A stretch of DNA of 64,000 bases from Hypanus sabinus (lineage: Eukaryota): assembly GCF_030144855.1 (NCBI RefSeq), contig NC_082731.1:26288001-26352000 (forward strand), read 5' to 3'. Under the pieces are notes generated by a model that was given only the letters and a program-made list of their open reading frames with translations, did no database searches and was not told where the DNA came from. A program made the position numbers and the translations under genes. This document shows, in pieces, positions 1 through 64,000 of the stretch; the stretch's first letter is position 1; every line of letters starts with the position of its first letter.

Positions 1-123
1 CTTCTCTGCTACAAAATACTATAACACTAGCATGCATTTTTAGTTAAATAAGTGAAATCTAAACTGGTAAGAATGGGCTAGCTTAACTGAGAATGGGTTT
101 ATGTTATGGCATGGCTTACTGTG

Positions 124-180
124 TGGACTATGGACAGATACTCTCATTTGGTACAGGGAGCAAGCTGACAGTTTTACCAA
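124..180 (+). CDS. TRAJ: J segment, intact: DYGQILSFGTGSKLTVLP
   Basis: Nonamer ggtttatgt 96-104, 12-bp spacer, heptamer tactgtg 117-123; donor gtaagt at 181. Confidence 0.93.
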
Positions 181-345
181 GTAAGTTCAATGACATCCTT
201 AATCCGATTAACCAGTACTTTAGGATATTACTTTCAAAATCTGAATTCCTGTTTGTTATCTTTAAATCTTTGAAAACTCATGTTTTGCAAATGAACTGCA
301 TGCTTAGGATCAAATGGGGTTTCTGTACTGATGCGTAACACTGTG

Positions 346-402
346 CTTTTGCTGGCAACGAGATAATATTTGGATATGGGACCAAACTCACCGTACAACC
401 AG
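346..402 (+). CDS. TRAJ: J segment, intact: FAGNEIIFGYGTKLTVQP
   Basis: Nonamer ggtttctgt 318-326, 12-bp spacer, cactgtg 339-345; donor gtaagt at 403. Confidence 0.93.
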
Positions 403-1619
403 GTAAGTGCGGTGATGCCAGACTCTGGAGTCCTCTGTTCATAACTATCGTGAGATTGTTAGAATTAAAACAGTAAATAGTTTCCCAGGTCCTCTGTAGA
501 GGAAGTCCTCCTTTAGAAACAGGATAGCTGAATGATAATCTAATAAAGAAAATCCCTGATTATATAGACATTATGAAAGGCAGATCAGAAGATCAGAAGA
601 TCTCTCTGATTTTGAGGAAGAACAAAATTAGACCTCATCTAAATGAGGTTGTCTAATAGATTCCATTCATTATAGCATTCTATGCATAAGGAGGAGATAT
701 AAAGCAGATGTATGTCAGATTTAGCCGAGATACCTCGTGGGAAATTCAAGCAAGACCTGTATGAAGGAATATTTAGAGAGGTACAAAAGGGAGGAAGTAC
801 AGGCAAGTTGGATTCTCAATTAGATCAATTGACGGAAAGAAGAGACGACAATTCTAAGTGTTAAGATGCAGGTAAGGAAGGGGGAGAAAAAATAGATAGA
901 CTTGACCTAAATGCTCTATAGTTTAGAACAAAGGGAGGGCATCATCTTTGAAGCTACCTCACTGGGGTGGACCGTGGTGTATGTTCTCTTGGTTGAGGAA
1001 TCAAGAACCATGCGTCACAAAGCCACAATAAGGGGTATGACTGGGATATGCAGCATTTCTTTCGTTTGCAGGAAGTGAATCTTTGGAATTCTCTAACCAG
1101 ATCGGAGAACTGTGAAGGCTGAGACATTAATTTCATTCAAAACGGCGTAGGCTGGTATTTGGATTCATGATAATAGGTGGGATCGAGGGATATGAAGTTA
1201 ATGAGTAATAATATCTGTCATGATCTTGAAGATTGGAGAGCAGGAAAAAAGGTCGAAGGGCCCAGCTCCTATTGTCTTGCTAAAGGTTCAGGACGTCGGA
1301 TTGCCATCAGGACTGGTGGTGAAATAAAGGGAAAACAAGTATTGGGATTCTATATGTAGGGGAGCGGAAGGTGGAGTACTTTAGAAGAAGCAGGACAACT
1401 GAATGGTGGTGACCACCGTGTGAGTAGCAGAGGCAGAACTGAAAGAGAAGGAAATTAGAAAATAATTTTGCATCAAAATGGGCTGCAGGAATTATATCAT
1501 TGAAATCATCCAACGCATTAAAAAAAAACAAAAAAAGAACAAAAGCGGACCTTCCCTTAGTGTGTATTGGAAGAAATAAAGTTATTCAATGGATTTTTGT
1601 TTGAGGGTATGATGGTGTG

Positions 1620-1679
1620 TGAATGATAACACCGGCAGGCTGACATTTGGATCTGGAACAAGGCTTAAAGTTCAACCCA
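1620..1679 (+). CDS. TRAJ: J segment, intact: NDNTGRLTFGSGTRLKVQP
   Basis: Nonamer gatttttgt 1592-1600, 12-bp spacer, heptamer tggtgtg 1613-1619 (keeps the invariant GTG); donor gtgagt at 1680. Confidence 0.88.
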
Positions 1680-3084
1680 GTGAGTGGTTTAACATCTCCT
1701 CGCTTTTTTGCATAACCTTTTAAACTGTGTGCAACACAATTTATTTTTAAAAACAAAAGGTGTTTTCAATCTCATTGTCAATCTTACCATAATCAATGAG
1801 TAAACTAAAGTGGTTTTTCATATGTGTTGCTTGTAGAAAAATATATAACTAAATTGAACTTCTCTCGGAATGTGTAACATTCTTCACTAATGTGATAAGG
1901 GTTTCCAAATTCATGAATGGTAGTTGAGATTTAAACTGCCCGAATGAGTAATACGACCCAATTATTCTGAGGCTCTTAAATGCTTTGTTATATCCCCTGC
2001 TAACATGATGGAACTGTGTATTTTTATGGTTTCTATAACTCTGTACAGTTCCCTGGTACAATTAAGGGATTTTAACTCTATTGTGGTAATGGAGATCTCT
2101 ATCGTTAATATCTGACCAGCCAGAGTAATCACACGGCTAATGGCCAAAGGAAAATCATGACACAACTGGACCGTAAAACATCATAACTCCACTGATTTAA
2201 TTGAATTACCTCTCCATGTTTTGCCCTACATAATGTTTGGGTTTGAAGCAAAAAGCACAAATTCCCCTACTGTCCTTTCTATTCTCATCACCATGGATAA
2301 TTTGCCTCATTGACATCTGACACATGCCTTCGCCCCTCAAGTCCAATTCCACTTTCCTCTATCTGTCCCATCTCGGGGATTTACAGCAAACATGTTTCGG
2401 TATCTTTGCGCTCTGTCACGGAAGCAGACGCTTGGAACAACCAAGCAACGGATGACCCATTCTTTCTGTTGAGACTATTTAAGTGCCTTTTAGAGGGTAT
2501 GGAATTTCCATACCCTGTCCTGGGCTACGTCGTTAATATAATGCCAATAACATTCGCAATTCAACCTAAAATCAGTCAGTGCAAATGTTCATTCAGTTAC
2601 AAAATACTTAATATCCTTCTGTATTTTAGCAACTTGAAATCCATACCAACTGTACGTTATTGCCAGACAAAAATAGCGCAATCTCGAGTGACGTAGGGGT
2701 CAAATGGAAAATGACATAGCATACATGGGTTCGGTAAATATCGTCCTTTGAACCGATGTGACATTACTACCGTGGAAATATTCTAGTTTATTTTCAATGA
2801 AGCATATGGTGCTTCAGAAGTTGGATTATACTAGTGAAGTGAAGACAATACGTTTTTGGCACTGACTCGCTCCTCTATGGTCCCTTGGAATATAACTGAG
2901 ATCAGTTTCAGAAGTGGAATTGCAATCTCTGTAGATACTGTCAGCAGTGCATCAAATTGAATGTGTGTTGAGTCAAAGGTTACATAGAAACGTAATGTTC
3001 TTGAGGTTATTAGCTGTTGACCAGTGTGAAACGCGACATTGGAATAGAGCGATAGGTATTTGCACTGATATGACATGCAATGTG

Positions 3085-3136
3085 ATATATGACAAGCTGG
3101 CGTTTGGGTCAATATCCAACCCAACAGTAATACCAA
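3085..3136 (+). pseudogene. TRAJ: Pseudo-J: IYDKLAFGSISNPTVIP
   Basis: Heptamer-like caatgtg 3078-3084, FGSI instead of FGXG, nonamer mis-spaced, donor mutated (ggaagt). Confidence 0.6.
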
Positions 3137-3997
3137 GGAAGTAAATTGTGATAAGAATTCCATAGGTGGAAGATAATGGATCAATGGTTTAGAGTGTTAG
3201 TTACAAAGTCCATGATCCTATCTTCGTTGTCCCATTATTAATATATAACCAAATCAGCTAATATATATTCCAGAGTATCTTGTCAAATTAGCGATTTCCC
3301 CAATATTATGTAACAGAAACAGACATTTGCACCAGTTGTCATTGGGCTCATTTTTTCTTACCCTTGGCTCGGTCTCACAACTCTGCGCAAACAAAGGTTG
3401 TTTAACGTGTTTGTTACTATCCTCATTCATCTACCTAGCCTCGTCCTATCAGATATCTCCCCCCCCCACTCTCTCCCCTACTGAAAACTCCGTTTGCTTT
3501 TGTTCTTTCCATTCCAGGACACAAACCGCTTATTGTTTTACTTTACACAGTTGCAGGCTGACCTATCGAGTGTTTCCACCTTTTTCAGGTTTTATTTTAA
3601 ATTTCTACTATCAGCAGTTATCATTTTCCACTGTTTACTGGATCATTTTGTGACTTCTTCACTATTGCTCATCTACACCTGGGAGAAAAGTTTGGAATCT
3701 ATTACTAAAATCCTTATATTAAACTGGGACTAAACTAAAACCTTTGGGCATTGTTGAAAACTAGCATCACATGTTTGTTTTAATTGCAAGAGGAATTTCT
3801 TAGAGAACCTTGCCTTCGGGAGATTTGCCTTGATAAAAACAAAGCTAAGAACAGGAGAAAACAATTTTAACTGAGATTTACCAATTCAAGTTCAACGAGA
3901 CTAAATGAATAGTTGCTAATGAGGTTGTCAATGAAAATTAACTAAACAGTGTGAATTGGCTAACAAATTGCTTTTTGTAGAGGGGGCAGTCACTGTG

Positions 3998-4054
3998 TGA
4001 ATTTTGCAGAACAGTTAATATTTGGAAGCGGAACGAGAGTGACTGTTGAACCCA
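3998..4054 (+). CDS. TRAJ: J segment, intact: NFAEQLIFGSGTRVTVEP
   Basis: Nonamer gctttttgt 3970-3978, 12-bp spacer, cactgtg 3991-3997; donor at 4055. Confidence 0.93.
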
Positions 4055-4352
4055 GTAAGTAAATAAATGGAACCTCCGAAAGAACAATTTACCTAAAGAA
4101 CAGAGAACGTGATCAGTTTTTAATACTGCGTGTAACTTTTGTTAGATGATGTGATAAAATTCTCAAGATGTTTTATCCTTCATTATTATGGATAGGCTTT
4201 GCAAATGATATCCTCGGGTTAGAGAAATTGTTAAGTAAAATTAGCATTATATTTTGTGAAAGCTCTTTTTGAAGGATGGGCTGCATTTTTCAAAGATAAG
4301 ATAGGCACTAGATTGGCCAGAAAGTATTTTTGCAGGAGGGCCAGGCACTGTG

Positions 4353-4415
4353 TGAATCTTGGAGGCAATAACAAGCTGATATTTGGAGGAGGAACTAGAC
4401 TAATTGTAGAACCCA
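4353..4415 (+). CDS. TRAJ: J segment, intact: NLGGNNKLIFGGGTRLIVEP
   Basis: Nonamer tatttttgc 4325-4333, 12-bp spacer, cactgtg 4346-4352; donor at 4416. Confidence 0.92.
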
Positions 4416-4921
4416 GTAAGTGCGATGTTTGCATTAGTTCTCATAACTTAGTAGAAAGATACGTTTTAACTTTAATTAAGAGATTGGACCATTTAAAAAT
4501 CCAAGGGATATACAGTAGTTTGTCTCATTCTAAGCAAAATGTGTATAAGTTTTACTTCATAATTTATGTTCCAACAGCGATTTCTACCATACACTTGTCA
4601 CAAAAAGCAACCAAACAAAACTCAGTCGAATACCATGTTCCAGCAGCTAGTTATGCAAGCAGACACATATAGACAGGCAAATACATGACAGGATATACGG
4701 ACAGAAAGAGCGGATGGAAAAGGAAAAAAAAACTTACTGGTCAGACAAATATACGGGTAACATTTCTAGAAGGATATACAAAGAGCTTGATGGGGGGACG
4801 GTTAGGAGGTGGATAAGGAATCACTCCAACCAAAATATGTCACTGTTTTCAATACCGTATAGGACTGGAGCAAATCACAAAAAGATAAGTAAGAACTATA
4901 AATAGGTGTAGGGCAAGGAGG

Positions 4922-4962
4922 AAATTATGGAGGCAGCAATTTAATATTTGGAATTTGAACCA
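4922..4962 (+). pseudogene. TRAJ: Pseudo-J remnant: NYGGSNLIFG...EP with internal deletion, no RSS
   Basis: aattatggaggcagcaatttaatatttgga then tttgaacca, gtaagt at 4963; no heptamer upstream. Confidence 0.7.
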
Positions 4963-5261
4963 GTAAGTTGGTACCCCTCATGCTTGTTTCCTTCAGTGTA
5001 TTCCAATAGTTAGTGCAGGAGTATGTCAAAGATTAGAAACCTTTACTTATATTTTTGGGAAGGTGAATGATTATTTGTGGATCTCAGTAAGCATTGTACT
5101 TTGATAAATAAGGCTCCAGATCTGCAGAAAGAAAAGGCTATTTTCCGAACTGTTCAAGGAAGTTTATCAAACAAGGGACGATATGTATTTAATCCGTTAA
5201 ATAAAATGATCAATAAGCGAGATATGGAGGAATTTACGACTGTAAAATTTATTTCGGTGTG

Positions 5262-5322
5262 TATTCTGGCGGACTTATCAAATTAGTATTTGGAGGTGAC
5301 ACTTGACTTATTCTTAATGCTT
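5262..5322 (+). pseudogene. TRAJ: Pseudo-J: YSGGLIKLVFGGDT*LILNA
   Basis: Heptamer-like cggtgtg 5255-5261, in-frame TGA, degenerate donor. Confidence 0.65.
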
Positions 5323-5616
5323 GTGTTAACCAATATTGAAAATTAGTTTTCAAGCAAATTCTATATTCTGAATTACATTACATTTGTAAAGGAATAACAA
5401 ACGGTTACCTTGTTTTCTGTAATAACAGAGTACATAATATGTGAACACAACTGAATCTACACCGATTCATTACACAGAATGAAATGTAAATGTTTTAACA
5501 ACTGAACATGGGCAAGGTGACCAAACTTTCATTGTGCAGTATGAATATAAGACTCTATAGGAAAAGTTCAATTTGAGACCAGGGAAGGAGTTTATGTCCT
5601 GGTATGTAGTGCTGTG

Positions 5617-5673
5617 TGAGTAACATCGATCAGATAACATTTGGATCTGGAACCAATTTAAAGGTGAAACCCA
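5617..5673 (+). CDS. TRAJ: J segment, intact: SNIDQITFGSGTNLKVKP
   Basis: Nonamer agtttatgt 5589-5597, 12-bp spacer, tgctgtg 5610-5616; donor at 5674. Confidence 0.9.
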
Positions 5674-7035
5674 GTAAGTCCGATTCATCATGTCACATCG
5701 CTACATTATGTGTGTTGGAATGTAGTTTTGGTGTTAGATGTAGGTTTACATTTACTTAAAGAGAATTGTGGAGATTGGGAGTGAATGAGAGTATAACCTA
5801 TTAAGTGAATTCTACCCAATGGTTTAACACGAGGAAAACAATAACTAAACTAAAAGAGGCATTCAAAATTGGTAACTATTAATATAAGGTAGAAAGTAGC
5901 CAAATTAGTGAATATTTCATGAATCGAAAAGGGATTGAAGAGATCGCCTTCTCGCCCAAAGAATAATTTATAGGAAGTGCATACTGCGACTTGAATATGA
6001 TTCTTGGACATTTATTGACCTCAGGATAATGGGTGCAGGAAGAAAGAGCCAAATCAAGTTGAAGTTGTTGTGGAAGAAATAGACCATCCACAGGGAATAC
6101 CTCTGAGAAAATAAGATTGGTGACAAAAGCAGCAAATGCTGGAAACACTCATAAATTAGTCAGATGGCAACATCTTCCCACTCTCTGATCCACTCTCCCC
6201 GACCTTCCCTCAAGCTCAGAACGAAGCTCTTTTCTATCTTCCCCAGTTATAATCAAAGGTCTATGAAGCGCTCATTGCTTCTCCCTCCACTGACGCTGCC
6301 CGACCTGCTGAATTTTTCCAGTATTATGTGATTTTCCATAGTAATCATTAAGAGGTTAATAACTTTGGGAAGTTTTCTGGAAGAGTGCAAAGGTTGTATA
6401 TTAGCATACGACATAGAAGAAGGCCACTCAACCCATTGTGCCTCTGCCTGTTCCTATAGTAATCAATTCTCCTTCTAATTTTCTGTAATACCTTTTCCCA
6501 CCACGACCTCGACAATTCTTCCTCCCACCTCACCTGCAGCAGCTCAAGGCAGTCTACGAACCTACGTCCACCATATTTTTGGGATGTAGAAAATAAAGGA
6601 GCATCCTCGGGGGACAGGATAGAGAGATAGAATTTACTGAGCAAATGAGCGCAAACGATACAGAAATTAGGGAGGTGACTTTCACTGACACAGATTTGTT
6701 TTAAGAATCAATGATACATAAGTAACTCTAAGGAGAAAAGGATCATAAGAAATTATGTGTATGATTCTCTTGAAGCATTACAGATAAGTTTTAATGATTA
6801 TGTTACCTTCCCTTATAGAAGCTAAGTTGCAAACGAACTCATTGTCTGATGAGGCTGATGTTGAGCAGGATAGATAGTAAAAGACTTGAAACTATTTAAT
6901 AACATGAAAATATCTTGAAGCAAAGAAACTTTAAATGGAGGTGGCTTAGCGCTCTCTAATTACATTATGCTGAGTAATGCGATGTGCACAACGTTAAAAG
7001 TTGCGTGTGTATTTGTAAGGGGGTCAAGCACTGTG

Positions 7036-7098
7036 TGGGTTATGGAGGCAGCACTGAACTAATATTTGGGGCCGGCACTCGAGTAATTGTTGAACCAA
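7036..7098 (+). CDS. TRAJ: J segment, intact: GYGGSTELIFGAGTRVIVEP
   Basis: Nonamer tgtatttgt 7008-7016, 12-bp spacer, cactgtg 7029-7035; donor at 7099. Confidence 0.92.
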
Positions 7099-7241
7099 GT
7101 AAGTATTGACAGGACCACTACATCTGACAACAGCAAAAAAAACTCACATATTCAGAACTTCCGCTATATTTTCGAGGATGTTAAACTGTCAGTCACACAG
7201 TTGTAGCAAAGCTATCGAGAGGTGGGCAGGTATACGGATAA

Positions 7242-7242
<1 letters not shown>

Positions 7243-7318
<76 letters not shown>
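7243..7318. repeat. (TAGA)n microsatellite, about 19 units
   Basis: Perfect tetranucleotide run. Confidence 0.97.
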
Positions 7319-7511
7319 AGAAAATAGATAGATCCGTAGATGGAGAGTGAGTTGCAGGGATACAGTGAAATTCAGATAGATACACAAGCGGACATACAAA
7401 TTGACCAATTCATAAGCACCTTAAATTGAGTACTTATGTGCATTATTGCTTCAAACAATTTGCTAATATTGCATTTAAAAGTTCTATTTTGTCAGAGGGT
7501 TGATCCATCTG

Positions 7512-7571
7512 AATGGAATACAGGCAGCAAGCTAATAAATGGAAGTGGAATCAGAATGAAGGTAGAACCAA
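7512..7571 (+). pseudogene. TRAJ: Pseudo-J: WNTGSKLINGSGIRMKVEP
   Basis: Nonamer ctattttgt 7484-7492 with 12-bp spacer, but heptamer ccatctg, F to N in FGXG, donor gtgttg. Confidence 0.75.
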
Positions 7572-7816
7572 GTGTTGGCATTCCTAATGCAACTTACATT
7601 TCGATTTCACTCTGTTAGCGCACAAAGCGTGTGTTGATGGTTGTAAACTCGTTTTTATATTTGCAGGGAGAATTTTCTGAAATCTGTGCCTCAGCTGGCA
7701 TTGTATTTTGCAGGAATAATGTTTCAAATCTGAAAGTAAGCTTTTTTCTCCAGATTAATGACGACCACTTGACGAATAGGTGAAAGGTTGAGTTTATATT
7801 CGAGTTAAAATTAGCA

Positions 7817-9660
7817 ATATAACCATATAACCATATAACAATCACAGCACGGAAACAGGCCATCTTGGCCCTCCTAGTCCGTGCCGAACACTTAATCTCA
7901 CCTAGTCCCACCTACCCGCACTCAGCCCATAACCCTCCACTCCTTTCCTGTCCATATACCTATCCAATTTTACCTTAAATGACACAACTGAACTGGCCTC
8001 TACTACTTCTACAGGAAGCTCATTCCACACAGCTATCACTCTTTGAGTAAAGAAATATCCCCTCGTGTTTCCTTTAAACTTCTGCCCCCTAACTCTCAAA
8101 TCATGTCCTCTAGTTTGAATCTCCCCTACTCTCAATGGAAACAGCCTGTTCACGTCAACTCTATCTATCCCTCTCAAAATTTTAAATACCTCGATCAAAT
8201 CCCCCCTCAACCTTCTACGCTCCAATGAATAGAGACCTAACTTGTTCAACCTTTCTCTGTAACTTAATTGCTGAAACCCAGGTAACATCCTAGTAAATCG
8301 TCTCTGCACTCTCTCTAATTTATTGATATCTTTCCTATAATTCGGTGACCAGAACTGCACACAATATGCAAAATTTGGCCTTACCAATGCCTTGTACAAC
8401 TTTAGCAGTACATCCCAACTTCTGTACTCAATGTTTTGATTTATAAAGGCCAGCGTTCCAAAAGCCCTCTTCACCACCCTATCTACATGAGACTCCACTT
8501 TCAGGGAACTATGCACAGTTATTCCTAGATCTCTCTGTTCCTCTGCATTCCTCAATGCACTACCATTTACTCTATTTTTTCTATTTATATGTTCTATTTG
8601 GATTATTCCTGCCAAAATGTAGAACCTCACACTTCTCAGCATTAAACTCCATCTGCCAACGTTCAGCCCATTCTTCTAACCGGCATAAATCTCCCTGCAA
8701 GCTTTGAAAATCCACCTCATTATCCACAACACCTCCTACCTTAGTATCATCGGCATACTTACTAATCCAATTTACCACCCCATCATCCAGATCATTTATG
8801 TATATTACAAACAACATTGGGCCCTTAACAGATCCCTGAGGCACCCCGCTAGTCACCGGCCTCCATCCCGATAAACAATTATCCACCACTACTCTCTGGC
8901 ATCTCCCATCTAGCCACTGTTGAATCCATTTTATTACTCCAGCATTAATACCTAACGACTGAACCTTCTTAACTAACCTTCCATGTGGAACTTTGTCAAA
9001 GGCTTTGCTGAAGTCCATATAGACTACATCCACTGCCTTACCCTCGTCAACATTCCTCGTAACTTCTTCAAAAAATTCAATAAGGTTTGTCAAACATGAC
9101 CTTCCACGCACAAATCCATGCTGGCTACTTCTAATCGGATCCGGTCTATCCAGATAATTATAAATACTATCTCTAAGAATACTTTCCATTAATTTACCCA
9201 CCACTGATGTCAAACTGACAGGTCTATAATTGCTAGGCTTCCTTCTAGAACCCTTTTTAAACAATGGAACCACATGAGCAATACGCCAATCCTCCGGCAC
9301 AATCCCCGTTTCTAATGACATATTAAAGATCTCCGTCAGAGCTCCTGCTATTTCTACACAAACTTCCCTCAAGGTCCTGGGGAATATCCTGTCAGGATCC
9401 GGAGATTTATCCACTTTTAAATTTCTTAAAAGCGCCAGTACCTCCACCTCTTTAATCGTCATAGGTTCCATAACTTCCTTACATGTTTCCCACACCTTAG
9501 ACAATTCAATATCCTTCTCCTTAGTGAATACCGAAGAGTAGAAATCATTCAAAATCTCTCCCATCTCCTTCGTTTCCACGCATAGCTGGCCACTCTGATT
9601 CTCTAAGGGGCCAATTTTATCCCTCACTATCCTCTTGCTTTTAATATAACTGTAGAAACC
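7817..9660 (-). mobile_element. 5'-truncated CR1-like LINE, reverse transcriptase region and 3' tail
   Basis: ORFs 8581-9627 (NYRPVSLTS, QHGFVRGRSCLTNL, DFSKAFDKVPH, GVPQGS, YADD) and 7902-8642 (IEYRSWDVLLKLYKALVRP, ERRRLRGDLIEVFK) form one RT, split by a ~13-nt insertion near 8575. Short tandem (ccatataa) tail at ~7817-7839. Confidence 0.95.
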
Positions 9661-9728
9661 TATGACAATAGTATACTGGTGACACTGGGAATATCCATTA
9701 ATCTGGGCTCAGAAGATCATTTACTAAA

Positions 9729-9790
9729 TAGGTTTTCAGGGTTAAATAAATAGATGTTTTGCAGAGGCACCAAATTTATTGTTAATCCTG
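9729..9790 (+). pseudogene. TRAJ: Pseudo-J: FSGLNK*MFCRGTKFIVNP
   Basis: Heptamer decayed (tactaaa), stop codon, donor ataag; paralogous to the intact J at 25084. Confidence 0.65.
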
Positions 9791-10636
9791 ATAAGATGTT
9801 AATATTGTTAATACTGAATATCAGTTTTCAAGTAAATTCGATATTCTGGCCATCCTAACATGGATGCCAAGAGATTGCAGCTGCATTTTGGGACTTTGAG
9901 ACTACCAATACATCAAAAGAACTGAATCTACAAGGATATTATCCATCAGATAAAATTAAATTAGATAATTAATTTAAATAAAAATTAGATATTTAATTTA
10001 AATGCAAATTAACATAATGGGCCGAAGTGACTGCTTTAAGTTCTTGAAATCTAAAGCTCCACAACATGGGCTGAATTCTGGCGAAAGGTCTTCACAATTC
10101 ACTATACTCCTCTCTTTTCTCTCAGATACTGTATCACCTGCTGAGTGTTACCAGTATTGTCTGTTTTGAATGGAATTGGTTAGTTGTTCAATGAGGATGT
10201 GATCATCTAGGGAAAATGAAAATGGAATTTATTAAGAGCAAGCAAGTAAGGGTGTACGATAAGGAAATGACTGTATTCTTTTCCAACACTGAACTTTTCT
10301 ACGGAGAATCACGTATCTAGAGAGCACTCCGACGAGGAATAGAATTACATAGATACCTGTGTACTGATTTCCTTTGAATCATACAGATAAACATTCTTTT
10401 TGTCGGGCTATATTACTTCGTGGCAACTAAGTTGGCCAGGATTTCGATGCCTTATGCTGCAGGTATTGGGGAAGAGTCAAGGGAATTATATAGGTCCAAG
10501 AAAGATTTCAACCTATTCAGAAAAAAAAATAGAGTAGATTGAAGAAGAATTCTTAGCTTTAAAAGGCTTGCCAATGTTTAGAAGAAGACTCTAACAAAGA
10601 CCAATGGGTGTATTTGTAAGGGACCCAGGCACTGTG

Positions 10637-10699
10637 TGGGCAATGGAGTCAACACTGGGTTAACATTTGGAACCGGGACTCGGGTAATTGTAGAGCCAA
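10637..10699 (+). CDS. TRAJ: J segment, intact: GNGVNTGLTFGTGTRVIVEP
   Basis: Nonamer tgtatttgt 10609-10617, 12-bp spacer, cactgtg 10630-10636; donor at 10700. Confidence 0.92.
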
Positions 10700-11049
10700 G
10701 TAAGTGGTGAGAAAGCCATTCTGTCCTTCACTGAAAAAGAGTCGCACTTTCAGTATTGTTGCTGCATCTTCACTGATAATAAAATGGCCATCACGCAAAT
10801 TAATTTAAACCACAGGCATGCGGATGGACATACAGATAGATAAACAGAGTAAAACATTGAGAAGTAGAGAGATGGCAGGCTGTAGATAGGGAGTTAGAGA
10901 GAAAGAGAAATGAGCACAGACAGACATATAGCTGCATAGATAGGTAATATGAATTTGCAAGAAATCGGTTGCTGACTGTCATGTTGCTTCATTCAGTTAG
11001 CCAATATTAAATTGTCCTGGGGTATTTTGTAAGGGGGTTCAGCACTGTG

Positions 11050-11106
11050 TGAACTATGCAAACAAGCTCATATTTGGAAGTGGAACCAGGGTGACTGTAG
11101 AACCCA
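11050..11106 (+). CDS. TRAJ: J segment, intact: NYANKLIFGSGTRVTVEP
   Basis: Nonamer gtattttgt 11022-11030, 12-bp spacer, cactgtg 11043-11049; donor at 11107. Confidence 0.93.
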
Positions 11107-11415
11107 GTAAGTACAGGCATTCCTCATATGTACTCTATTTTGATGACTTCCGTCTGTCAGTGCAAGAGCTTGTCAATAATTGACCGTTCGCGGTTACATT
11201 TTGAGGAGGCATTTAACTAATTGCGGGTCCTAGTAACAATTATTGTACTTTGAATGAATGATGCCTGGAATCTGAAAGTAAGCTATTCTGCCAACGTATC
11301 AAGAAAAATTGCTAAATAAGTGATGAATATTTCTTTGAAATAAAATAATCAATGGTAATAGTGCACAGGAAGCAGTCTCGAAACGGTGTTCTAGCCAGGC
11401 GGGTCATTTATCGTG

Positions 11416-11478
11416 TGGGTTCTGGAGGACTGGACGAAAATGTATTCGAACTCTTCACCAGACATATTGTGAATACTA
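11416..11478 (+). pseudogene. TRAJ: Pseudo-J: GSGGLDENVFELFTRHIVNT
   Basis: Degenerate RSS (heptamer tatcgtg), FGXG lost, gtaag donor at 11479. Confidence 0.65.
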
Positions 11479-11791
11479 GTAAGATGGCAACATTATAATC
11501 CAGTTTAAAGCAAGTGCTATATTCTGGTCGATATAATATGATGCAAGTAGTGGGTGCTGAGAGAGTTCAACAGTATTTTTAATAATTCAGGTAGGCTCTT
11601 CTAACACGTAGATGCAACTAAGATCTACACAGATCCAACTTATTGGACAGAATGATCCGATGTTAATTGGAAGTTACATTAATAAGCATGGAAGTGCTGA
11701 AACGAAAGCCTATTCCATGCTGCCGAAATCGAAGAGCCTATAACATGGGTTGAGTTTGGGACCACCTAAGGGTTTTCTATACTGATCCATA

Positions 11792-11859
11792 GTGCTTTAA
11801 CTTTAGTATGATTTGAACGTGCCGGCATTTCTGTCTGAAGCTAGTGAGGATGGGACCCA
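11792..11859 (+). pseudogene. TRAJ: Heavily decayed pseudo-J
   Basis: Nonamer-like ggttttctat upstream, ends ...ggaccca gtaagt (11860); positional paralogue of the J at 5617. Confidence 0.45.
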
Positions 11860-13200
11860 GTAAGTGCAGTTTATTATGTAGTGCCTTTATATTCTAGGTG
11901 TCTCATGCAGTTTTGTTGATGGAGGTCGGGTTGCTGGCATTAGAAGAAAACGTTAGAGTTTAAAAGAGATTGGTTAGTGGAATGTTTTATCGTGGGTATT
12001 TGTACACAAGCTTAAGAAAATTGAAATAAAAACAACTTAATAGGTGTACAAAATTCCTAGCCCTTAGACTACGGTGATGAGTAGCCGCTAATGCAACAGA
12101 AAATACGAAGGAAACTTCCTTGTCTGAGGTACATACTGCTAAATCGGATAAGATTCTTGGGCATTTGCTGTCTTTAGGGTAGTGGGGACAGTGTAGAGAA
12201 TGCAAAAATAAATAAATCAATTCAAAGTTACATAGGAGTTGGGAGGGATGTTGGGGTGACTAGGAACTTTTCTGACGGAGTGATATGAGAGACAAAATCA
12301 GAAAATACTGGAAAACCTCAGAGATCCCGCAGATGACAACATCCTGCCGTTCCCCAATCCACTCTCCCGGATTCTCTCTCATGCCCAGAACCAGCCTCTC
12401 TTCTCTCTTTCTCAGTTATTACCAAGGGCCTTTGATCTGAAGCTCTCACTGTTTCTCTCTCCACATACGCTGTCTGACCTGCTGAACTCTTCCTGTATTA
12501 TCTGATTTTCAATGGATAATACTACGTCAATAACTTTGGGAAGATTGCGAGGAGAGTGAAGTGATATATTAGCATGGGACATAGAAGTTGGCCAGTGCGG
12601 CCAAAGTGTCTCTATTTGTTCATAGCGTAATCCATCCCTCATCAAAGTTTCTCTAATACCTTTTTTTCACCATTTCCTCGACAATTCTTTCTCGCATCTC
12701 ACTTAGAGCAGTTCACAGCGGGCTACTAACCTATCGGCTCGCATATTTTAGTGATGTGAGAAAAAGACAGAGCACCCTGGGGAAGCAGGACAGAGAGAGA
12801 GAAATGACTGAGCAAACAAGGGCGAACAATAGTACTAAGGAAATGATTTTCATCCATACAGATTTTTTTTACTGAGAATCAAACATATAGACGTAATTCT
12901 AAAGAGCAATAAAATCACACAAAAATATACGCAATGATTCTCTTTAGATGAAGTAGATAAATCTTATTATTTTATTCTTTTAACTTCCCTTATGGAAGCT
13001 TAATTGCATACGAAACTACTGTCTGCATAAGGCAGATATTGAGCTGAATAGATGGTTAAAACTATTTAATAAAATGAAATTACCTTGAAAAAATGTTGCA
13101 TTGTATTGAGTTTGCGCTCACTACATTACATCTGTGGAGTAAGACGATGTGAACAATGTTAAAAGCAGTGTGATTATTTGTAAGAGGGTCAAGCACTGTG

Positions 13201-13263
13201 TAGATTATGGAGGGACTACTGGGTTAATATTTGGAACCGGCACTCGAGTGATTGTTCAACCAA
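13201..13263 (+). CDS. TRAJ: J segment, intact: DYGGTTGLIFGTGTRVIVQP
   Basis: Nonamer attatttgt 13173-13181, 12-bp spacer, cactgtg 13194-13200; donor at 13264. Confidence 0.91.
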
Positions 13264-13641
13264 GTAAGTACTGAGTAGGCATCTGACAACAACAAAAAAA
13301 ATAGTCGCGTACTTAGAGTTTTTGCCTCATTTTCCCTAATCATAAATAATGATAAGTTTCACCAATAAGTTTCCCAGTTATTAGGCTAAACAAAGCTATT
13401 GGAGTGGGGCAGAAAATATCCAGATAGATAGACAGAAAGAAAAAAAAAGATGGATGTGTAAAGTAAGAGGGAGCTATAAAGCAACAGTGAGGTTCACATA
13501 GATGCACAGGCAGACGTACAGATTGACTAATACATATAGACCATAAATACGCTAAAATGAGTGCCTATCTGCATTATTGCTTCAACTGTTATATAATATT
13601 GTATTGGAAGGCTATATTTTGTAAGAGGGTTGAGCACTGTG

Positions 13642-13701
13642 TGAGTTATACTGGCAACAAAATAATATTTGGAAGTGGAACCATAGTGACGGTAGAACCA
13701 A
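13642..13701 (+). CDS. TRAJ: J segment, intact: SYTGNKIIFGSGTIVTVEP
   Basis: Nonamer atattttgt 13614-13622, 12-bp spacer, cactgtg 13635-13641; donor at 13702. Confidence 0.92.
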
Positions 13702-14006
13702 GTAAGTGGTGACATTCCTACTGCAAGTTCCCACTTCAGTTTCCATCTGTTGGTGCGAGTGTTGGTTAATGATTGGAAATCCGTCCTTATATTTACAGGG
13801 AGAATTTTCTGAAATCTAGGTATCAAAAATACCTTTGATCTAGAAATCAGAGCATTGTGTTTTGCAGGAACGATCCTTCAAAACAAGCTTTATTTTCTCC
13901 AACCTAAGCAAATACACTTGCCGAATCGGTGATGAAGTGATTTTAGTATTTAGAAATGAAATTGGCAATGATAATAGTGCATTGGTGACGGCCACTAAAT
14001 TCAGTG

Positions 14007-14055
14007 CTCAATAAATTGTTGTTTGGAGGAAGCACCTAAATTATTGTTAATCCCG
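14007..14055 (+). pseudogene. TRAJ: Pseudo-J: LNKLLFGGST*IIVNP, RSS deleted
   Basis: In-frame TAA; gtaag donor at 14056; no RSS upstream. Confidence 0.7.
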
Positions 14056-14351
14056 GTAAGATGTTAATATTGAAAATCAGTTTTCAAAAAATTCGATATT
14101 CTGGTCTTCCTAGCATTAAGTAGATAATGGTCGCCAAGAGATTTCAGAGATTTACGTTACTACTAATAGCGAAAAAGAGCTGAATCTACACAGATATGTT
14201 ATAGCAGATTAAATGAAATCTAGATATTTTAATTTAAATGCACACGGACATGATGGGCCAAGGAGATGGCTTCGTGTTCTAGGAATCTAAGACTCAATAA
14301 TGTAAGTTAAATTTGGGGTCTGGGTGGTGGTTGTACATTGGCAGAGCTGTA

Positions 14352-14407
14352 GGAATACCTTCAAATTGATAACATTTGGATCTGTGACCAAACTGAAGTA
14401 ACGCCCA
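14352..14407 (+). pseudogene. TRAJ: Pseudo-J: NTFKLITFGSVTKLK*
   Basis: Heptamer-like agctgta, FGSV, stop codon, donor lost. Confidence 0.65.
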
Positions 14408-15659
14408 AGAAATCCGATTTGTTATGCAATTTGTCTAATTTCTACAGAGTAAAATGCAGTTTTGTTTTTATATGTGTTTCTTCCATTGTCATTAAAGACA
14501 AATTATAAAGATTAGTAGTGATTACGGGTGTGGGGTCTATCCTGCTGAGTCCGTTCTTTGTAAGGTTTGATATGTGGGAAACAGAGTTATTTACAAAGCT
14601 GTTCAAAATATGCCACTATTAAAATAAGGTAGCAATTAACTCAACAGCTTGTTAATCCAGTAGAAATTCAGAAAAAGCTTCCTCACCTGAAGAGTGATTT
14701 ATAGGAGGTGTAGACTGTCACTTGGAATGTGGTTCTTGAGCATTTCTGGAATTGAGATTCATGGGGTCAGTGCAGTGAAGAGGAAAGTGAGAGAAACAAG
14801 TTCTCGTTGTAGACAGACTGAGAAGGAAGTATCTTAAAGCCAAAAACAAAAAAAAACAAATAACAATCTCGCATTTTCAGAATTGTTGCAACATCTTTAC
14901 TGGTAATGAACTAGCTATCGTGCACCAAACAAAGCATGGACAATGGGAATATTTCTGACTGGGTGAGTTCGGAGACAAATGCAGAATATGCTGGAAATAC
15001 TAGGAAGTCAGGTGGATATCATTCACTTTCCTGCTGACCAGTTATTCCACGCAACACCAACCATCACCCGCCCCGCTGAAACTCAAAACTGTAGGGTGGT
15101 ATGCCAATCCTGATTCTGGCGAGTGGTCTTCACTATTCACTATGTTCCTCTCTCTTCTCTCAGATAGTATATCTCCTGCTGAGTGTTACCACCATTCTCT
15201 GAATTGAATGGAATTGACTAATTGCAATGAAGATGTAATGATTCTAGGGAAAATGAAAATGGAATTTAATAGGGCCAAGCGAGTAGGGGCAAACAATAAG
15301 GAAATGACTGAAATCTTTTTCTACTGAAAATCACATATCCAGAGAGTACTGTGAGAAGGAATAAAATGTCATTGATGCCAGTGTACTGATTTCCTTTGGA
15401 TCATGCACATAACCATTTTTTTTTGTGCTAAATTATTTTGTGGGAATTACCTTGGACAGAAGTTCGATGTTGTTTAGTATAGATATTGGGCTGGAGTCAA
15501 GGAAATCAGAGAACTCTTAAAAAGATTTCAGCCTGTTCAGAAATAAAAATAGAGTAGACTGAAGAATCATTCTTAGCCTTAAGAAGCCTTGCAACGTTTG
15601 GAGGATGACTGTTCTAATGAAACCCAATGAGTGTATTTGTACGGAAACCAGGCATTGTG

Positions 15660-15722
15660 TGAGTTATGCAGTCAACGCTGAGTTAACATTTGGAACCGGG
15701 ACTCGGGTAATTATTGAACCAA
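15660..15722 (+). CDS. TRAJ: J segment, intact: SYAVNAELTFGTGTRVIIEP
   Basis: Nonamer tgtatttgt 15632-15640, 12-bp spacer, cattgtg 15653-15659; donor at 15723. Confidence 0.91.
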
Positions 15723-16073
15723 GTAAGTGGTGAGAAAGCAATTCTGTCCTTCAATGACAAAAAAGTCGCACTTTCAGACCTGTTGCTGCATCTTCACTGA
15801 TAATAAACTGACCATCACGCAAATTAATTTAAACCTCAGGCATGCGGATGGATATACAGATCGACAAACAGAGTGAGACATTGAGAAGTAGAGAGATGGT
15901 GGACTCTAGATAGAGAGTTAGAGAGAAAGAGAAATGAGCAGAGATAGACATATAGCTGCACAGATAAGTAATATGAATTTGCAAGAAATGAGTTGCTGAC
16001 TGTCATGTTGCTTCATTCAGTTAGCCAACTTTAATTTGCCCCGGGGTATTTTGTAAGGAGGTTCAGCACTGTG

Positions 16074-16130
16074 TGAATTATGCAGACAAGCTCATATTTG
16101 GAAGTGGAACCAGGGTGACTGTAGAACCCA
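16074..16130 (+). CDS. TRAJ: J segment, intact: NYADKLIFGSGTRVTVEP
   Basis: Nonamer gtattttgt 16046-16054, 12-bp spacer, cactgtg 16067-16073; donor at 16131. Confidence 0.93.
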
Positions 16131-16332
16131 GTAAGTATAGACATTCCTAATATGTGGTCTATTCTGATGGTTTCCATCTGTCAGTGCAAGAACTTGTCAA
16201 TAATTGACCGTTCGCGGTTATATTTTGAGGAGGGATTTAATTAATTGTAGGTCCTAGTAACAATTACTGTACTTTGAATGAATGATGCCTTGAATCTGAA
16301 AGTAAACTATTCTGCCAACGTATCTAGAAAAA

Positions 16333-16355
16333 TACTTGGGTAATTGTTGAACCAA
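16333..16355 (+). pseudogene. TRAJ: 3' half-J fragment (acttgggtaattgttgaaccaa + gtaaat) at a duplication junction
   Basis: Matches the 3' end of the J at 15660 and its downstream flank (ggtgagaaagc...), with no 5' half or RSS. Confidence 0.7.
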
Positions 16356-16705
16356 GTAAATGGTGAGAAAGCCTTTCTGTCCTTCAATCAAAAAAAAAAA
16401 TCTCGCATTTTCAGAATTGTTGCTGCATCTTCACTGATAATAAACTGGACATCAGTCAAGTTAATTAAAGCCACAGGCATAAGAATGGATATACAGATAG
16501 ATAAGCAGAGTAAAACACTGAGAAGTAGAAAAATGGTGGGCTCTAGATAGAGATAGAGAGAAAGAGAAATGAGCACAGACAGACATATAGCTGCATAGGT
16601 AGATAAGAATGTGGAAGAAATGAGTTGCTAACATTCATGTTGCTTCATTCAGTTAGCCAATGTTCGATTAGCATGGGGTATTTGGTAAGAGGGTTCAGCA
16701 CTGTG

Positions 16706-16765
16706 TGAATTATGGGGGCAACAAGCTGATCTTTGGAAGTGGAACTAAGGTGACAGTAGAACCCA
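16706..16765 (+). CDS. TRAJ: J segment, intact: NYGGNKLIFGSGTKVTVEP
   Basis: Nonamer gtatttggt 16678-16686, 12-bp spacer, cactgtg 16699-16705; donor at 16766. Confidence 0.91.
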
Positions 16766-17067
16766 GTAAGTGCAGGCATCCCTAATATGTGGCTTAATTT
16801 GGTGGTATTGAGTGTAAGGGCTTGTCAATAATTGACCGTTCGTGGTTATATTTTGAGGAAGTATTTAACTTATTGTGGGTCCCAGAAACAATTATTGTAC
16901 TTTGAATAAATGATACTTCGAATATAAAAGTAAGCTATTCTCCCAACAAATCAAGCAAAACCACCAAATAATTCATGAATATTTCTTTGAAATGAAATAA
17001 TCAATGCCATTAGTGCACAGGAAGCAGTCACTAAACTGAGTTCTTGTCAGGCGGGTCATTTACTGTG

Positions 17068-17129
17068 TGGTTTCTAGAAGACTACACTAAATGTGTTCGA
17101 AATCGGCACCAGGTGTATTGTGAATCCTA
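17068..17129 (+). pseudogene. TRAJ: Pseudo-J: ...VFEIGTRCIVNP
   Basis: Nonamer agttcttgt with 13-bp spacer and tactgtg 17061-17067; stop in the FGXG frame, donor mutated. Confidence 0.7.
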
Positions 17130-17414
17130 ATACGATGTCAATATTCTAATTCACTTTCCAAGCAAGTGCTATATTTTGGTCAACATAATGTGATGTGGGC
17201 AATGGAGGCTGACTGGGTTCCATTGTACATTTTATAAGTAGTCTCCACTAACACAGATCCGACTTATCGGAGGGAATGTTCCAATTTTAAGCCAACTTTA
17301 TAAGCATGAATATGCTAGATCGGAAGTTTATTTCATGCTGTAGAAATCTAAGACTGTAACCTAGCCTGATCTATGCCCAGGTAAGGGGTTTCTATAGTGA
17401 ACCATAGTGCTCTG

Positions 17415-17469
17415 TGAATACCTTAAATACATTGACATTTGAATCTGGAACGAGTGAAGATGCCACCAT
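17415..17469 (+). pseudogene. TRAJ: Pseudo-J: NTLNTLTFESGTSEDATI
   Basis: Heptamer tgctctg, FESG, 3' end scrambled, donor ttaagt. Confidence 0.6.
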
Positions 17470-18427
17470 TTAAGTCCGATTTATTGTGCAGTGCTTCTAT
17501 ATTCTAGAGTGCCAAATGGACTTTTGCTGATGGAGGTCGGTTTTCCAGCATTAGGACAAATTGTACAGATTTAAAGAAATTCAGAGGTCTTACAGTGGGT
17601 ACTTTTGCACAGGTATAATAAAATAGAAATAAAAGCACCTAAAGTATTGTACAGTAGGTAGCAGATTAACTCAAGTGTGTGTCAATCTAATACAAAATTC
17701 GAACGAAAGTTCGTTACCTGAAGCATGATTACCGGAGATGCATACTGCTACTTGGAATATCACTATAAGAATCTACTGTCTTGAGGTTAATGGGATCAGT
17801 GTAGGGAAGATAAAAAGAAGTAAATCAATTCAAAGCTGCAGAGAGGGTGGGGAGGGATGATGGGGCCACCGAGAATATTTCTAATAGATTGAGATGGGAC
17901 ACAATATCAGGAAATATTGGAAACTTTCAGCAGTGGAACAAATAGCAACATTTTCCCACTGTCTGATCTGTACCTTTCCTCCATTGTCAGAAATTCAAAA
18001 CCGACCTGTCCTCTCATTCCCACACCTGACGCAGGGTCTTCCACCTGACATGTTTATGCTTGTGAGCTTCACAGGTGTTATTTGACCTGCTGTGTGTTTC
18101 AACCATTCTTTGTTTCTGTATGATATTTATCAGTAAGTCAGTAAGGATTTGAACGTTCTATGTTCTGGTCAAGATACTATGGTATGGATAATGAACGCTA
18201 TGAGATTTTACTTATATTTTATCACAGCATACAGATGTACCATGAGTGTGTGAATGAGCTGAATCTACATTAATTCATTAGCTCGGGTGACAGCTGCATA
18301 TATTAACAAATAATTATGATCGTTGGACTGAATGTCCTGCTTTCCTGCTGTATTAATCTGAGACGTGATGATGTAGATTGAATATAGGGACAGGTAAAGG
18401 GTTTTTGTATTGTTGTATAGTGATGTG

Positions 18428-18484
18428 TGAATAGCTACAATGAGCTAACATTTGGATCTGGAACCAAACTAATAGTGGAACCCA
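18428..18484 (+). CDS. TRAJ: J segment, intact: NSYNELTFGSGTKLIVEP
   Basis: Consensus nonamer ggtttttgt 18400-18408, 12-bp spacer, tgatgtg 18421-18427; donor at 18485. Confidence 0.91.
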
Positions 18485-19871
18485 GTAAGTGCAACTTATG
18501 ATGTAACATGCTTGCATTCCAGAGTGCAAAAAGCGGTTTCATTAAGAAACGTTATGCTGCATTCAGAGAGAGCACTTTATAAAGGTTAGAAGTGACTAGG
18601 GCATGCAGCTTCTCCTGTTAGTCCCGTTCTATGCAAACATTTAATGACCTTTTTTAATTAAACCTTAAGGTGTGACCAGAATTGTAAATATTAAACTAGT
18701 ACGTAGCCCGGTAACTCAACATCTTGTTAATCCAGTGAAGGATATATTTATGAAAATCTCCCTGCCTATTAAATACTTTCTGGGAAGTATGCACTGCTGC
18801 AGTGAAAATGATCCTTGGGCATTTAATGGGTTGATGGTAAGAAGGCCAGTACAGGAAAGAGAAAAGAGAGAAAAGAAATTAATGTGCAGACAGAAGCTAT
18901 TGAGGAGGCACTGAGAATAGCTCTGACAGATCAGGTCAGAGTAAGATCAGTTAAAATCAGAGTCAAAATCATAAGATATTACAAGCATTCAGACATCATT
19001 CGGATGGTACTATCTTCCCATTGTTTAATATATCCCTCCTCAACCCTTCCACAAACTCAGAACTATCCTGTATTCTCTCTACCTGTTCTGACGAAGGTTT
19101 TTCCACCTGTTCCTCTCCCCACAGATGCTGCATGGCCTGCTAAGTACTTCCAGTATTCAATGTTTTTGAGTGGAATTAATTAGTGGATCAATAAGTATGT
19201 GACTGTTTTGGATGGTTCAAAATCGATTTATTAGCCTACAACAGAGAAAGCGATTATTCGGCTTATCGAGACTACTGTTCAGAGAGCAATCCTATTCTCC
19301 AATAATTTTCCCTGCAACTCCTTTCCCGCATTTCCAAAAAATTTTACCTCATATGTTCTCACTAAGCAATTTACAGCAGCCAGCTAACTTATCTGGCACA
19401 CACCTTTCGGATGCGGGAGAAAACCGGAGAGCCCAGTTAAAGCTTACAGTGCAGAGAGGGGGAAATCACAGAGCAAATAAGGGAGTCAAATTTGCTGATT
19501 TTTTTTCTTCCAAGCATCCTTAACTGGGAATCAAACATACAGAGACATCTGTGAAGCGAAGTTAAGTCGTACAGAAACCTAACCAAACATATTATTTTGG
19601 TAGTAAAACACTACCAAAATAATGACTAATTCCTTGATTCAACCCAAGTTCAACAGGACTTAACTGACTGAATGTGGAAAATTTGGGCTATAGCCATAGG
19701 ATGTAGATGGCTGTAAAATGATTTAAATCTATTTATTAAAATGAAGCTAGGATAAAGAAAATAACTTAGATATAATGGACATTTCGACCAATATTTCACA
19801 TTATTTGAAATAAGACAGTGTAGACATAGTGAGGACCATTTAGTGTATTTGTAAAGGGGTCAGGCACCGTG

Positions 19872-19934
19872 CAAATAATGCAGCCAACACGGGGTTATTA
19901 TTTGGAACTGGGACTCGAATAATTGTCCAACCAA
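19872..19934 (+). CDS. TRAJ: J segment, intact: NNAANTGLLFGTGTRIIVQP
   Basis: Nonamer tgtatttgt 19844-19852, 12-bp spacer, caccgtg 19865-19871; donor at 19935. Confidence 0.9.
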
Positions 19935-20433
19935 GTAAGTGCTGCGAAATGCATTCTCTCTTAGAACTGCTACTTAAATTATTTTAATTATTTGTTTTAA
20001 ATGTTCGCGCTTATAAATTCGATGTGATCGATCTCCTAAATTGGAAAAGAAAATGTATTCTCTAAATCATATTCTGCATTTGATGCTGGCGGAACAATTA
20101 TTCCTTGTTGTTCATTCTTACTCTTGTTTCTGGTTTTTCCACGTGTAGTTTCGATTAGTTAGTACAAAAATAATGTCAATTTTCGTAAAATGGTTGATTA
20201 TTTTCACATGTACTGATGAGAGTGAGATTATTTGCATATACTTTATAGAGGAGTTTGATAAATTACGTACTCCTGTATGGATCGGACTTCAGATGAATAA
20301 TACTCCAAAATCTAAGATAATCCATTTTCCTAAATTATCAAACTTTAATCTTCGAAGTGAAATATCCAATAACAACAATACACAATGAGCAGCCACTAAA
20401 TTGAGCTCTTGGAAGGGGTAGGTGGTTACTCTG

Positions 20434-20495
20434 TTCGTTCTGGTGAGCTCTGCAAATTAATGCTGGAAGTAACATCAGAATTCTTTATCTTGTTC
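20434..20495 (+). pseudogene. TRAJ: Very decayed pseudo-J (RSGELCKLM...)
   Basis: Flank matches that of the J at 25084 (gcagccactaaa...ctcttgg); heptamer-like tactctg; FGXG and donor lost. Confidence 0.35.
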
Positions 20496-20780
20496 AGGTG
20501 TTAATATTCAGAATCGATTTTAAAGAAATTCTATATCCTGGTCAATATATTATGGAATAGGTAGAGGATCACAGCAGATTTCAGTGATATATTGCCATTA
20601 AATTCATAAGTGCCATAACACGTGAAAACCATTCTGCCAACACTAATTCATCGGATGCAATGAAAGGTGACTTAAATAAGTATGGATTCATATGGCCGAA
20701 TAATCTGTTTTGTTCTGGATAGAATGAATGTTGAAATTGGGGCTAAGTGAGGGGTTTCTGTACAAGTCTGTGGTGCTGTG

Positions 20781-20837
20781 TGAATAACATGAATGTGCTG
20801 ATATTTGGATCTGGAAGCAAACTGAAGGTGAAACCCA
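20781..20837 (+). CDS. TRAJ: J segment, intact: NNMNVLIFGSGSKLKVKP
   Basis: Nonamer ggtttctgt 20753-20761, 12-bp spacer, tgctgtg 20774-20780; donor at 20838. Confidence 0.91.
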
Positions 20838-22190
20838 GTAAGTCTGGTTTATTATGCAATGTCTCACATGCCAATAATTTACTATGAAGTTTTGTTGATT
20901 AGCATCGGATTTGTGCCATAAAAGTAACTTATAGTGATTAAAAGATGAGGTTTGTCGGAGTGGGTGACTTCTATGCAAGGTATTGATAAGTTGGATCTAA
21001 ATAAGCAGGCGAAAAAGAAAATTCAAAACGTGGAGCTATGAAAATAGATAGTAAATAACTCATTCAATTAACAGGAAGTCTCTCCACACAAAGCATGTTT
21101 TATGGGAAATATCCACTGTCACTTTGAATATGATTCTTCAGCATTTATTAACTTAAGGATAATTCTGCTGGCGTGGGAAAGTAAAAGGAGGAAACAAGTT
21201 AAAGTCGCAGAGATGATGGGGAGGGATGGAGGTGTCAGTAGGAATTTCTCCAACAGGATGAATTTGGAGACAAAAAAATCAGAAAATACTTGGAACACTC
21301 AGAAGTTAACCTCAACTTGACTTTTTGCTTCCCAGCTCACTGTTTCCAAATGAAAGTATTTATCAGGTCAATAATAAAGTAAACCTTGTAGAAAGAGGGC
21401 AAAAGGGATTTATTTCAAAACGATATTCATGAAGTCTAGTCAGCACAAGAACCTCTGCCGTTCACAGAGCAATCCGATTCCTCCACAGAGTTCCCTTGTG
21501 ACCTCTATTCCCAGAATTTCAAACTCTTCTACCTTCCATTATCTATCGGCGCAATTGACACCTGTCAATTAAGCTACCGACCTGCAGATCTTTGGGATGT
21601 TGGATAGACTGGAAATACCCCGATTAAACCCATAGGATAGTCAGGGGGAACTACCCGAACATATTCAGGCGAAATTCCTGCAATATCTTTCACTTTAGCC
21701 ACCTGCTAATAGAAATTAATCATGAAGATGACACTCTGAGGGAAAATAAAATCGCATGCACAATAATTTCCTTGGGGGCCCATAGTTAATTCATGGGACA
21801 ATATATTTTTATTGTGTCACCTAAACACCTGTTACTGGGATTAAAAATTACAGAGGGAACAATGAAGATGAATAAAATCACACGCAAGCTAATAAACTTA
21901 TTTCCCTTAGATCCCATAGATAAATCATGTATTGGACCATGTATTCTTATTATGATATAGTTGTGAGTGAAGACTAAGTTGGACAGGAACTTAGTGACTT
22001 TACGAGTGGGAATTTGGGCTGCAATGATGGGAATTTGAATGGTGTGATAATTGTAATTGCTTCTAAACTAAGGCCAGATTGTAGAAAAATGAAATTTCAG
22101 GGTCATTGAGGTCGCTGCATATTATTATTTGGGAGAAAAAACAATGGGGATATTGTTATGACTAGAAAGTGTATTTGTAAAGGTACTGTG

Positions 22191-22253
22191 TGAATTCTGG
22201 AAGCAGCTGGGAGTTAATATTTGGAACCGGAACTCGAGTAATTGTCGAACCAA
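22191..22253 (+). pseudogene. TRAJ: Open J with collapsed RSS (5-bp spacer): NSGSSWELIFGTGTRVIVEP
   Basis: Nonamer tgtatttgt 22170-22178, only aaagg before tactgtg 22184-22190; coding frame and gtaagc donor (22254) intact. Confidence 0.85.
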
Positions 22254-22737
22254 GTAAGCTTCAAAAAAGCCATTCTTCCTTAGAATTCTTGATTAAAATT
22301 CCAAACCATCTTATGAATTCTAAAAGCAAGATTTCAGAAAATATGTAAATGTAACCTCATTTCCTGCTAGGTTATATGCTATGTTTCTTAATGATCCACA
22401 TTAAGAAAGAGTATGTTACTTAATACATTGTAGCATAAAATGTGCACCAATAAATTATTTTTGCATTTTCAGAGTTTTTGCTCCAACTTTGCAAGTTAAA
22501 TAAAACTACATTCAGACGAGTAGACACTGTTACGGTTAGACGGAGATAGCGAGAGGGAGAGAGGAAGAGGGGGACAGAAGAACGAGGAATAGGGAGAGAG
22601 ATGTGCAGACGGAAGTATAGAAGACAATATATATAAAATAAATATGATATACTGAGTATCCATCTACAATATTGCTTCACACAGTCTGCCAATATTGGAT
22701 AGGCGGGGAGAATTTTGTAAGAGGGTTGAGCACTGTG

Positions 22738-22797
22738 TGAATGATGCGGGCACAAAAGTAATATTTGGAAGTGGAACCAGACTGACAGTGGAACCCA
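22738..22797 (+). CDS. TRAJ: J segment, intact: NDAGTKVIFGSGTRLTVEP
   Basis: Nonamer gaattttgt 22710-22718, 12-bp spacer, cactgtg 22731-22737; donor at 22798. Confidence 0.92.
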
Positions 22798-23107
22798 GTA
22801 AGTGCTGACATCCCTGAATCTATGTTTTACTTTGGTAATTTTCATCAGTTAGTACAAGAGTGCATTAGCAATTGGAAACTTCTGCTAATAAATTAATCAG
22901 GTATTGATAAATTGTTGGTCCCAATAAGCATTTTCCATTGAATGATCAGCGCCTCAAATTGGAAAAGCATCTATTATCCTAAATTGTCAAAAATAATTAC
23001 GAAGCAAATGATGAAGTTATTTTATTGTTGAAATTAAATATGTCATGCCAATAGTGCATAGGGAGCAGCCATTAAAATGTGTTCTTGCGGAGGTGCCGTT
23101 TACTGTG

Positions 23108-23170
23108 TGAGCACTGGACGCTTCAGTAAATTAGATTTTGGAAGTGGCACCAGGCATGTTGTCAAACTTA
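23108..23170 (+). CDS. TRAJ: J segment, open: STGRFSKLDFGSGTRHVVKL
   Basis: Nonamer tgttcttgc 23080-23088, 12-bp spacer, tactgtg 23101-23107; donor at 23171; atypical G-strand residues (RHVVKL). Confidence 0.8.
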
Positions 23171-23370
23171 GTAAGTTATCCATATTCAAAATTAGATTCT
23201 AATCCCATTCTGTAACTTGAGCAACCTGGCATGAACTGGGAATCGGACACCAATAGATGTCAGCTATATTTTGTCATGAACTACTTAGGTATCAGAAATA
23301 CGTGAAGATAACTCAATCTGATTACTGATTCCCCAGGTAAAATGCAAAGGTATTTGAAAGTATATAATTG

Positions 23371-23422
23371 ATAATTCCCAAGTATAGTTTCCAATCTGGA
23401 ACCAAACTGAGGGTGGAACCCA
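23371..23422 (+). pseudogene. TRAJ: Pseudo-J remnant: ...FQSGTKLRVEP
   Basis: tctggaaccaaactgagggtggaaccca followed by ttaagg (donor lost); no RSS. Confidence 0.6.
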
Positions 23423-24077
23423 TTAAGGCCAATTAATCATGTGATGTGTCGAAATTCTGAAGACTGCATTTTAATTTTGTTAATATATTATCTTCTAGTC
23501 ATTTAAAGCGAATTGTTCAGATTATGAATGATTGAGTGGATGGGTGTGTCTTTGTAGTTGACTACAATGACAATGCAGAAACCCACGGAATTTAGGCGAT
23601 GACATCTTCCTCCAGTTGTCCGATCCATGCTACGTGACCCTCTTTGAAACTTAAAACTAACTTGTCTTCGCTCTTTCCCAGATTGGGGAAGGTGCACGGT
23701 GGGGGAGGGGGTATCACTGAGCAAATGAGAGCGAAAAGTGAAGAGGTTACTCAATTTTTCCCCTATAAGCTTTTTTACTGGGAATCAAAGATACACAGGG
23801 AACTCCGAAACGACAGGAAATCACGTGCAAACACTTGCAATTGTTTTGTTTCCGGAGTGCAGATAAATCCTGTTTATTTTTAATTATGTTACATTAATTT
23901 CTGGAATTCAGTACATTTATGCAACATGATTACACAGATTCAAAGGAAGTAAATAGCTGGAAAATAAATATTAGGTTTAATGGGCATTATTGTCGCTATA
24001 TTTCATTTTCTTAGAAGAAGGCATTGTGGACATGGTTAAGGCCAGTAGATGTATTTGTAAAGAGGTCAGACACTGTG

Positions 24078-24140
24078 TGAGTTCTGGTGGCAACACGAAG
24101 TTAATATTTGGAACGGGGACTCGATTAATTGTTGTACCAA
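24078..24140 (+). CDS. TRAJ: J segment, intact: SSGGNTKLIFGTGTRLIVVP
   Basis: Nonamer tgtatttgt 24050-24058, 12-bp spacer, cactgtg 24071-24077; donor at 24141. Confidence 0.92.
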
Positions 24141-24743
24141 GTAAGTGTTAAGAAAGCAATCCTACTTACAGCTCCTTTTGAAATTAAATATAACTCTCAT
24201 TTATTCTAATTGCAGCCTTGCAGCAAATATGGCAATGCCATGAGATGTGACCGCTGTATCCAAAGTTAGAACACGGTTTGCCACTCAATCCGGACAACCA
24301 ACCAATTCCCCGTTTTTAGTATTATTCCAACATTGTACTCGTAATTGACTAATTATCACGCCAGTTGAAAGGAAGCTATGGATGGCTAGAGAAGTTGGCA
24401 TGTAAACAGTCAGAGAGAAAAATTGGAGAGACAGATACAAAGCGAGAGAACGTGATGTAGAGAAAGTGAGGGACAGCATTTGATAACAGCTCAATACATG
24501 CACAGTATGTATTGTTCCAGTCATGAAGAAGTAGAACATTTACTTCCATGGATACTGCCTCATTTGCTGAGTTCTTCCAGCATCTTGTGTATGTTGCTTT
24601 GGATTTCTAATATCTGCATAATTTCTTATGCTTTGAATACATATATAATATAAATATCTAAAACGGGGAGTTATCGATATTATTGCTTCAAACGGCCAAT
24701 CTTGGATTGCCAATGGTTTATTTTGTAACTGTTCAGCATTGTC

Positions 24744-24803
24744 TGAATTATGCAGACAACCAGCTAATCTGTGGAAGAGACACCAGGGTGATTGCAGAAC
24801 CCC
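24744..24803 (+). pseudogene. TRAJ: Pseudo-J: NYADNQLICGRDTRVIAEP
   Basis: 10-bp spacer, heptamer cattgtc, FGXG changed to CGRD; donor at 24804 intact. Confidence 0.8.
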
Positions 24804-25083
24804 GTAAGTGCTGAGTATATCACTTCGTTTTCCTTGAGTGTGTCAAAAGTTCGAAATCTGTGGTTCTACTTTGAGAAGTTATTTGATAAATTGAGGATCC
24901 TAGTAAGCATTATACTTTTAATGAATATTACTTCAAATATGAAATTATTCCCTCAACAAGGCAACGAAAATGACCAAATAGATGAAGAAGTTGTTTTAAT
25001 GTTTGAAATAAAATATCTGGTGCCAATAGTGCACAAGGGGGGAGCCACTGAAATGATTTCTTGTCAGGGGCTCATTTACTGTG

Positions 25084-25146
25084 TGAGTTCCGGGGGGCTA
25101 AACAAGTTAGTGTTTGGAAGCGGCACAAGGCTTTTTGTTAAACCTG
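25084..25146 (+). CDS. TRAJ: J segment, intact: SSGGLNKLVFGSGTRLFVKP
   Basis: Nonamer atttcttgt 25056-25064, 12-bp spacer, tactgtg 25077-25083; donor at 25147. Confidence 0.9.
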
Positions 25147-25409
25147 GTAAGTTATCAATATTCAGAATTAGATTCCAATCACATTCAGTATTCAGATCAA
25201 ATGACATACTGTTGACAATGGACGTCATCTATACTTTCTCATAACATGCTTAGGTGCTCCAAGCCTATGAAAGCAACTGAATCCACACCGATTTCATTCA
25301 TCAAAAAAATCCTAAGTGATTTCTGTGAATCATAATTCATAATGATAACCTGGGCATAGACTTAGAGTAACCAGTAAAAGTTTAGATGGAATACAAAGAA
25401 GAAAGTTAG

Positions 25410-25745
25410 GTCTTTATTTTTTGGAGCGCAGAAGGTCGAGGGGGGACTTGATAGAGGTATTTAAAATTATGAGGTTGATAGATAGAGTTGACGTGGATAA
25501 GCTTTTTCCCATTGAGACTAGGAGAGATTCAAAAAAGTGGATATGAGTTGAGAGTTAAGGGGCAAAAATTTAGGGGTAACGCGAGGTGGAACTTCTTTAC
25601 TCAGAGAGTGGTAGCTGTGTGGAACGAGCTTCCAGTAGAAGTGGTAGAGGCAGGTTCGATTTTGTCACTTAAAAAAAATTGGATAGGTATATGGACAGGA
25701 AAGGAATGGAGGGTTGTGGGCTGAGTGCAGGCAGGTGGGACTAGG
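25410..25745 (+). mobile_element. CR1-like LINE 3' fragment
   Basis: Encodes ...RVKGQKFRGNARWNFFTQRVVAVWNELPVEVVEAGS..., nearly the same as the end of the LINE at 7902-8200. Confidence 0.85.
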
Positions 25746-26089
25746 TGCTGAAGGAATAGCAGTGACAGAGTCTCTCGCGGAATTAAGAACTTGAGTCGCC
25801 AATGCCCATTGAGTGATAGTCATATAGCAAGGTAACAGACCTTTCGTCCACAAATCTGTGTAGATCATCAAGTACCCAGTTTCACTTATCTCACAAAAAT
25901 CCCATCCATGCTCCAAATACTCTTCTCACATCGCCCCAGAATCTGCCATTCAGCCACACACAGGAGACAACCTTTACCAGCCAACTCTCTCACTCAGGAA
26001 GGGATTGCAGTCTGTCTGAGAACTTGGTGGAGGCAGTTACAAAATTAACAAGTATATGGACAAACTCTTGAATCACTAATCCATAGAAG

Positions 26090-26670
26090 GCTATGAATCA
26101 AGTGTAGGGTAATAGGAGTGGAAAGTTAAGATGTAATGCTAAGGCTTATTAAGGTATTGATCAGACTGCGCTTGGAGTATTTTGAGCAGTTCTGGTCCCC
26201 TTAAAGAGTTTATTGGCATTGGCTGAGGTTCACGAGAATGATCCCAGGAATGAAAACTTTAACGAGTGAGGGGCGTTTGACGGCCCTGGGCCTGTACTCG
26301 CTGGAGTTTTGAGGAATGACAGAAGGGGTCTCATTGAAACCTGCATCATATATAATAGCCTAGAGGGAAGGGATCTGGAGAGGCTGTTTCCTGTTATGGG
26401 GAACCTAGGACCAGATGGCACAGCCTCAGAATAGAAGGACGTCACTTCAGAACAGAGATGAGGATGGTGAATCTGTGGAATTTATTGCCACAGATGGTTG
26501 TGGAGGCCAGGTCCATGGACATATTTGAAGAACAAGTTGATTGGTGTTGATTAGCTTCAAAGGTCACGGAGAGAAGGCGGTTGACAGGGATAATAAAACA
26601 GTCATGATGAAATAGCGGAAAGGACGATGAGCCGAATGGCCTAATTGTTTTCCTGTGTATTATGGTCTTA
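26090..26670 (+). mobile_element. Decayed CR1-like LINE 3' fragment
   Basis: tcagactgcgcttggagtat...ggcctgtactcgctggagttt...gagccgaatggcct: CR1 RT C-terminus and 3' UTR motifs. Confidence 0.7.
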
Positions 26671-26800
26671 TAATCATCTGATGGGCAACATGCAATGCTA
26701 GCCGGAGGGTCTGTAATTGAGATTTGTGAATGTAAGATTCTATAATGTATGTAGAATCTGAGACCAGAAACATGTTTATGTAAAGGTGTGTAGTACTGTG

Positions 26801-26857
26801 TGGATTCCCTCAATATCATAACATTTGGATCTGGAACTAAGCTGAACGTGGAACCTA
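26801..26857 (+). CDS. TRAJ: J segment, intact: DSLNIITFGSGTKLNVEP
   Basis: Nonamer tgtttatgt 26773-26781, 12-bp spacer, tactgtg 26794-26800; donor at 26858. Confidence 0.91.
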
Positions 26858-27376
26858 GTAAGTTCGACACTAGGTGTTAAAAAATGTTGTTTTGGTGACA
26901 ATTGGCAGAGTCTTGGCATTCAAAGCAAATTGCAAAGATTATGCATGTTTGAGAGAATAAGGTGTGACCTGTGTGTGACCTCTGTACAAGAATTTGATAA
27001 GATAGAAAAATGCCTAAACTTAAAGAGATGTTCACCAGATCAATATGATAGTACATATCAAAATATCTAAATAGTTTGTTAATCTAATAGAAAATTCAGA
27101 GAAAGCCTCCTTACTCACAGATGGAATTATAGGGGACAATCATTGCCCCATTTGGAATATGATCCAGCAGCGGAGTGGGGCAGCTTTGGAGATGGTGTCC
27201 ACTGAAAGAGATGGTTATTAAAAATATTTAAAAGCCATTTATAAAAATAAGGACCGGATGACTAACACATATCTTAGGTTTAGGGAGAATTGCAATCACT
27301 GCATTTTTATTTGGGAAAGGGCTAGTTGAGATTGTTAAGGCTAGTAGGTGTATTTGTAAAGGGGGCAGGCACTGTG

Positions 27377-27439
27377 TGAATGTTGGAGGCAGCCAAAAGA
27401 TAATATTTGGAGCTGGGACTCGAGTGATTATTGTCCCGA
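27377..27439 (+). CDS. TRAJ: J segment, intact: NVGGSQKIIFGAGTRVIIVP
   Basis: Nonamer tgtatttgt 27349-27357, 12-bp spacer, cactgtg 27370-27376; donor at 27440. Confidence 0.92.
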
Positions 27440-28357
27440 GTAAGTTTCGAGAAAGCTATTCTGTCTTACACTTCATAATTAAAGTCGAATATGTGTAATT
27501 TGTTCTAAGTGCTAGGTTTAAGCAAATAGGAATAGAATCTATGAGATGTTATTTCCCATCGCGGAAAAAGGTGGAAATGCCCAGGCGTTAGACAGCTAGC
27601 ATCATCTTCCAGTTGCCCGATAAATCCCTCTCATACCCACCCTGAAACTTAAGAACAACTTGTCCTCTGTCTTTCACACTTCTGACAGATGTTCTCAGAT
27701 CTGAAATATGGGTAGTCCCTCTCTCCGCAGATGCTGCCTGGCATGGTGGTAGTTTATTTTTCTGTCATTGATTTGAATTTATTAGCATGTTAACGAAGAT
27801 GTGAATGTCCGAGGGCGAATCAACAGAAGTGTACTTTCATAAGGTATAGAACGCCAGTTGGCTCATTGAGCTTCTGCCCGTTCACAGAGCAATTCTATTC
27901 TCCGAATAATTTCCCTGGTAACCTCACAAATTTCCAAATATTTTGCTTCCCAGTATTACAGGGGACTCTTACAACAGCTAATCATCTTGCTTCGCACGTC
28001 TTTGGAATGCGGAAGTAAAACAGCATTCCGGGGAGTTCTATGTGACAGGGAGGGGAAGATGACTGATAAAACGAGGACCAGCAAAACTTATTTTTTTTAT
28101 TTTCACCCGTATTTTACTTTACTGGAAGTAATAGGTACAGGTGGGACTCTGACATAGAGAATATTAAATCCTACAGAGACCTGGGCAGTGATTTCTCTTG
28201 GAGTGCAAGATAACTCTCATTTCTATTGAGTTATCTTCTTTTTCTGGAAGTTAAGTCGAGCAGGAATTCTGTATAAATCAGCTTTGGGGCTGGAATTAAA
28301 TAGCTCATAAAACGATTAAAGCTATTTCCTAAAATTAGATCAAAGAACAAAAACTTT

Positions 28358-28592
28358 GGGGTTAATATTTGGAACCAGGCCAGGTATGGTGATAGTGGCA
28401 AATACATTAGCGGGTTTTAAGAGACGTCTAGACAGGCACATGGGTGTAAGGAAGAAGTGGAGATATCGTTATTGTGAGGTAGGAGGGATTCGTGTTTGGA
28501 TGGTTTTGATTTATTTTTTTAAGCTGGTCAGCACATTATGGCATTTTCCTGCGTTGTACTGTTGGATATTTTATTAATAATTGTTTGGCCAA
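28358..28592 (+). pseudogene. TRAJ: Pseudo-J split by a ~200-bp CR1 3'-end insertion (GLIFGT | insert | IIVWP)
   Basis: gggttaatatttggaacc (28358-28376), CR1-type 3' sequence to ~28575, then taataattgtttggccaa + gtaagt at 28593; no RSS. Confidence 0.75.
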
Positions 28593-29206
28593 GTAAGTGA
28601 GAATTAAACCAGTCTATCTTAGAGCACTTGATTAAAAGGAAGACATTCGCGATTCGTTCTAAACAGGGCATTTTAGCAAATACACAAATGACAAGCGATG
28701 TTTTTGCGTATCACAAATTAAAGAAGAGAGCATATTAATTCATGTACATTCTTCAGAAAATGGGTATCAGTAAATTATTTTTCCTTTTTCGAAATTGGTA
28801 TTTCATTAGTGCCGAAAATGACCTGGCTATCAACCAGATACAAGCAAGCATACAGACGGACACACTGACAGAGAGGAAGATAGACAAATGCATAGGTGGA
28901 CGGTTAGTTGGACAGATATTCAATAAGAAACGCTGAATTAAAAATGCTGAAAACCGAGTCAGGCAGGCAGCATCTGTGCAGATGAAAAGTGTTAATGGAA
29001 CCTTCGGTCCAGGCCCCGTTATGGTATTAAAATATCATATAGAATGCTAATTGCATTAAGTGCAATCGGCACTGATGTTACACTGTTCTGTATCAGACTG
29101 CAGAAAGACGAATATTTCAGTAAAAGCCGTTCAGTACTTTATCCCATAAAACTCATCTCTCCATTGGCCACAGTGCTGAGTTTTTGTGTGGTTTTCTGAT
29201 ACTGTG

Positions 29207-29263
29207 TGTCTAGTGGCTATGAAATAACATTTGGGTCTGGTACCAGACTGACCGTGACACCAA
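29207..29263 (+). CDS. TRAJ: J segment, intact: SSGYEITFGSGTRLTVTP
   Basis: Nonamer agtttttgt 29179-29187, 12-bp spacer, tactgtg 29200-29206; donor at 29264. Confidence 0.92.
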
Positions 29264-29539
29264 GTAAGTAATGCACACTGTAATAAATGCCTAATTAACA
29301 ATATTGGAAATAATTAATGTTTATGAAGAAATTAAATGCATTACACGTGGTATATATTTTAATTGAATTATGAAAGAATAAAGCTATATGAGGGACAGAT
29401 CTAACCAAAGTTACAGAAAGTTCTATCGAAAGATCAGATGCTGGGTACCTATAGATTACTCCGCCACTACCAATAAATAAGGTGAACATCAGTTGTCGTG
29501 GAATGTTTTAATCTCCCTGTTAATTGGGAGAACTGAATT

Positions 29540-31080
29540 GACTAGGATATTGCAGAGAAGGTGTTTGTGAATTACGTCAGGGATCGCTATGTTACAGAAC
29601 CTACTAGGAGCAGGCTATGTAAGATTTGATCATGAACTGTGGGGAAGAATTCTCAGGAAATCTTGCGGTGAAATATCTCCCAGAAGTAGTGACCATAATC
29701 CAGTTTCAGTTTGAGGGAAAGCATAACGGGTCCAATTACAGTGTCTTCCGCTTCAAGAAAAACAGTTATAATAGTGTGCTGGTGGAGTTGTCGAAAGTGG
29801 ATGATTTGGTTGATGGCGAGAGTGAAAAGATCAACACATTAGTCAACACTCAACAAGAAAGAGTGATACACTGAGAAGATCTGGTTCACAAATGAGGTCT
29901 AGTATCATGTGAAATTGAGTGATGGGGCATCCAAAATAGCAGGGACTGATTGTAGGCCAAAGAACTAGGATTCCTTTAGGATCGAGCAAAGAAACACTAA
30001 AATGGTCACAGAAGGGTCTAATTTGTATTTCAAAGAAAACTTCCACGCAATAACAACCCAAATAAATAATAAGAGTTTCTGTCGATATATAAGCATAAAG
30101 AAGGCAAAGACAGTTTGTGTAGGACCTTTGGAGAACACAGGTTATGAACTAATAAAAGGAAAGAAATTGTGGATAATTCACATGGTTTTCGGTGTTCTTG
30201 TGTGTAAATCACTGTGAAGATAGACGTTGAGTAGGAACAAAAATTTTATTATTTCTTGTGGATCAGCGCTAAAGTTTAAGAATAGGGCGGGTTTGTTTCA
30301 ATTGTACAGAAATAATGAGGTGTTTCTGGAGTATTCTGTACCTATATAGTGTCATTAGCAGTCCAAAGGAAAATCCCCAGGCTAGTTCATGGGTAAGAGT
30401 GTTGGCCTATTGAGAGACGCTTCCTTCATGCTCTGAATCTTGGAACGCCCTTCCGAATTACAGCCACTTTCTCAATGGCAATAAATGCTGACTGACCAGA
30501 TCTGCCCACATCCCCAAAATAAGGAAAGGGTATCTGGAATTTTATGTGAGAATTTCAAGAAACGAGAAGGGAAACAAGCACAAGCGTGTCGACCAATAAA
30601 CATAGGAAGTATGTTTTCATTCTTGACAAATCAAAGACTATACAACAATATTAATTGCTATAAGAACCTAAAGTTGGCATTAAAGTATCATGAAGTACTC
30701 CACTTCGTAAATAGAGTCGAATTACACTAGTTAACACAAATTCTCGTTGAGATATATAAGATTTTGAGGGGGACAGATTGCGTAAATAGTAATTTTTCCT
30801 ATGGTCGTAGTATCAAAAACAATGGGGAGGGGGTCTAAAATGGGGGACGAAGCTTCATAGGGAATATGGGGCTGGGGGTGATTACTTTTTTTCACATAGT
30901 GATTGATATCTGGAATGACTACCAGAGGTGATGGTGGAATGAGATACAATCTCGTAGGTAGTGTCATTTAGAGTGACTTATTAACAGGCAAGTGATAAGA
31001 TACGGTGGCCATGCCGGGAGATTGAAGTAATGTAGACGGGCAAAAGCGAGGGATAGAAATGTTAGGCTATTGGACAAGCT
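29540..31080 (+). mobile_element. Old, fragmented CR1-like LINE sequence
   Basis: Scattered RT-like residues (e.g. EVLHF near 30690) and a CR1-type 3' end at 30820-31080; J-free interval. Confidence 0.5.
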
Positions 31081-31524
31081 TCTCTGCTGTCCAGCTCTGG
31101 AACTATAAAAACATAAAATCCTGGAAACACTCAGCAGGTCAGACACCAGCCGTGGAAAGAGAAGCAGACATAAAGCTTCAAGTCAATGGCTCTTCATCAA
31201 GCTTATAAATAACTCCTGTTCTTCTTCCACAGACGCCACGAAGCCCATTAATTTTACCTGCAGTTTCTGCTTTAATATAGAGAAATAGACAGATTGATGA
31301 AGTCATGACAAGCGCATATTAAAAACATTCATAATTATGCGATTAATAATGAATAATTTTAAGTAATTCATAATTTCTATAAGCCTCTTAATATTATCAA
31401 TAGAAAATCGCGTAGTCAGTAGTTTTATCTCTAAATCTGCAGCATGAAAGTAATAATTAGCTGTATATGGTAAATCGCAGCTGATAATGGCACAGAGGTT
31501 TTGTGTGAGTGAACGTTATCAGTG

Positions 31525-31578
31525 AACAATAATTACAGACAATTTTTTTGGATCAGAAACCAGACTTGTTAATTCCAA
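31525..31578 (+). pseudogene. TRAJ: Pseudo-J: TIITDNFFGSETRL
   Basis: Nonamer-like aggttttgt 31496-31504, decayed heptamer, FGSE, donor ttaagt. Confidence 0.5.
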
Positions 31579-31730
31579 TTAAGTCACTCTTGGTTCCACA
31601 TTTTATAAAATCCGTTATTGTTTCTAATTGGCCAGAGATATTTCTGTTAGGAGGTCGTTGTGTGCTGAGATTTTCAGAAAAACAACGTGGATTGGCTAAT
31701 GATGTTATTGTATGAGAATCAGGTACTGTG

Positions 31731-31793
31731 TGAATTATGGAGCGGGAAACAAGTTGATATTTGGAAGTGGGACGAGGCTGATTGTGGAACCTA
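31731..31793 (+). CDS. TRAJ: J segment, intact: NYGAGNKLIFGSGTRLIVEP
   Basis: Nonamer tgttattgt 31703-31711, 12-bp spacer, tactgtg 31724-31730; donor at 31794. Confidence 0.92.
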
Positions 31794-32702
31794 GTAAGTG
31801 TGAAAAAATCGCTATTTTACTTCAAGTTTGCTTAAAACCTATCTGTGTTTTTTTTTCATAAAACGTGGGAAAATGTCATTAGTTGTCAGCTCTATCTCTT
31901 AAATCAAACCCAGAGGGTGTTGCAAATCACGTTCATGATAAAATGGTTGTTATGACCATAATATTAATCGATGGACCTGCAGAGATAGAGAAAGATGTGC
32001 AGGAAAGTAATATAAGAGAAAATAAAAAGACAAAGATAAAATGGATGGAGAAAGCAAGCGATAAATGATTCCAATGTAAACTCATTCATTCACTGAAAAG
32101 TAACATTTGGTAAAATGACTGCTATATTTCAAAACCAATTATGAACTTATTGTTTCCATTATAGCGGACTTCTCGGTAATTGCTGCTGAGATTGTTGGTA
32201 TTTATTTGCCTAGTCAGCAAAATTTTTAATACGCATCTGCAGTTTATTGCACTACCCTGCCTTGGCCATCCCAATGTCTCTCTCAATCTCTCACAACCCC
32301 ACCTCCCATCGCCTGCAAATGTCCAGCGAAGAACCGTCTTGAGTCTGCATAATTCGAGGGTCATTTTGGGAGTTAGTACTAATGCGGTGCTCGCTTGTTA
32401 TATCTGGGAACTTGCTGCGCCTATATTGGTTATCCTTTTTTCCGCAAGCCGGCTGTGGCTAATCATGCAAAGTGCTGTATTGACAGTAAACTGATTTAGG
32501 GATGCGAGGCATGCTATGGAAATACAATCCTTTGGACAATTAGTTGGTTTCTATGGAGTTACGGTAGCTGTGCTCAGGGATAAATCTTTAAAAATATTGA
32601 CATCAATTGAGGTCAGTTAACGAGGAAGGCCTTTCACAAAGTAAGGTAAATTGGATGAAAGACAGTGACGCGTATATTTGTGAAAGAGGGACAATCACTT
32701 TG

Positions 32703-32763
32703 TGAAATATATGGGTAATAACAAGTTAATGTTTGAGAGTGGGACCAGTGTTTGTGGAACCCA
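32703..32763 (+). pseudogene. TRAJ: Pseudo-J: KYMGNNKLMFESGT, frameshifted
   Basis: 14-bp spacer, heptamer cactttg, FESG, frameshift before the donor at 32764. Confidence 0.8.
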
Positions 32764-33055
32764 GTAAGTGTTTATATTTGTAGATCCTGAGACACGAAGT
32801 GTAACACAAATGGAAATATGGCTTGAAGCAACTTCGAACCCGTAAACAGATAATTTAGCTCCAAATCCGGTTACAGGTCAATTTAGCTGAGGCAAAATAT
32901 GTTCCCTTTTCCAAGTTATTTCCTTCTAAATAGCCAGATGGAAATAAACTTGAAATACACACTTTTTAAACGACAGGACTTGAACTTCGTGTATCAGTGC
33001 ATGGATGGAGAGGAAAAGAAGAGTAGAAAGTTGAAGAGATAAACGTCACACATAG

Positions 33056-33340
33056 ATGGCACAGTGGGAAGGTGGTAGAGTCAACTACAGCTCCAGAGAT
33101 CGACATTCCATCTTTAGTTCCTGGGATGACTGCACAGAGTCTGCAGGTTCTTCCTGTGAACTAAAGGATTGCTGCAATTCTTCCCTCGTTACAAAAGCAG
33201 AGAAGTTGGTAGTCTAATTCGTTACTGCAAATTACCCCCAGTGTGCTGGAATCTGAAGGTGCTGTGTGCAAGAGGGTCAGTCAAATTCGTTGGGCCGAAA
33301 GGACGCTATCTGTGTTGTATGACCCTATGATTAGTACAAA
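33056..33340 (+). mobile_element. Decayed tRNA-derived (HE1-like) SINE carried in cassette B (copies near 37420-37720 and 44190-44500)
   Basis: ggcacagtggg...gtagag...cagctccagagatc head and gggccgaaagg...gtgttgtatgac tail resemble the SINE at 51694. Confidence 0.55.
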
Positions 33341-33599
33341 TGAGTTTTTGATGGTCAGAACGGACTCACGCAGCTGAATGGCGTGTTCCTGAGTTTTATC
33401 ATTTTGTGACTTTGAGCTGATATGTCCATTCATCAATTGATAATACATTAGCAAAGAAAATTAAAGCAAGACATCAGCAACTATTTATACATATTGAATT
33501 TGTAGTTTAGGAAGAAGCAAAGCAAAGTTTATAGTTGTGTGCATTCATTAATATTTCCCTTAATGGCTCAGGGTTATTGTAAGACCATCTAACAGTGTG

Positions 33600-33656
33600 T
33601 GACTAGTGGCCTACCATTAACATTTGGATCAGGAACCGTACTGAATGTGATTCCAA
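33600..33656 (+). CDS. TRAJ: J segment, intact: TSGLPLTFGSGTVLNVIP
   Basis: Nonamer ggttattgt 33572-33580, 12-bp spacer, cagtgtg 33593-33599; donor at 33657. Confidence 0.91.
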
Positions 33657-33804
33657 GTAAGTCGCCAACATTCATGGTTAGCACAAGCTGTTTGTCGTTA
33701 TTGCCTATATTTAAGATTCATTATGATAGCTAGTTTGCCCTCTTTTTTAAATACTGTAAGGGGTTAGCCAGCGGTTTATTACTGTAAGAGGATCAGGCAT
33801 TGTA

Positions 33805-33867
33805 TATATTACCTAATGGGCAACGAATTAATGTTTGGAAGAGAAACAAATCTCTTCCTGTAATCCA
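33805..33867 (+). pseudogene. TRAJ: Pseudo-J: MGNELMFGRETNLFL*
   Basis: Heptamer cattgta, FGRE, stop codon; donor at 33868. Confidence 0.75.
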
Positions 33868-33999
33868 GTAAGTAAACTAACAGTGTTTCCCTTTCTCAGT
33901 AAAGGAAACACAAGACAATTAATTAGTTATGCAAAGAATGGAAGCTCTATCTGCGAAAAAAAAGATAAAATATTCAATTAATTCGCAGGATTTGAGAGG

Positions 34000-34760
34000 A
34001 AAATAACCCTTAGAATGGACAGGATCAATCTATTCAGCCCAACGCAACTACCACAATCTTCAACTTTCTTCCTATGTTAATCACAAATAAAAGCAGTTCG
34101 TTCATGCCCTTTCATGTCTCGGTAGTTCGAGCCCTCGTCTACATATTTCTTAAATGTTGTGACTACTGCTTCTTCCACTGCTACAAGAAAATCTTTTCTA
34201 GATGCCATCCATCCTCAAGGTGAAAAAAACAATCCTCCAATTATTTCCACAATGATTTATATATTTCCCTAAACTTATTTCCTCTATTCATATTCATATT
34301 TCCCTAAACTTCTTTCCTTACTTGTTCGTTAACTTTGCCACGAGAGAAGGTTTGCTGTTGTATCTTAATACCTCTTAATTGTGTGCACAATTATCAGGTC
34401 CTCCCTCCAATTAATATCCCTCGCTTCAAAGTCGTCAAACCTAGACTACACAGTCTCACAACATACTGAAACGTTCCATCCAAGACAACAACCTAGTGAG
34501 TTTTAGAACAATGCAGCACGGTACAAGCCATTCGGCCCACAATGATTCCCCTGTACGCTCGCCAGTGCAAGCAACCCTTCCTGTAGTGAGACGTATGGAA
34601 CGCTTAGTAATATTCCAGCTGAGGCCTAACCTATACTTCGTAAAATTGTGACTTAACCTTCCTGCTCTTATATTCCATCTCCGGGATAAGAAAGGCAAAT
34701 GATCCTTTTGCCTCTTCCAACATTTTCTGCTTCTTTTGAAAATTATTTTCTGAACTCACA
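34000..34760 (-). mobile_element. Decayed CR1-like fragment duplicated with cassette B (also ~39600-40230, ~41050-41620, ~45160-45770)
   Basis: Minus-strand RT-like text such as AIEYKSRKVM (ORF 41382-41600); shared junctions gactaggaaag between copies. Confidence 0.6.
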
Positions 34761-35303
34761 GACTAGGAAAGTAATTTTCTACTGTAACCTGCAATTTAGT
34801 AGATAGATAGACGGGCTGGTCAATCTAGAGTCAGACGGATGGACGAATTACAGTAAAAAGATACCTGAGAGACTAAGAGATGTGTGAGGGGAAGATTCAG
34901 TCTGATGCATGGTGTAGTATTAGTAGATTGATAGATAGGTAGTTAGGTACACCCACAGCCAGCATATAGACTGATAGATGCTGACTCCTGAAAAATCGAC
35001 AGGAATAATATGGATGCAATGTTATTATTATATCTCAAATTCAATGCTCTACCACTATTGGTAGTAATTATCTCTATGAAAAAAGCACCCAGAAGTAGTA
35101 TATGGCACTGAGATGGTGGATCAAACATCATTGCATTGAATGACAGAACCAAGTCGGAAGGAAAAACAGTTGATCCCTGTGCCTGTTTTCTGGAATAGAA
35201 TTTCCCTCCCAAATGAGAAGTGTGAGCATCATATTTATGTGTACAGTATCCCATAAGAAAAACGCCACAAATGACCGTTTTTAGGTGGAGGTGTCACACT
35301 GTG

Positions 35304-35360
35304 TGAATGATAACTTCCTAGTAATCTTTGGATCCGGAACCAAACTCACTGTAACTCCGA
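35304..35360 (+). CDS. TRAJ: J segment, intact: NDNFLVIFGSGTKLTVTP
   Basis: Nonamer cgtttttag 35276-35284, 12-bp spacer, cactgtg 35297-35303; donor at 35361. Confidence 0.9.
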
Positions 35361-36155
35361 GTAAGTCACCATTGTTCTTCAATCACTTGGTCCATTGTTC
35401 CCGCTTGGCATCATTATCACCTAGATATATTAACAGTGAGATGCTTTCTGTGGACTTACTTGTGGAATTGATACCATTTAAGTACCTTGGTACTGGGTCA
35501 GACACAGTTTGCATCTGAGGCAGACAGTGCTATAATACTTGGTAGTGCGACCACGCTCCTTGTACATAGTGTTGAAAAGTTAGATTTAAGACATTGTAGA
35601 AGAATGATGGGTGATCTTTTTGAAACTTGTAAGATTTCGAGAAGGCTTGACAGTTAGATAAGGAGATGTGTCCACCAGTTAACATTTTTGAATGAGGGAC
35701 AAACAAGGGAAGAGATCTTTCACTGTAAACTGAGGAATTGGAGATTTATTCTTTCATGGAGAGTGAATCGCTGGAATTCCATACCACAGCCGGTTGTAAG
35801 GGTTGGACCATCAGGGATATTAAAAGATGAAATAGATATAATTCTGGGACATCAGAAAATAAAGAGCAAATAAAGAGATCTCGTACAGCAGAGTAGATGG
35901 TGTCTGGGACAAATCAGTTCATGTTGAATAGTGGGGCAGGTCCGAGGGACCGGGTGGCCTATTCCTGGCTCTTAAGTGTTTCTTTGTCATCAAGGAAAAA
36001 AAAACTGATGCTGCAAACCCGAGATTAAAAATAAATGGGGAATCCTAGTAGGTTTCAGTCCTGAAGCCATCAAATTCCATAGTCTTCAGTCCCAAAGGTT
36101 TACATATCTATAGCTCCAATTACACGTGGTTTTTGTGAAGCTGTCCGCTACTGTG

Positions 36156-36212
36156 TGGGTGGCAACTACGAAATAACATTTGGATTAGGAACCAGTCTGA
36201 CCGTATCTCCAC
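36156..36212 (+). CDS. TRAJ: J segment, intact: GGNYEITFGLGTSLTVSP
   Basis: Consensus nonamer ggtttttgt 36128-36136, 12-bp spacer, tactgtg 36149-36155; donor at 36213. Confidence 0.93.
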
Positions 36213-36557
36213 GTAAGTCGACGTAGCTTGTATTGGGTGCAATTTATCACTAAGAGAACTTTGTAAGTGTGAAATCAAGAAACTCTGGCTGAACTGTGTC
36301 AGGTGACAAAAGGCATGTAATCCTTAAAGGTTCTAAAAGCTCAAAGGTTCATTGATTATCAAAGTAGTTATACAACACTCTGAAGTTATTCTTCTCCAGG
36401 TAGCCTTAAAACAAAGAAAGACCATGGAAGTCAGATCAGAGAGAAACAGCAATCCCAGGCAGGGTGAAACGCGAAAATATATACCGCTTCTCTGTTTGAA
36501 TGTAAAATAGCAATATATAATCTATTGTTGTCCCTGGCGGCTGATATTTTCGATAAA

Positions 36558-36696
36558 NNNNNNNNNNNNNNNNNNNNNNNNNNNNNNNNNNNNNNNNNNN
36601 NNNNNNNNNNNNNNNNNNNNNNNNNNNNNNNNNNNNNNNNNNNNNNNNNNNNNNNNNNNNNNNNNNNNNNNNNNNNNNNNNNNNNNNNNNNNNNNN
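36558..36696. other. Assembly gap (N run)
   Basis: 139 N. Confidence 0.99.
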
Positions 36697-37042
36697 GTGT
36701 CCTTATCCTTGGCGATTACTGATCAGCAGTACTAATTTAAGACCTCGACTTCATACCCTAGATTCACAGAGAGAAGGCATCTTTGGGGATAGTTGGGACT
36801 GCAAGGTTCGGAGTGAAACTTTCTGCACAAGAGGTGGCTAAAACCTTCAGAAATTACTTCAGCAGTAAACTGCTTCAGGTTGTTGATGTGTCTGTAGAAA
36901 GACAACTGGGCTGGTTTCTGTGGAAATACTGTCGTTGGTCTGCGGGATAAAACTTACTTAATTTTTTTATCATTTAGCGTTAATTAACAAGGAAGGTTTT
37001 AAAACTGAAGCAGGTACTTTTCAAAGAGAGTCAAGTACTTTG

Positions 37043-37104
37043 TGTATCACATAGGCAATAAAAAGTTATTATTCAGGAGTAGGACCAATATACTATGGAA
37101 CCCA
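37043..37104 (+). pseudogene. TRAJ: Pseudo-J: YHIGNKKLLFRSRTNILWNP
   Basis: Heptamer tactttg 37036-37042, FRSR, wrong splice phase at the donor 37105. Confidence 0.78.
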
Positions 37105-37973
37105 GTAAGTGTTCATATTTGTCTAAACTGAAGAAGGAAGTGTAAAGTTGGGACATAACATGTTTCTAAATATGATTTGGTGCAATCTCTAACCCCTAAA
37201 CAAATTAATTAGCTTTCAGTATGGTTGTAGGTCAATTACTTTCGGGTAAATTTGTTCCTTCTCTAAATGTTTACCTTCTCAAAGACTATTTGAAAATATA
37301 ACTGGTTAACGCACATTTTTATTGAAAGCTTTTTATGTTTAGATGGACGGGTGGGGAGAAAAACAGAGTTAATAGAAAGGCAAAAAGAAATATATGTCAC
37401 ATAGATAAGATGGCAGAGTAGGGAAACTGGCAACGTCACGACATCTCCAGAGATCCGATTTCCATCCTCGTCTACACAGTAGAATGTGTGCAGCTGGCCT
37501 GATTTTCCTACGACCCTGTAGATATTCTCCGCCTTCCTTGGACGGGTAATTGGTTTCTGTAAATTTCCCTCAGTGAGTGCTGGAATCTGAAAGGAGTTCA
37601 TGAAAATCTGGGAAGAAAAAAATAGTTAGGGTACAATGCTGTAATTGGGTACAGTAAGGTCGGTGACGACTGAATGGACCTGAGGGCCACTATCGGTGCT
37701 GTAAGATCATAGAATTAGTACAAATGAGCGTCTGATGGTCAGCACGCCTTGCTAGGTTGAAAGGTCTGTTTCCAAGATAAATCTTTCTGTGACTGAGCTA
37801 ATATGTCCATTCGTAGATTGATATACACCTTAGCAAATAAAGGACAATAATGTATCTGCAAGTATTTACATTAGTTATATTTGTGGTTTATAATGCAACA
37901 GGGCAGATATTATATTTTTCCATAAAGTGTCCACTACTGGATCCGGGTTATTGTAATGCAATCTAACAGTGTG

Positions 37974-38030
37974 TGAATAACAACTTACCATTAACCTTTG
38001 GACCAGGCACCAGACTGACTGTAATTCCAA
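37974..38030 (+). CDS. TRAJ: J segment, intact: NNNLPLTFGPGTRLTVIP
   Basis: Nonamer ggttattgt 37946-37954, 12-bp spacer, cagtgtg 37967-37973; donor at 38031. Confidence 0.92.
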
Positions 38031-38193
38031 GTAAGTCACCAGTACTTGCTGTTAAAATGGAAGGTTTATGAGCATAATTAGCTCCAAAGTGCCTGAATTT
38101 AGGATTCGCTACCTTAACCAGGTTGTTGTTTTTTTTTAGGTATTATAATGGGTTTGTCAGCTGGTATTTATTATATAATGTTCAGTTACTATA

Positions 38194-38226
38194 TGAAGGA
38201 TGAAATGAGCAACAAATTAATGTTTT
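38194..38226 (+). pseudogene. TRAJ: 5' half-J (EMSNKLMF) truncated next to a LINE insertion
   Basis: RSS region gtatttattat...gttcagt tactata and agcaacaaattaa match the intact J at 44999; 3' half absent. Confidence 0.65.
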
Positions 38227-38261
38227 TTTATATTTTATATTAAATTTGAAGTTAATACATA

Positions 38262-39575
38262 TTCTTAAGGATAGGATCTACGAGCATTTGGAGAAGTACG
38301 GTCTACTCATGGATAGTTAACACGGCTTTGTGAAGGGAAGATCGTGCCTCACGAGCCTGATTGAGATTTTTAAAGTGGTAACAAAAGAGATTGATGAGGT
38401 TAGGGCAGTGGATGTGGCCTACATGGACTTTAGCGAGGCATTTGACAAGGCCCATCATGAGAGACTCATCCAGAAAGTCATGAGGCATGAGATAAGTGGA
38501 ACCTTGGCTGTTTGGATAAAAAAAAATGGCTTAAAGGAAGAAAACAGAGGGCAGTTGTGGAATGAAAATATTCTGCCTGGAGGTCGGTGACTAGTGGAGT
38601 GCCGCAGGGATCTGTCCCGGGACCCCTGCTATTTGTGATTTTTATAAATGACCTGGATGTAGAGGTGGAAGGATGGGTGAGTAAGTTTATGGATGACACG
38701 AAGATTGGAGGAGTTGTGGATGGTTTCAGGTTGTCGAAGATTACAAGAGGATATAGACAGGCTGTGGAGCTGGGCAGAAAAATAACAAATGGAGTTCAAT
38801 CCGGATAAGTGTGAGGTGATGCATTTTCGAAGGACAAACCAGAAGACCGAGTATAGGATTAATGGTCAGTTACTTAAGAGTGCGGATGAACAGAGGGACC
38901 TTGGGTTTCAAATCCATATATCCCTCAAGGTCGCTGCACAGGTTGATAGGGTAGTTAAGAAGGCCTATGGAATGCTATGCTTCATTAACAGAGGGATTGA
39001 GTTCAAGAGTAGAGAGATCATGTTGCAACTCTACAAATCTCTGGTGAGACCACACTTAGAGTATGTTCATTTCTGGTCACCTCATTATGGGAAGGATGTG
39101 GAAGCTATGGAGAGGGTGCAGAGGAGATTTACCAGGATGTTGCCTGGTTTGGAGAACAAGTCATATTAAGCAAGGTTAGTAGAGCTGGGACTTTTCTCTC
39201 TGGAGCGTAGAAGAATGAGAGGGGACTTGATAGAGGTCTACAAGATTATGAGAGGCATAGATAGGGTGTTTCCCAGGACACCAATAGCAAACACCAGAGG
39301 GCATAAATACAAAATTAAGGGAGAATAGTTTATGGGAGACATCTGGGGTAAGTTTTTTACTCAGAGGGTTGTGTGTTCCTGGAATGATTTGCCAGGGATA
39401 GTGGTTGAGGCTAAAACAATAGGGGTATTTAAGAGCCTCTTGGACAGGAACATAGATGTATGAAAAATAGAGGGTTCGAGGGTAGTGTGGGTTTAGTTCT
39501 TTTTTAAGGATTATATGTGTCGGCACAACATGGAAGGCTGAAGGGCCTGTACTGTGCTGTAGTGTTCTATAGCTC
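38262..39575 (+). mobile_element. 5'-truncated CR1-like LINE with frameshifts
   Basis: ORFs 38330-38590 (KGRSCLTSLIE, DFSEAFDK), 38587-38808 (SGVPQGS, FINDLD, FMDD) and 38789-39169 (IEFKSREIMLQLYKSLVRPHLEY); CR1 tail gtactgtgctgtagtgttctat ~39550-39570. Confidence 0.92.
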
Positions 39576-40628
39576 TAATATAGAAGTTCCAGTGCAGAGA
39601 ATGAGCTGCTTCAGCTCAACATATTCACTCCAATAATGAGCTTTCTACCTACCCATTTTTCAATGGATCCCCATAGAACCTGATGAATTGGCAATTCAAG
39701 TTGTCATCTACATAATTCTGAAATATTGTGCGTACTGCTTCCACCACTTTGGGCAGTGTTTTCCAGATCCCAACCATCCTCTAGATGAAAGCTACCTCTA
39801 TGAATAACCATAAAAGCTCCAATCCTCTATAAACCTATGTCCTCTATCTTTAAGTAGCTTTGTAATAGCCAAATTTTGGTGCTGTAGTTAGTACCTCAAA
39901 ATTGTGTACACCTTCAACAGGACACCCTCAACTTCGCCAGGTCCAAAAGACACAAACTGGGGCTATCAGTTATAGCTGAAACTCTCCAACCTGGGCAACA
40001 GCCTGATGAAGCTTTTTTGGCACTCTCCAACTCAATCAAATCCATCGTCTAGACTGGCTGCAGAATATTCCAAGAGTGACCAAACTAATCGTTTGTAAAT
40101 ATGTTCCATAACTTTCCTGCAGTTATCTGGCTGGTGAAGACAAGCACTCTGTATGCTTGCTTCAACAGTTTCTCCTTTTGAAAACCATTTCCAGATGTCA
40201 CGGGCTAGGGAAAAGATGTCCACTATAGCCTACATTCTAGATAAACAGGCAACCAGGCAGACCGATGAATCGAGATTCAGATGAATAGACGAACTGAAAA
40301 ATGCAGAGTCAGAGACGGGTACGGGAAAACAAATAGGCTGATGAATGGTAAAATGTAGATAGACAGATGGATAGCTGAATAGATAAATGTTAGAATGGAT
40401 CTGTTTCTGTTTTGTAACTTTTTGTGACTGGGCAAATACGTCCATTAATAAATTCATGCATGCATTAGTAAATAGAAGTAAAATAATGTATCAGCAGTTG
40501 CTTACATAAGTTGCATTTGTGGTTTATAATGAAGCAGAGCAAGCATTATAATTAAGTGGACTCACTAATATATCCCACAAAGGGTCCCTTAGTGCCTCCG
40601 GGTTATTGTAATGTTATCAAACAGTGTG

Positions 40629-40685
40629 TGAATAGCAACTTACCATTAACCTTTGGATCGGGAACTAGACTGACTGTGATTCCAA
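40629..40685 (+). CDS. TRAJ: J segment, intact: NSNLPLTFGSGTRLTVIP
   Basis: Nonamer ggttattgt 40601-40609, 12-bp spacer, cagtgtg 40622-40628; donor at 40686. Confidence 0.92.
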
Positions 40686-40846
40686 GTAAGTCACCCTCAG
40701 CTGCTCTTAACATAGACGGTTTATGAGCGTAATCAACATACATATGCCTGAATTTGGGATTTGCTGGAACAAACGGACTGGGTTCTTTTTGAAACACTAT
40801 AATGGGTTAGTTAGCAGATATTTGTGTAAGAATTTCTTTTACTGTG

Positions 40847-40909
40847 TAAGTTATGGAATGGACAGTAAAGTAATGTTTAGAAGTGGAACAAGACTTTCTG
40901 TGTAACCCA
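40847..40909 (+). pseudogene. TRAJ: Pseudo-J: SYGMDSKVMFRSGTRLSV*P
   Basis: RSS plausible (tatttgtgt, 12-bp spacer, tactgtg 40840-40846) but FRSG, stop codon and donor gaaagc. Confidence 0.8.
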
Positions 40910-42139
40910 GAAAGCTAAATGACTGAGTTTCTCTTCCTCAGTGAAGGAAATGCAGGACATATTATTAATTATGCCGAGAATGGGAGCCACATATGCCAAG
41001 GCAGGCAAAATATGCAACTAATTCACAGAATGTTGTTATATAAAAGATAGAGTGCAAGGAATGCGGCCTTTAAGCCCATCATATTCACGCCAATCATCAG
41101 CTTTCTACCTACCCAATTACGAATTAATCGCCTATACACTTTGAGCATTTGGCGATTCACGTTATCCTCTACATAATTCTTAAATAACGCGCGTACTGAT
41201 CCCAACCATCTCCTGAGTAAAAACAAACCCTCGCTGGATAACCCTAAGAGCTCTAATCTTTCCCTAAACCTATGTCTTCTAGCTTTAAGTACCTTTGTCA
41301 TGAACTTTTGGTGACCAGCTCCAAAAGAAACAAACTGACGCGATCAATCATAATTGAAACGCCCCAACCTGGGCGACAAGCTTACGAGTCTTTCATGCAC
41401 ACTCTCCAACTCAACCAAGTCCTTCTTATAGTGAGGCGTCCCCAGCATTGCATAATATTCCAACAGTGACCAAAACAATCTTTTGAAATTTGTTCCATAA
41501 CCTTCCTACTCTTGTATTCTATTGCCTGGCGAGTGAAGTCAAGTATCCTGTGTGACTCCTTCAACACTTCCTTTTTTTCAAAACCATTTTCACATCTCAC
41601 AGACTAGGAAAGCAAATGTCCACCATAACCTATAATCTAGTTGGACAGACAGATAGGCAAACCGATTAATCGAGATTCAGACGAATGAACGAAGTGAAAG
41701 TTCCACAGACAAAGAGATTCTGATGCATGGTAAAATACAGATAGATAGATCGATAGATGGATAGCTAGGTAAGTACACGGACAGACAACATAGACTGTTA
41801 GGTGCTGACTCTTGTCAGGCAGATTGTCAGAAATTGCATGTATGGATTGTTACTATTATATCTCAAATTCAGTGCTCTGCCACTTATTGCCAGATAATGA
41901 TCTCTATGCAAAAAGCACCAAGAGGCAGTGTATGGCATTCTGATGGTGGATCGTCATGACTGTATTGAGCAACAGAGGAGGACAAAATGGTTGATTCCCG
42001 CCTCTGAGCCTTCTTCTAGAATACAATTCCCCTCCAAAATGAGAAGCATGAACATCATATCTATGTGCACAGTATCTCATGAGCCAAACTCCACATCTGG
42101 CCATAGGGCCAAGTTTTTGGGTGGGCGTCTCACACTGTG

Positions 42140-42196
42140 CGAATAATAACATCAAAGTAATATTTGGATCGGGTACCAGACTCGATGTAACTCCAA
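42140..42196 (+). CDS. TRAJ: J segment, intact: NNNIKVIFGSGTRLDVTP
   Basis: Nonamer agtttttgg 42112-42120, 12-bp spacer, cactgtg 42133-42139; donor at 42197. Confidence 0.91.
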
Positions 42197-42977
42197 GTAA
42201 GTCACCCTTGTTCACCAATCACTTGGTCCATTATTCCCGGTTGGTATTATTGCCGGCTAGAGATATTTTCTTTCTGGTCTTTCTGTGGGCTTGCTGGCGG
42301 GATTGACAGTATCTGATATTGACTCGGATACTGTTCGATTCTGAAGCTGACAGGTTTTATAATAGTTAGTAGTGCGACCAAGCACCTTGTACAAGCTGTT
42401 GAAAGGCTAGATTTAAGATCAATTAGAAGAATGATAGGTGATTTTATTGAAACGTTTAGATTTCGAAAATATTTGACAGTTAGATAAGGAGATGTTTCCA
42501 CTAGTTGAAGACTTGTGAATGAAGGACAAACAAGGGAAGTGATCTGTTATTTGAAACTGTGGATTTAGAGATTTGTTCTTTCAGGGATGAGTGAATCTTT
42601 GGAAGTCCACACCACAACCGATTGTCAGAGGTGGACCATCGGTGATATTGAAGGAGTAAGTAGATGAATGTCTGTGTGACTGAAAAATTCAAGCTTATGA
42701 TGATCTCGTACAACAGAGGAGATGGGACCTGGGAAAAATTAGTTCTTGTTGAATAATGGAGCAGGTCTGAGTGACAGAGTAGCCTACTGTCCTTAAATGT
42801 TTCTTTTTTAACCAGAATAAAACAAATACTGCAGCTCGAAGATTTTTTAAAAAAAGAAACTCCTGGTAGGTTTCAGTCCTGGGGCCATCGCAATCTACAG
42901 CCATCATTACCAACACAAAGGTTTACATTTCTATAGCGCCAAGCACACGTGTTTTTGTGAGGCTGCCCACTACTGTG

Positions 42978-43034
42978 TGGGTGACAACTACCGACTAATA
43001 TTTGGATTAGGAACCAGCCTGACTGTAACTCCAC
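42978..43034 (+). CDS. TRAJ: J segment, intact: GDNYRLIFGLGTSLTVTP
   Basis: Nonamer tgtttttgt 42950-42958, 12-bp spacer, tactgtg 42971-42977; donor at 43035. Confidence 0.92.
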
Positions 43035-43864
43035 GTAAGTCGACCTTGCTTGTATTGGGTGTAATATATCCCTGAGTGAACTTCGTAAGTTTAAAAATCA
43101 AGAAAATCTGGTTGAATTGTGATAGGCAAGAAGTAGACTCCAAGGTGAAACATAAATATATACACTGCTTCTCTGTTTGAAAGTAAATAGGAATATTTGT
43201 CCTATTGCTGCTGCGAGCTGATGGCATTTAAATATTAATGTACTTAGATACTAAAATTCAATCAGAATTTTTACCATTACCCATTTCCTCCTATCATGAA
43301 GTCCATTTTGCATCCAATTAGCAAAAGCGCTGTGACTCTGATCTGCATCATTCTGAATCATGCTACACGGGTCTTTGTGGTAGGACCATCGGTAATACCT
43401 TACTGAGGTTCGTAGCTTCATAGGTCTTCTTAGTATTCTCCTTAAGAAAATGCAATCAAATTAGTGAGGCAGAATTTGCCACACACTATACCATGCGAAC
43501 TGCCCTTATGTATCGTTGTTTTGCCAAATCTACAAAATTCCTGTTCCTTACAGTTCACCGACGTTTCACTGACTTTGGGGAGTTATCTGTCAAAATGCGT
43601 ACCAGGCCATATTCTCTGAACTATTATATAGCCAACCCACCACCCGAACCGCTATCATTCGTGTCTTTATCCCTGTCGATTACTGATCAGCAGTGCTAAT
43701 ACAAGACCTTGCCCACATCCCCTAGATTCAGATACAGACGACATCATTAATAAAACTTACTTAGTATTTTTAATAATTAGAGTCAATTAACGAGGAAGGC
43801 ATTGGAAATGACCCTTTCAAAATAAAATGAAACGGATTCATTTTAAAGAGGGTCAAGTACTTTG

Positions 43865-43926
43865 TGAATCATACAGGTAATAGCAAGTTAATATCCGGGA
43901 GTAGGACTAAAGTGAGTATAGAAACA
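43865..43926 (+). pseudogene. TRAJ: Pseudo-J: NHTGNSKLISGSRTKVSIET
   Basis: Heptamer tactttg 43858-43864, FGXG changed to SGSR, phase-0 donor at 43927. Confidence 0.78.
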
Positions 43927-44786
43927 GTAAGTGCTCATATTTGTAAAGTTGGGACAGAAAATATTTGAAAATACGATTAGATCGGGTAGCTTTCAATCTG
44001 GTTGCAGGTCAATTTACTTCAGACAAAATATATTCCTTTTCCATGATTATGATTAGTTGAAAGTAAAATTGCATAACGGACTCTTTTTATTGAAATGTCT
44101 TAATTTTACGTATAAATGGAGGGGTGAAGACAAAGAGTGTTAATGGAAAGACAAAAAGAGATGGGACATAGATGGGACAGCAGAGTGAAGCAGCAGGTAA
44201 CGCCACGACAGCCCTAGAGATCCGCATTTCATCCTCGGCTCCAGAGCTGAATGTGTACAGTTGGCCTGATTTTCCTGCGACCTTGTAGATTTTTTCTGAC
44301 TACTTTCCTAGTTTCAATGGCTAACAGCTTGGAAGGATAATGGTAAATTGCCCCAGTGTGTGTGTATGTATGCAGGAATCTGAAAAGAGTTGTTGAAAAT
44401 TTGGGAAGCGAGAAGTAGTTAGGGTAGGATTTCTGTAATTGCGTGCAAGAGCTTCAGTGCAGACCAACTGGGCCTAAAAGCCATCTCAGTGATGTGGGAT
44501 TTTATTATTAGTGCAAGTAGGTGTTTGGTGGTCAGCACGATTCGATGGGCTGAAGGGTCTGTTTCTCAGATGTATCTTTCTGTGGCTGAGCTAATATGTC
44601 CATTTATAGATTGATACATACTTTAACAAATAGAAGTAAAATAATGTATCCGCGAATACTTACATTAGTTATATTTATAGTTTATAATGCAGCAGTGCAG
44701 GCGTTATATTTAAGGCCACTTATCAATATTTCTCATAAAGTGCCCTTTACTGGATCCGGTTTATTGTAATGTTATCTAACAGTGTG

Positions 44787-44843
44787 TGAGTACCAACCTA
44801 CCATTAACCTTTGGACCAGGAACCAGAGTGACTGTGATTCCAA
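44787..44843 (+). CDS. TRAJ: J segment, intact: STNLPLTFGPGTRVTVIP
   Basis: Nonamer gtttattgt 44759-44767, 12-bp spacer, cagtgtg 44780-44786; donor at 44844. Confidence 0.91.
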
Positions 44844-44998
44844 GTAAGTCACCCTAACTTGCTCTTAACATGGAATGTTTATGAGCATAATTACTGTGCC
44901 TGAATTTAGGATTCACTGCGATAACCAGACTGTTTTATTTTTGGAAAATTATAATGGGGGGTCAGCGTGTATTTATTGTATGAAGTTCAGTTACTGTG

Positions 44999-45057
44999 TG
45001 ATGTAACGAGCAACAAATTAACGTTTGGAAGTGGGACAAAACTCGTTGTGGAACCCA
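44999..45057 (+). CDS. TRAJ: J segment, intact: DVTSNKLTFGSGTKLVVEP
   Basis: Nonamer atttattgt 44971-44979, 12-bp spacer, tactgtg 44992-44998; donor at 45058; 59 nt long. Confidence 0.88.
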
Positions 45058-46300
45058 GTAAGTAAAATGGTAGAGATTCTCTTCATCAGAAAAGGAAACA
45101 TAGGACATGTTATAGATTAACTCATAGAATTTGAGGGTAATGTTACTGTTACAGTGCACAGCCCAACATATCCACGCCAATAATGAGCTTTCTACCTACC
45201 CATTTTTCGAAGGAACACATAGACTTTGATGATTTGGCGATTCCGGTTGTCTACATAATTCTGAAATAATGTGCGTTCTGCTTCCACCACTTTGGACAGT
45301 GCGTTCTCGATACCAACCATCCTGTAGTTGAAATATCCCTCTATGAATAACCATGAAAGTTCCAATCCTCTCTAAACCTATGTCCTTTATCGTTACGTAC
45401 CTTTGCCCAGAACTAACTTTTGCTGCTGAAGTTAGCACCAGACAACGGTGTACACCTTAACCAGGACACTCTCACCTTCGCCAGATTCAAGGGAAACAAA
45501 CTGAGACTATCAATTATAGCTGAAACTCTCCAACCTAGGCATCAGCCTGATAAGTCTTTTCTGGATACTCTGCAACACCATCAAATCCCTCCTATAGAGT
45601 GCTGCATTATATTCTGAGAGTGACCAAACCAATTGTTTGTAATTTTGTTCCATAACTTTCCTGCTGGTATCTGGCTGGCGAAGAGAAGTATTCTGTATGC
45701 CTCCTTCAACACTTTCCCCTTCTTTTGAAAACCATTTTCAGATGTCACGGACTAGGAAAAAAAAATGTCCACTATAGCCTAGTTAGACAGACAAACGAGC
45801 AGAGCGATGAATCGAGATTCAAATGAATAGCCGAAATGAAAGATAGATTCACAGACGTGTGTGGAAAAACAGACAGGCTGATGAATGGTAAAATGTGGAT
45901 AGACGGATGGATAGCTGAATGATTAAAAAGATAAAATGGAAAGATAGATAAATAGATAACAATCTATACTTATCTATTATTAGCCTTAATAGATTTTTTA
46001 AAAGATGTTTTAGCCAATCGTGTACTCATCAGCTAATTATATCTATGCATAAAGCACCGAGAAGTACAGGGCGAGTTGTATATGTTATTGGGATGGTGGA
46101 TCAACAATGTTATATTGACTGGTAGAACCAGCTCAAAGGGCCAAACGAGCGACTCTCGCCCATGTATTTTCATTTCTTTGTTCGATGCACAATTCCCTTC
46201 CAAAATGTGAAGCGTGAGTATCATGTCAATGTGCACAGTATCCCACGGGCCACACGCCACAGTTAACCGTAGAGATTTTGCGTGGATGTGTCACACTGTG

Positions 46301-46357
46301 TGAAGAATGACTTGAAAATAATATTTGGGCCTGGAACTGAACTGACTATAACTCCAA
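46301..46357 (+). CDS. TRAJ: J segment, intact: KNDLKIIFGPGTELTITP
   Basis: Nonamer agattttgc 46273-46281, 12-bp spacer, cactgtg 46294-46300; donor at 46358. Confidence 0.89.
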
Positions 46358-46819
46358 GTAAGTCAGCCTTGCTCATCAATCATTTGATCCGTTGTTCCCT
46401 CCTGGAAAATAGAAATATTGACAGAAAGGGCCCTCTGTTGACCTGTTGGTGCGATTGGCACCGTAAAGGTATCCTTTTAAGGAATCAGGGACTGTGTGTA
46501 CCTTTAGCCGTCAGCACATCAATACTTGCTACATAGATCATGCTTCTTGTACAAACAAGTAAGTCTTGAAAATAGGTTATAAAAATATATCAGAAGGATG
46601 ATAGCTGATCTTATTTAACCGAGTAAGATTCAGAGAAAGTTTGGAGAATGGGTGAGGAGGATTTCCACCAACTGAAGAACATATGGGGGGAGGGATCTTT
46701 TATTTGAAATTGAGGGTTCCAGTGATTTTTTCCTTCCCTGAATTGCATCATTTATTTCTTCCTTCCGGGTGCTTGTGAGTGTTGGACTAACAACGGGTGA
46801 AGTTCTGCATGATCAGAAA

Positions 46820-47900
46820 ATAGAAAGAGGTGGCTAAAGGGATTCTGCAGACATTAGTGATAATCTTTCCAGAATTTATGGAGTATGGTTCTAGATGACT
46901 GTAAAATTGCCAATGTCACTCCACTCCTCAAAAGGGTAGAGAGGCAGAAGAAATGAAATGAAGTCCTGTTATTTTGACCTCAGTGGTTGGGAAGATGTTT
47001 GCGTTGATAGTTAAAGCTGTGGTTTCAGTGTACGTGGAGCCACATGTGAAAATAGGCTGTAGTCAGCATGGTTTCCTTAAGGGAAAATCTTTCCTAATAA
47101 ATCTGCTGAAATTCTTTAAAGAATGAGCAAGCAGGATAGACATCGAGGTACAGGTGGATGTTGTACATTTGGATTTTCAGAAGGCCTTTGACAAGGTGCC
47201 ACGCTTGAGGCTCTTTAGCAAGTTAAGAGACCATGGTATTACAGGAAAGATACTAGCATGGATAGAGCATTGGATGATTGTCAGGAAGTAAAGAGTGGGA
47301 ATAAAGGAAGCCTTTTCTGGTTTGCTGCAGGTGAATAGTAATGTTCCATAAGGATCTGTTTTGGGACCGCTTCTTTTTACGTTATATGTTAATAACTTGG
47401 ATGACAAAGTTGGTGGCTTTGAGGCCAGGTTTGTGGATGATGCGAAGGTAGGTAGAGGGACATACAGTTTTGAAGAATCAGAGATGCTCCGCAAGGATTT
47501 AGACAAATTAGGACAATGGCCACGGAGTTGAAAATGAAACACAGTGTCTGGAAGTGCATGGTCATGCACTTTGGTAGAAGAAATAAAAACGTGTGCTCTA
47601 CATCGAGAGAAAATTCAAAAACCTGAGGTGCAAAGTGAGTCCTCCTGCAGGATTCCCCGAAGGATTACTTGTAGGTTGATTCCGATGGTGAGGAAGGTAA
47701 CTGCAATGTTAGAATTCATTTCGAGTGTGCTAGAATAAAAAGCAAGGATATTATATTGACGCTTTGTCAGGCACTCACTTGGAGTATTATGACCGGTTTT
47801 GGCCCCTCATCTATGAAAGTATATGCTGACGTTGGATAGGGTACAGGAAAATTATTCGGGGCATTTCATGGCTCCGGAGCAGACTCGGTGAGCCAAATGA
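46820..47900 (+). mobile_element. Decayed CR1-like LINE RT fragment
   Basis: attgccaatgtcactccactc, cagcatggtttccttaagggaaaatc, ttcagaaggcctttgacaaggtgccac: IANVTPL / QHGFLKGK / FQKAFDKVP motifs, with stops. Confidence 0.8.
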
Positions 47901-48159
47901 CTGAATTCCGCTCCTATCTTAAGATAGAAGGCTGTGGAGAACTTTTACAGTGAGGAGTTGAAACCTGGGACAAATCAGTTTAAGTTCAAGACAGGCTTGA
48001 TGGTTTAATCCTGCACCCTAAATGTTTTTGTGCTGTCACAAAGGCCACAGATGCTGGAAACCTGAGATAAAAGATAGGAGTAAAGTTATAAAGTCCTGTT
48101 AAAGGCTTTCATTTCTGGAACACTTCATAGACGTTTTGGTGAGGTTTTCGCCACAGGTT

Positions 48160-48215
48160 TAGTAAAAGCCGGCGAATAATATTTGGATCTGGATTCAGCT
48201 TGACTCTAGCTCCAC
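48160..48215 (+). pseudogene. TRAJ: Open J with defective heptamer: ...KSRRIIFGSGFSLTLAP
   Basis: Nonamer-like cgttttggt 48132-48140, but no GTG-ending heptamer; FGSG frame open; donor at 48216. Confidence 0.7.
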
Positions 48216-48251
48216 GTAAGTAGTGATTTTGTAAGGCTGTCCAGTACTGTG

Positions 48252-48308
48252 TGGGTAGCAGCACCAAAATAACATTTGGATCTGGCACGATTCTGACTGT
48301 AACTCCGC
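48252..48308 (+). CDS. TRAJ: 3'-most intact J segment: GSSTKITFGSGTILTVTP
   Basis: Nonamer tgattttgt 48224-48232, 12-bp spacer, tactgtg 48245-48251; donor at 48309. Confidence 0.91.
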
Positions 48309-48619
48309 GTAAGTAGACCTTTATTTTGTTTGATACAATTTATCTCAGAGAGAAAATCCTGTTATAAATCAACGAAAACAAGCTAAATTGGGTCGGGGGG
48401 CATTAGGGTTAGAATCCAGGGTGAAAAGCTGAAATGATATACTGCTTGTCTGTTTGCATCGTCATTTGCTGTTCCCGACAGACACCATTTTAGTTCCATT
48501 TAAATATTCATATACCACCTTCCAATCAAACAAAAATCTTTCCAGCTTTACCCTCTGTCTCCTATCCTGAATTTCACTTTCGATGCAATTAGCTGAACAG
48601 ACTCTCATCTACCTTAGCC

Positions 48620-48960
48620 TTCTGTAACAGACTACCACGCAGGGCCCTGTGGTAGGACATTCCATAACGCCTTTACTAAAGTCCACAGACAATGCCTTCT
48701 GCCCTTCCTGCGTCAGTCCTCTCAGTTGCCTGCTCAGTTACTGAGGCAGACTTTCCCGACGAAATGCCATGCTGCCTATCTGTCACTACACTCTGTCTTT
48801 CCAAATATACATAAATCCTCCTTGTAATTATCTCCAATAATTTCCCTACCACCGACATTAGGCTCACTATCCTGATGTTACGGGATTGGAAATGCTGCAC
48901 TTCTGAAATAAAGGAAAGATTCTAACGATTCTCCAGATCGTTCACACTTTACCTATGACT
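48620..48960 (-). mobile_element. Decayed CR1-like RT fragment (paralogue near 43340-43700)
   Basis: ORF 48676-48900: RIVSLMSVVGKLLE...QHGISSGKS. Confidence 0.65.
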
Positions 48961-49291
48961 AAAGAAGATGCAAAAGTCTCCATCGAGATCGCAGTAGTCT
49001 TCCCATGTTCCCATAGTATTCTGGGAGAGAACAGCTGGCCCTCCGTTCCGAGAACTGTGGGATAGGTCCTAAATAGGTCCTAAATGGAGTTCAAGAACGG
49101 ATGCACAAATACCTTGAAGCATGTGTGTGTTTGTGTGTTAGATCAGTTAGAACGCATACTTCCCAAGTTTATTCCATTTAACCACCACCATGTGTGTGAA
49201 ATATCCTTCAAATTTCCAAAAATAAAGCCTTGAGATGTCTTCGAAAACATCGTCTCCTAAAGGCAGTTTATCGTTCAGAATTGAAAAGCCC

Positions 49292-49364
49292 CTCGTGAAC
49301 AGGGACTTGAACGCTGGACCCTCAGATTCGAACTCTGATGCTCTACCGACTGAGCTACCCAACC
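49292..49364 (-). tRNA. tRNA-Lys(UUU)-derived pseudogene (anticodon position reads TCG, acceptor stem broken)
   Basis: Minus strand GGTTGGGTAGCTCAGTCGGTAGAGCATCAGAGTTCGAATCTGAGGGTCCAGCGTTCAAGTCCCTGTTCACGAG matches vertebrate tRNA-Lys-TTT in the D arm, anticodon stem and T arm. Acceptor pairs 1-3 mismatch, plus one T-stem mismatch. Confidence 0.8.
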
Positions 49365-50105
49365 TCTGTCTGGAAGCATAGTGAATCTCTGAAATTTTCT
49401 ACCCTAGAAAGAAGATGAAAGGCAGGTCATTTGATATATTCATAGATTCGAGGAAATTCATCTTCGGCCTTCCTCGTCAAGTCCGAACACGATGCCTCGC
49501 AAACATAAGGCTATTGAGCTGCATTTGCCGCATATCCCTCTAAACCCTTCATATTCATGTATTTGATTATGTTTTAATTTGTAATGATACCAGCTCCTAA
49601 CACCTCTCCTAGCAGCACATTTACTATACCCATTACACCCTGTCTAAATAATAACACCCCTCAGATAACGTGGAGATGGATAAATACTAAGGCCAAGGAA
49701 CTGGCTGTTTAGGGAAAAGGCACAGAAAAGGTGTTGAGTTCAGATATGATCATAATTAATAGTAGAAAGGCTTGACGAGTCTACTCCTGCTCTTATTTCG
49801 CTTTTATTGTGTTATGAAATTCTCTCCTACATCTTTTATATTGCTCAACGAACTTGCTTGTTTGCACTAATCATCCATTCACTTTTTTTTTTCCTGATCC
49901 AAACTTCAACAATGTTTGTCATCCAAGGTTCCATAATTTTGGACGAAAGGAAGATTTACGTTGCACAGTAGGTAGAAAGAGGCGGGGTTAATGAACGTAG
50001 GTGGGTACTTGATACTTTACATGGACAGAATGGGTCAAAGGGCCTGTTTCTCCGCTGTGTGGATCCTATGGCTTAGAAAGAGGCAGTGTCGAAAAATTTG
50101 TAATT

Positions 50106-50161
50106 TGAATTATATAAACAGATAATATTTGAACGAGGGACTAAAAGAAGTATAGGAGCCA
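50106..50161 (+). pseudogene. TRAJ: Decayed pseudo-J in the J-C interval: ELYKQIIFERGTKRSIGA
   Basis: ataatatttgaacgagggactaaa (IIFERGTK), phase-1 GT at 50162; RSS collapsed. Confidence 0.5.
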
Positions 50162-50972
50162 GTGATTGCGTTGTGAGTTATTATGCTTTCAGCTATTAGT
50201 AAAACAAAATACACAGATTTTTCAGCAATTAATTTAATAAATAAAAAATGCACAGATTTCTCAGCAATGAGTTTAATAGACATGTAATCTTCATCGGCTA
50301 AATAGTTGGTAAAGCAATTCGCCTAATTCTCATCCCAAATTAAAGGCAACTTAATATATCAGACTTTTAAAAATTGTTACGTTTGCTATAAGTTTGTAAT
50401 TAAGTGTTAACTCTAATATTAAAACTATAACAGTAAATGGTGTTTCCAATAAACCACAATATCACTAAAAAGACAAAGAACAATTAGAAAGAGAAGCAAA
50501 CTAATGAACAAACTAGAAGATAAACAGATACATAGGGCGCTGTTGGATAGAAAGACACAGACAGACGAGATATGGTTGAAATGTATGTAGAGAGTAATGG
50601 AAGTTGAGAGGCACATATAAGATAAATAATTACTGACACGTACAGAGAAGGGGAATCAGAGAGAAGTAGACAGAAGAGAAAATGACTGATATCAATAGAT
50701 AGAATAAAGTAAGTTGGTAGATAGATAGAGCACTGTGGGAGAGTGCAAGGGTGAGAGAGGGCAAGTATAAGAGTGCGGTGGGAGAAATTCATGAAATCTA
50801 AGCTATAGTTAGTCTGACTTTCAGATAACATGCTCTAGTACATGGTCTATTTAGCAGAAAATTGGCCGCAATCCCGTGACATTCCAGAGAGTGTAAGTGG
50901 GAATGTGATGCCTCAATGCACTCTTCGTGAACCCTGTAAGACGCATTTGCTACGCATACAATCAGGCCACTG

Positions 50973-51040
50973 AGTTTATGTGTGGACAAGTGATGCTGTG
51001 TGAACGATACGACTTACATAGACTATCACTCCATGTGAGT
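50973..51040 (+). pseudogene. TRAJ: FGXG-less J-like segment (51001-51034) with intact 12-RSS and splice donor
   Basis: Nonamer agtttatgt 50973-50981, spacer gtggacaagtga (12 bp), heptamer tgctgtg 50994-51000, 34-nt segment ending ACT ATC ACT CCA T (TITP), gtgagt at 51035; TAG at 51019-51021 in the C-compatible frame. Confidence 0.8.
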
Positions 51041-51693
51041 CCGCCTTGTTTGGAAATCAGTGAATGGCAAGTCTGGTTCATCGATTGAGCTAGTTTCCTC
51101 GTTTAGGAAAGACTGGGGACTCCTGATGCATGTGGTATTGAATGTTTCTATGGGCTGGACTGTTAGATCGAAGAACTTGGCAAGGACCCCCCGCCCCCCC
51201 CCCCCGCTCCCCTGTTCAATGCTTCAATCAGTTCCCTACCAAATGCTATGCTTTCTGGATTTTGCCTTGCCTAAAGTCAAGACTACTGTGAAACCTTCAC
51301 CCTTACCGAGCTGTCCAGAAGGATTTATTCAGAAGGGAAAGATGTCCGGCAGGAAGGAAACATTAGTGGGTATTGGACGAAGAAGGGAGTTTGTAGAGAG
51401 ACTGTGGACCAAGGGTTTCCAAAATGTTATGCCATGGACTCCTACCGTTAACCCCAGATTGGAAGATTCTACTGTAGACAGATCCCAACAACCAGAAGCT
51501 TCTTCACCAAATACTCTTTATTCAGCTTCACCTGACCGTAGCTTTCACTGACATATTCTCGACTTTGAGACATCACCGGCTCTAAACCTTGGTACTCTCT
51601 CCCGGACAGCATGGTAGCAGCACATTCAGCAGGGCGACGTTGCTCACTTCCTGACCGCCAGGCCACCATGTGTGGTGTAGGGAATCCAATCCA

Positions 51694-51968
51694 GTGGCGC
51701 AGCAGGTACAGCCGCTGCCTCGCCGTTCCAGCAACCTAGGTTCGATCCCGACTTTCAGGTCTTTTCCACAAGTTTCCACCAGCAAACAGCTTCCGGGTTA
51801 GTCACTGCAGGTTGATCATAAGGTGTAGGTGAGAGTCTTATTGTTTTGTCGGGAAGAATTTTAATGTGGATCCAATAAAATGGAATCAGTCTAGAATTCG
51901 TCTAAACATGTGCTTGTTGGGCCCAATATGTAAAAAGGGTTGTTTCCCTGTCGATTGCTTCAATGACT
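51694..51968 (+). mobile_element. tRNA-derived SINE (HE1-like)
   Basis: Pol III A box gtggcgcagcagg (51694) and B box ggttcgatccc (51739), followed by a LINE-type tail (gggttgtttccctgtc). Confidence 0.75.
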
Positions 51969-52609
51969 AACAAAAGTTAGAGATGAGCATTATTCATGTT
52001 AATTGGAAGAGCGTGTGTAAAAAAAAAAGTTCCCATGAGATATAATCTCCACTTCCTACACTCTTCCTACAACTAAAACCACGAGTTCAGTCATGCAGCA
52101 TAAAACAGCAAGTTCAGGACTTAAGAGTATGCCAGCTATCAGACACCCAAAATTCCCGTCGCACCCAGCACCCATTTAATGGAGCATAGTATGTTCTTTT
52201 AATTACATGGTTAAATTCTGAGTTCGCATTCTGGTTAGAGGACATTTCAGCTTTATATGTTTTTGTGTTCCGAATAGCATTTATAAAGCAGGGAATCTAA
52301 TTACAGTGTATCTGCTGAATTTCAAAAACGGGGAATCAACGGACAGATAAATGTGCAGGGGCAGGTGGGATTGAGAGAAATGCAGGCAAGCAGAGACAAT
52401 ACATTAATAAAGGGCGTGTAATGTAAATATCACTTTAATATATTATTCATGCATACGTAGTGCCATTGTATATGAGAAAGTAGCATGAAACTCTGCATAC
52501 AATAACTACTAGGAATGCAAACTGATAGTTTGGTTTGGTGCTTGATTCACCACAACTTCAACTAAGTCAAACTTGATCCAGTTTGTGTTTTCTCGCCGTT
52601 TGAAATGTT

Positions 52610-52870
52610 AACAGGAAATGCTGGAAAAACTCGGCAGATAGGGCAGTATCCGTGGGGAGACGAACCGTTGGCATTACAAGTCAAAGACCCTTTGCACGGA
52701 ACCAAGAAATAGTAAAACCAAGTTAGTTTTCACTGCTACTGCAAATTAATTTGCTATCCCTTTTATCCCGTTCTGACCCAAAAGCCCCAGAACTGAAATG
52801 TTAACTCCGTTTCCCTCTCTACCGATGCTGCCTGATCTGCTGAGGATTTTCTTCATCTTCCGTTTTTTTT
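52610..52870 (+). mobile_element. Short interspersed repeat fragment of the gatgctgcctgacctgctgag family (many other copies, e.g. ~6110-6330, ~12290-12510, ~17900-18110, ~18990-19170)
   Basis: Recurrent motifs aaatgctggaaaaactc...cag and accgatgctgcctgatctgctgag across the window. Confidence 0.6.
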
Positions 52871-53129
52871 TTTTTTGCAGATCCCAAGCGTCTGCCACCG
52901 CTTCAATTAACTTTACTGAGATGGCTCTAAAAAGGAGTAAATTAGATTCAGATTCAGATTCAGTTTATTGTCATTTAGAAACCACAATTGCAATGCAGTT
53001 AAAAAATGAGACATTGTTCCTCCAGAATGATATCACAAAAGCACATGATAGGTCCCGATAAATTGTGACAAGAGAGAGTTATTATTGAATTGAATACGAT
53101 CAAACAAGTCCAGACATTGACTTGTTTGA

Positions 53130-53555
53130 CGGCTCTAGGCCTCTATTCAGACGAACGGGAAGAGGAGGGGAGGGCTCATCGAAACCTGGGGAAAGTTGAA
53201 AGGCCACGACAGAGTGTATGTGGAGGGAATATTCCTTATGGTGGCGGAGTTTCAGACCAGAGGGCACAGACTCAGAATACAGGGACGTCCGTTTAGATGA
53301 GAAATGATCATGCAAGTCTTTAGCCAGAGCGTGGTAAATTTATGGAATTCGCTGCCACTGGCAGCTATGGAAGCCAAGTCATTGGGTATATTTAAAGAAG
53401 ATGTTGATATATCCTTGATTAGTTGGAGCATAAAGGGATACGAGGAGACGGCAGGGGATACGGATTGAGTGGGATGTGGATCAGCCATGATGAAATGACG
53501 GAGCAGTCTAAATGGACAAATGGCCTAATTCTGCTCCTACATCCTATATCCTATT
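53130..53555 (+). mobile_element. CR1-like LINE 3' fragment
   Basis: gagggcacagactcagaata, ttagccagagcgtggtaaatttatggaattc, gatcagccatgatgaaatg...ggcctaattctgctcctac tail. Confidence 0.8.
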
Positions 53556-54960
53556 CTCCTGGTCTTACTGTCTGAACCTATTGCATCATTACTGCTTCTT
53601 ATGGCTCTCCCACCTCTCCCTCCTGTCTGGTTACGAGGCCCGGTTACCACACACCACCTGACCCCATCCCGTGTACTACGGTAAACCTCTAGAATTTTCT
53701 TACAAGGAGGGCAGTGAGCCCTCACTCCTCATTCTTTTAGCTCATTCGAAGCCATGGCCAAAGAGACAAGGCAAATGAATGAAGGAAACTGAATGTGGCC
53801 ATAGGACAAGGCACTTTGGCCGACGATGTTTAAGTTGACTATGACGCCAAATTATACTAAAGCCTGAACATAATCCATACCCCTCTGTTCTTCTGCGTGT
53901 TGTCCCTCTATCCAAATACGTCTCCAAATACCCCTGTCACTATATCTGTAAAAGCAAATTCCCCCAAAATTTCCTTCAAACATTCCCCCTTTTACCCTTA
54001 AACTATGGTCTTCTGTCTGTAACATTTCCAGCCTGGGGTGGATGTTCTGCTCTATCTATGCCTCTCAGAATTTTTTATAAAAAACACTTGTCAGTTCAAC
54101 CCCCAGCATCCGACGCTTCTGGCAAATCAGCCCAACCTCGCCTTACAGCCAGTCCCAGCGTCTTGTAAGGTTGCAACGTTCCAGATCTGATATTACAAGA
54201 AACGACCTATGAAGGCAAGAGAGTGACTGTAAGATACAGGAGCGGGATTCGCCCATCCATGCCATTGAGTCCGCTCCAATTGTGTCAATTGTGGCTGAAT
54301 TGTTCAACCTCATTCATCCATCCTCAGCTCTTAACACTCTTCCCAATCCGAATCTATTAACCTCCACATTAAATCCACCCAGTTGTTCTCCGCCGCCCTT
54401 CTGAACAACGAATTCCACTGATTCTGCATCCTCAGGCTGATGAAATTCCTCCTGACCTCAGTTCTAAAGTAACGCTGTTTTTCCTCTTAGCCGGTGCCCT
54501 CAGATCCTCAACTCCCGCTCTAATGGAAGCATCCCCTCCAAGGCATCCAGGCCTTATGCCTTCTGAAGCCATATGGCTTATACATAGCCATGTCCACTTG
54601 TGCTGCCACTTTCAGAGAGCTAGAAACCAAAGACTAAATGTCCCCCAGTTCATCAACTGTGGTGGCATGCGATGTATGCCCTACCCTATTTGACTTCCCA
54701 AAAAGCACTACGTTTCACGTATTCGATGGTCTATCCACACTCGGTGGGCCGGAAAGCCTGTGCTGTATCTCTGTATGTCCAGGACAGGGGAGGAAAAGGG
54801 ATCTGAGATATACTGTATAGTAAACACGGACGCAGGGTCGAATGGCCTGTTTCTAAGCTGTGATTGTTCTGTCAGTCAGCCGTTCGGCCCGGGATGCGCG
54901 GAAGTACGAGCAAGACCACTAACCAAGGAGTTCACCTTGTCTTCTTCTTTTTCTCTGCAG

Positions 54961-55242
54961 AACGGAACATTGCACAGAAGCCATCCGTCTATTTCCTCCG
55001 ACCCTCTGCGCAGGAAGCTATCGACAAGCGGGTGCCAGCTGCCTGCCTTGCCACTGACTACTTACCCAATAAGTACACTCTCAACATATCTGCAGGCAGT
55101 TATTCCGAGAAAAGATCTGAAAAAGATGCTCAAATCTCCATCCAGGACAAAAGTTACAGCCTGTTGGCTTTCCTTACCGCGCCATGGTCCAGTGTGTCGT
55201 CTCAAATGAGCTGCCGGTTCAACGAGACCGATTACGTGGACA
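54961..55242 (+). CDS. TRAC: TCR alpha constant exon 1 (Ig C domain): xRNIAQKPSVYFLRPS...AACLATDYLP...YSLLAFLTAPWSSVSSQMSCRFNETDYVD
   Basis: Polypyrimidine tract + cag acceptor ending 54960; phase 1 matches the J donors; 282 nt; PSVY motif, two Cys, Trp shortly before the second Cys as in mammalian C-alpha; donor gtacgt at 55243. Confidence 0.92.
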
Positions 55243-55734
55243 GTACGTTGATCGTTTAACACGAAAACTCGACTCAACCGGCATATGTTAATCTGTTTAA
55301 AAATTGCACTGAAATATTTCAGTAAATCTGGCGGGTTTCAAGGGCGGGAAGGAACCAGGGACCTAGTGAGTGGGAAAGATTCGCGGGAAGTAGGGATCTA
55401 GTGAGTGGAATTTGCAAACGTCATCTACCGAGCAAGAGCCCAAAACATCAGTAGTTCAGGGGAAACGGCTAGGAAATTATCTAACTGGTTATAGAATCAC
55501 AAGGGCGGTCACGTCTCATCTATACTTCCCAGGTCTTTCCACAGCTGTGTTTGGGATCCTTCCCATAAACTCAACCACACACTCAGGGGATAAATTCAGT
55601 TCCTCCCCGATTTAAAGTGTATACTTCCTGCTCTTTTTTCCCCAGACCAGGAAAGTTTCGCTCAGCAAATACCCTTGTAATAAAACTATTAAGCAAACAC
55701 TAGTAACTCTCCACATAACTTGCTTATCCCGCCG

Positions 55735-56070
55735 ACTCCAGTATTGAACTCACCTGTTCATTCCTCAACCTTGAATCGACCTGCTCATCTGGCAAGCACA
55801 GTGTTGACCCGCTTTCCTCGTTCCAGCTCCACTGCTCACCCAATCTATTTGTTCCCCGATACCACTGCTGACCCAAACTTTACATTCAGCAACCACAGTG
55901 CTGATGCAACCATTTCACCCGAAATCCCACTGTTGATCCAACATGGTCATTCCCCAAATTCATTGCTACCCCCAACATACTCATTCCTCAACGCCACTAT
56001 CGAACTAACCTGTTCATTCCCCAACTCTAGCTTTGACAGGACCTGCTCATTCACCTACTCCAGTGCGCTC
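55735..56070 (+). repeat. Degenerate ~33-bp tandem array (consensus about acctgctcattcccaaccccactgttgaccc)
   Basis: cactgttgaccc-like cores at 55797, 55829, 55862, 55893, 55927. Confidence 0.75.
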
Positions 56071-56148
56071 CTTACCCTGTCTGATCAGTGTGGCATTTGA
56101 TGACTGTCCATGGACTAGACTCATGAAGTTACTTTTTATCTCTTTCAG

Positions 56149-56196
56149 AGGGTGGCCAGGGGGTTTGCATTGAACTTGATGACGATGATGAAGACG
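56149..56196 (+). CDS. TRAC: TCR alpha constant exon 2 (connecting peptide): xGGQGVCIELDDDDED
   Basis: tttttatctctttcag acceptor, 48 nt, phase 1-1, single Cys for the interchain disulfide, donor gtaagt at 56197. Confidence 0.88.
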
Positions 56197-56354
56197 GTAA
56201 GTGCTTGCTATAAATATTCATTATAATCTTCACGCTTCAAGGAATTTTGGGGGTGCCCATTGCAATCCACTGTATCCCGTATTATTTTCAGAAACTATAA
56301 ATAGAAGCTAAAGGAAGGACGTTTAGAAGAATTACTAGGGTTGTGTATGAGCAA

Positions 56355-56550
56355 TTATATGGGTCAACAGTCGGGTTGGGAAATAAGCAGGCTGAATCAA
56401 CAGTGCGATTGGAGAGTGAAAAGCTCGGATCCATTGTGGGGTTGGGGACTGGGCCGCATGACTCAACAGTTTGGTTAGGAAGTAAACAGATTGGGTCAAG
56501 AGTTTGCTTCAGAATGGGCAAGTTGGGTCAATAATAGGGTTGGGTAGGTA
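56355..56550 (-). repeat. Second ~33-bp array, inverted relative to 55735-56070
   Basis: gggtcaacag-like cores at 56361, 56394, 56427, 56460, 56493, 56525; the reverse complement agcctgcttatttcccaacccgactgttgaccc matches the left-array unit. Confidence 0.78.
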
Positions 56551-56940
56551 GTTCTATTCAAATATGTTGCGCGGGACTTTGATAGAGAGTGAGGATTGGA
56601 GCAGAGATACCCTTTGTGGAGTTCGTCCCAACACTATGTAGCGGGCACAAATTTCAGGAAATCTGCCTTTTAAGAAGGGAAGGAGAATGTGTTCTCCTGG
56701 AGGGGAAAAGTAAGTCTGTGGACCTGACACCAGACAGCTGTGGAGATCAAGTCATTGGACATATCCGAAGCCATGATGAGCGTGTGATTTGACTGCAGTG
56801 TAGGATAGAGAGTGGTAGGCAATAGGTAGGAAGATGCAGATATGGCTAAATCAATCCACAGATTCCTGTTCAGTTTTCTCGTATACCCAAGGGCAACTTT
56901 GAATGCCATCTCAGTGTTCCTCTCTTTTCTCCCCCGGTAG

Positions 56941-57048
56941 AACGAGACGTACAAGAGCTCTCACTAACAGTCTTCGGATTGAGGATTCTGTTCTTCAAAA
57001 GCGTTATCTTCAACATCTTGATGTCTGTTCGTGTTTGGATATCATAAG
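56941..57048 (+). CDS. TRAC: TCR alpha constant exon 3 (TM + cytoplasmic): xRDVQELSLTVFGLRILFFKSVIFNILMSVRVWIS*
   Basis: Pyrimidine tract + tag acceptor at 56940; TM carries the alpha/delta-type Arg and Lys (LRILFFK) and FN; TAA at 57045-57047; donor gtgagg at 57049. Confidence 0.93.
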
Positions 57049-57520
57049 GTGAGGGGCAGAGCTAACAGAGGGTCGATGGGCCGAACAGCTTCTGGTGGCG
57101 CGGAAGCCCGGAAGTCCTGAACGCTGTGAATAGCTGATTTGATGGTAACTGCAGAATTAAAGAATTAGCAGCACTGCAGTGCATCTCTCCCTCATCGCCA
57201 CTCCTCTCACAGATCTCCCTCAGTACCAATCCACCCAAAGTGCTGCGCTTCCTCAAAATGCCCCTTCCACGTTGAGACGCTCCTTCAGCATCCATGCTGA
57301 CAGCATGATGTAGCTGAAGGGTGGTGTTCAAGGAAAGAGAGCAGAAACTCAAACATGTTGAGCCGAATGGCCTGGCTGTACACTACAACAGTTTAACAGT
57401 AAATTGTATAGTAAACAGTAAACAGTATAGGCCTGGCCTATAGGGACTGTGGTTAGTCCAAGTCTGGTGGACAGAGAAGCAGTGAGAAAACTAAACTCTT
57501 CCTTCTCTCTCCCCATCTAG

Positions 57521-58770
57521 ATGGAGACAGAAGCAGGGTCCTGTCGGCTACCTAGAACCCTGGCGTGAAGCCAAACCGGAGCCAGGTGTGGTGGACTCAC
57601 TCAAGAATCGTTAAAGCCATGCAAATACAGAGATAATAACTCCGCTGTCATCGTCAGAAGTTTCCTGCTGTTGTAAATGCCTGACATATATCGCCTTTCC
57701 TTTGCAATCTCAACATCTTGTAAAAAAAATCCTTTTTCCTGCATTTACGCATAGAATTTATTATACTGCTCGCTCTTGTGAGATTTAAATTTTATCAGCT
57801 TCGCATCATTTTGTTATCTCTATATAAGCGGCTTTTGGAATATGCATGTCCCTTATCCTAAGAGTGCTTACAAGGTAGGAAGTTGTTCGGCCCATTGAGT
57901 CCGTGCCGACTTCCAGAGAACTCCTCCTGGTTCCTGCTCCTTTTCCCGACCCTGCCAGTTCTTTTCTTGTTCCTTTCGTCCGTATTCAGTGCTCTCAATA
58001 CTCTCCTGCCAGCAACAGTACTCTCTCCTCCTTCGCATTTTGAACCCCCTTCCATTCAATCTCCTCTTTCACTCTGCTGAGAAGAGTGGCTTCCGCGCCG
58101 GGGAACATCCTACATCCCCGGCGCGGGCTGCCAGTAAATTTGGGTATGGACTACTCCTTAGATGGACATACCTGTATTAAGAATCCACCGTCTGAAGTTC
58201 AAATTCCACGAGTACCGTTGGAGGAATTCAAATTCAAGAAATAATCTGAAATTTCAGAAAGGCAATTCTTTCGAAATATATTCAATTTAAAACCAGTCAG
58301 CTGTGATGTTAAAATCCCTGTCTGTGATGAAAAAAATCTTCCTCGTGGACGTAGAATGGGGCCACATAGTGAGTCCAGATCCTACCACGGCCTGCTGACT
58401 ATTTCAGCCAGCCTAGTTGCTCATCCAGTTAACACCATCCTTTCCTAGCGTAAGCAATAAAATGGACTTAATAGCCTTGACCCAAGGGTAAAGAACGTCA
58501 CTCCTTCCCCCAACCCTTAAGCTTCCCTGGCACAGAGGGCAAACCATGAGGGAAGTCAAGCTATTATGGAATATAAGCTGTCTCTACCCAACCATTTTCT
58601 TGGCGAACTTATGTTAATATTTTAAGAGTTTTGTAAATGGTAACGAATGAAAAAAATGCTCTCGCACATTGCCTAAGCTGAGCAGTACAGATATCACGTG
58701 GTTTTTAATTGAAGTGCTGCTTTCCAAACCGTTCCATCATATCAATAAATTCTGTTTTGATATCACTCAG
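57521..58770 (+). other. TRAC: Probable untranslated exon 4 (3' UTR) of C-alpha; end uncertain
   Basis: ctcttccttctctctccccatctag acceptor ending 57520; AATAAA at 58456-58461 and 58744-58749, the latter followed by T/GT-rich sequence. A non-coding last exon is the mammalian TRAC layout. Confidence 0.55.
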
Positions 58771-59029
58771 TAACTCCTTGTGATTCATTTCGTTGCATCA
58801 GTTTGGGTTAATGAATTATCCGTCAAAATCTCCACAGAATTTCTGCGACTTCAACGGAAATAGACAAGGGTGATGTCGGCTCTCGAATCTCTAGCTGCAA
58901 ACATTGGTTGCATCCAGTCCTCTGAGACCTGGACGCACTCCAATGTATCTGTATTTGAACCCTGGTTGTGATCCAGAAGCTCTTGGTACCAGTACTTATC
59001 AGGTGTCAAAAGCCAGCCTCAAAATAAAG

Positions 59030-59625
59030 GACGTTAGGCCTGAAGTAACGTTAGCTAGGTCACACTTGGAATACCGTGTGCAGTTCTGGTTCCATCTAGG
59101 AGAAAGGAAATGGTTCGGTCAGAGATATTAGTTCACCCTTCATTTCATGAATTTTTGTTAACACAGGCCCAGAGCATTTGATGGTCCTGGGCCTCTATTC
59201 ACTAAAATTCAGCAGAATGGCGGGGTGGGTGGGGGAGTGCTCATTGAAACCTATCGAATGGTGAAAAACCTTGACAGAGTAGATGTGAGGGGATGTTTCC
59301 TATGGTTGGAGAGTCTTAGACCAGAGGACACAGCCTCAAAATAGAGGGTTCGATCTTCTAGAATGGAGAGGAAGAGGAAATTCTTTATGAATTTCTGTAG
59401 AATTCTTTACCACAAGGCAGCTGCGGAGGCCAAGTCTCTATGTATATTTAAGGTAGAGGTTGGTAGATTCTTGATTAGTCAGGACATGAAGGGATACGGT
59501 CGTTAAGGCAGAAGATTGGTGCTGAGAGGAAAATTTGATAAGCCATGATGAAATGGTGGAGCAGACCTGATGGCCCAAATGGCCTTATTCTGCTCCCATA
59601 TCTTGTTGCTTCATGGTCTTATGAG
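59030..59625 (+). mobile_element. Decayed CR1-like LINE 3' fragment
   Basis: cacacttggaataccgtgtgcagttctgg, ggcctctattcactaaaattc, agaccagaggacacagcctcaaaata, ggccttattctgctcc. Confidence 0.75.
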
Positions 59626-60099
59626 ATAGTGCGGTGACGATTCAGTACTTTGGAGAAGTTGAGTTACCAGGGGAGAATGGATCCCCTCCGCTCCCACTCC
59701 CCACCCCCCCCCCCCACACGCACACACACCGGAGTAAACATGGTGACATTATACAGGTATAATCAAATCGGGAGAGGCATAGACAGGGTTGCTACACAGA
59801 GTCTGTTTCCCATGTTAGGGGAGTTTAAAACAAAAAGGCATGGACTTTGACTCTATCATTCTATGAAGGACGTCATTGGGGTTAGAGACAATTCCAGTGT
59901 CCTATTGAAGCAATACTATAATTTTGAAATTCGGATGAAGGTTCTTCAATCTGAAACGATAACTCTGCTTCTCTCTCCTCAGATGCTGCAACACGGGCAG
60001 ACTTCTTCCCCATTTAATGTCCTGCTTCAGACGATCCGCATCTGTGATTGTTGTTTTTGCGTCTTTTAGAAATCACATCACCGTTTGCCTCCAAAGTCC

Positions 60100-61020
60100 T
60101 CAGACCCAATACCTCACCTCATCTCTGCAAACTACTCCAGTCCCTACACCATTCCCTGTCTCTATAACCTCCTCCTTCCCAACACCCTTCCCATTCTCTG
60201 TAACGCTCTCCAGCCCCTACACCTTTCCGATCTCTGAAACCCTCTGCCCCCCTAAAACGTTCCTTATCTCTGTAACCCTCATCTAGTTCCCACGTCCTTC
60301 CCTGTCTCTGTAATCCCCTGGCTCCGACAACCCGCCATCTCTCTGTAATCACTCCGGCCCTAATAACCTACCCTGTCTCTGGCCACTACATACTTACATG
60401 TCTCTGTAACACTCTCTGGTCACTACACCCTCCCTGTTTCTGTAACTCCCTCCAGCGACCCACCCCTCTCTGTTCTCTGTAAAACTGCACTGCCCTCACA
60501 ACCCTCACTTTCTCTGCAAACTCCTCTGGATCCTGTACTGATCCCGTCTCTGTAAACTGCTCCAGGTTCTATACTGTTCCCTATCTCTATAACACTTTGA
60601 AATCTCTACACCCTTTCAAGTCTCTTATAGCCCTTTCCGGCTTCGACGCCATGGTTTATCTCTATAACTCCTTGCTTCCCTTACAGCCTTCCCCGTCCTT
60701 ATCTCAGTAAACTATTCGGCCATACACTTCTCCCTGTCTCTGTAAACCCATGTGGTCCATCATCCCTTGTAACCTTCTACCCCCATACCCCTTCCTGCCT
60801 CTGTAACCAGAACTGTATCCTGTACCACCTTGTGCCATTCTAATCCTACCCCACCGCCCCTATATACCTCCCTATCTATGTAACCCTTACGGGCACGGCA
60901 CCTCTCGTTACTTCTGTAAACCCCTCGGCCCCTGCTCCCCTTCCCTGTCCACGTAACCTCTCCAGCCTAGCAGCCTCTGTAACTCCCTCAAGCCCCCACA
61001 GCCCCCTGTTAACTGAAATC
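60100..61020 (+). repeat. Degenerate ~36-bp minisatellite (ccctacacccttccctgtctctgtaac...)
   Basis: tctgtaa-like cores at 60124, 60161, 60197, 60233, 60269, 60307, 60342 and onward. Confidence 0.85.
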
Positions 61021-61699
61021 TCTACAGTGGTAAATAGGCATTTTCCAACGGGTCAAAGTTCAAAATAAGTTTATTGTCAAAGTAAATATTAGTCACCTAA
61101 GAATCATTTTTGCGGGCATCTTCTGAAAATCCAATCGTCATAGTCGTGAAACACTGCAACCAACAGACAGCGCTAATACTAAAGGAAAAAAGAAATAATA
61201 ATAACTGAATAACTGATAAACATCGAGAACATGAGACAAAGAGTTCTGCTTGAAAGGGAGTCAGTACGATGAAGCCAGTTGCTGGGGGCCTCAGAAGAGC
61301 AGGCAGAATCGGTGGAGGGAAATGGACAGTCGATGTCCTGAACCTGAAACATCAACTGCCTGTTTCCCTTCACAGATGCTGCACAACCACTTCTGCTCGT
61401 CCAACGCCCTGTGGGAAAATCCGGCTCAAGACAACTAAGGTGGATTTTTTAGGTGCTGCCTGTTTAGGTCAGCTTGGGACAGCAAGTCCAATCCCCGGCC
61501 AAACAACAGCCGCTAGGGTTTGCTTTGCTTGCTTGTTTGTGTGCGTGTGCGCATGTGTGTATCTGTGTTTGTGTCTGTATTAGTTATCGGAACATCCTTT
61601 AGAACTTTATTCCAAAACAAGGATTGACACCTGTCACTTCAAGGAGGATCCATTTGCATGAGGGAAACTCGGTCAACCAATTATTCTTTTCTTGAGTGA

Positions 61700-62165
61700 G
61701 ACAGGCAACGGGAGGAAGTCTCTAAACCCAAAGAAATAAACATGTTTTTCTCATAAGTTGCAGGTGATCATTATCTCGCTTCCTGTTGTAGCTGCAAACA
61801 CCCGAAACCTGCGGTTGTTGATGTCGCCCGTCTCTCCTTCCTGCTGAATGGCAAGGCAGCGTCATTCGCTGCCTTCTTCCCACCCCCTCTCTTCTGAGCG
61901 TTTGACCCACTTAGACACGCGTTCGCCGGAAGCAAAGAGCCGGGCTGCGGGAACTCAGTGCGTCCCTGAAAGTGGGTCAGTCAGCAGGTGTCGGGCAATG
62001 GAAAGTATCTCAGAGACGTATAGTTTCCACTGCCTTGAAGAGGCTAGGACCAGTCCTCAGCTGGCGCGCGCCGGGGGGTGGGGGGAGTCCGTTGGACCGC
62101 AAGTGGGCGGTTTGAAACTTGCAAACAGCAAACACACTGCCAGACACGCGCTCTTGAAAGCACAC
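61700..62165. promoter_or_regulatory. Candidate TCR alpha enhancer (CpG-rich transcription-factor motif cluster)
   Basis: gaggaagt 61712, E-box caggtg 61761, GATA ttatct 61771, ETS cttcctgt 61779, RUNX tgcggtt 61810, ETS cttcctg 61837, CRE half-site cgtca 61860, RUNX accgca 62096; about 4.7 kb 3' of the C-alpha stop. Confidence 0.45.
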
Positions 62166-62166
62166 A

Positions 62167-62328
62167 NNNNNNNNNNNNNNNNNNNNNNNNNNNNNNNNNN
62201 NNNNNNNNNNNNNNNNNNNNNNNNNNNNNNNNNNNNNNNNNNNNNNNNNNNNNNNNNNNNNNNNNNNNNNNNNNNNNNNNNNNNNNNNNNNNNNNNNNNN
62301 NNNNNNNNNNNNNNNNNNNNNNNNNNNN
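62167..62328. other. Assembly gap (N run) flanked by CA dinucleotides
   Basis: 162 N. Confidence 0.99.
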
Positions 62329-62649
62329 CACACGCTACTGCTTAAGTCGAGTGCACTACAGGCAGTGTTCACAATGAAGTTCGCTCTAGACGATAGAAAC
62401 CAGGACCAGGTCAGAGACTGGGCCATCTCTTGGCGTGGCAACTGCACTCAGACGTCTGGAGCGACCTGTCACTTTCATTTCCACCCCAGTCTTACAATTA
62501 CCTCTTTGCACTGTTTCAAGGATACGTGATCAAGACAAATAATTTTCCATCTGGTTCACATTACAGTCAGGAGAACTCATATCAAGTTCGCCAAAAGCAA
62601 ATCTGAGTCATATTCTCCCCTGAATTTGAATAGGGTGTGTTCTATTTGT

Positions 62650-62687
62650 ATACCAGGGTTGTAAAACATTCACAGATCTCTCTCTCG

Positions 62688-62722
<35 letters not shown>

Positions 62723-63900
62723 AACCTATCTCTATTTCTATATCTCTCTATCTCTCACCCCTTTGTCTGCCCTTGGACACTCTCTGTACCTCTCCTTCAT
62801 TACAGCCCTCCCTGCCTCTCACTTTGTTTTTTTCTCTGCCCCCTCGCTCTCTGTCTTGCCCTCTCTTTCTCTCTCCAGCTCGCCATCTTCATCTGCCTTT
62901 TTGCCTCTTACTCTGAAGCTGCCTTGTTGAACACCTTTTACTGCACCCCTTTCTCTGCATTCCTCTCACCCTTGCAATCTACCACTCTCTCTATCGGCTC
63001 TCTCCCTCCAACTTTCTGCTTGTCTATCTCCTCTCTCCAGTTCTACCTCACCCTTTCTCTGCCTGCTTATTTAATTCTTTCACCNNNNNNNNNNNNNNNN
63101 NNNNNNNNNNNNNNNNNNNNNNNNNNNNNNNNNNNNNNNNNNNNNNNNNNNNNNNNNNNNNNNNNNNNNNNNNNNNNNNNNNNNNNNNNNNNNNNNNNNN
63201 NNNNNNNNNNNNNNNNNNNNNNNNNNNNNNNNNNNNNNNNNNNNNNNNNNNNNNNNNNNNNNNNNNNNNNNNNNNNNNNNNNNNCAGGTTTGTCAAACAT
63301 TCACAGATCTCTCTCTCTCTAACTATCTATCCACCTATCTCTATTTCTATATCTCTCTATCTCTCTCCCTCTGTCTGTCTCTGTACCTCTCCTTCATTAC
63401 TCCTCTCCCTGCCTCTCATTGCTTTTTTCTCTGCCCCTTCGCTCTCTGTCTTGCCCTTTGCTTTCTCTCTCCAGCTCGCAATCTTCATGTGCCTCTTTTT
63501 GCTTCTTACTCCGAAACTGTCTTGTCGAACCCTTTTTCTGCACCCCTTTCTCTGAATATATCTCACTCTTCCATTCAACCACCCTCTCTATCGACTCTCT
63601 CCCTTTAATTTTCTGCCTGTCTATTTCCTCTCTCTCCAGTTCTACCTCACCCTTTCTCTGCCTCCTTGTTTAATGCTCTCTCTCTCTCTCTCTCTCTCTG
63701 CATTTGTCTCTCTGTCCTGTCTCTGCATTCCTCTCTTTCTCTCAGACTCACTTTCTCTCCCTCTCTCTCTCTGTCTCTTTCTGCCATTCTCTCTGCATCT
63801 CCCGCTACCTCTCTCGCTCTCTTCATCTGCATGTTTCTGTCTCTTTCCTCCAATCTCTCCTTCTGCCTGTCTCTCTGTCTCTCTCCCCTCTCTCTCACTC
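62650..63900. repeat. CT-rich low-complexity tandem duplicate (62655-63084 vs 63286-63700) around a gap
   Basis: Both copies begin tgt(a/c)aaacattcacagatctctctctc and align throughout with many substitutions. Confidence 0.75.
63085..63284. other. Assembly gap (N run)
   Basis: 200 N. Confidence 0.99.
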
Positions 63901-63913
63901 TGTCTCCCTTCCT

Positions 63914-63917
<4 letters not shown>

Positions 63918-64000
<83 letters not shown>
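63918..64000. repeat. (CT)n microsatellite running to the window end
   Basis: Perfect dinucleotide run. Confidence 0.97.

What the first reader, a model, noticed from the sequence alone, without database searches (positions are those of the whole stretch)
50973..51040. Last RSS before C-alpha is a recombination-competent-looking dead-end J: possible allele-inactivating element
Seen: a 12-RSS whose nonamer (agtttatgt) and heptamer (tgctgtg) equal those of the intact J at 5617, an exact 12-bp spacer, then only 34 nt and a strong gtgagt donor in phase 1 (...ACT ATC ACT CCA T). The FGXG core is missing (~23 nt shorter than a 57-nt J) and a TAG sits in the only frame compatible with C-alpha. Its spacer and ends resemble the 35304/42140/46301 J family. 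It lies 2.7 kb beyond the last functional J. Established: the Ig-kappa intron RSS/Kde and human deltaRec-psiJalpha use non-coding RSS elements to delete or inactivate alleles. Inference: V joining here would delete every functional J and end secondary rearrangement on that allele. It may instead be an ordinary pseudo-J whose RSS has not yet decayed; the remnant at 50106 suggests a fourth, decayed cassette copy.
Basis: partly seen in the sequence, partly recalled or inferred. Interest (0 to 1): 0.72.

Follow-up and report, generated by a model that had tools for sequence, protein, structure and literature searches.

The report
Dead J-alpha segment with intact signal
The last "cut here" signal before the T-cell receptor alpha constant gene of the Atlantic stingray belongs to a broken J segment that can only give useless joins; it looks like an ordinary, recently broken gene piece, not a purpose-built switch.

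Summary
At 50973-51040 lie a 12-RSS (agtttatgt / 12 bp / tgctgtg), 34 nt of J-derived coding sequence and a gtgagt donor. This is the last usable RSS before C-alpha exon 1 (54961-55242) of Hypanus sabinus.

The 34 nt fit a 57-nt J that lost 23 nt in one deletion, which removed FGXG. Both remaining parts are open in the original J frame (NDTTYI ... LTITP). The frameshift itself creates the TAG. I add a second lesion: the last base is T, so splicing to C-alpha (aa...) gives TAA. All 37 intact-RSS Js scored end in A, C or G.

The heptamer and nonamer score within the functional range. The full RSS ties the weakest functional J.

The window holds about 17 other J remnants. One (40819) also has a dead coding part behind an intact RSS. 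Two further remnants (50106, 52518) flank the candidate, so the 3' end of the array is decaying. Human TRAJ1/TRAJ2 and mouse J1 are likewise non-functional.

Best reading: an ordinary, probably young pseudo-J. V joins to it would be terminal and non-productive, but nothing indicates selection for that.

The parts
50973..50981 (+). RSS nonamer agtttatgt
   Evidence: Identical to the nonamer of the intact J at 5589. In canonical orientation it reads ACATAAACT, 7/9 to ACAAAAACC, with the A-tract kept.
50982..50993 (+). 12-bp RSS spacer gtggacaagtga
   Evidence: Exact 12 bp. Matches 7-8 of 12 positions in the gtgg-type spacers of the Js at 29179, 35276, 42112 and 46273.
50994..51000 (+). RSS heptamer tgctgtg (CACAGCA in canonical orientation)
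   Evidence: The cleavage-proximal CAC is intact. The same heptamer occurs in the functional Js at 5589 and 20753. Heptamer plus nonamer score 18.3 bits; the functional range is 11.0-25.0.
51001..51020 (+). 5' part of the J coding remnant: TG + AAC GAT ACG ACT TAC ATA (N D T T Y I in the original J frame)
   Evidence: It starts with the TG(AA) shared by most Js of the array and is open in the J frame. The breakpoint at about 51020/51021 is inferred from the 57-nt J layout.
51021..51034 (+). 3' part of the J coding remnant: G ACT ATC ACT CCA T ((L) T I T P, then a terminal T)
   Evidence: It matches 12/14 positions of the tail of J 46273 and 11/14 of J 42950. The terminal T never occurs in the 37 intact Js scored (A 32, C 3, G 2). 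T plus the 'aa' of C exon 1 gives TAA.
51035..51040 (+). splice donor gtgagt
   Evidence: Consensus donor, the same hexamer as the J at 1592. The other Js have gtaagt, apart from the RSS-defective J at 22170, which has gtaagc.
51035..54960 (+). would-be J-C intron (3926 nt), rich in interspersed repeats
   Evidence: No further + strand RSS. One decayed J remnant lies inside it.
54961..55242 (+). C-alpha exon 1 (acceptor cag|aa, donor a|gtacgt)
   Evidence: 100% identical to Hypanus sabinus LOC132381329 products.
48224..48314 (+). last intact J (RSS 48224-48251, coding 48252-48308, donor gtaagt), ITFGSGTILTVTP
50078..50172 (+). decayed J remnant (IIFERGTK...), RSS lost
52478..52572 (+). decayed J remnant (KLIVWFGA*...), RSS lost, donor ctaagt
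   Evidence: 65-68% identical to the coding parts of the Js at 42112 and 46273.

Best explanation
The element is an ordinary TRAJ pseudogene of the Atlantic stingray. It was a 57-nt J-alpha segment of the '...T(V/I)TP' subgroup, at or near the 3' end of the J array. One 23-nt internal deletion inactivated it by removing FGXG and shifting the frame, which creates the TAG. One substitution of the last base then made the J-C junction codon TAA. The 12-RSS, the TG coding start and the splice donor are still within the range of working Js, most likely because little time has passed since inactivation.

Inferred, not shown: RAG can still cut here at some low rate late in the series of secondary V-J rearrangements. 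Such a join is always non-productive, its V-psiJ-C transcript carries premature stops, and the allele has no J left. That outcome is a by-product of decay at the rarely used C-proximal end of the array, not a selected inactivation device.
For: - Anatomy: the 34 nt fit TG + 6 open codons, a 23-nt gap, then 14 nt of open tail. This is exactly a 57-nt J minus FGXG.
- Few lesions: the remnant tail plus donor scores 12.1 bits, above two intact Js, and most of the penalty comes from the terminal T.
- RSS quality: heptamer plus nonamer score 18.3 bits, 10th lowest of 37. The full 28-mer scores 15.3 bits, equal to the weakest functional J at 15.29.
- Pseudo-Js are common here: an nhmmer J profile finds about 17 extra J remnants in 64 kb.
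- One of them, 40819, also has an intact tactgtg RSS (15.6 bits) with FRSG, a TAA and a lost donor.
- The converse case also exists: J 22170 has intact coding but a spacer-deleted RSS.
- The 3' zone at 48.6-54.9 kb contains only dead J relics: 50078-50172, the candidate, and 52478-52572.
- Literature: human TRAJ1 and TRAJ2, next to TRAC, are 'ORF' class while cattle and sheep TRAJ1/2 are functional, so this is lineage-specific decay (PMC8945572, PMC7824213). In mouse, 17 of 60 Js are pseudogenes, including J1 and J3 (PMC2194109). The mouse pseudogene Traj61 rearranges at the DNA level (PMC12822386).
Against: - Among the pseudo-J relics of the window the candidate has the best-kept RSS. Most others score below 9 bits for heptamer plus nonamer.
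- Its flanks show no similarity to any other J's flanks, so its age cannot be measured from paralogues. 'Young' rests only on the small number of lesions.
- No read data or orthologue was available to exclude purifying selection on the RSS.
Confidence: 0.82

Rival explanations
1. Selected terminal or allele-retiring element. The RSS is kept by selection so that a V join here removes all J-alphas and closes the allele to further secondary rearrangement. This would be a functional analogue of Kde or deltaRec-psiJalpha.
For: - It is the last RSS before C-alpha.
- The RSS lies in the functional range while the coding part is dead three times over: no FGXG, a TAG, and a TAA at the junction.
- It has the best-preserved RSS among about 17 pseudo-J relics.
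Against: - Only two mutational events separate it from a working J, so no selection is needed to explain RSS survival.
- 40819 shows the same state in mid-array, where no such role is possible.
- The full RSS score is at the very bottom of the functional range.
- Geometry: the join removes no constant gene, no candidate enhancer downstream of C-alpha and no competing locus, unlike Kde and deltaRec-psiJalpha (PMC8945572).
- From general knowledge, TCR-alpha rearrangement is ended by positive selection or cell death, so a retiring element has no evident benefit.
- Terminal J decay is not conserved in mammals (PMC7824213).
Confidence: 0.05
2. Inert relic. The RSS looks fine on paper but is not used in vivo. 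Its score is weak, it lies beyond the zone reached before thymocytes die, or chromatin is closed. This would resemble mouse J1 and J3, which are listed as non-rearranging pseudogenes.
For: - The full 28-mer PWM score ties the lowest functional J.
- The heptamer deviates at positions 6-7.
- Mouse J1 and J3 do not rearrange (PMC2194109).
- No RefSeq product of LOC132381329 starts from this exon, although a model with a TAA junction would not be reported as a protein anyway.
Against: - Two functional Js in the window (5589, 20753) carry the same heptamer, and 5589 also carries the same nonamer.
- CAC, the 12-bp spacer and the TG coding flank are intact.
- The mouse pseudogene Traj61 does rearrange (PMC12822386).
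Confidence: 0.3
3. Allele-specific or assembly-specific defect. The 23-nt deletion is a polymorphism of the sequenced haplotype, or an assembly error, and other haplotypes carry a working J here, as with IMGT 'F or P' genes.
For: - Both halves are open in the J frame, and the deletion is a single clean event.
- IMGT lists TRAJ genes whose alleles differ in functionality, such as human TRAJ8 (PMC8945572).
Against: - The terminal T (TAA junction) is an independent second lesion.
- There are no repeats or N runs near the site.
- This could not be checked, because reads were not available.
Confidence: 0.06

Closest known systems
TRAJ pseudogenes and ORFs next to TRAC in mammals (human TRAJ1 and TRAJ2 'ORF'; mouse J1 and J3 pseudogenes)
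   Same: A non-functional J segment at the C-proximal end of a long J-alpha array, still laid out as RSS, J and donor. Its status is lineage-specific: cattle and sheep TRAJ1/2 are functional (PMC8945572, PMC7824213, PMC2194109).
   Different: Here the defect is a 23-nt deletion of the FGXG core plus a stop at the splice junction. The mouse examples are reported not to rearrange. Whether this one does is unknown.
Rearranging pseudo-J: mouse Traj61 / human psiJalpha (TRAJ61)
   Same: A J-like element with a working 12-RSS and a useless coding part. Joins to it are seen in DNA and are nearly invisible in RNA (PMC12822386).
   Different: psiJalpha lies at the 5' end of the J array. With deltaRec it deletes the TRD locus, leaving all J-alphas available (PMC8945572, PMC2198968). 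The stingray element lies at the 3' end, would delete the J-alphas themselves, and has no known dedicated partner.
Ig-kappa deleting element (Kde/RS) with the J-C intron RSS
   Same: An RSS without a usable coding segment, whose use ends productive expression from that allele (general knowledge; KRECs in PMC3666889).
   Different: Kde lies downstream of C-kappa and removes the constant gene and enhancers. The candidate lies upstream of C-alpha and removes neither, and it is plainly a decayed J rather than an isolated signal.
Pseudo-J at 40819-40914 in the same window
   Same: An intact heptamer (tactgtg), a 12-bp spacer and a dead coding part.
   Different: It lies in mid-array and has a functional paralogue at 44971. 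Its lesions are point changes plus a lost donor, rather than a deletion.

Membership tests
TRAJ pseudogene (IMGT class P) | J-derived sequence with the RSS, J-region and donor layout, inside the TRAJ cluster upstream of TRAC | tested here: met
   A 12-RSS, a TG start, a T-I-T-P tail and a gtgagt donor. It lies 2.7 kb after the last intact J and 3.9 kb before C-alpha exon 1 of Hypanus sabinus.
TRAJ pseudogene (IMGT class P) | Stop codon, frameshift or loss of the FGXG motif in the J-region | tested here: met
   FGXG is absent through a 23-nt deletion, there is a TAG in the C-compatible frame, and the J-C junction codon is TAA.
Functional TRAJ | FGXG motif at a fixed 34 nt from the donor, open frame into C-alpha | tested here: not met
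   All 38 FGXG Js have the F codon 34 nt before the donor; the candidate has no F-G-X-G.
Recombination-competent 12-RSS | Heptamer CAC at the coding border, 12 +/- 1 bp spacer, A-rich nonamer; score within the range of used RSSs | tested here: met
   CACAGCA-12-ACATAAACT. Heptamer plus nonamer score 18.3 bits against a functional range of 11.0-25.0. The full 28-mer scores 15.3 bits against a functional minimum of 15.29. This is sequence-level only.
Recombination-competent 12-RSS | Coding and signal joints observed in lymphocyte DNA | not testable with these tools
The runs found include no run on record as RNA.
Locus-deleting or allele-inactivating RSS elements (Kde/RS, deltaRec-psiJalpha) | Recombination removes a constant gene, an enhancer or a competing locus | tested here: not met
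   Geometry. C-alpha exons (54961-57044) lie downstream and stay in place. Only J-alphas and whatever lies upstream are removed, as with any V-J-alpha join.
Locus-deleting or allele-inactivating RSS elements (Kde/RS, deltaRec-psiJalpha) | RSS conserved across species beyond the neutral rate | not testable with these tools
   The C-alpha protein of Hemitrygon akajei was found (80% identity), but its DNA could not be fetched.
Locus-deleting or allele-inactivating RSS elements (Kde/RS, deltaRec-psiJalpha) | Dedicated partner RSS and preferential, stage-specific use | not tested
   V segments and any 23-RSS partner lie outside the window.

The most novel reading that the evidence does not exclude
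The terminal RSS is kept by selection in rays as a 'last stop' of the J-alpha array. A thymocyte allele that has run through all Js is closed by a guaranteed non-productive join (no FGXG, TAG, TAA junction). This would limit further RAG cutting or dual-TCR expression. If true, it would be a new kind of allele-retiring element in an early-branching jawed vertebrate.
Probability: 0.04. Interest if true: 0.6.

Novelty: new member of a known kind. Interest (0 to 1): 0.15.

Why it matters
As it stands, this is a small annotation point. The stingray TRAJ array ends in a zone of decayed Js, and the last RSS belongs to a pseudo-J that can only give non-productive joins. This is useful for anyone annotating the Hypanus sabinus TRA locus or interpreting repertoire data: V-psiJ joins would appear in DNA but hardly in RNA. 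It also shows that decay at the C-proximal end of the J-alpha array, known from human and mouse, occurs in a cartilaginous fish too. Only if the RSS proved to be conserved across rays would it bear on how secondary TCR-alpha rearrangement is terminated.

Tried and rejected
No joint, splice or polymorphism test was therefore possible.
- Orthologue test. The C-alpha exon 1 search found Hemitrygon akajei proteins. Isoform X2 is not on record.
- Paralogue dating. blastn and local alignment of the candidate's flanks against all J flanks gave scores within the shuffled null. The age of the candidate relative to the cassette duplications could therefore not be estimated.
- Family assignment. The link to the 35276/42112/46273 group is not distinguishable from the 36128/42950/48224 group or from 1592.
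- RefSeq isoforms of LOC132381329. None starts in the candidate. This is uninformative, because a TAA junction precludes a protein model.
- Chance origin was rejected on the PWM scan.
- The published mouse RIC model was not available, so a PWM from this window's own Js was used instead.
The junction codon was read from the two exon ends.

Full report
**What the window is.** The + strand carries a long array of TCR-alpha J segments. A six-frame scan finds 38 segments with F/W-G-X-G followed exactly 34 nt later by a GT donor. They run from 147 to 48275 (F-codon positions), and each is preceded by a 12-RSS. C-alpha exon 1 lies at 54961-55242, with acceptor cag|aa and donor a|gtacgt. Its translation, searched by reference on its own, is 100% identical to products of Hypanus sabinus LOC132381329, whose isoform X1 is named 'T cell receptor alpha chain-like'. 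It is 80% identical to a Hemitrygon akajei protein. The hinge exon and the transmembrane exon lie at about 56145 and 56940-57044. The window is therefore the 3' part of the Atlantic stingray TRAJ-TRAC region.

**Check of the observation.**
- nonamer agtttatgt, 50973-50981
- 12-bp spacer, 50982-50993
- heptamer tgctgtg, 50994-51000
- 34 nt of coding sequence, 51001-51034
- donor gtgagt, 51035

The nonamer and heptamer are identical to those of the intact J with RSS at 5589-5616. The C-compatible frame reads tga acg ata cga ctt aca TAG act atc act cca t.

The element is not a chance match. I built a log-odds matrix from the RSSs of 36 Js and scanned both strands of the window. The only + strand sites within 3 bits of the candidate that are not known Js are two other pseudo-Js (33777, 40819) and a 2-nt-shifted copy of a known RSS. 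The - strand has one weak hit at 53677-53650, driven by its spacer and with a poor nonamer. There is no RSS-scoring site on the + strand between 51041 and 54960, so 'last RSS before C-alpha' holds.

**Anatomy.** The 34 nt fit a standard 57-nt J of this array with one 23-nt internal deletion. The first part is TG plus six codons that are open in the normal J frame: AAC GAT ACG ACT TAC ATA, reading N D T T Y I. This compares with NDNFLVIFG in J 35276. After the gap comes G ACT ATC ACT CCA T, reading (L) T I T P, the tail typical of the 3' group of Js. The missing stretch is one codon, then FGXG, T, X and two bases of the L codon. Because 23 is not a multiple of three, the 5' part is shifted relative to C-alpha, and the TAG is made by that shift at the deletion junction. 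The missing FGXG and the TAG are therefore one event.

The last base of the remnant is T, and C-alpha exon 1 begins with 'aa', so the junction codon would be TAA. Among 37 intact Js the last base is A in 32, C in 3 and G in 2, and never T. I read this from the two exon ends. In total, no V joined here in any frame can produce a chain with a C-alpha domain.

**RSS quality.**
- Heptamer plus nonamer score 18.3 bits, 10th lowest of 37. The leave-one-out range for functional Js is 11.0-25.0.
- The full 28-mer scores 15.3 bits, equal to the weakest functional J (35276, 15.29). The spacer part of this score is inflated for the duplicated J families.
- The cleavage-proximal CAC, the exact 12-bp spacing, the nonamer A-tract and the TG coding flank are all intact.
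- The TG start is the conserved microhomology motif of cartilaginous-fish J-alphas (PMC10322711).
- Two functional Js (5589, 20753) use the same tgctgtg heptamer.

At the sequence level the RSS is plausible but weak.

**Context: the array is full of dead Js.** An nhmmer profile of the 36 Js finds about 17 further J-like remnants. Most have lost the RSS as well, with heptamers such as cactttg, cattgta, ttgtctg and tgcaatg, and heptamer-plus-nonamer scores below 9 bits. There are intermediate states:
- 40819-40914 keeps tactgtg-12-nonamer (15.6 bits) behind a coding part with FRSG, an in-frame TAA and a lost donor.
- 22170-22258 has a perfect coding part but a shortened spacer.
- 48131 has a broken heptamer.

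An intact RSS in front of a dead J is therefore not unique to the terminal position.

The interval from 33.4 to 48.6 kb consists of cassette copies that align over their whole length at 65-78% identity. Beyond 48.6 kb that homology stops. The remaining 6.3 kb up to C-alpha contains only relics: 50078-50172 (IIFERGTK..., RSS gone), the candidate, and 52478-52572 (KLIVWFGA*, RSS gone, donor ctaagt). The candidate is thus the last RSS but not the last J-derived element. The C-proximal end of the array is a zone of decay.

**Family and 'fourth cassette'.** This claim is only weakly supported.
- The candidate matches J 46273 at 19/28 RSS positions and 12/14 tail positions. It matches the 42950 tail at 11/14, and its best local score is to J 1592.
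- All of these are close to the shuffled maximum, and its flanks resemble no other J's flanks.
- The 50106 remnant has a spacer-like stretch gaggcagtgtcg that matches the 35276 spacer at 8/12. The candidate lies about 900 nt after it.
- In cassettes A and C the next J (the ITFGLG type) lies 852 and 838 nt after the VIFG-type J.

A decayed extra cassette copy is therefore plausible, but which member the candidate corresponds to is open.

**Interpretation.** The facts fit a J that worked until fairly recently and was knocked out by a single deletion. It has since acquired one more disabling substitution, and its RSS, TG start and donor have not had time to decay. With only one or two substitutions visible in about 40 nt, the expected number of hits in the 16 heptamer and nonamer positions is below one. 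Survival of the RSS therefore needs no selection (inference).

The join is non-productive, transcripts carry premature stops, and no J remains downstream. This assumes deletional joining from upstream Vs. Earlier scan notes place V segments 1-6 Mb upstream, which I did not test. Nothing suggests that this outcome is the reason the element exists.

**Comparison with known systems.**
- In human, the two Js next to TRAC (TRAJ2, TRAJ1) are 'ORF' class, not functional (PMC8945572). In cattle and sheep the same two are functional (PMC7824213, Table 4).
- In mouse, 17 of 60 Js are pseudogenes, and J1 and J3 are listed as non-rearranging (PMC2194109).
- The mouse pseudogene Traj61 rearranges extensively in DNA yet is almost invisible by 5'RACE (PMC12822386).

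Decay of terminal Js, and pseudo-Js with working RSSs, are thus both known.

deltaRec-psiJalpha excises the TRD cluster from the 5' side and leaves every J-alpha available (PMC8945572, PMC2198968). Kde removes C-kappa. A join at 51001 removes no constant gene and no competing locus, so the defining feature of that class is not met.

**What could not be done.**
The ten runs listed by the look-up of sequencing runs remain unexamined.
- DNA of the Hemitrygon akajei locus could not be fetched, so RSS conservation is untested.

The verdict therefore rests on anatomy, on the state of the other Js in the window and on the literature.

**Verdict.** The functional interpretation is not supported. This is most likely an ordinary, probably young, terminal pseudo-J (confidence about 0.8). 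The selected 'allele-retiring' reading keeps about 4-5% probability. Interest is low.

Noticed in passing
window 40819-40914: A pseudo-J with an intact 12-RSS (tatttgtgt-12-tactgtg) but with FRSG instead of FGSG, an in-frame TAA before the final P codon and a lost donor (agaaag). It is a paralogue of the functional J at 44971 and of the more decayed copies at 33777 and about 38160.
   Followed up: partly
window 22170-22258: A J with a perfect coding part (WELIFGTGTRVIVEP) and a gtaagc donor, but with an RSS spacer shortened by about 6 nt. It is coding-intact and probably unable to recombine, the mirror image of the finding.
   Followed up: partly
window 37015-37104: The 3' end of this pseudo-J (heptamer tactttg) is ATGGAACCCA|gtaagt at 37095. 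This is the only site in the window encoding M-E-P-K plus a donor, and it matches the N-terminus of RefSeq isoform X4 (XP_059806682.1, MEPK-RNIAQ...). The gene model seems to splice a pseudo-J to C-alpha.
   Followed up: partly
window 52478-52572: A decayed J remnant inside the J-C intron (KLIVWFGA*, donor ctaagt, no RSS), 65-68% identical to the coding parts of the Js at 42112 and 46273.
   Followed up: partly
window 33400-48600: The 3' third of the J array is built from cassette copies (about 33.4-37.9, 37.9-40.6 partial, 40.6-44.7 and 44.7-48.6 kb). They are alignable end to end at 65-78% identity, and each carries both functional and dead Js. The pseudo-Js at 37015 and 43837 share the same tactttg heptamer defect, so they were dead before the duplication.
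   Followed up: partly
window 53650-53677 (- strand): An RSS-like 28-mer on the opposite strand (agtacacgg / gatggggtcagg / tggtgtg, 13.3 bits). The score comes from the spacer and heptamer and the nonamer is poor, so this is probably chance.
   Followed up: no
window-wide (RefSeq isoforms X1, X2, X3, X5): The N-terminal exons of LOC132381329 isoforms X1 (…TLIFGSGTKLTVKP), X2 (MGVMDRKVK), X3 (MLTVTP) and X5 (MP) are not encoded in the window, so the J array and the gene's 5' exons extend upstream of it. Isoform X1 reads through an unrearranged RSS (HALW), which indicates a germline J transcript.
   Followed up: no
window 48131-48221: A J-like segment immediately before the last intact J. It reads FGSGFSLTLAP (T replaced by F after FGSG) and has a broken heptamer (cacaggt). 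It is a tandem pseudo-copy 93 nt upstream of J 48224.
   Followed up: no
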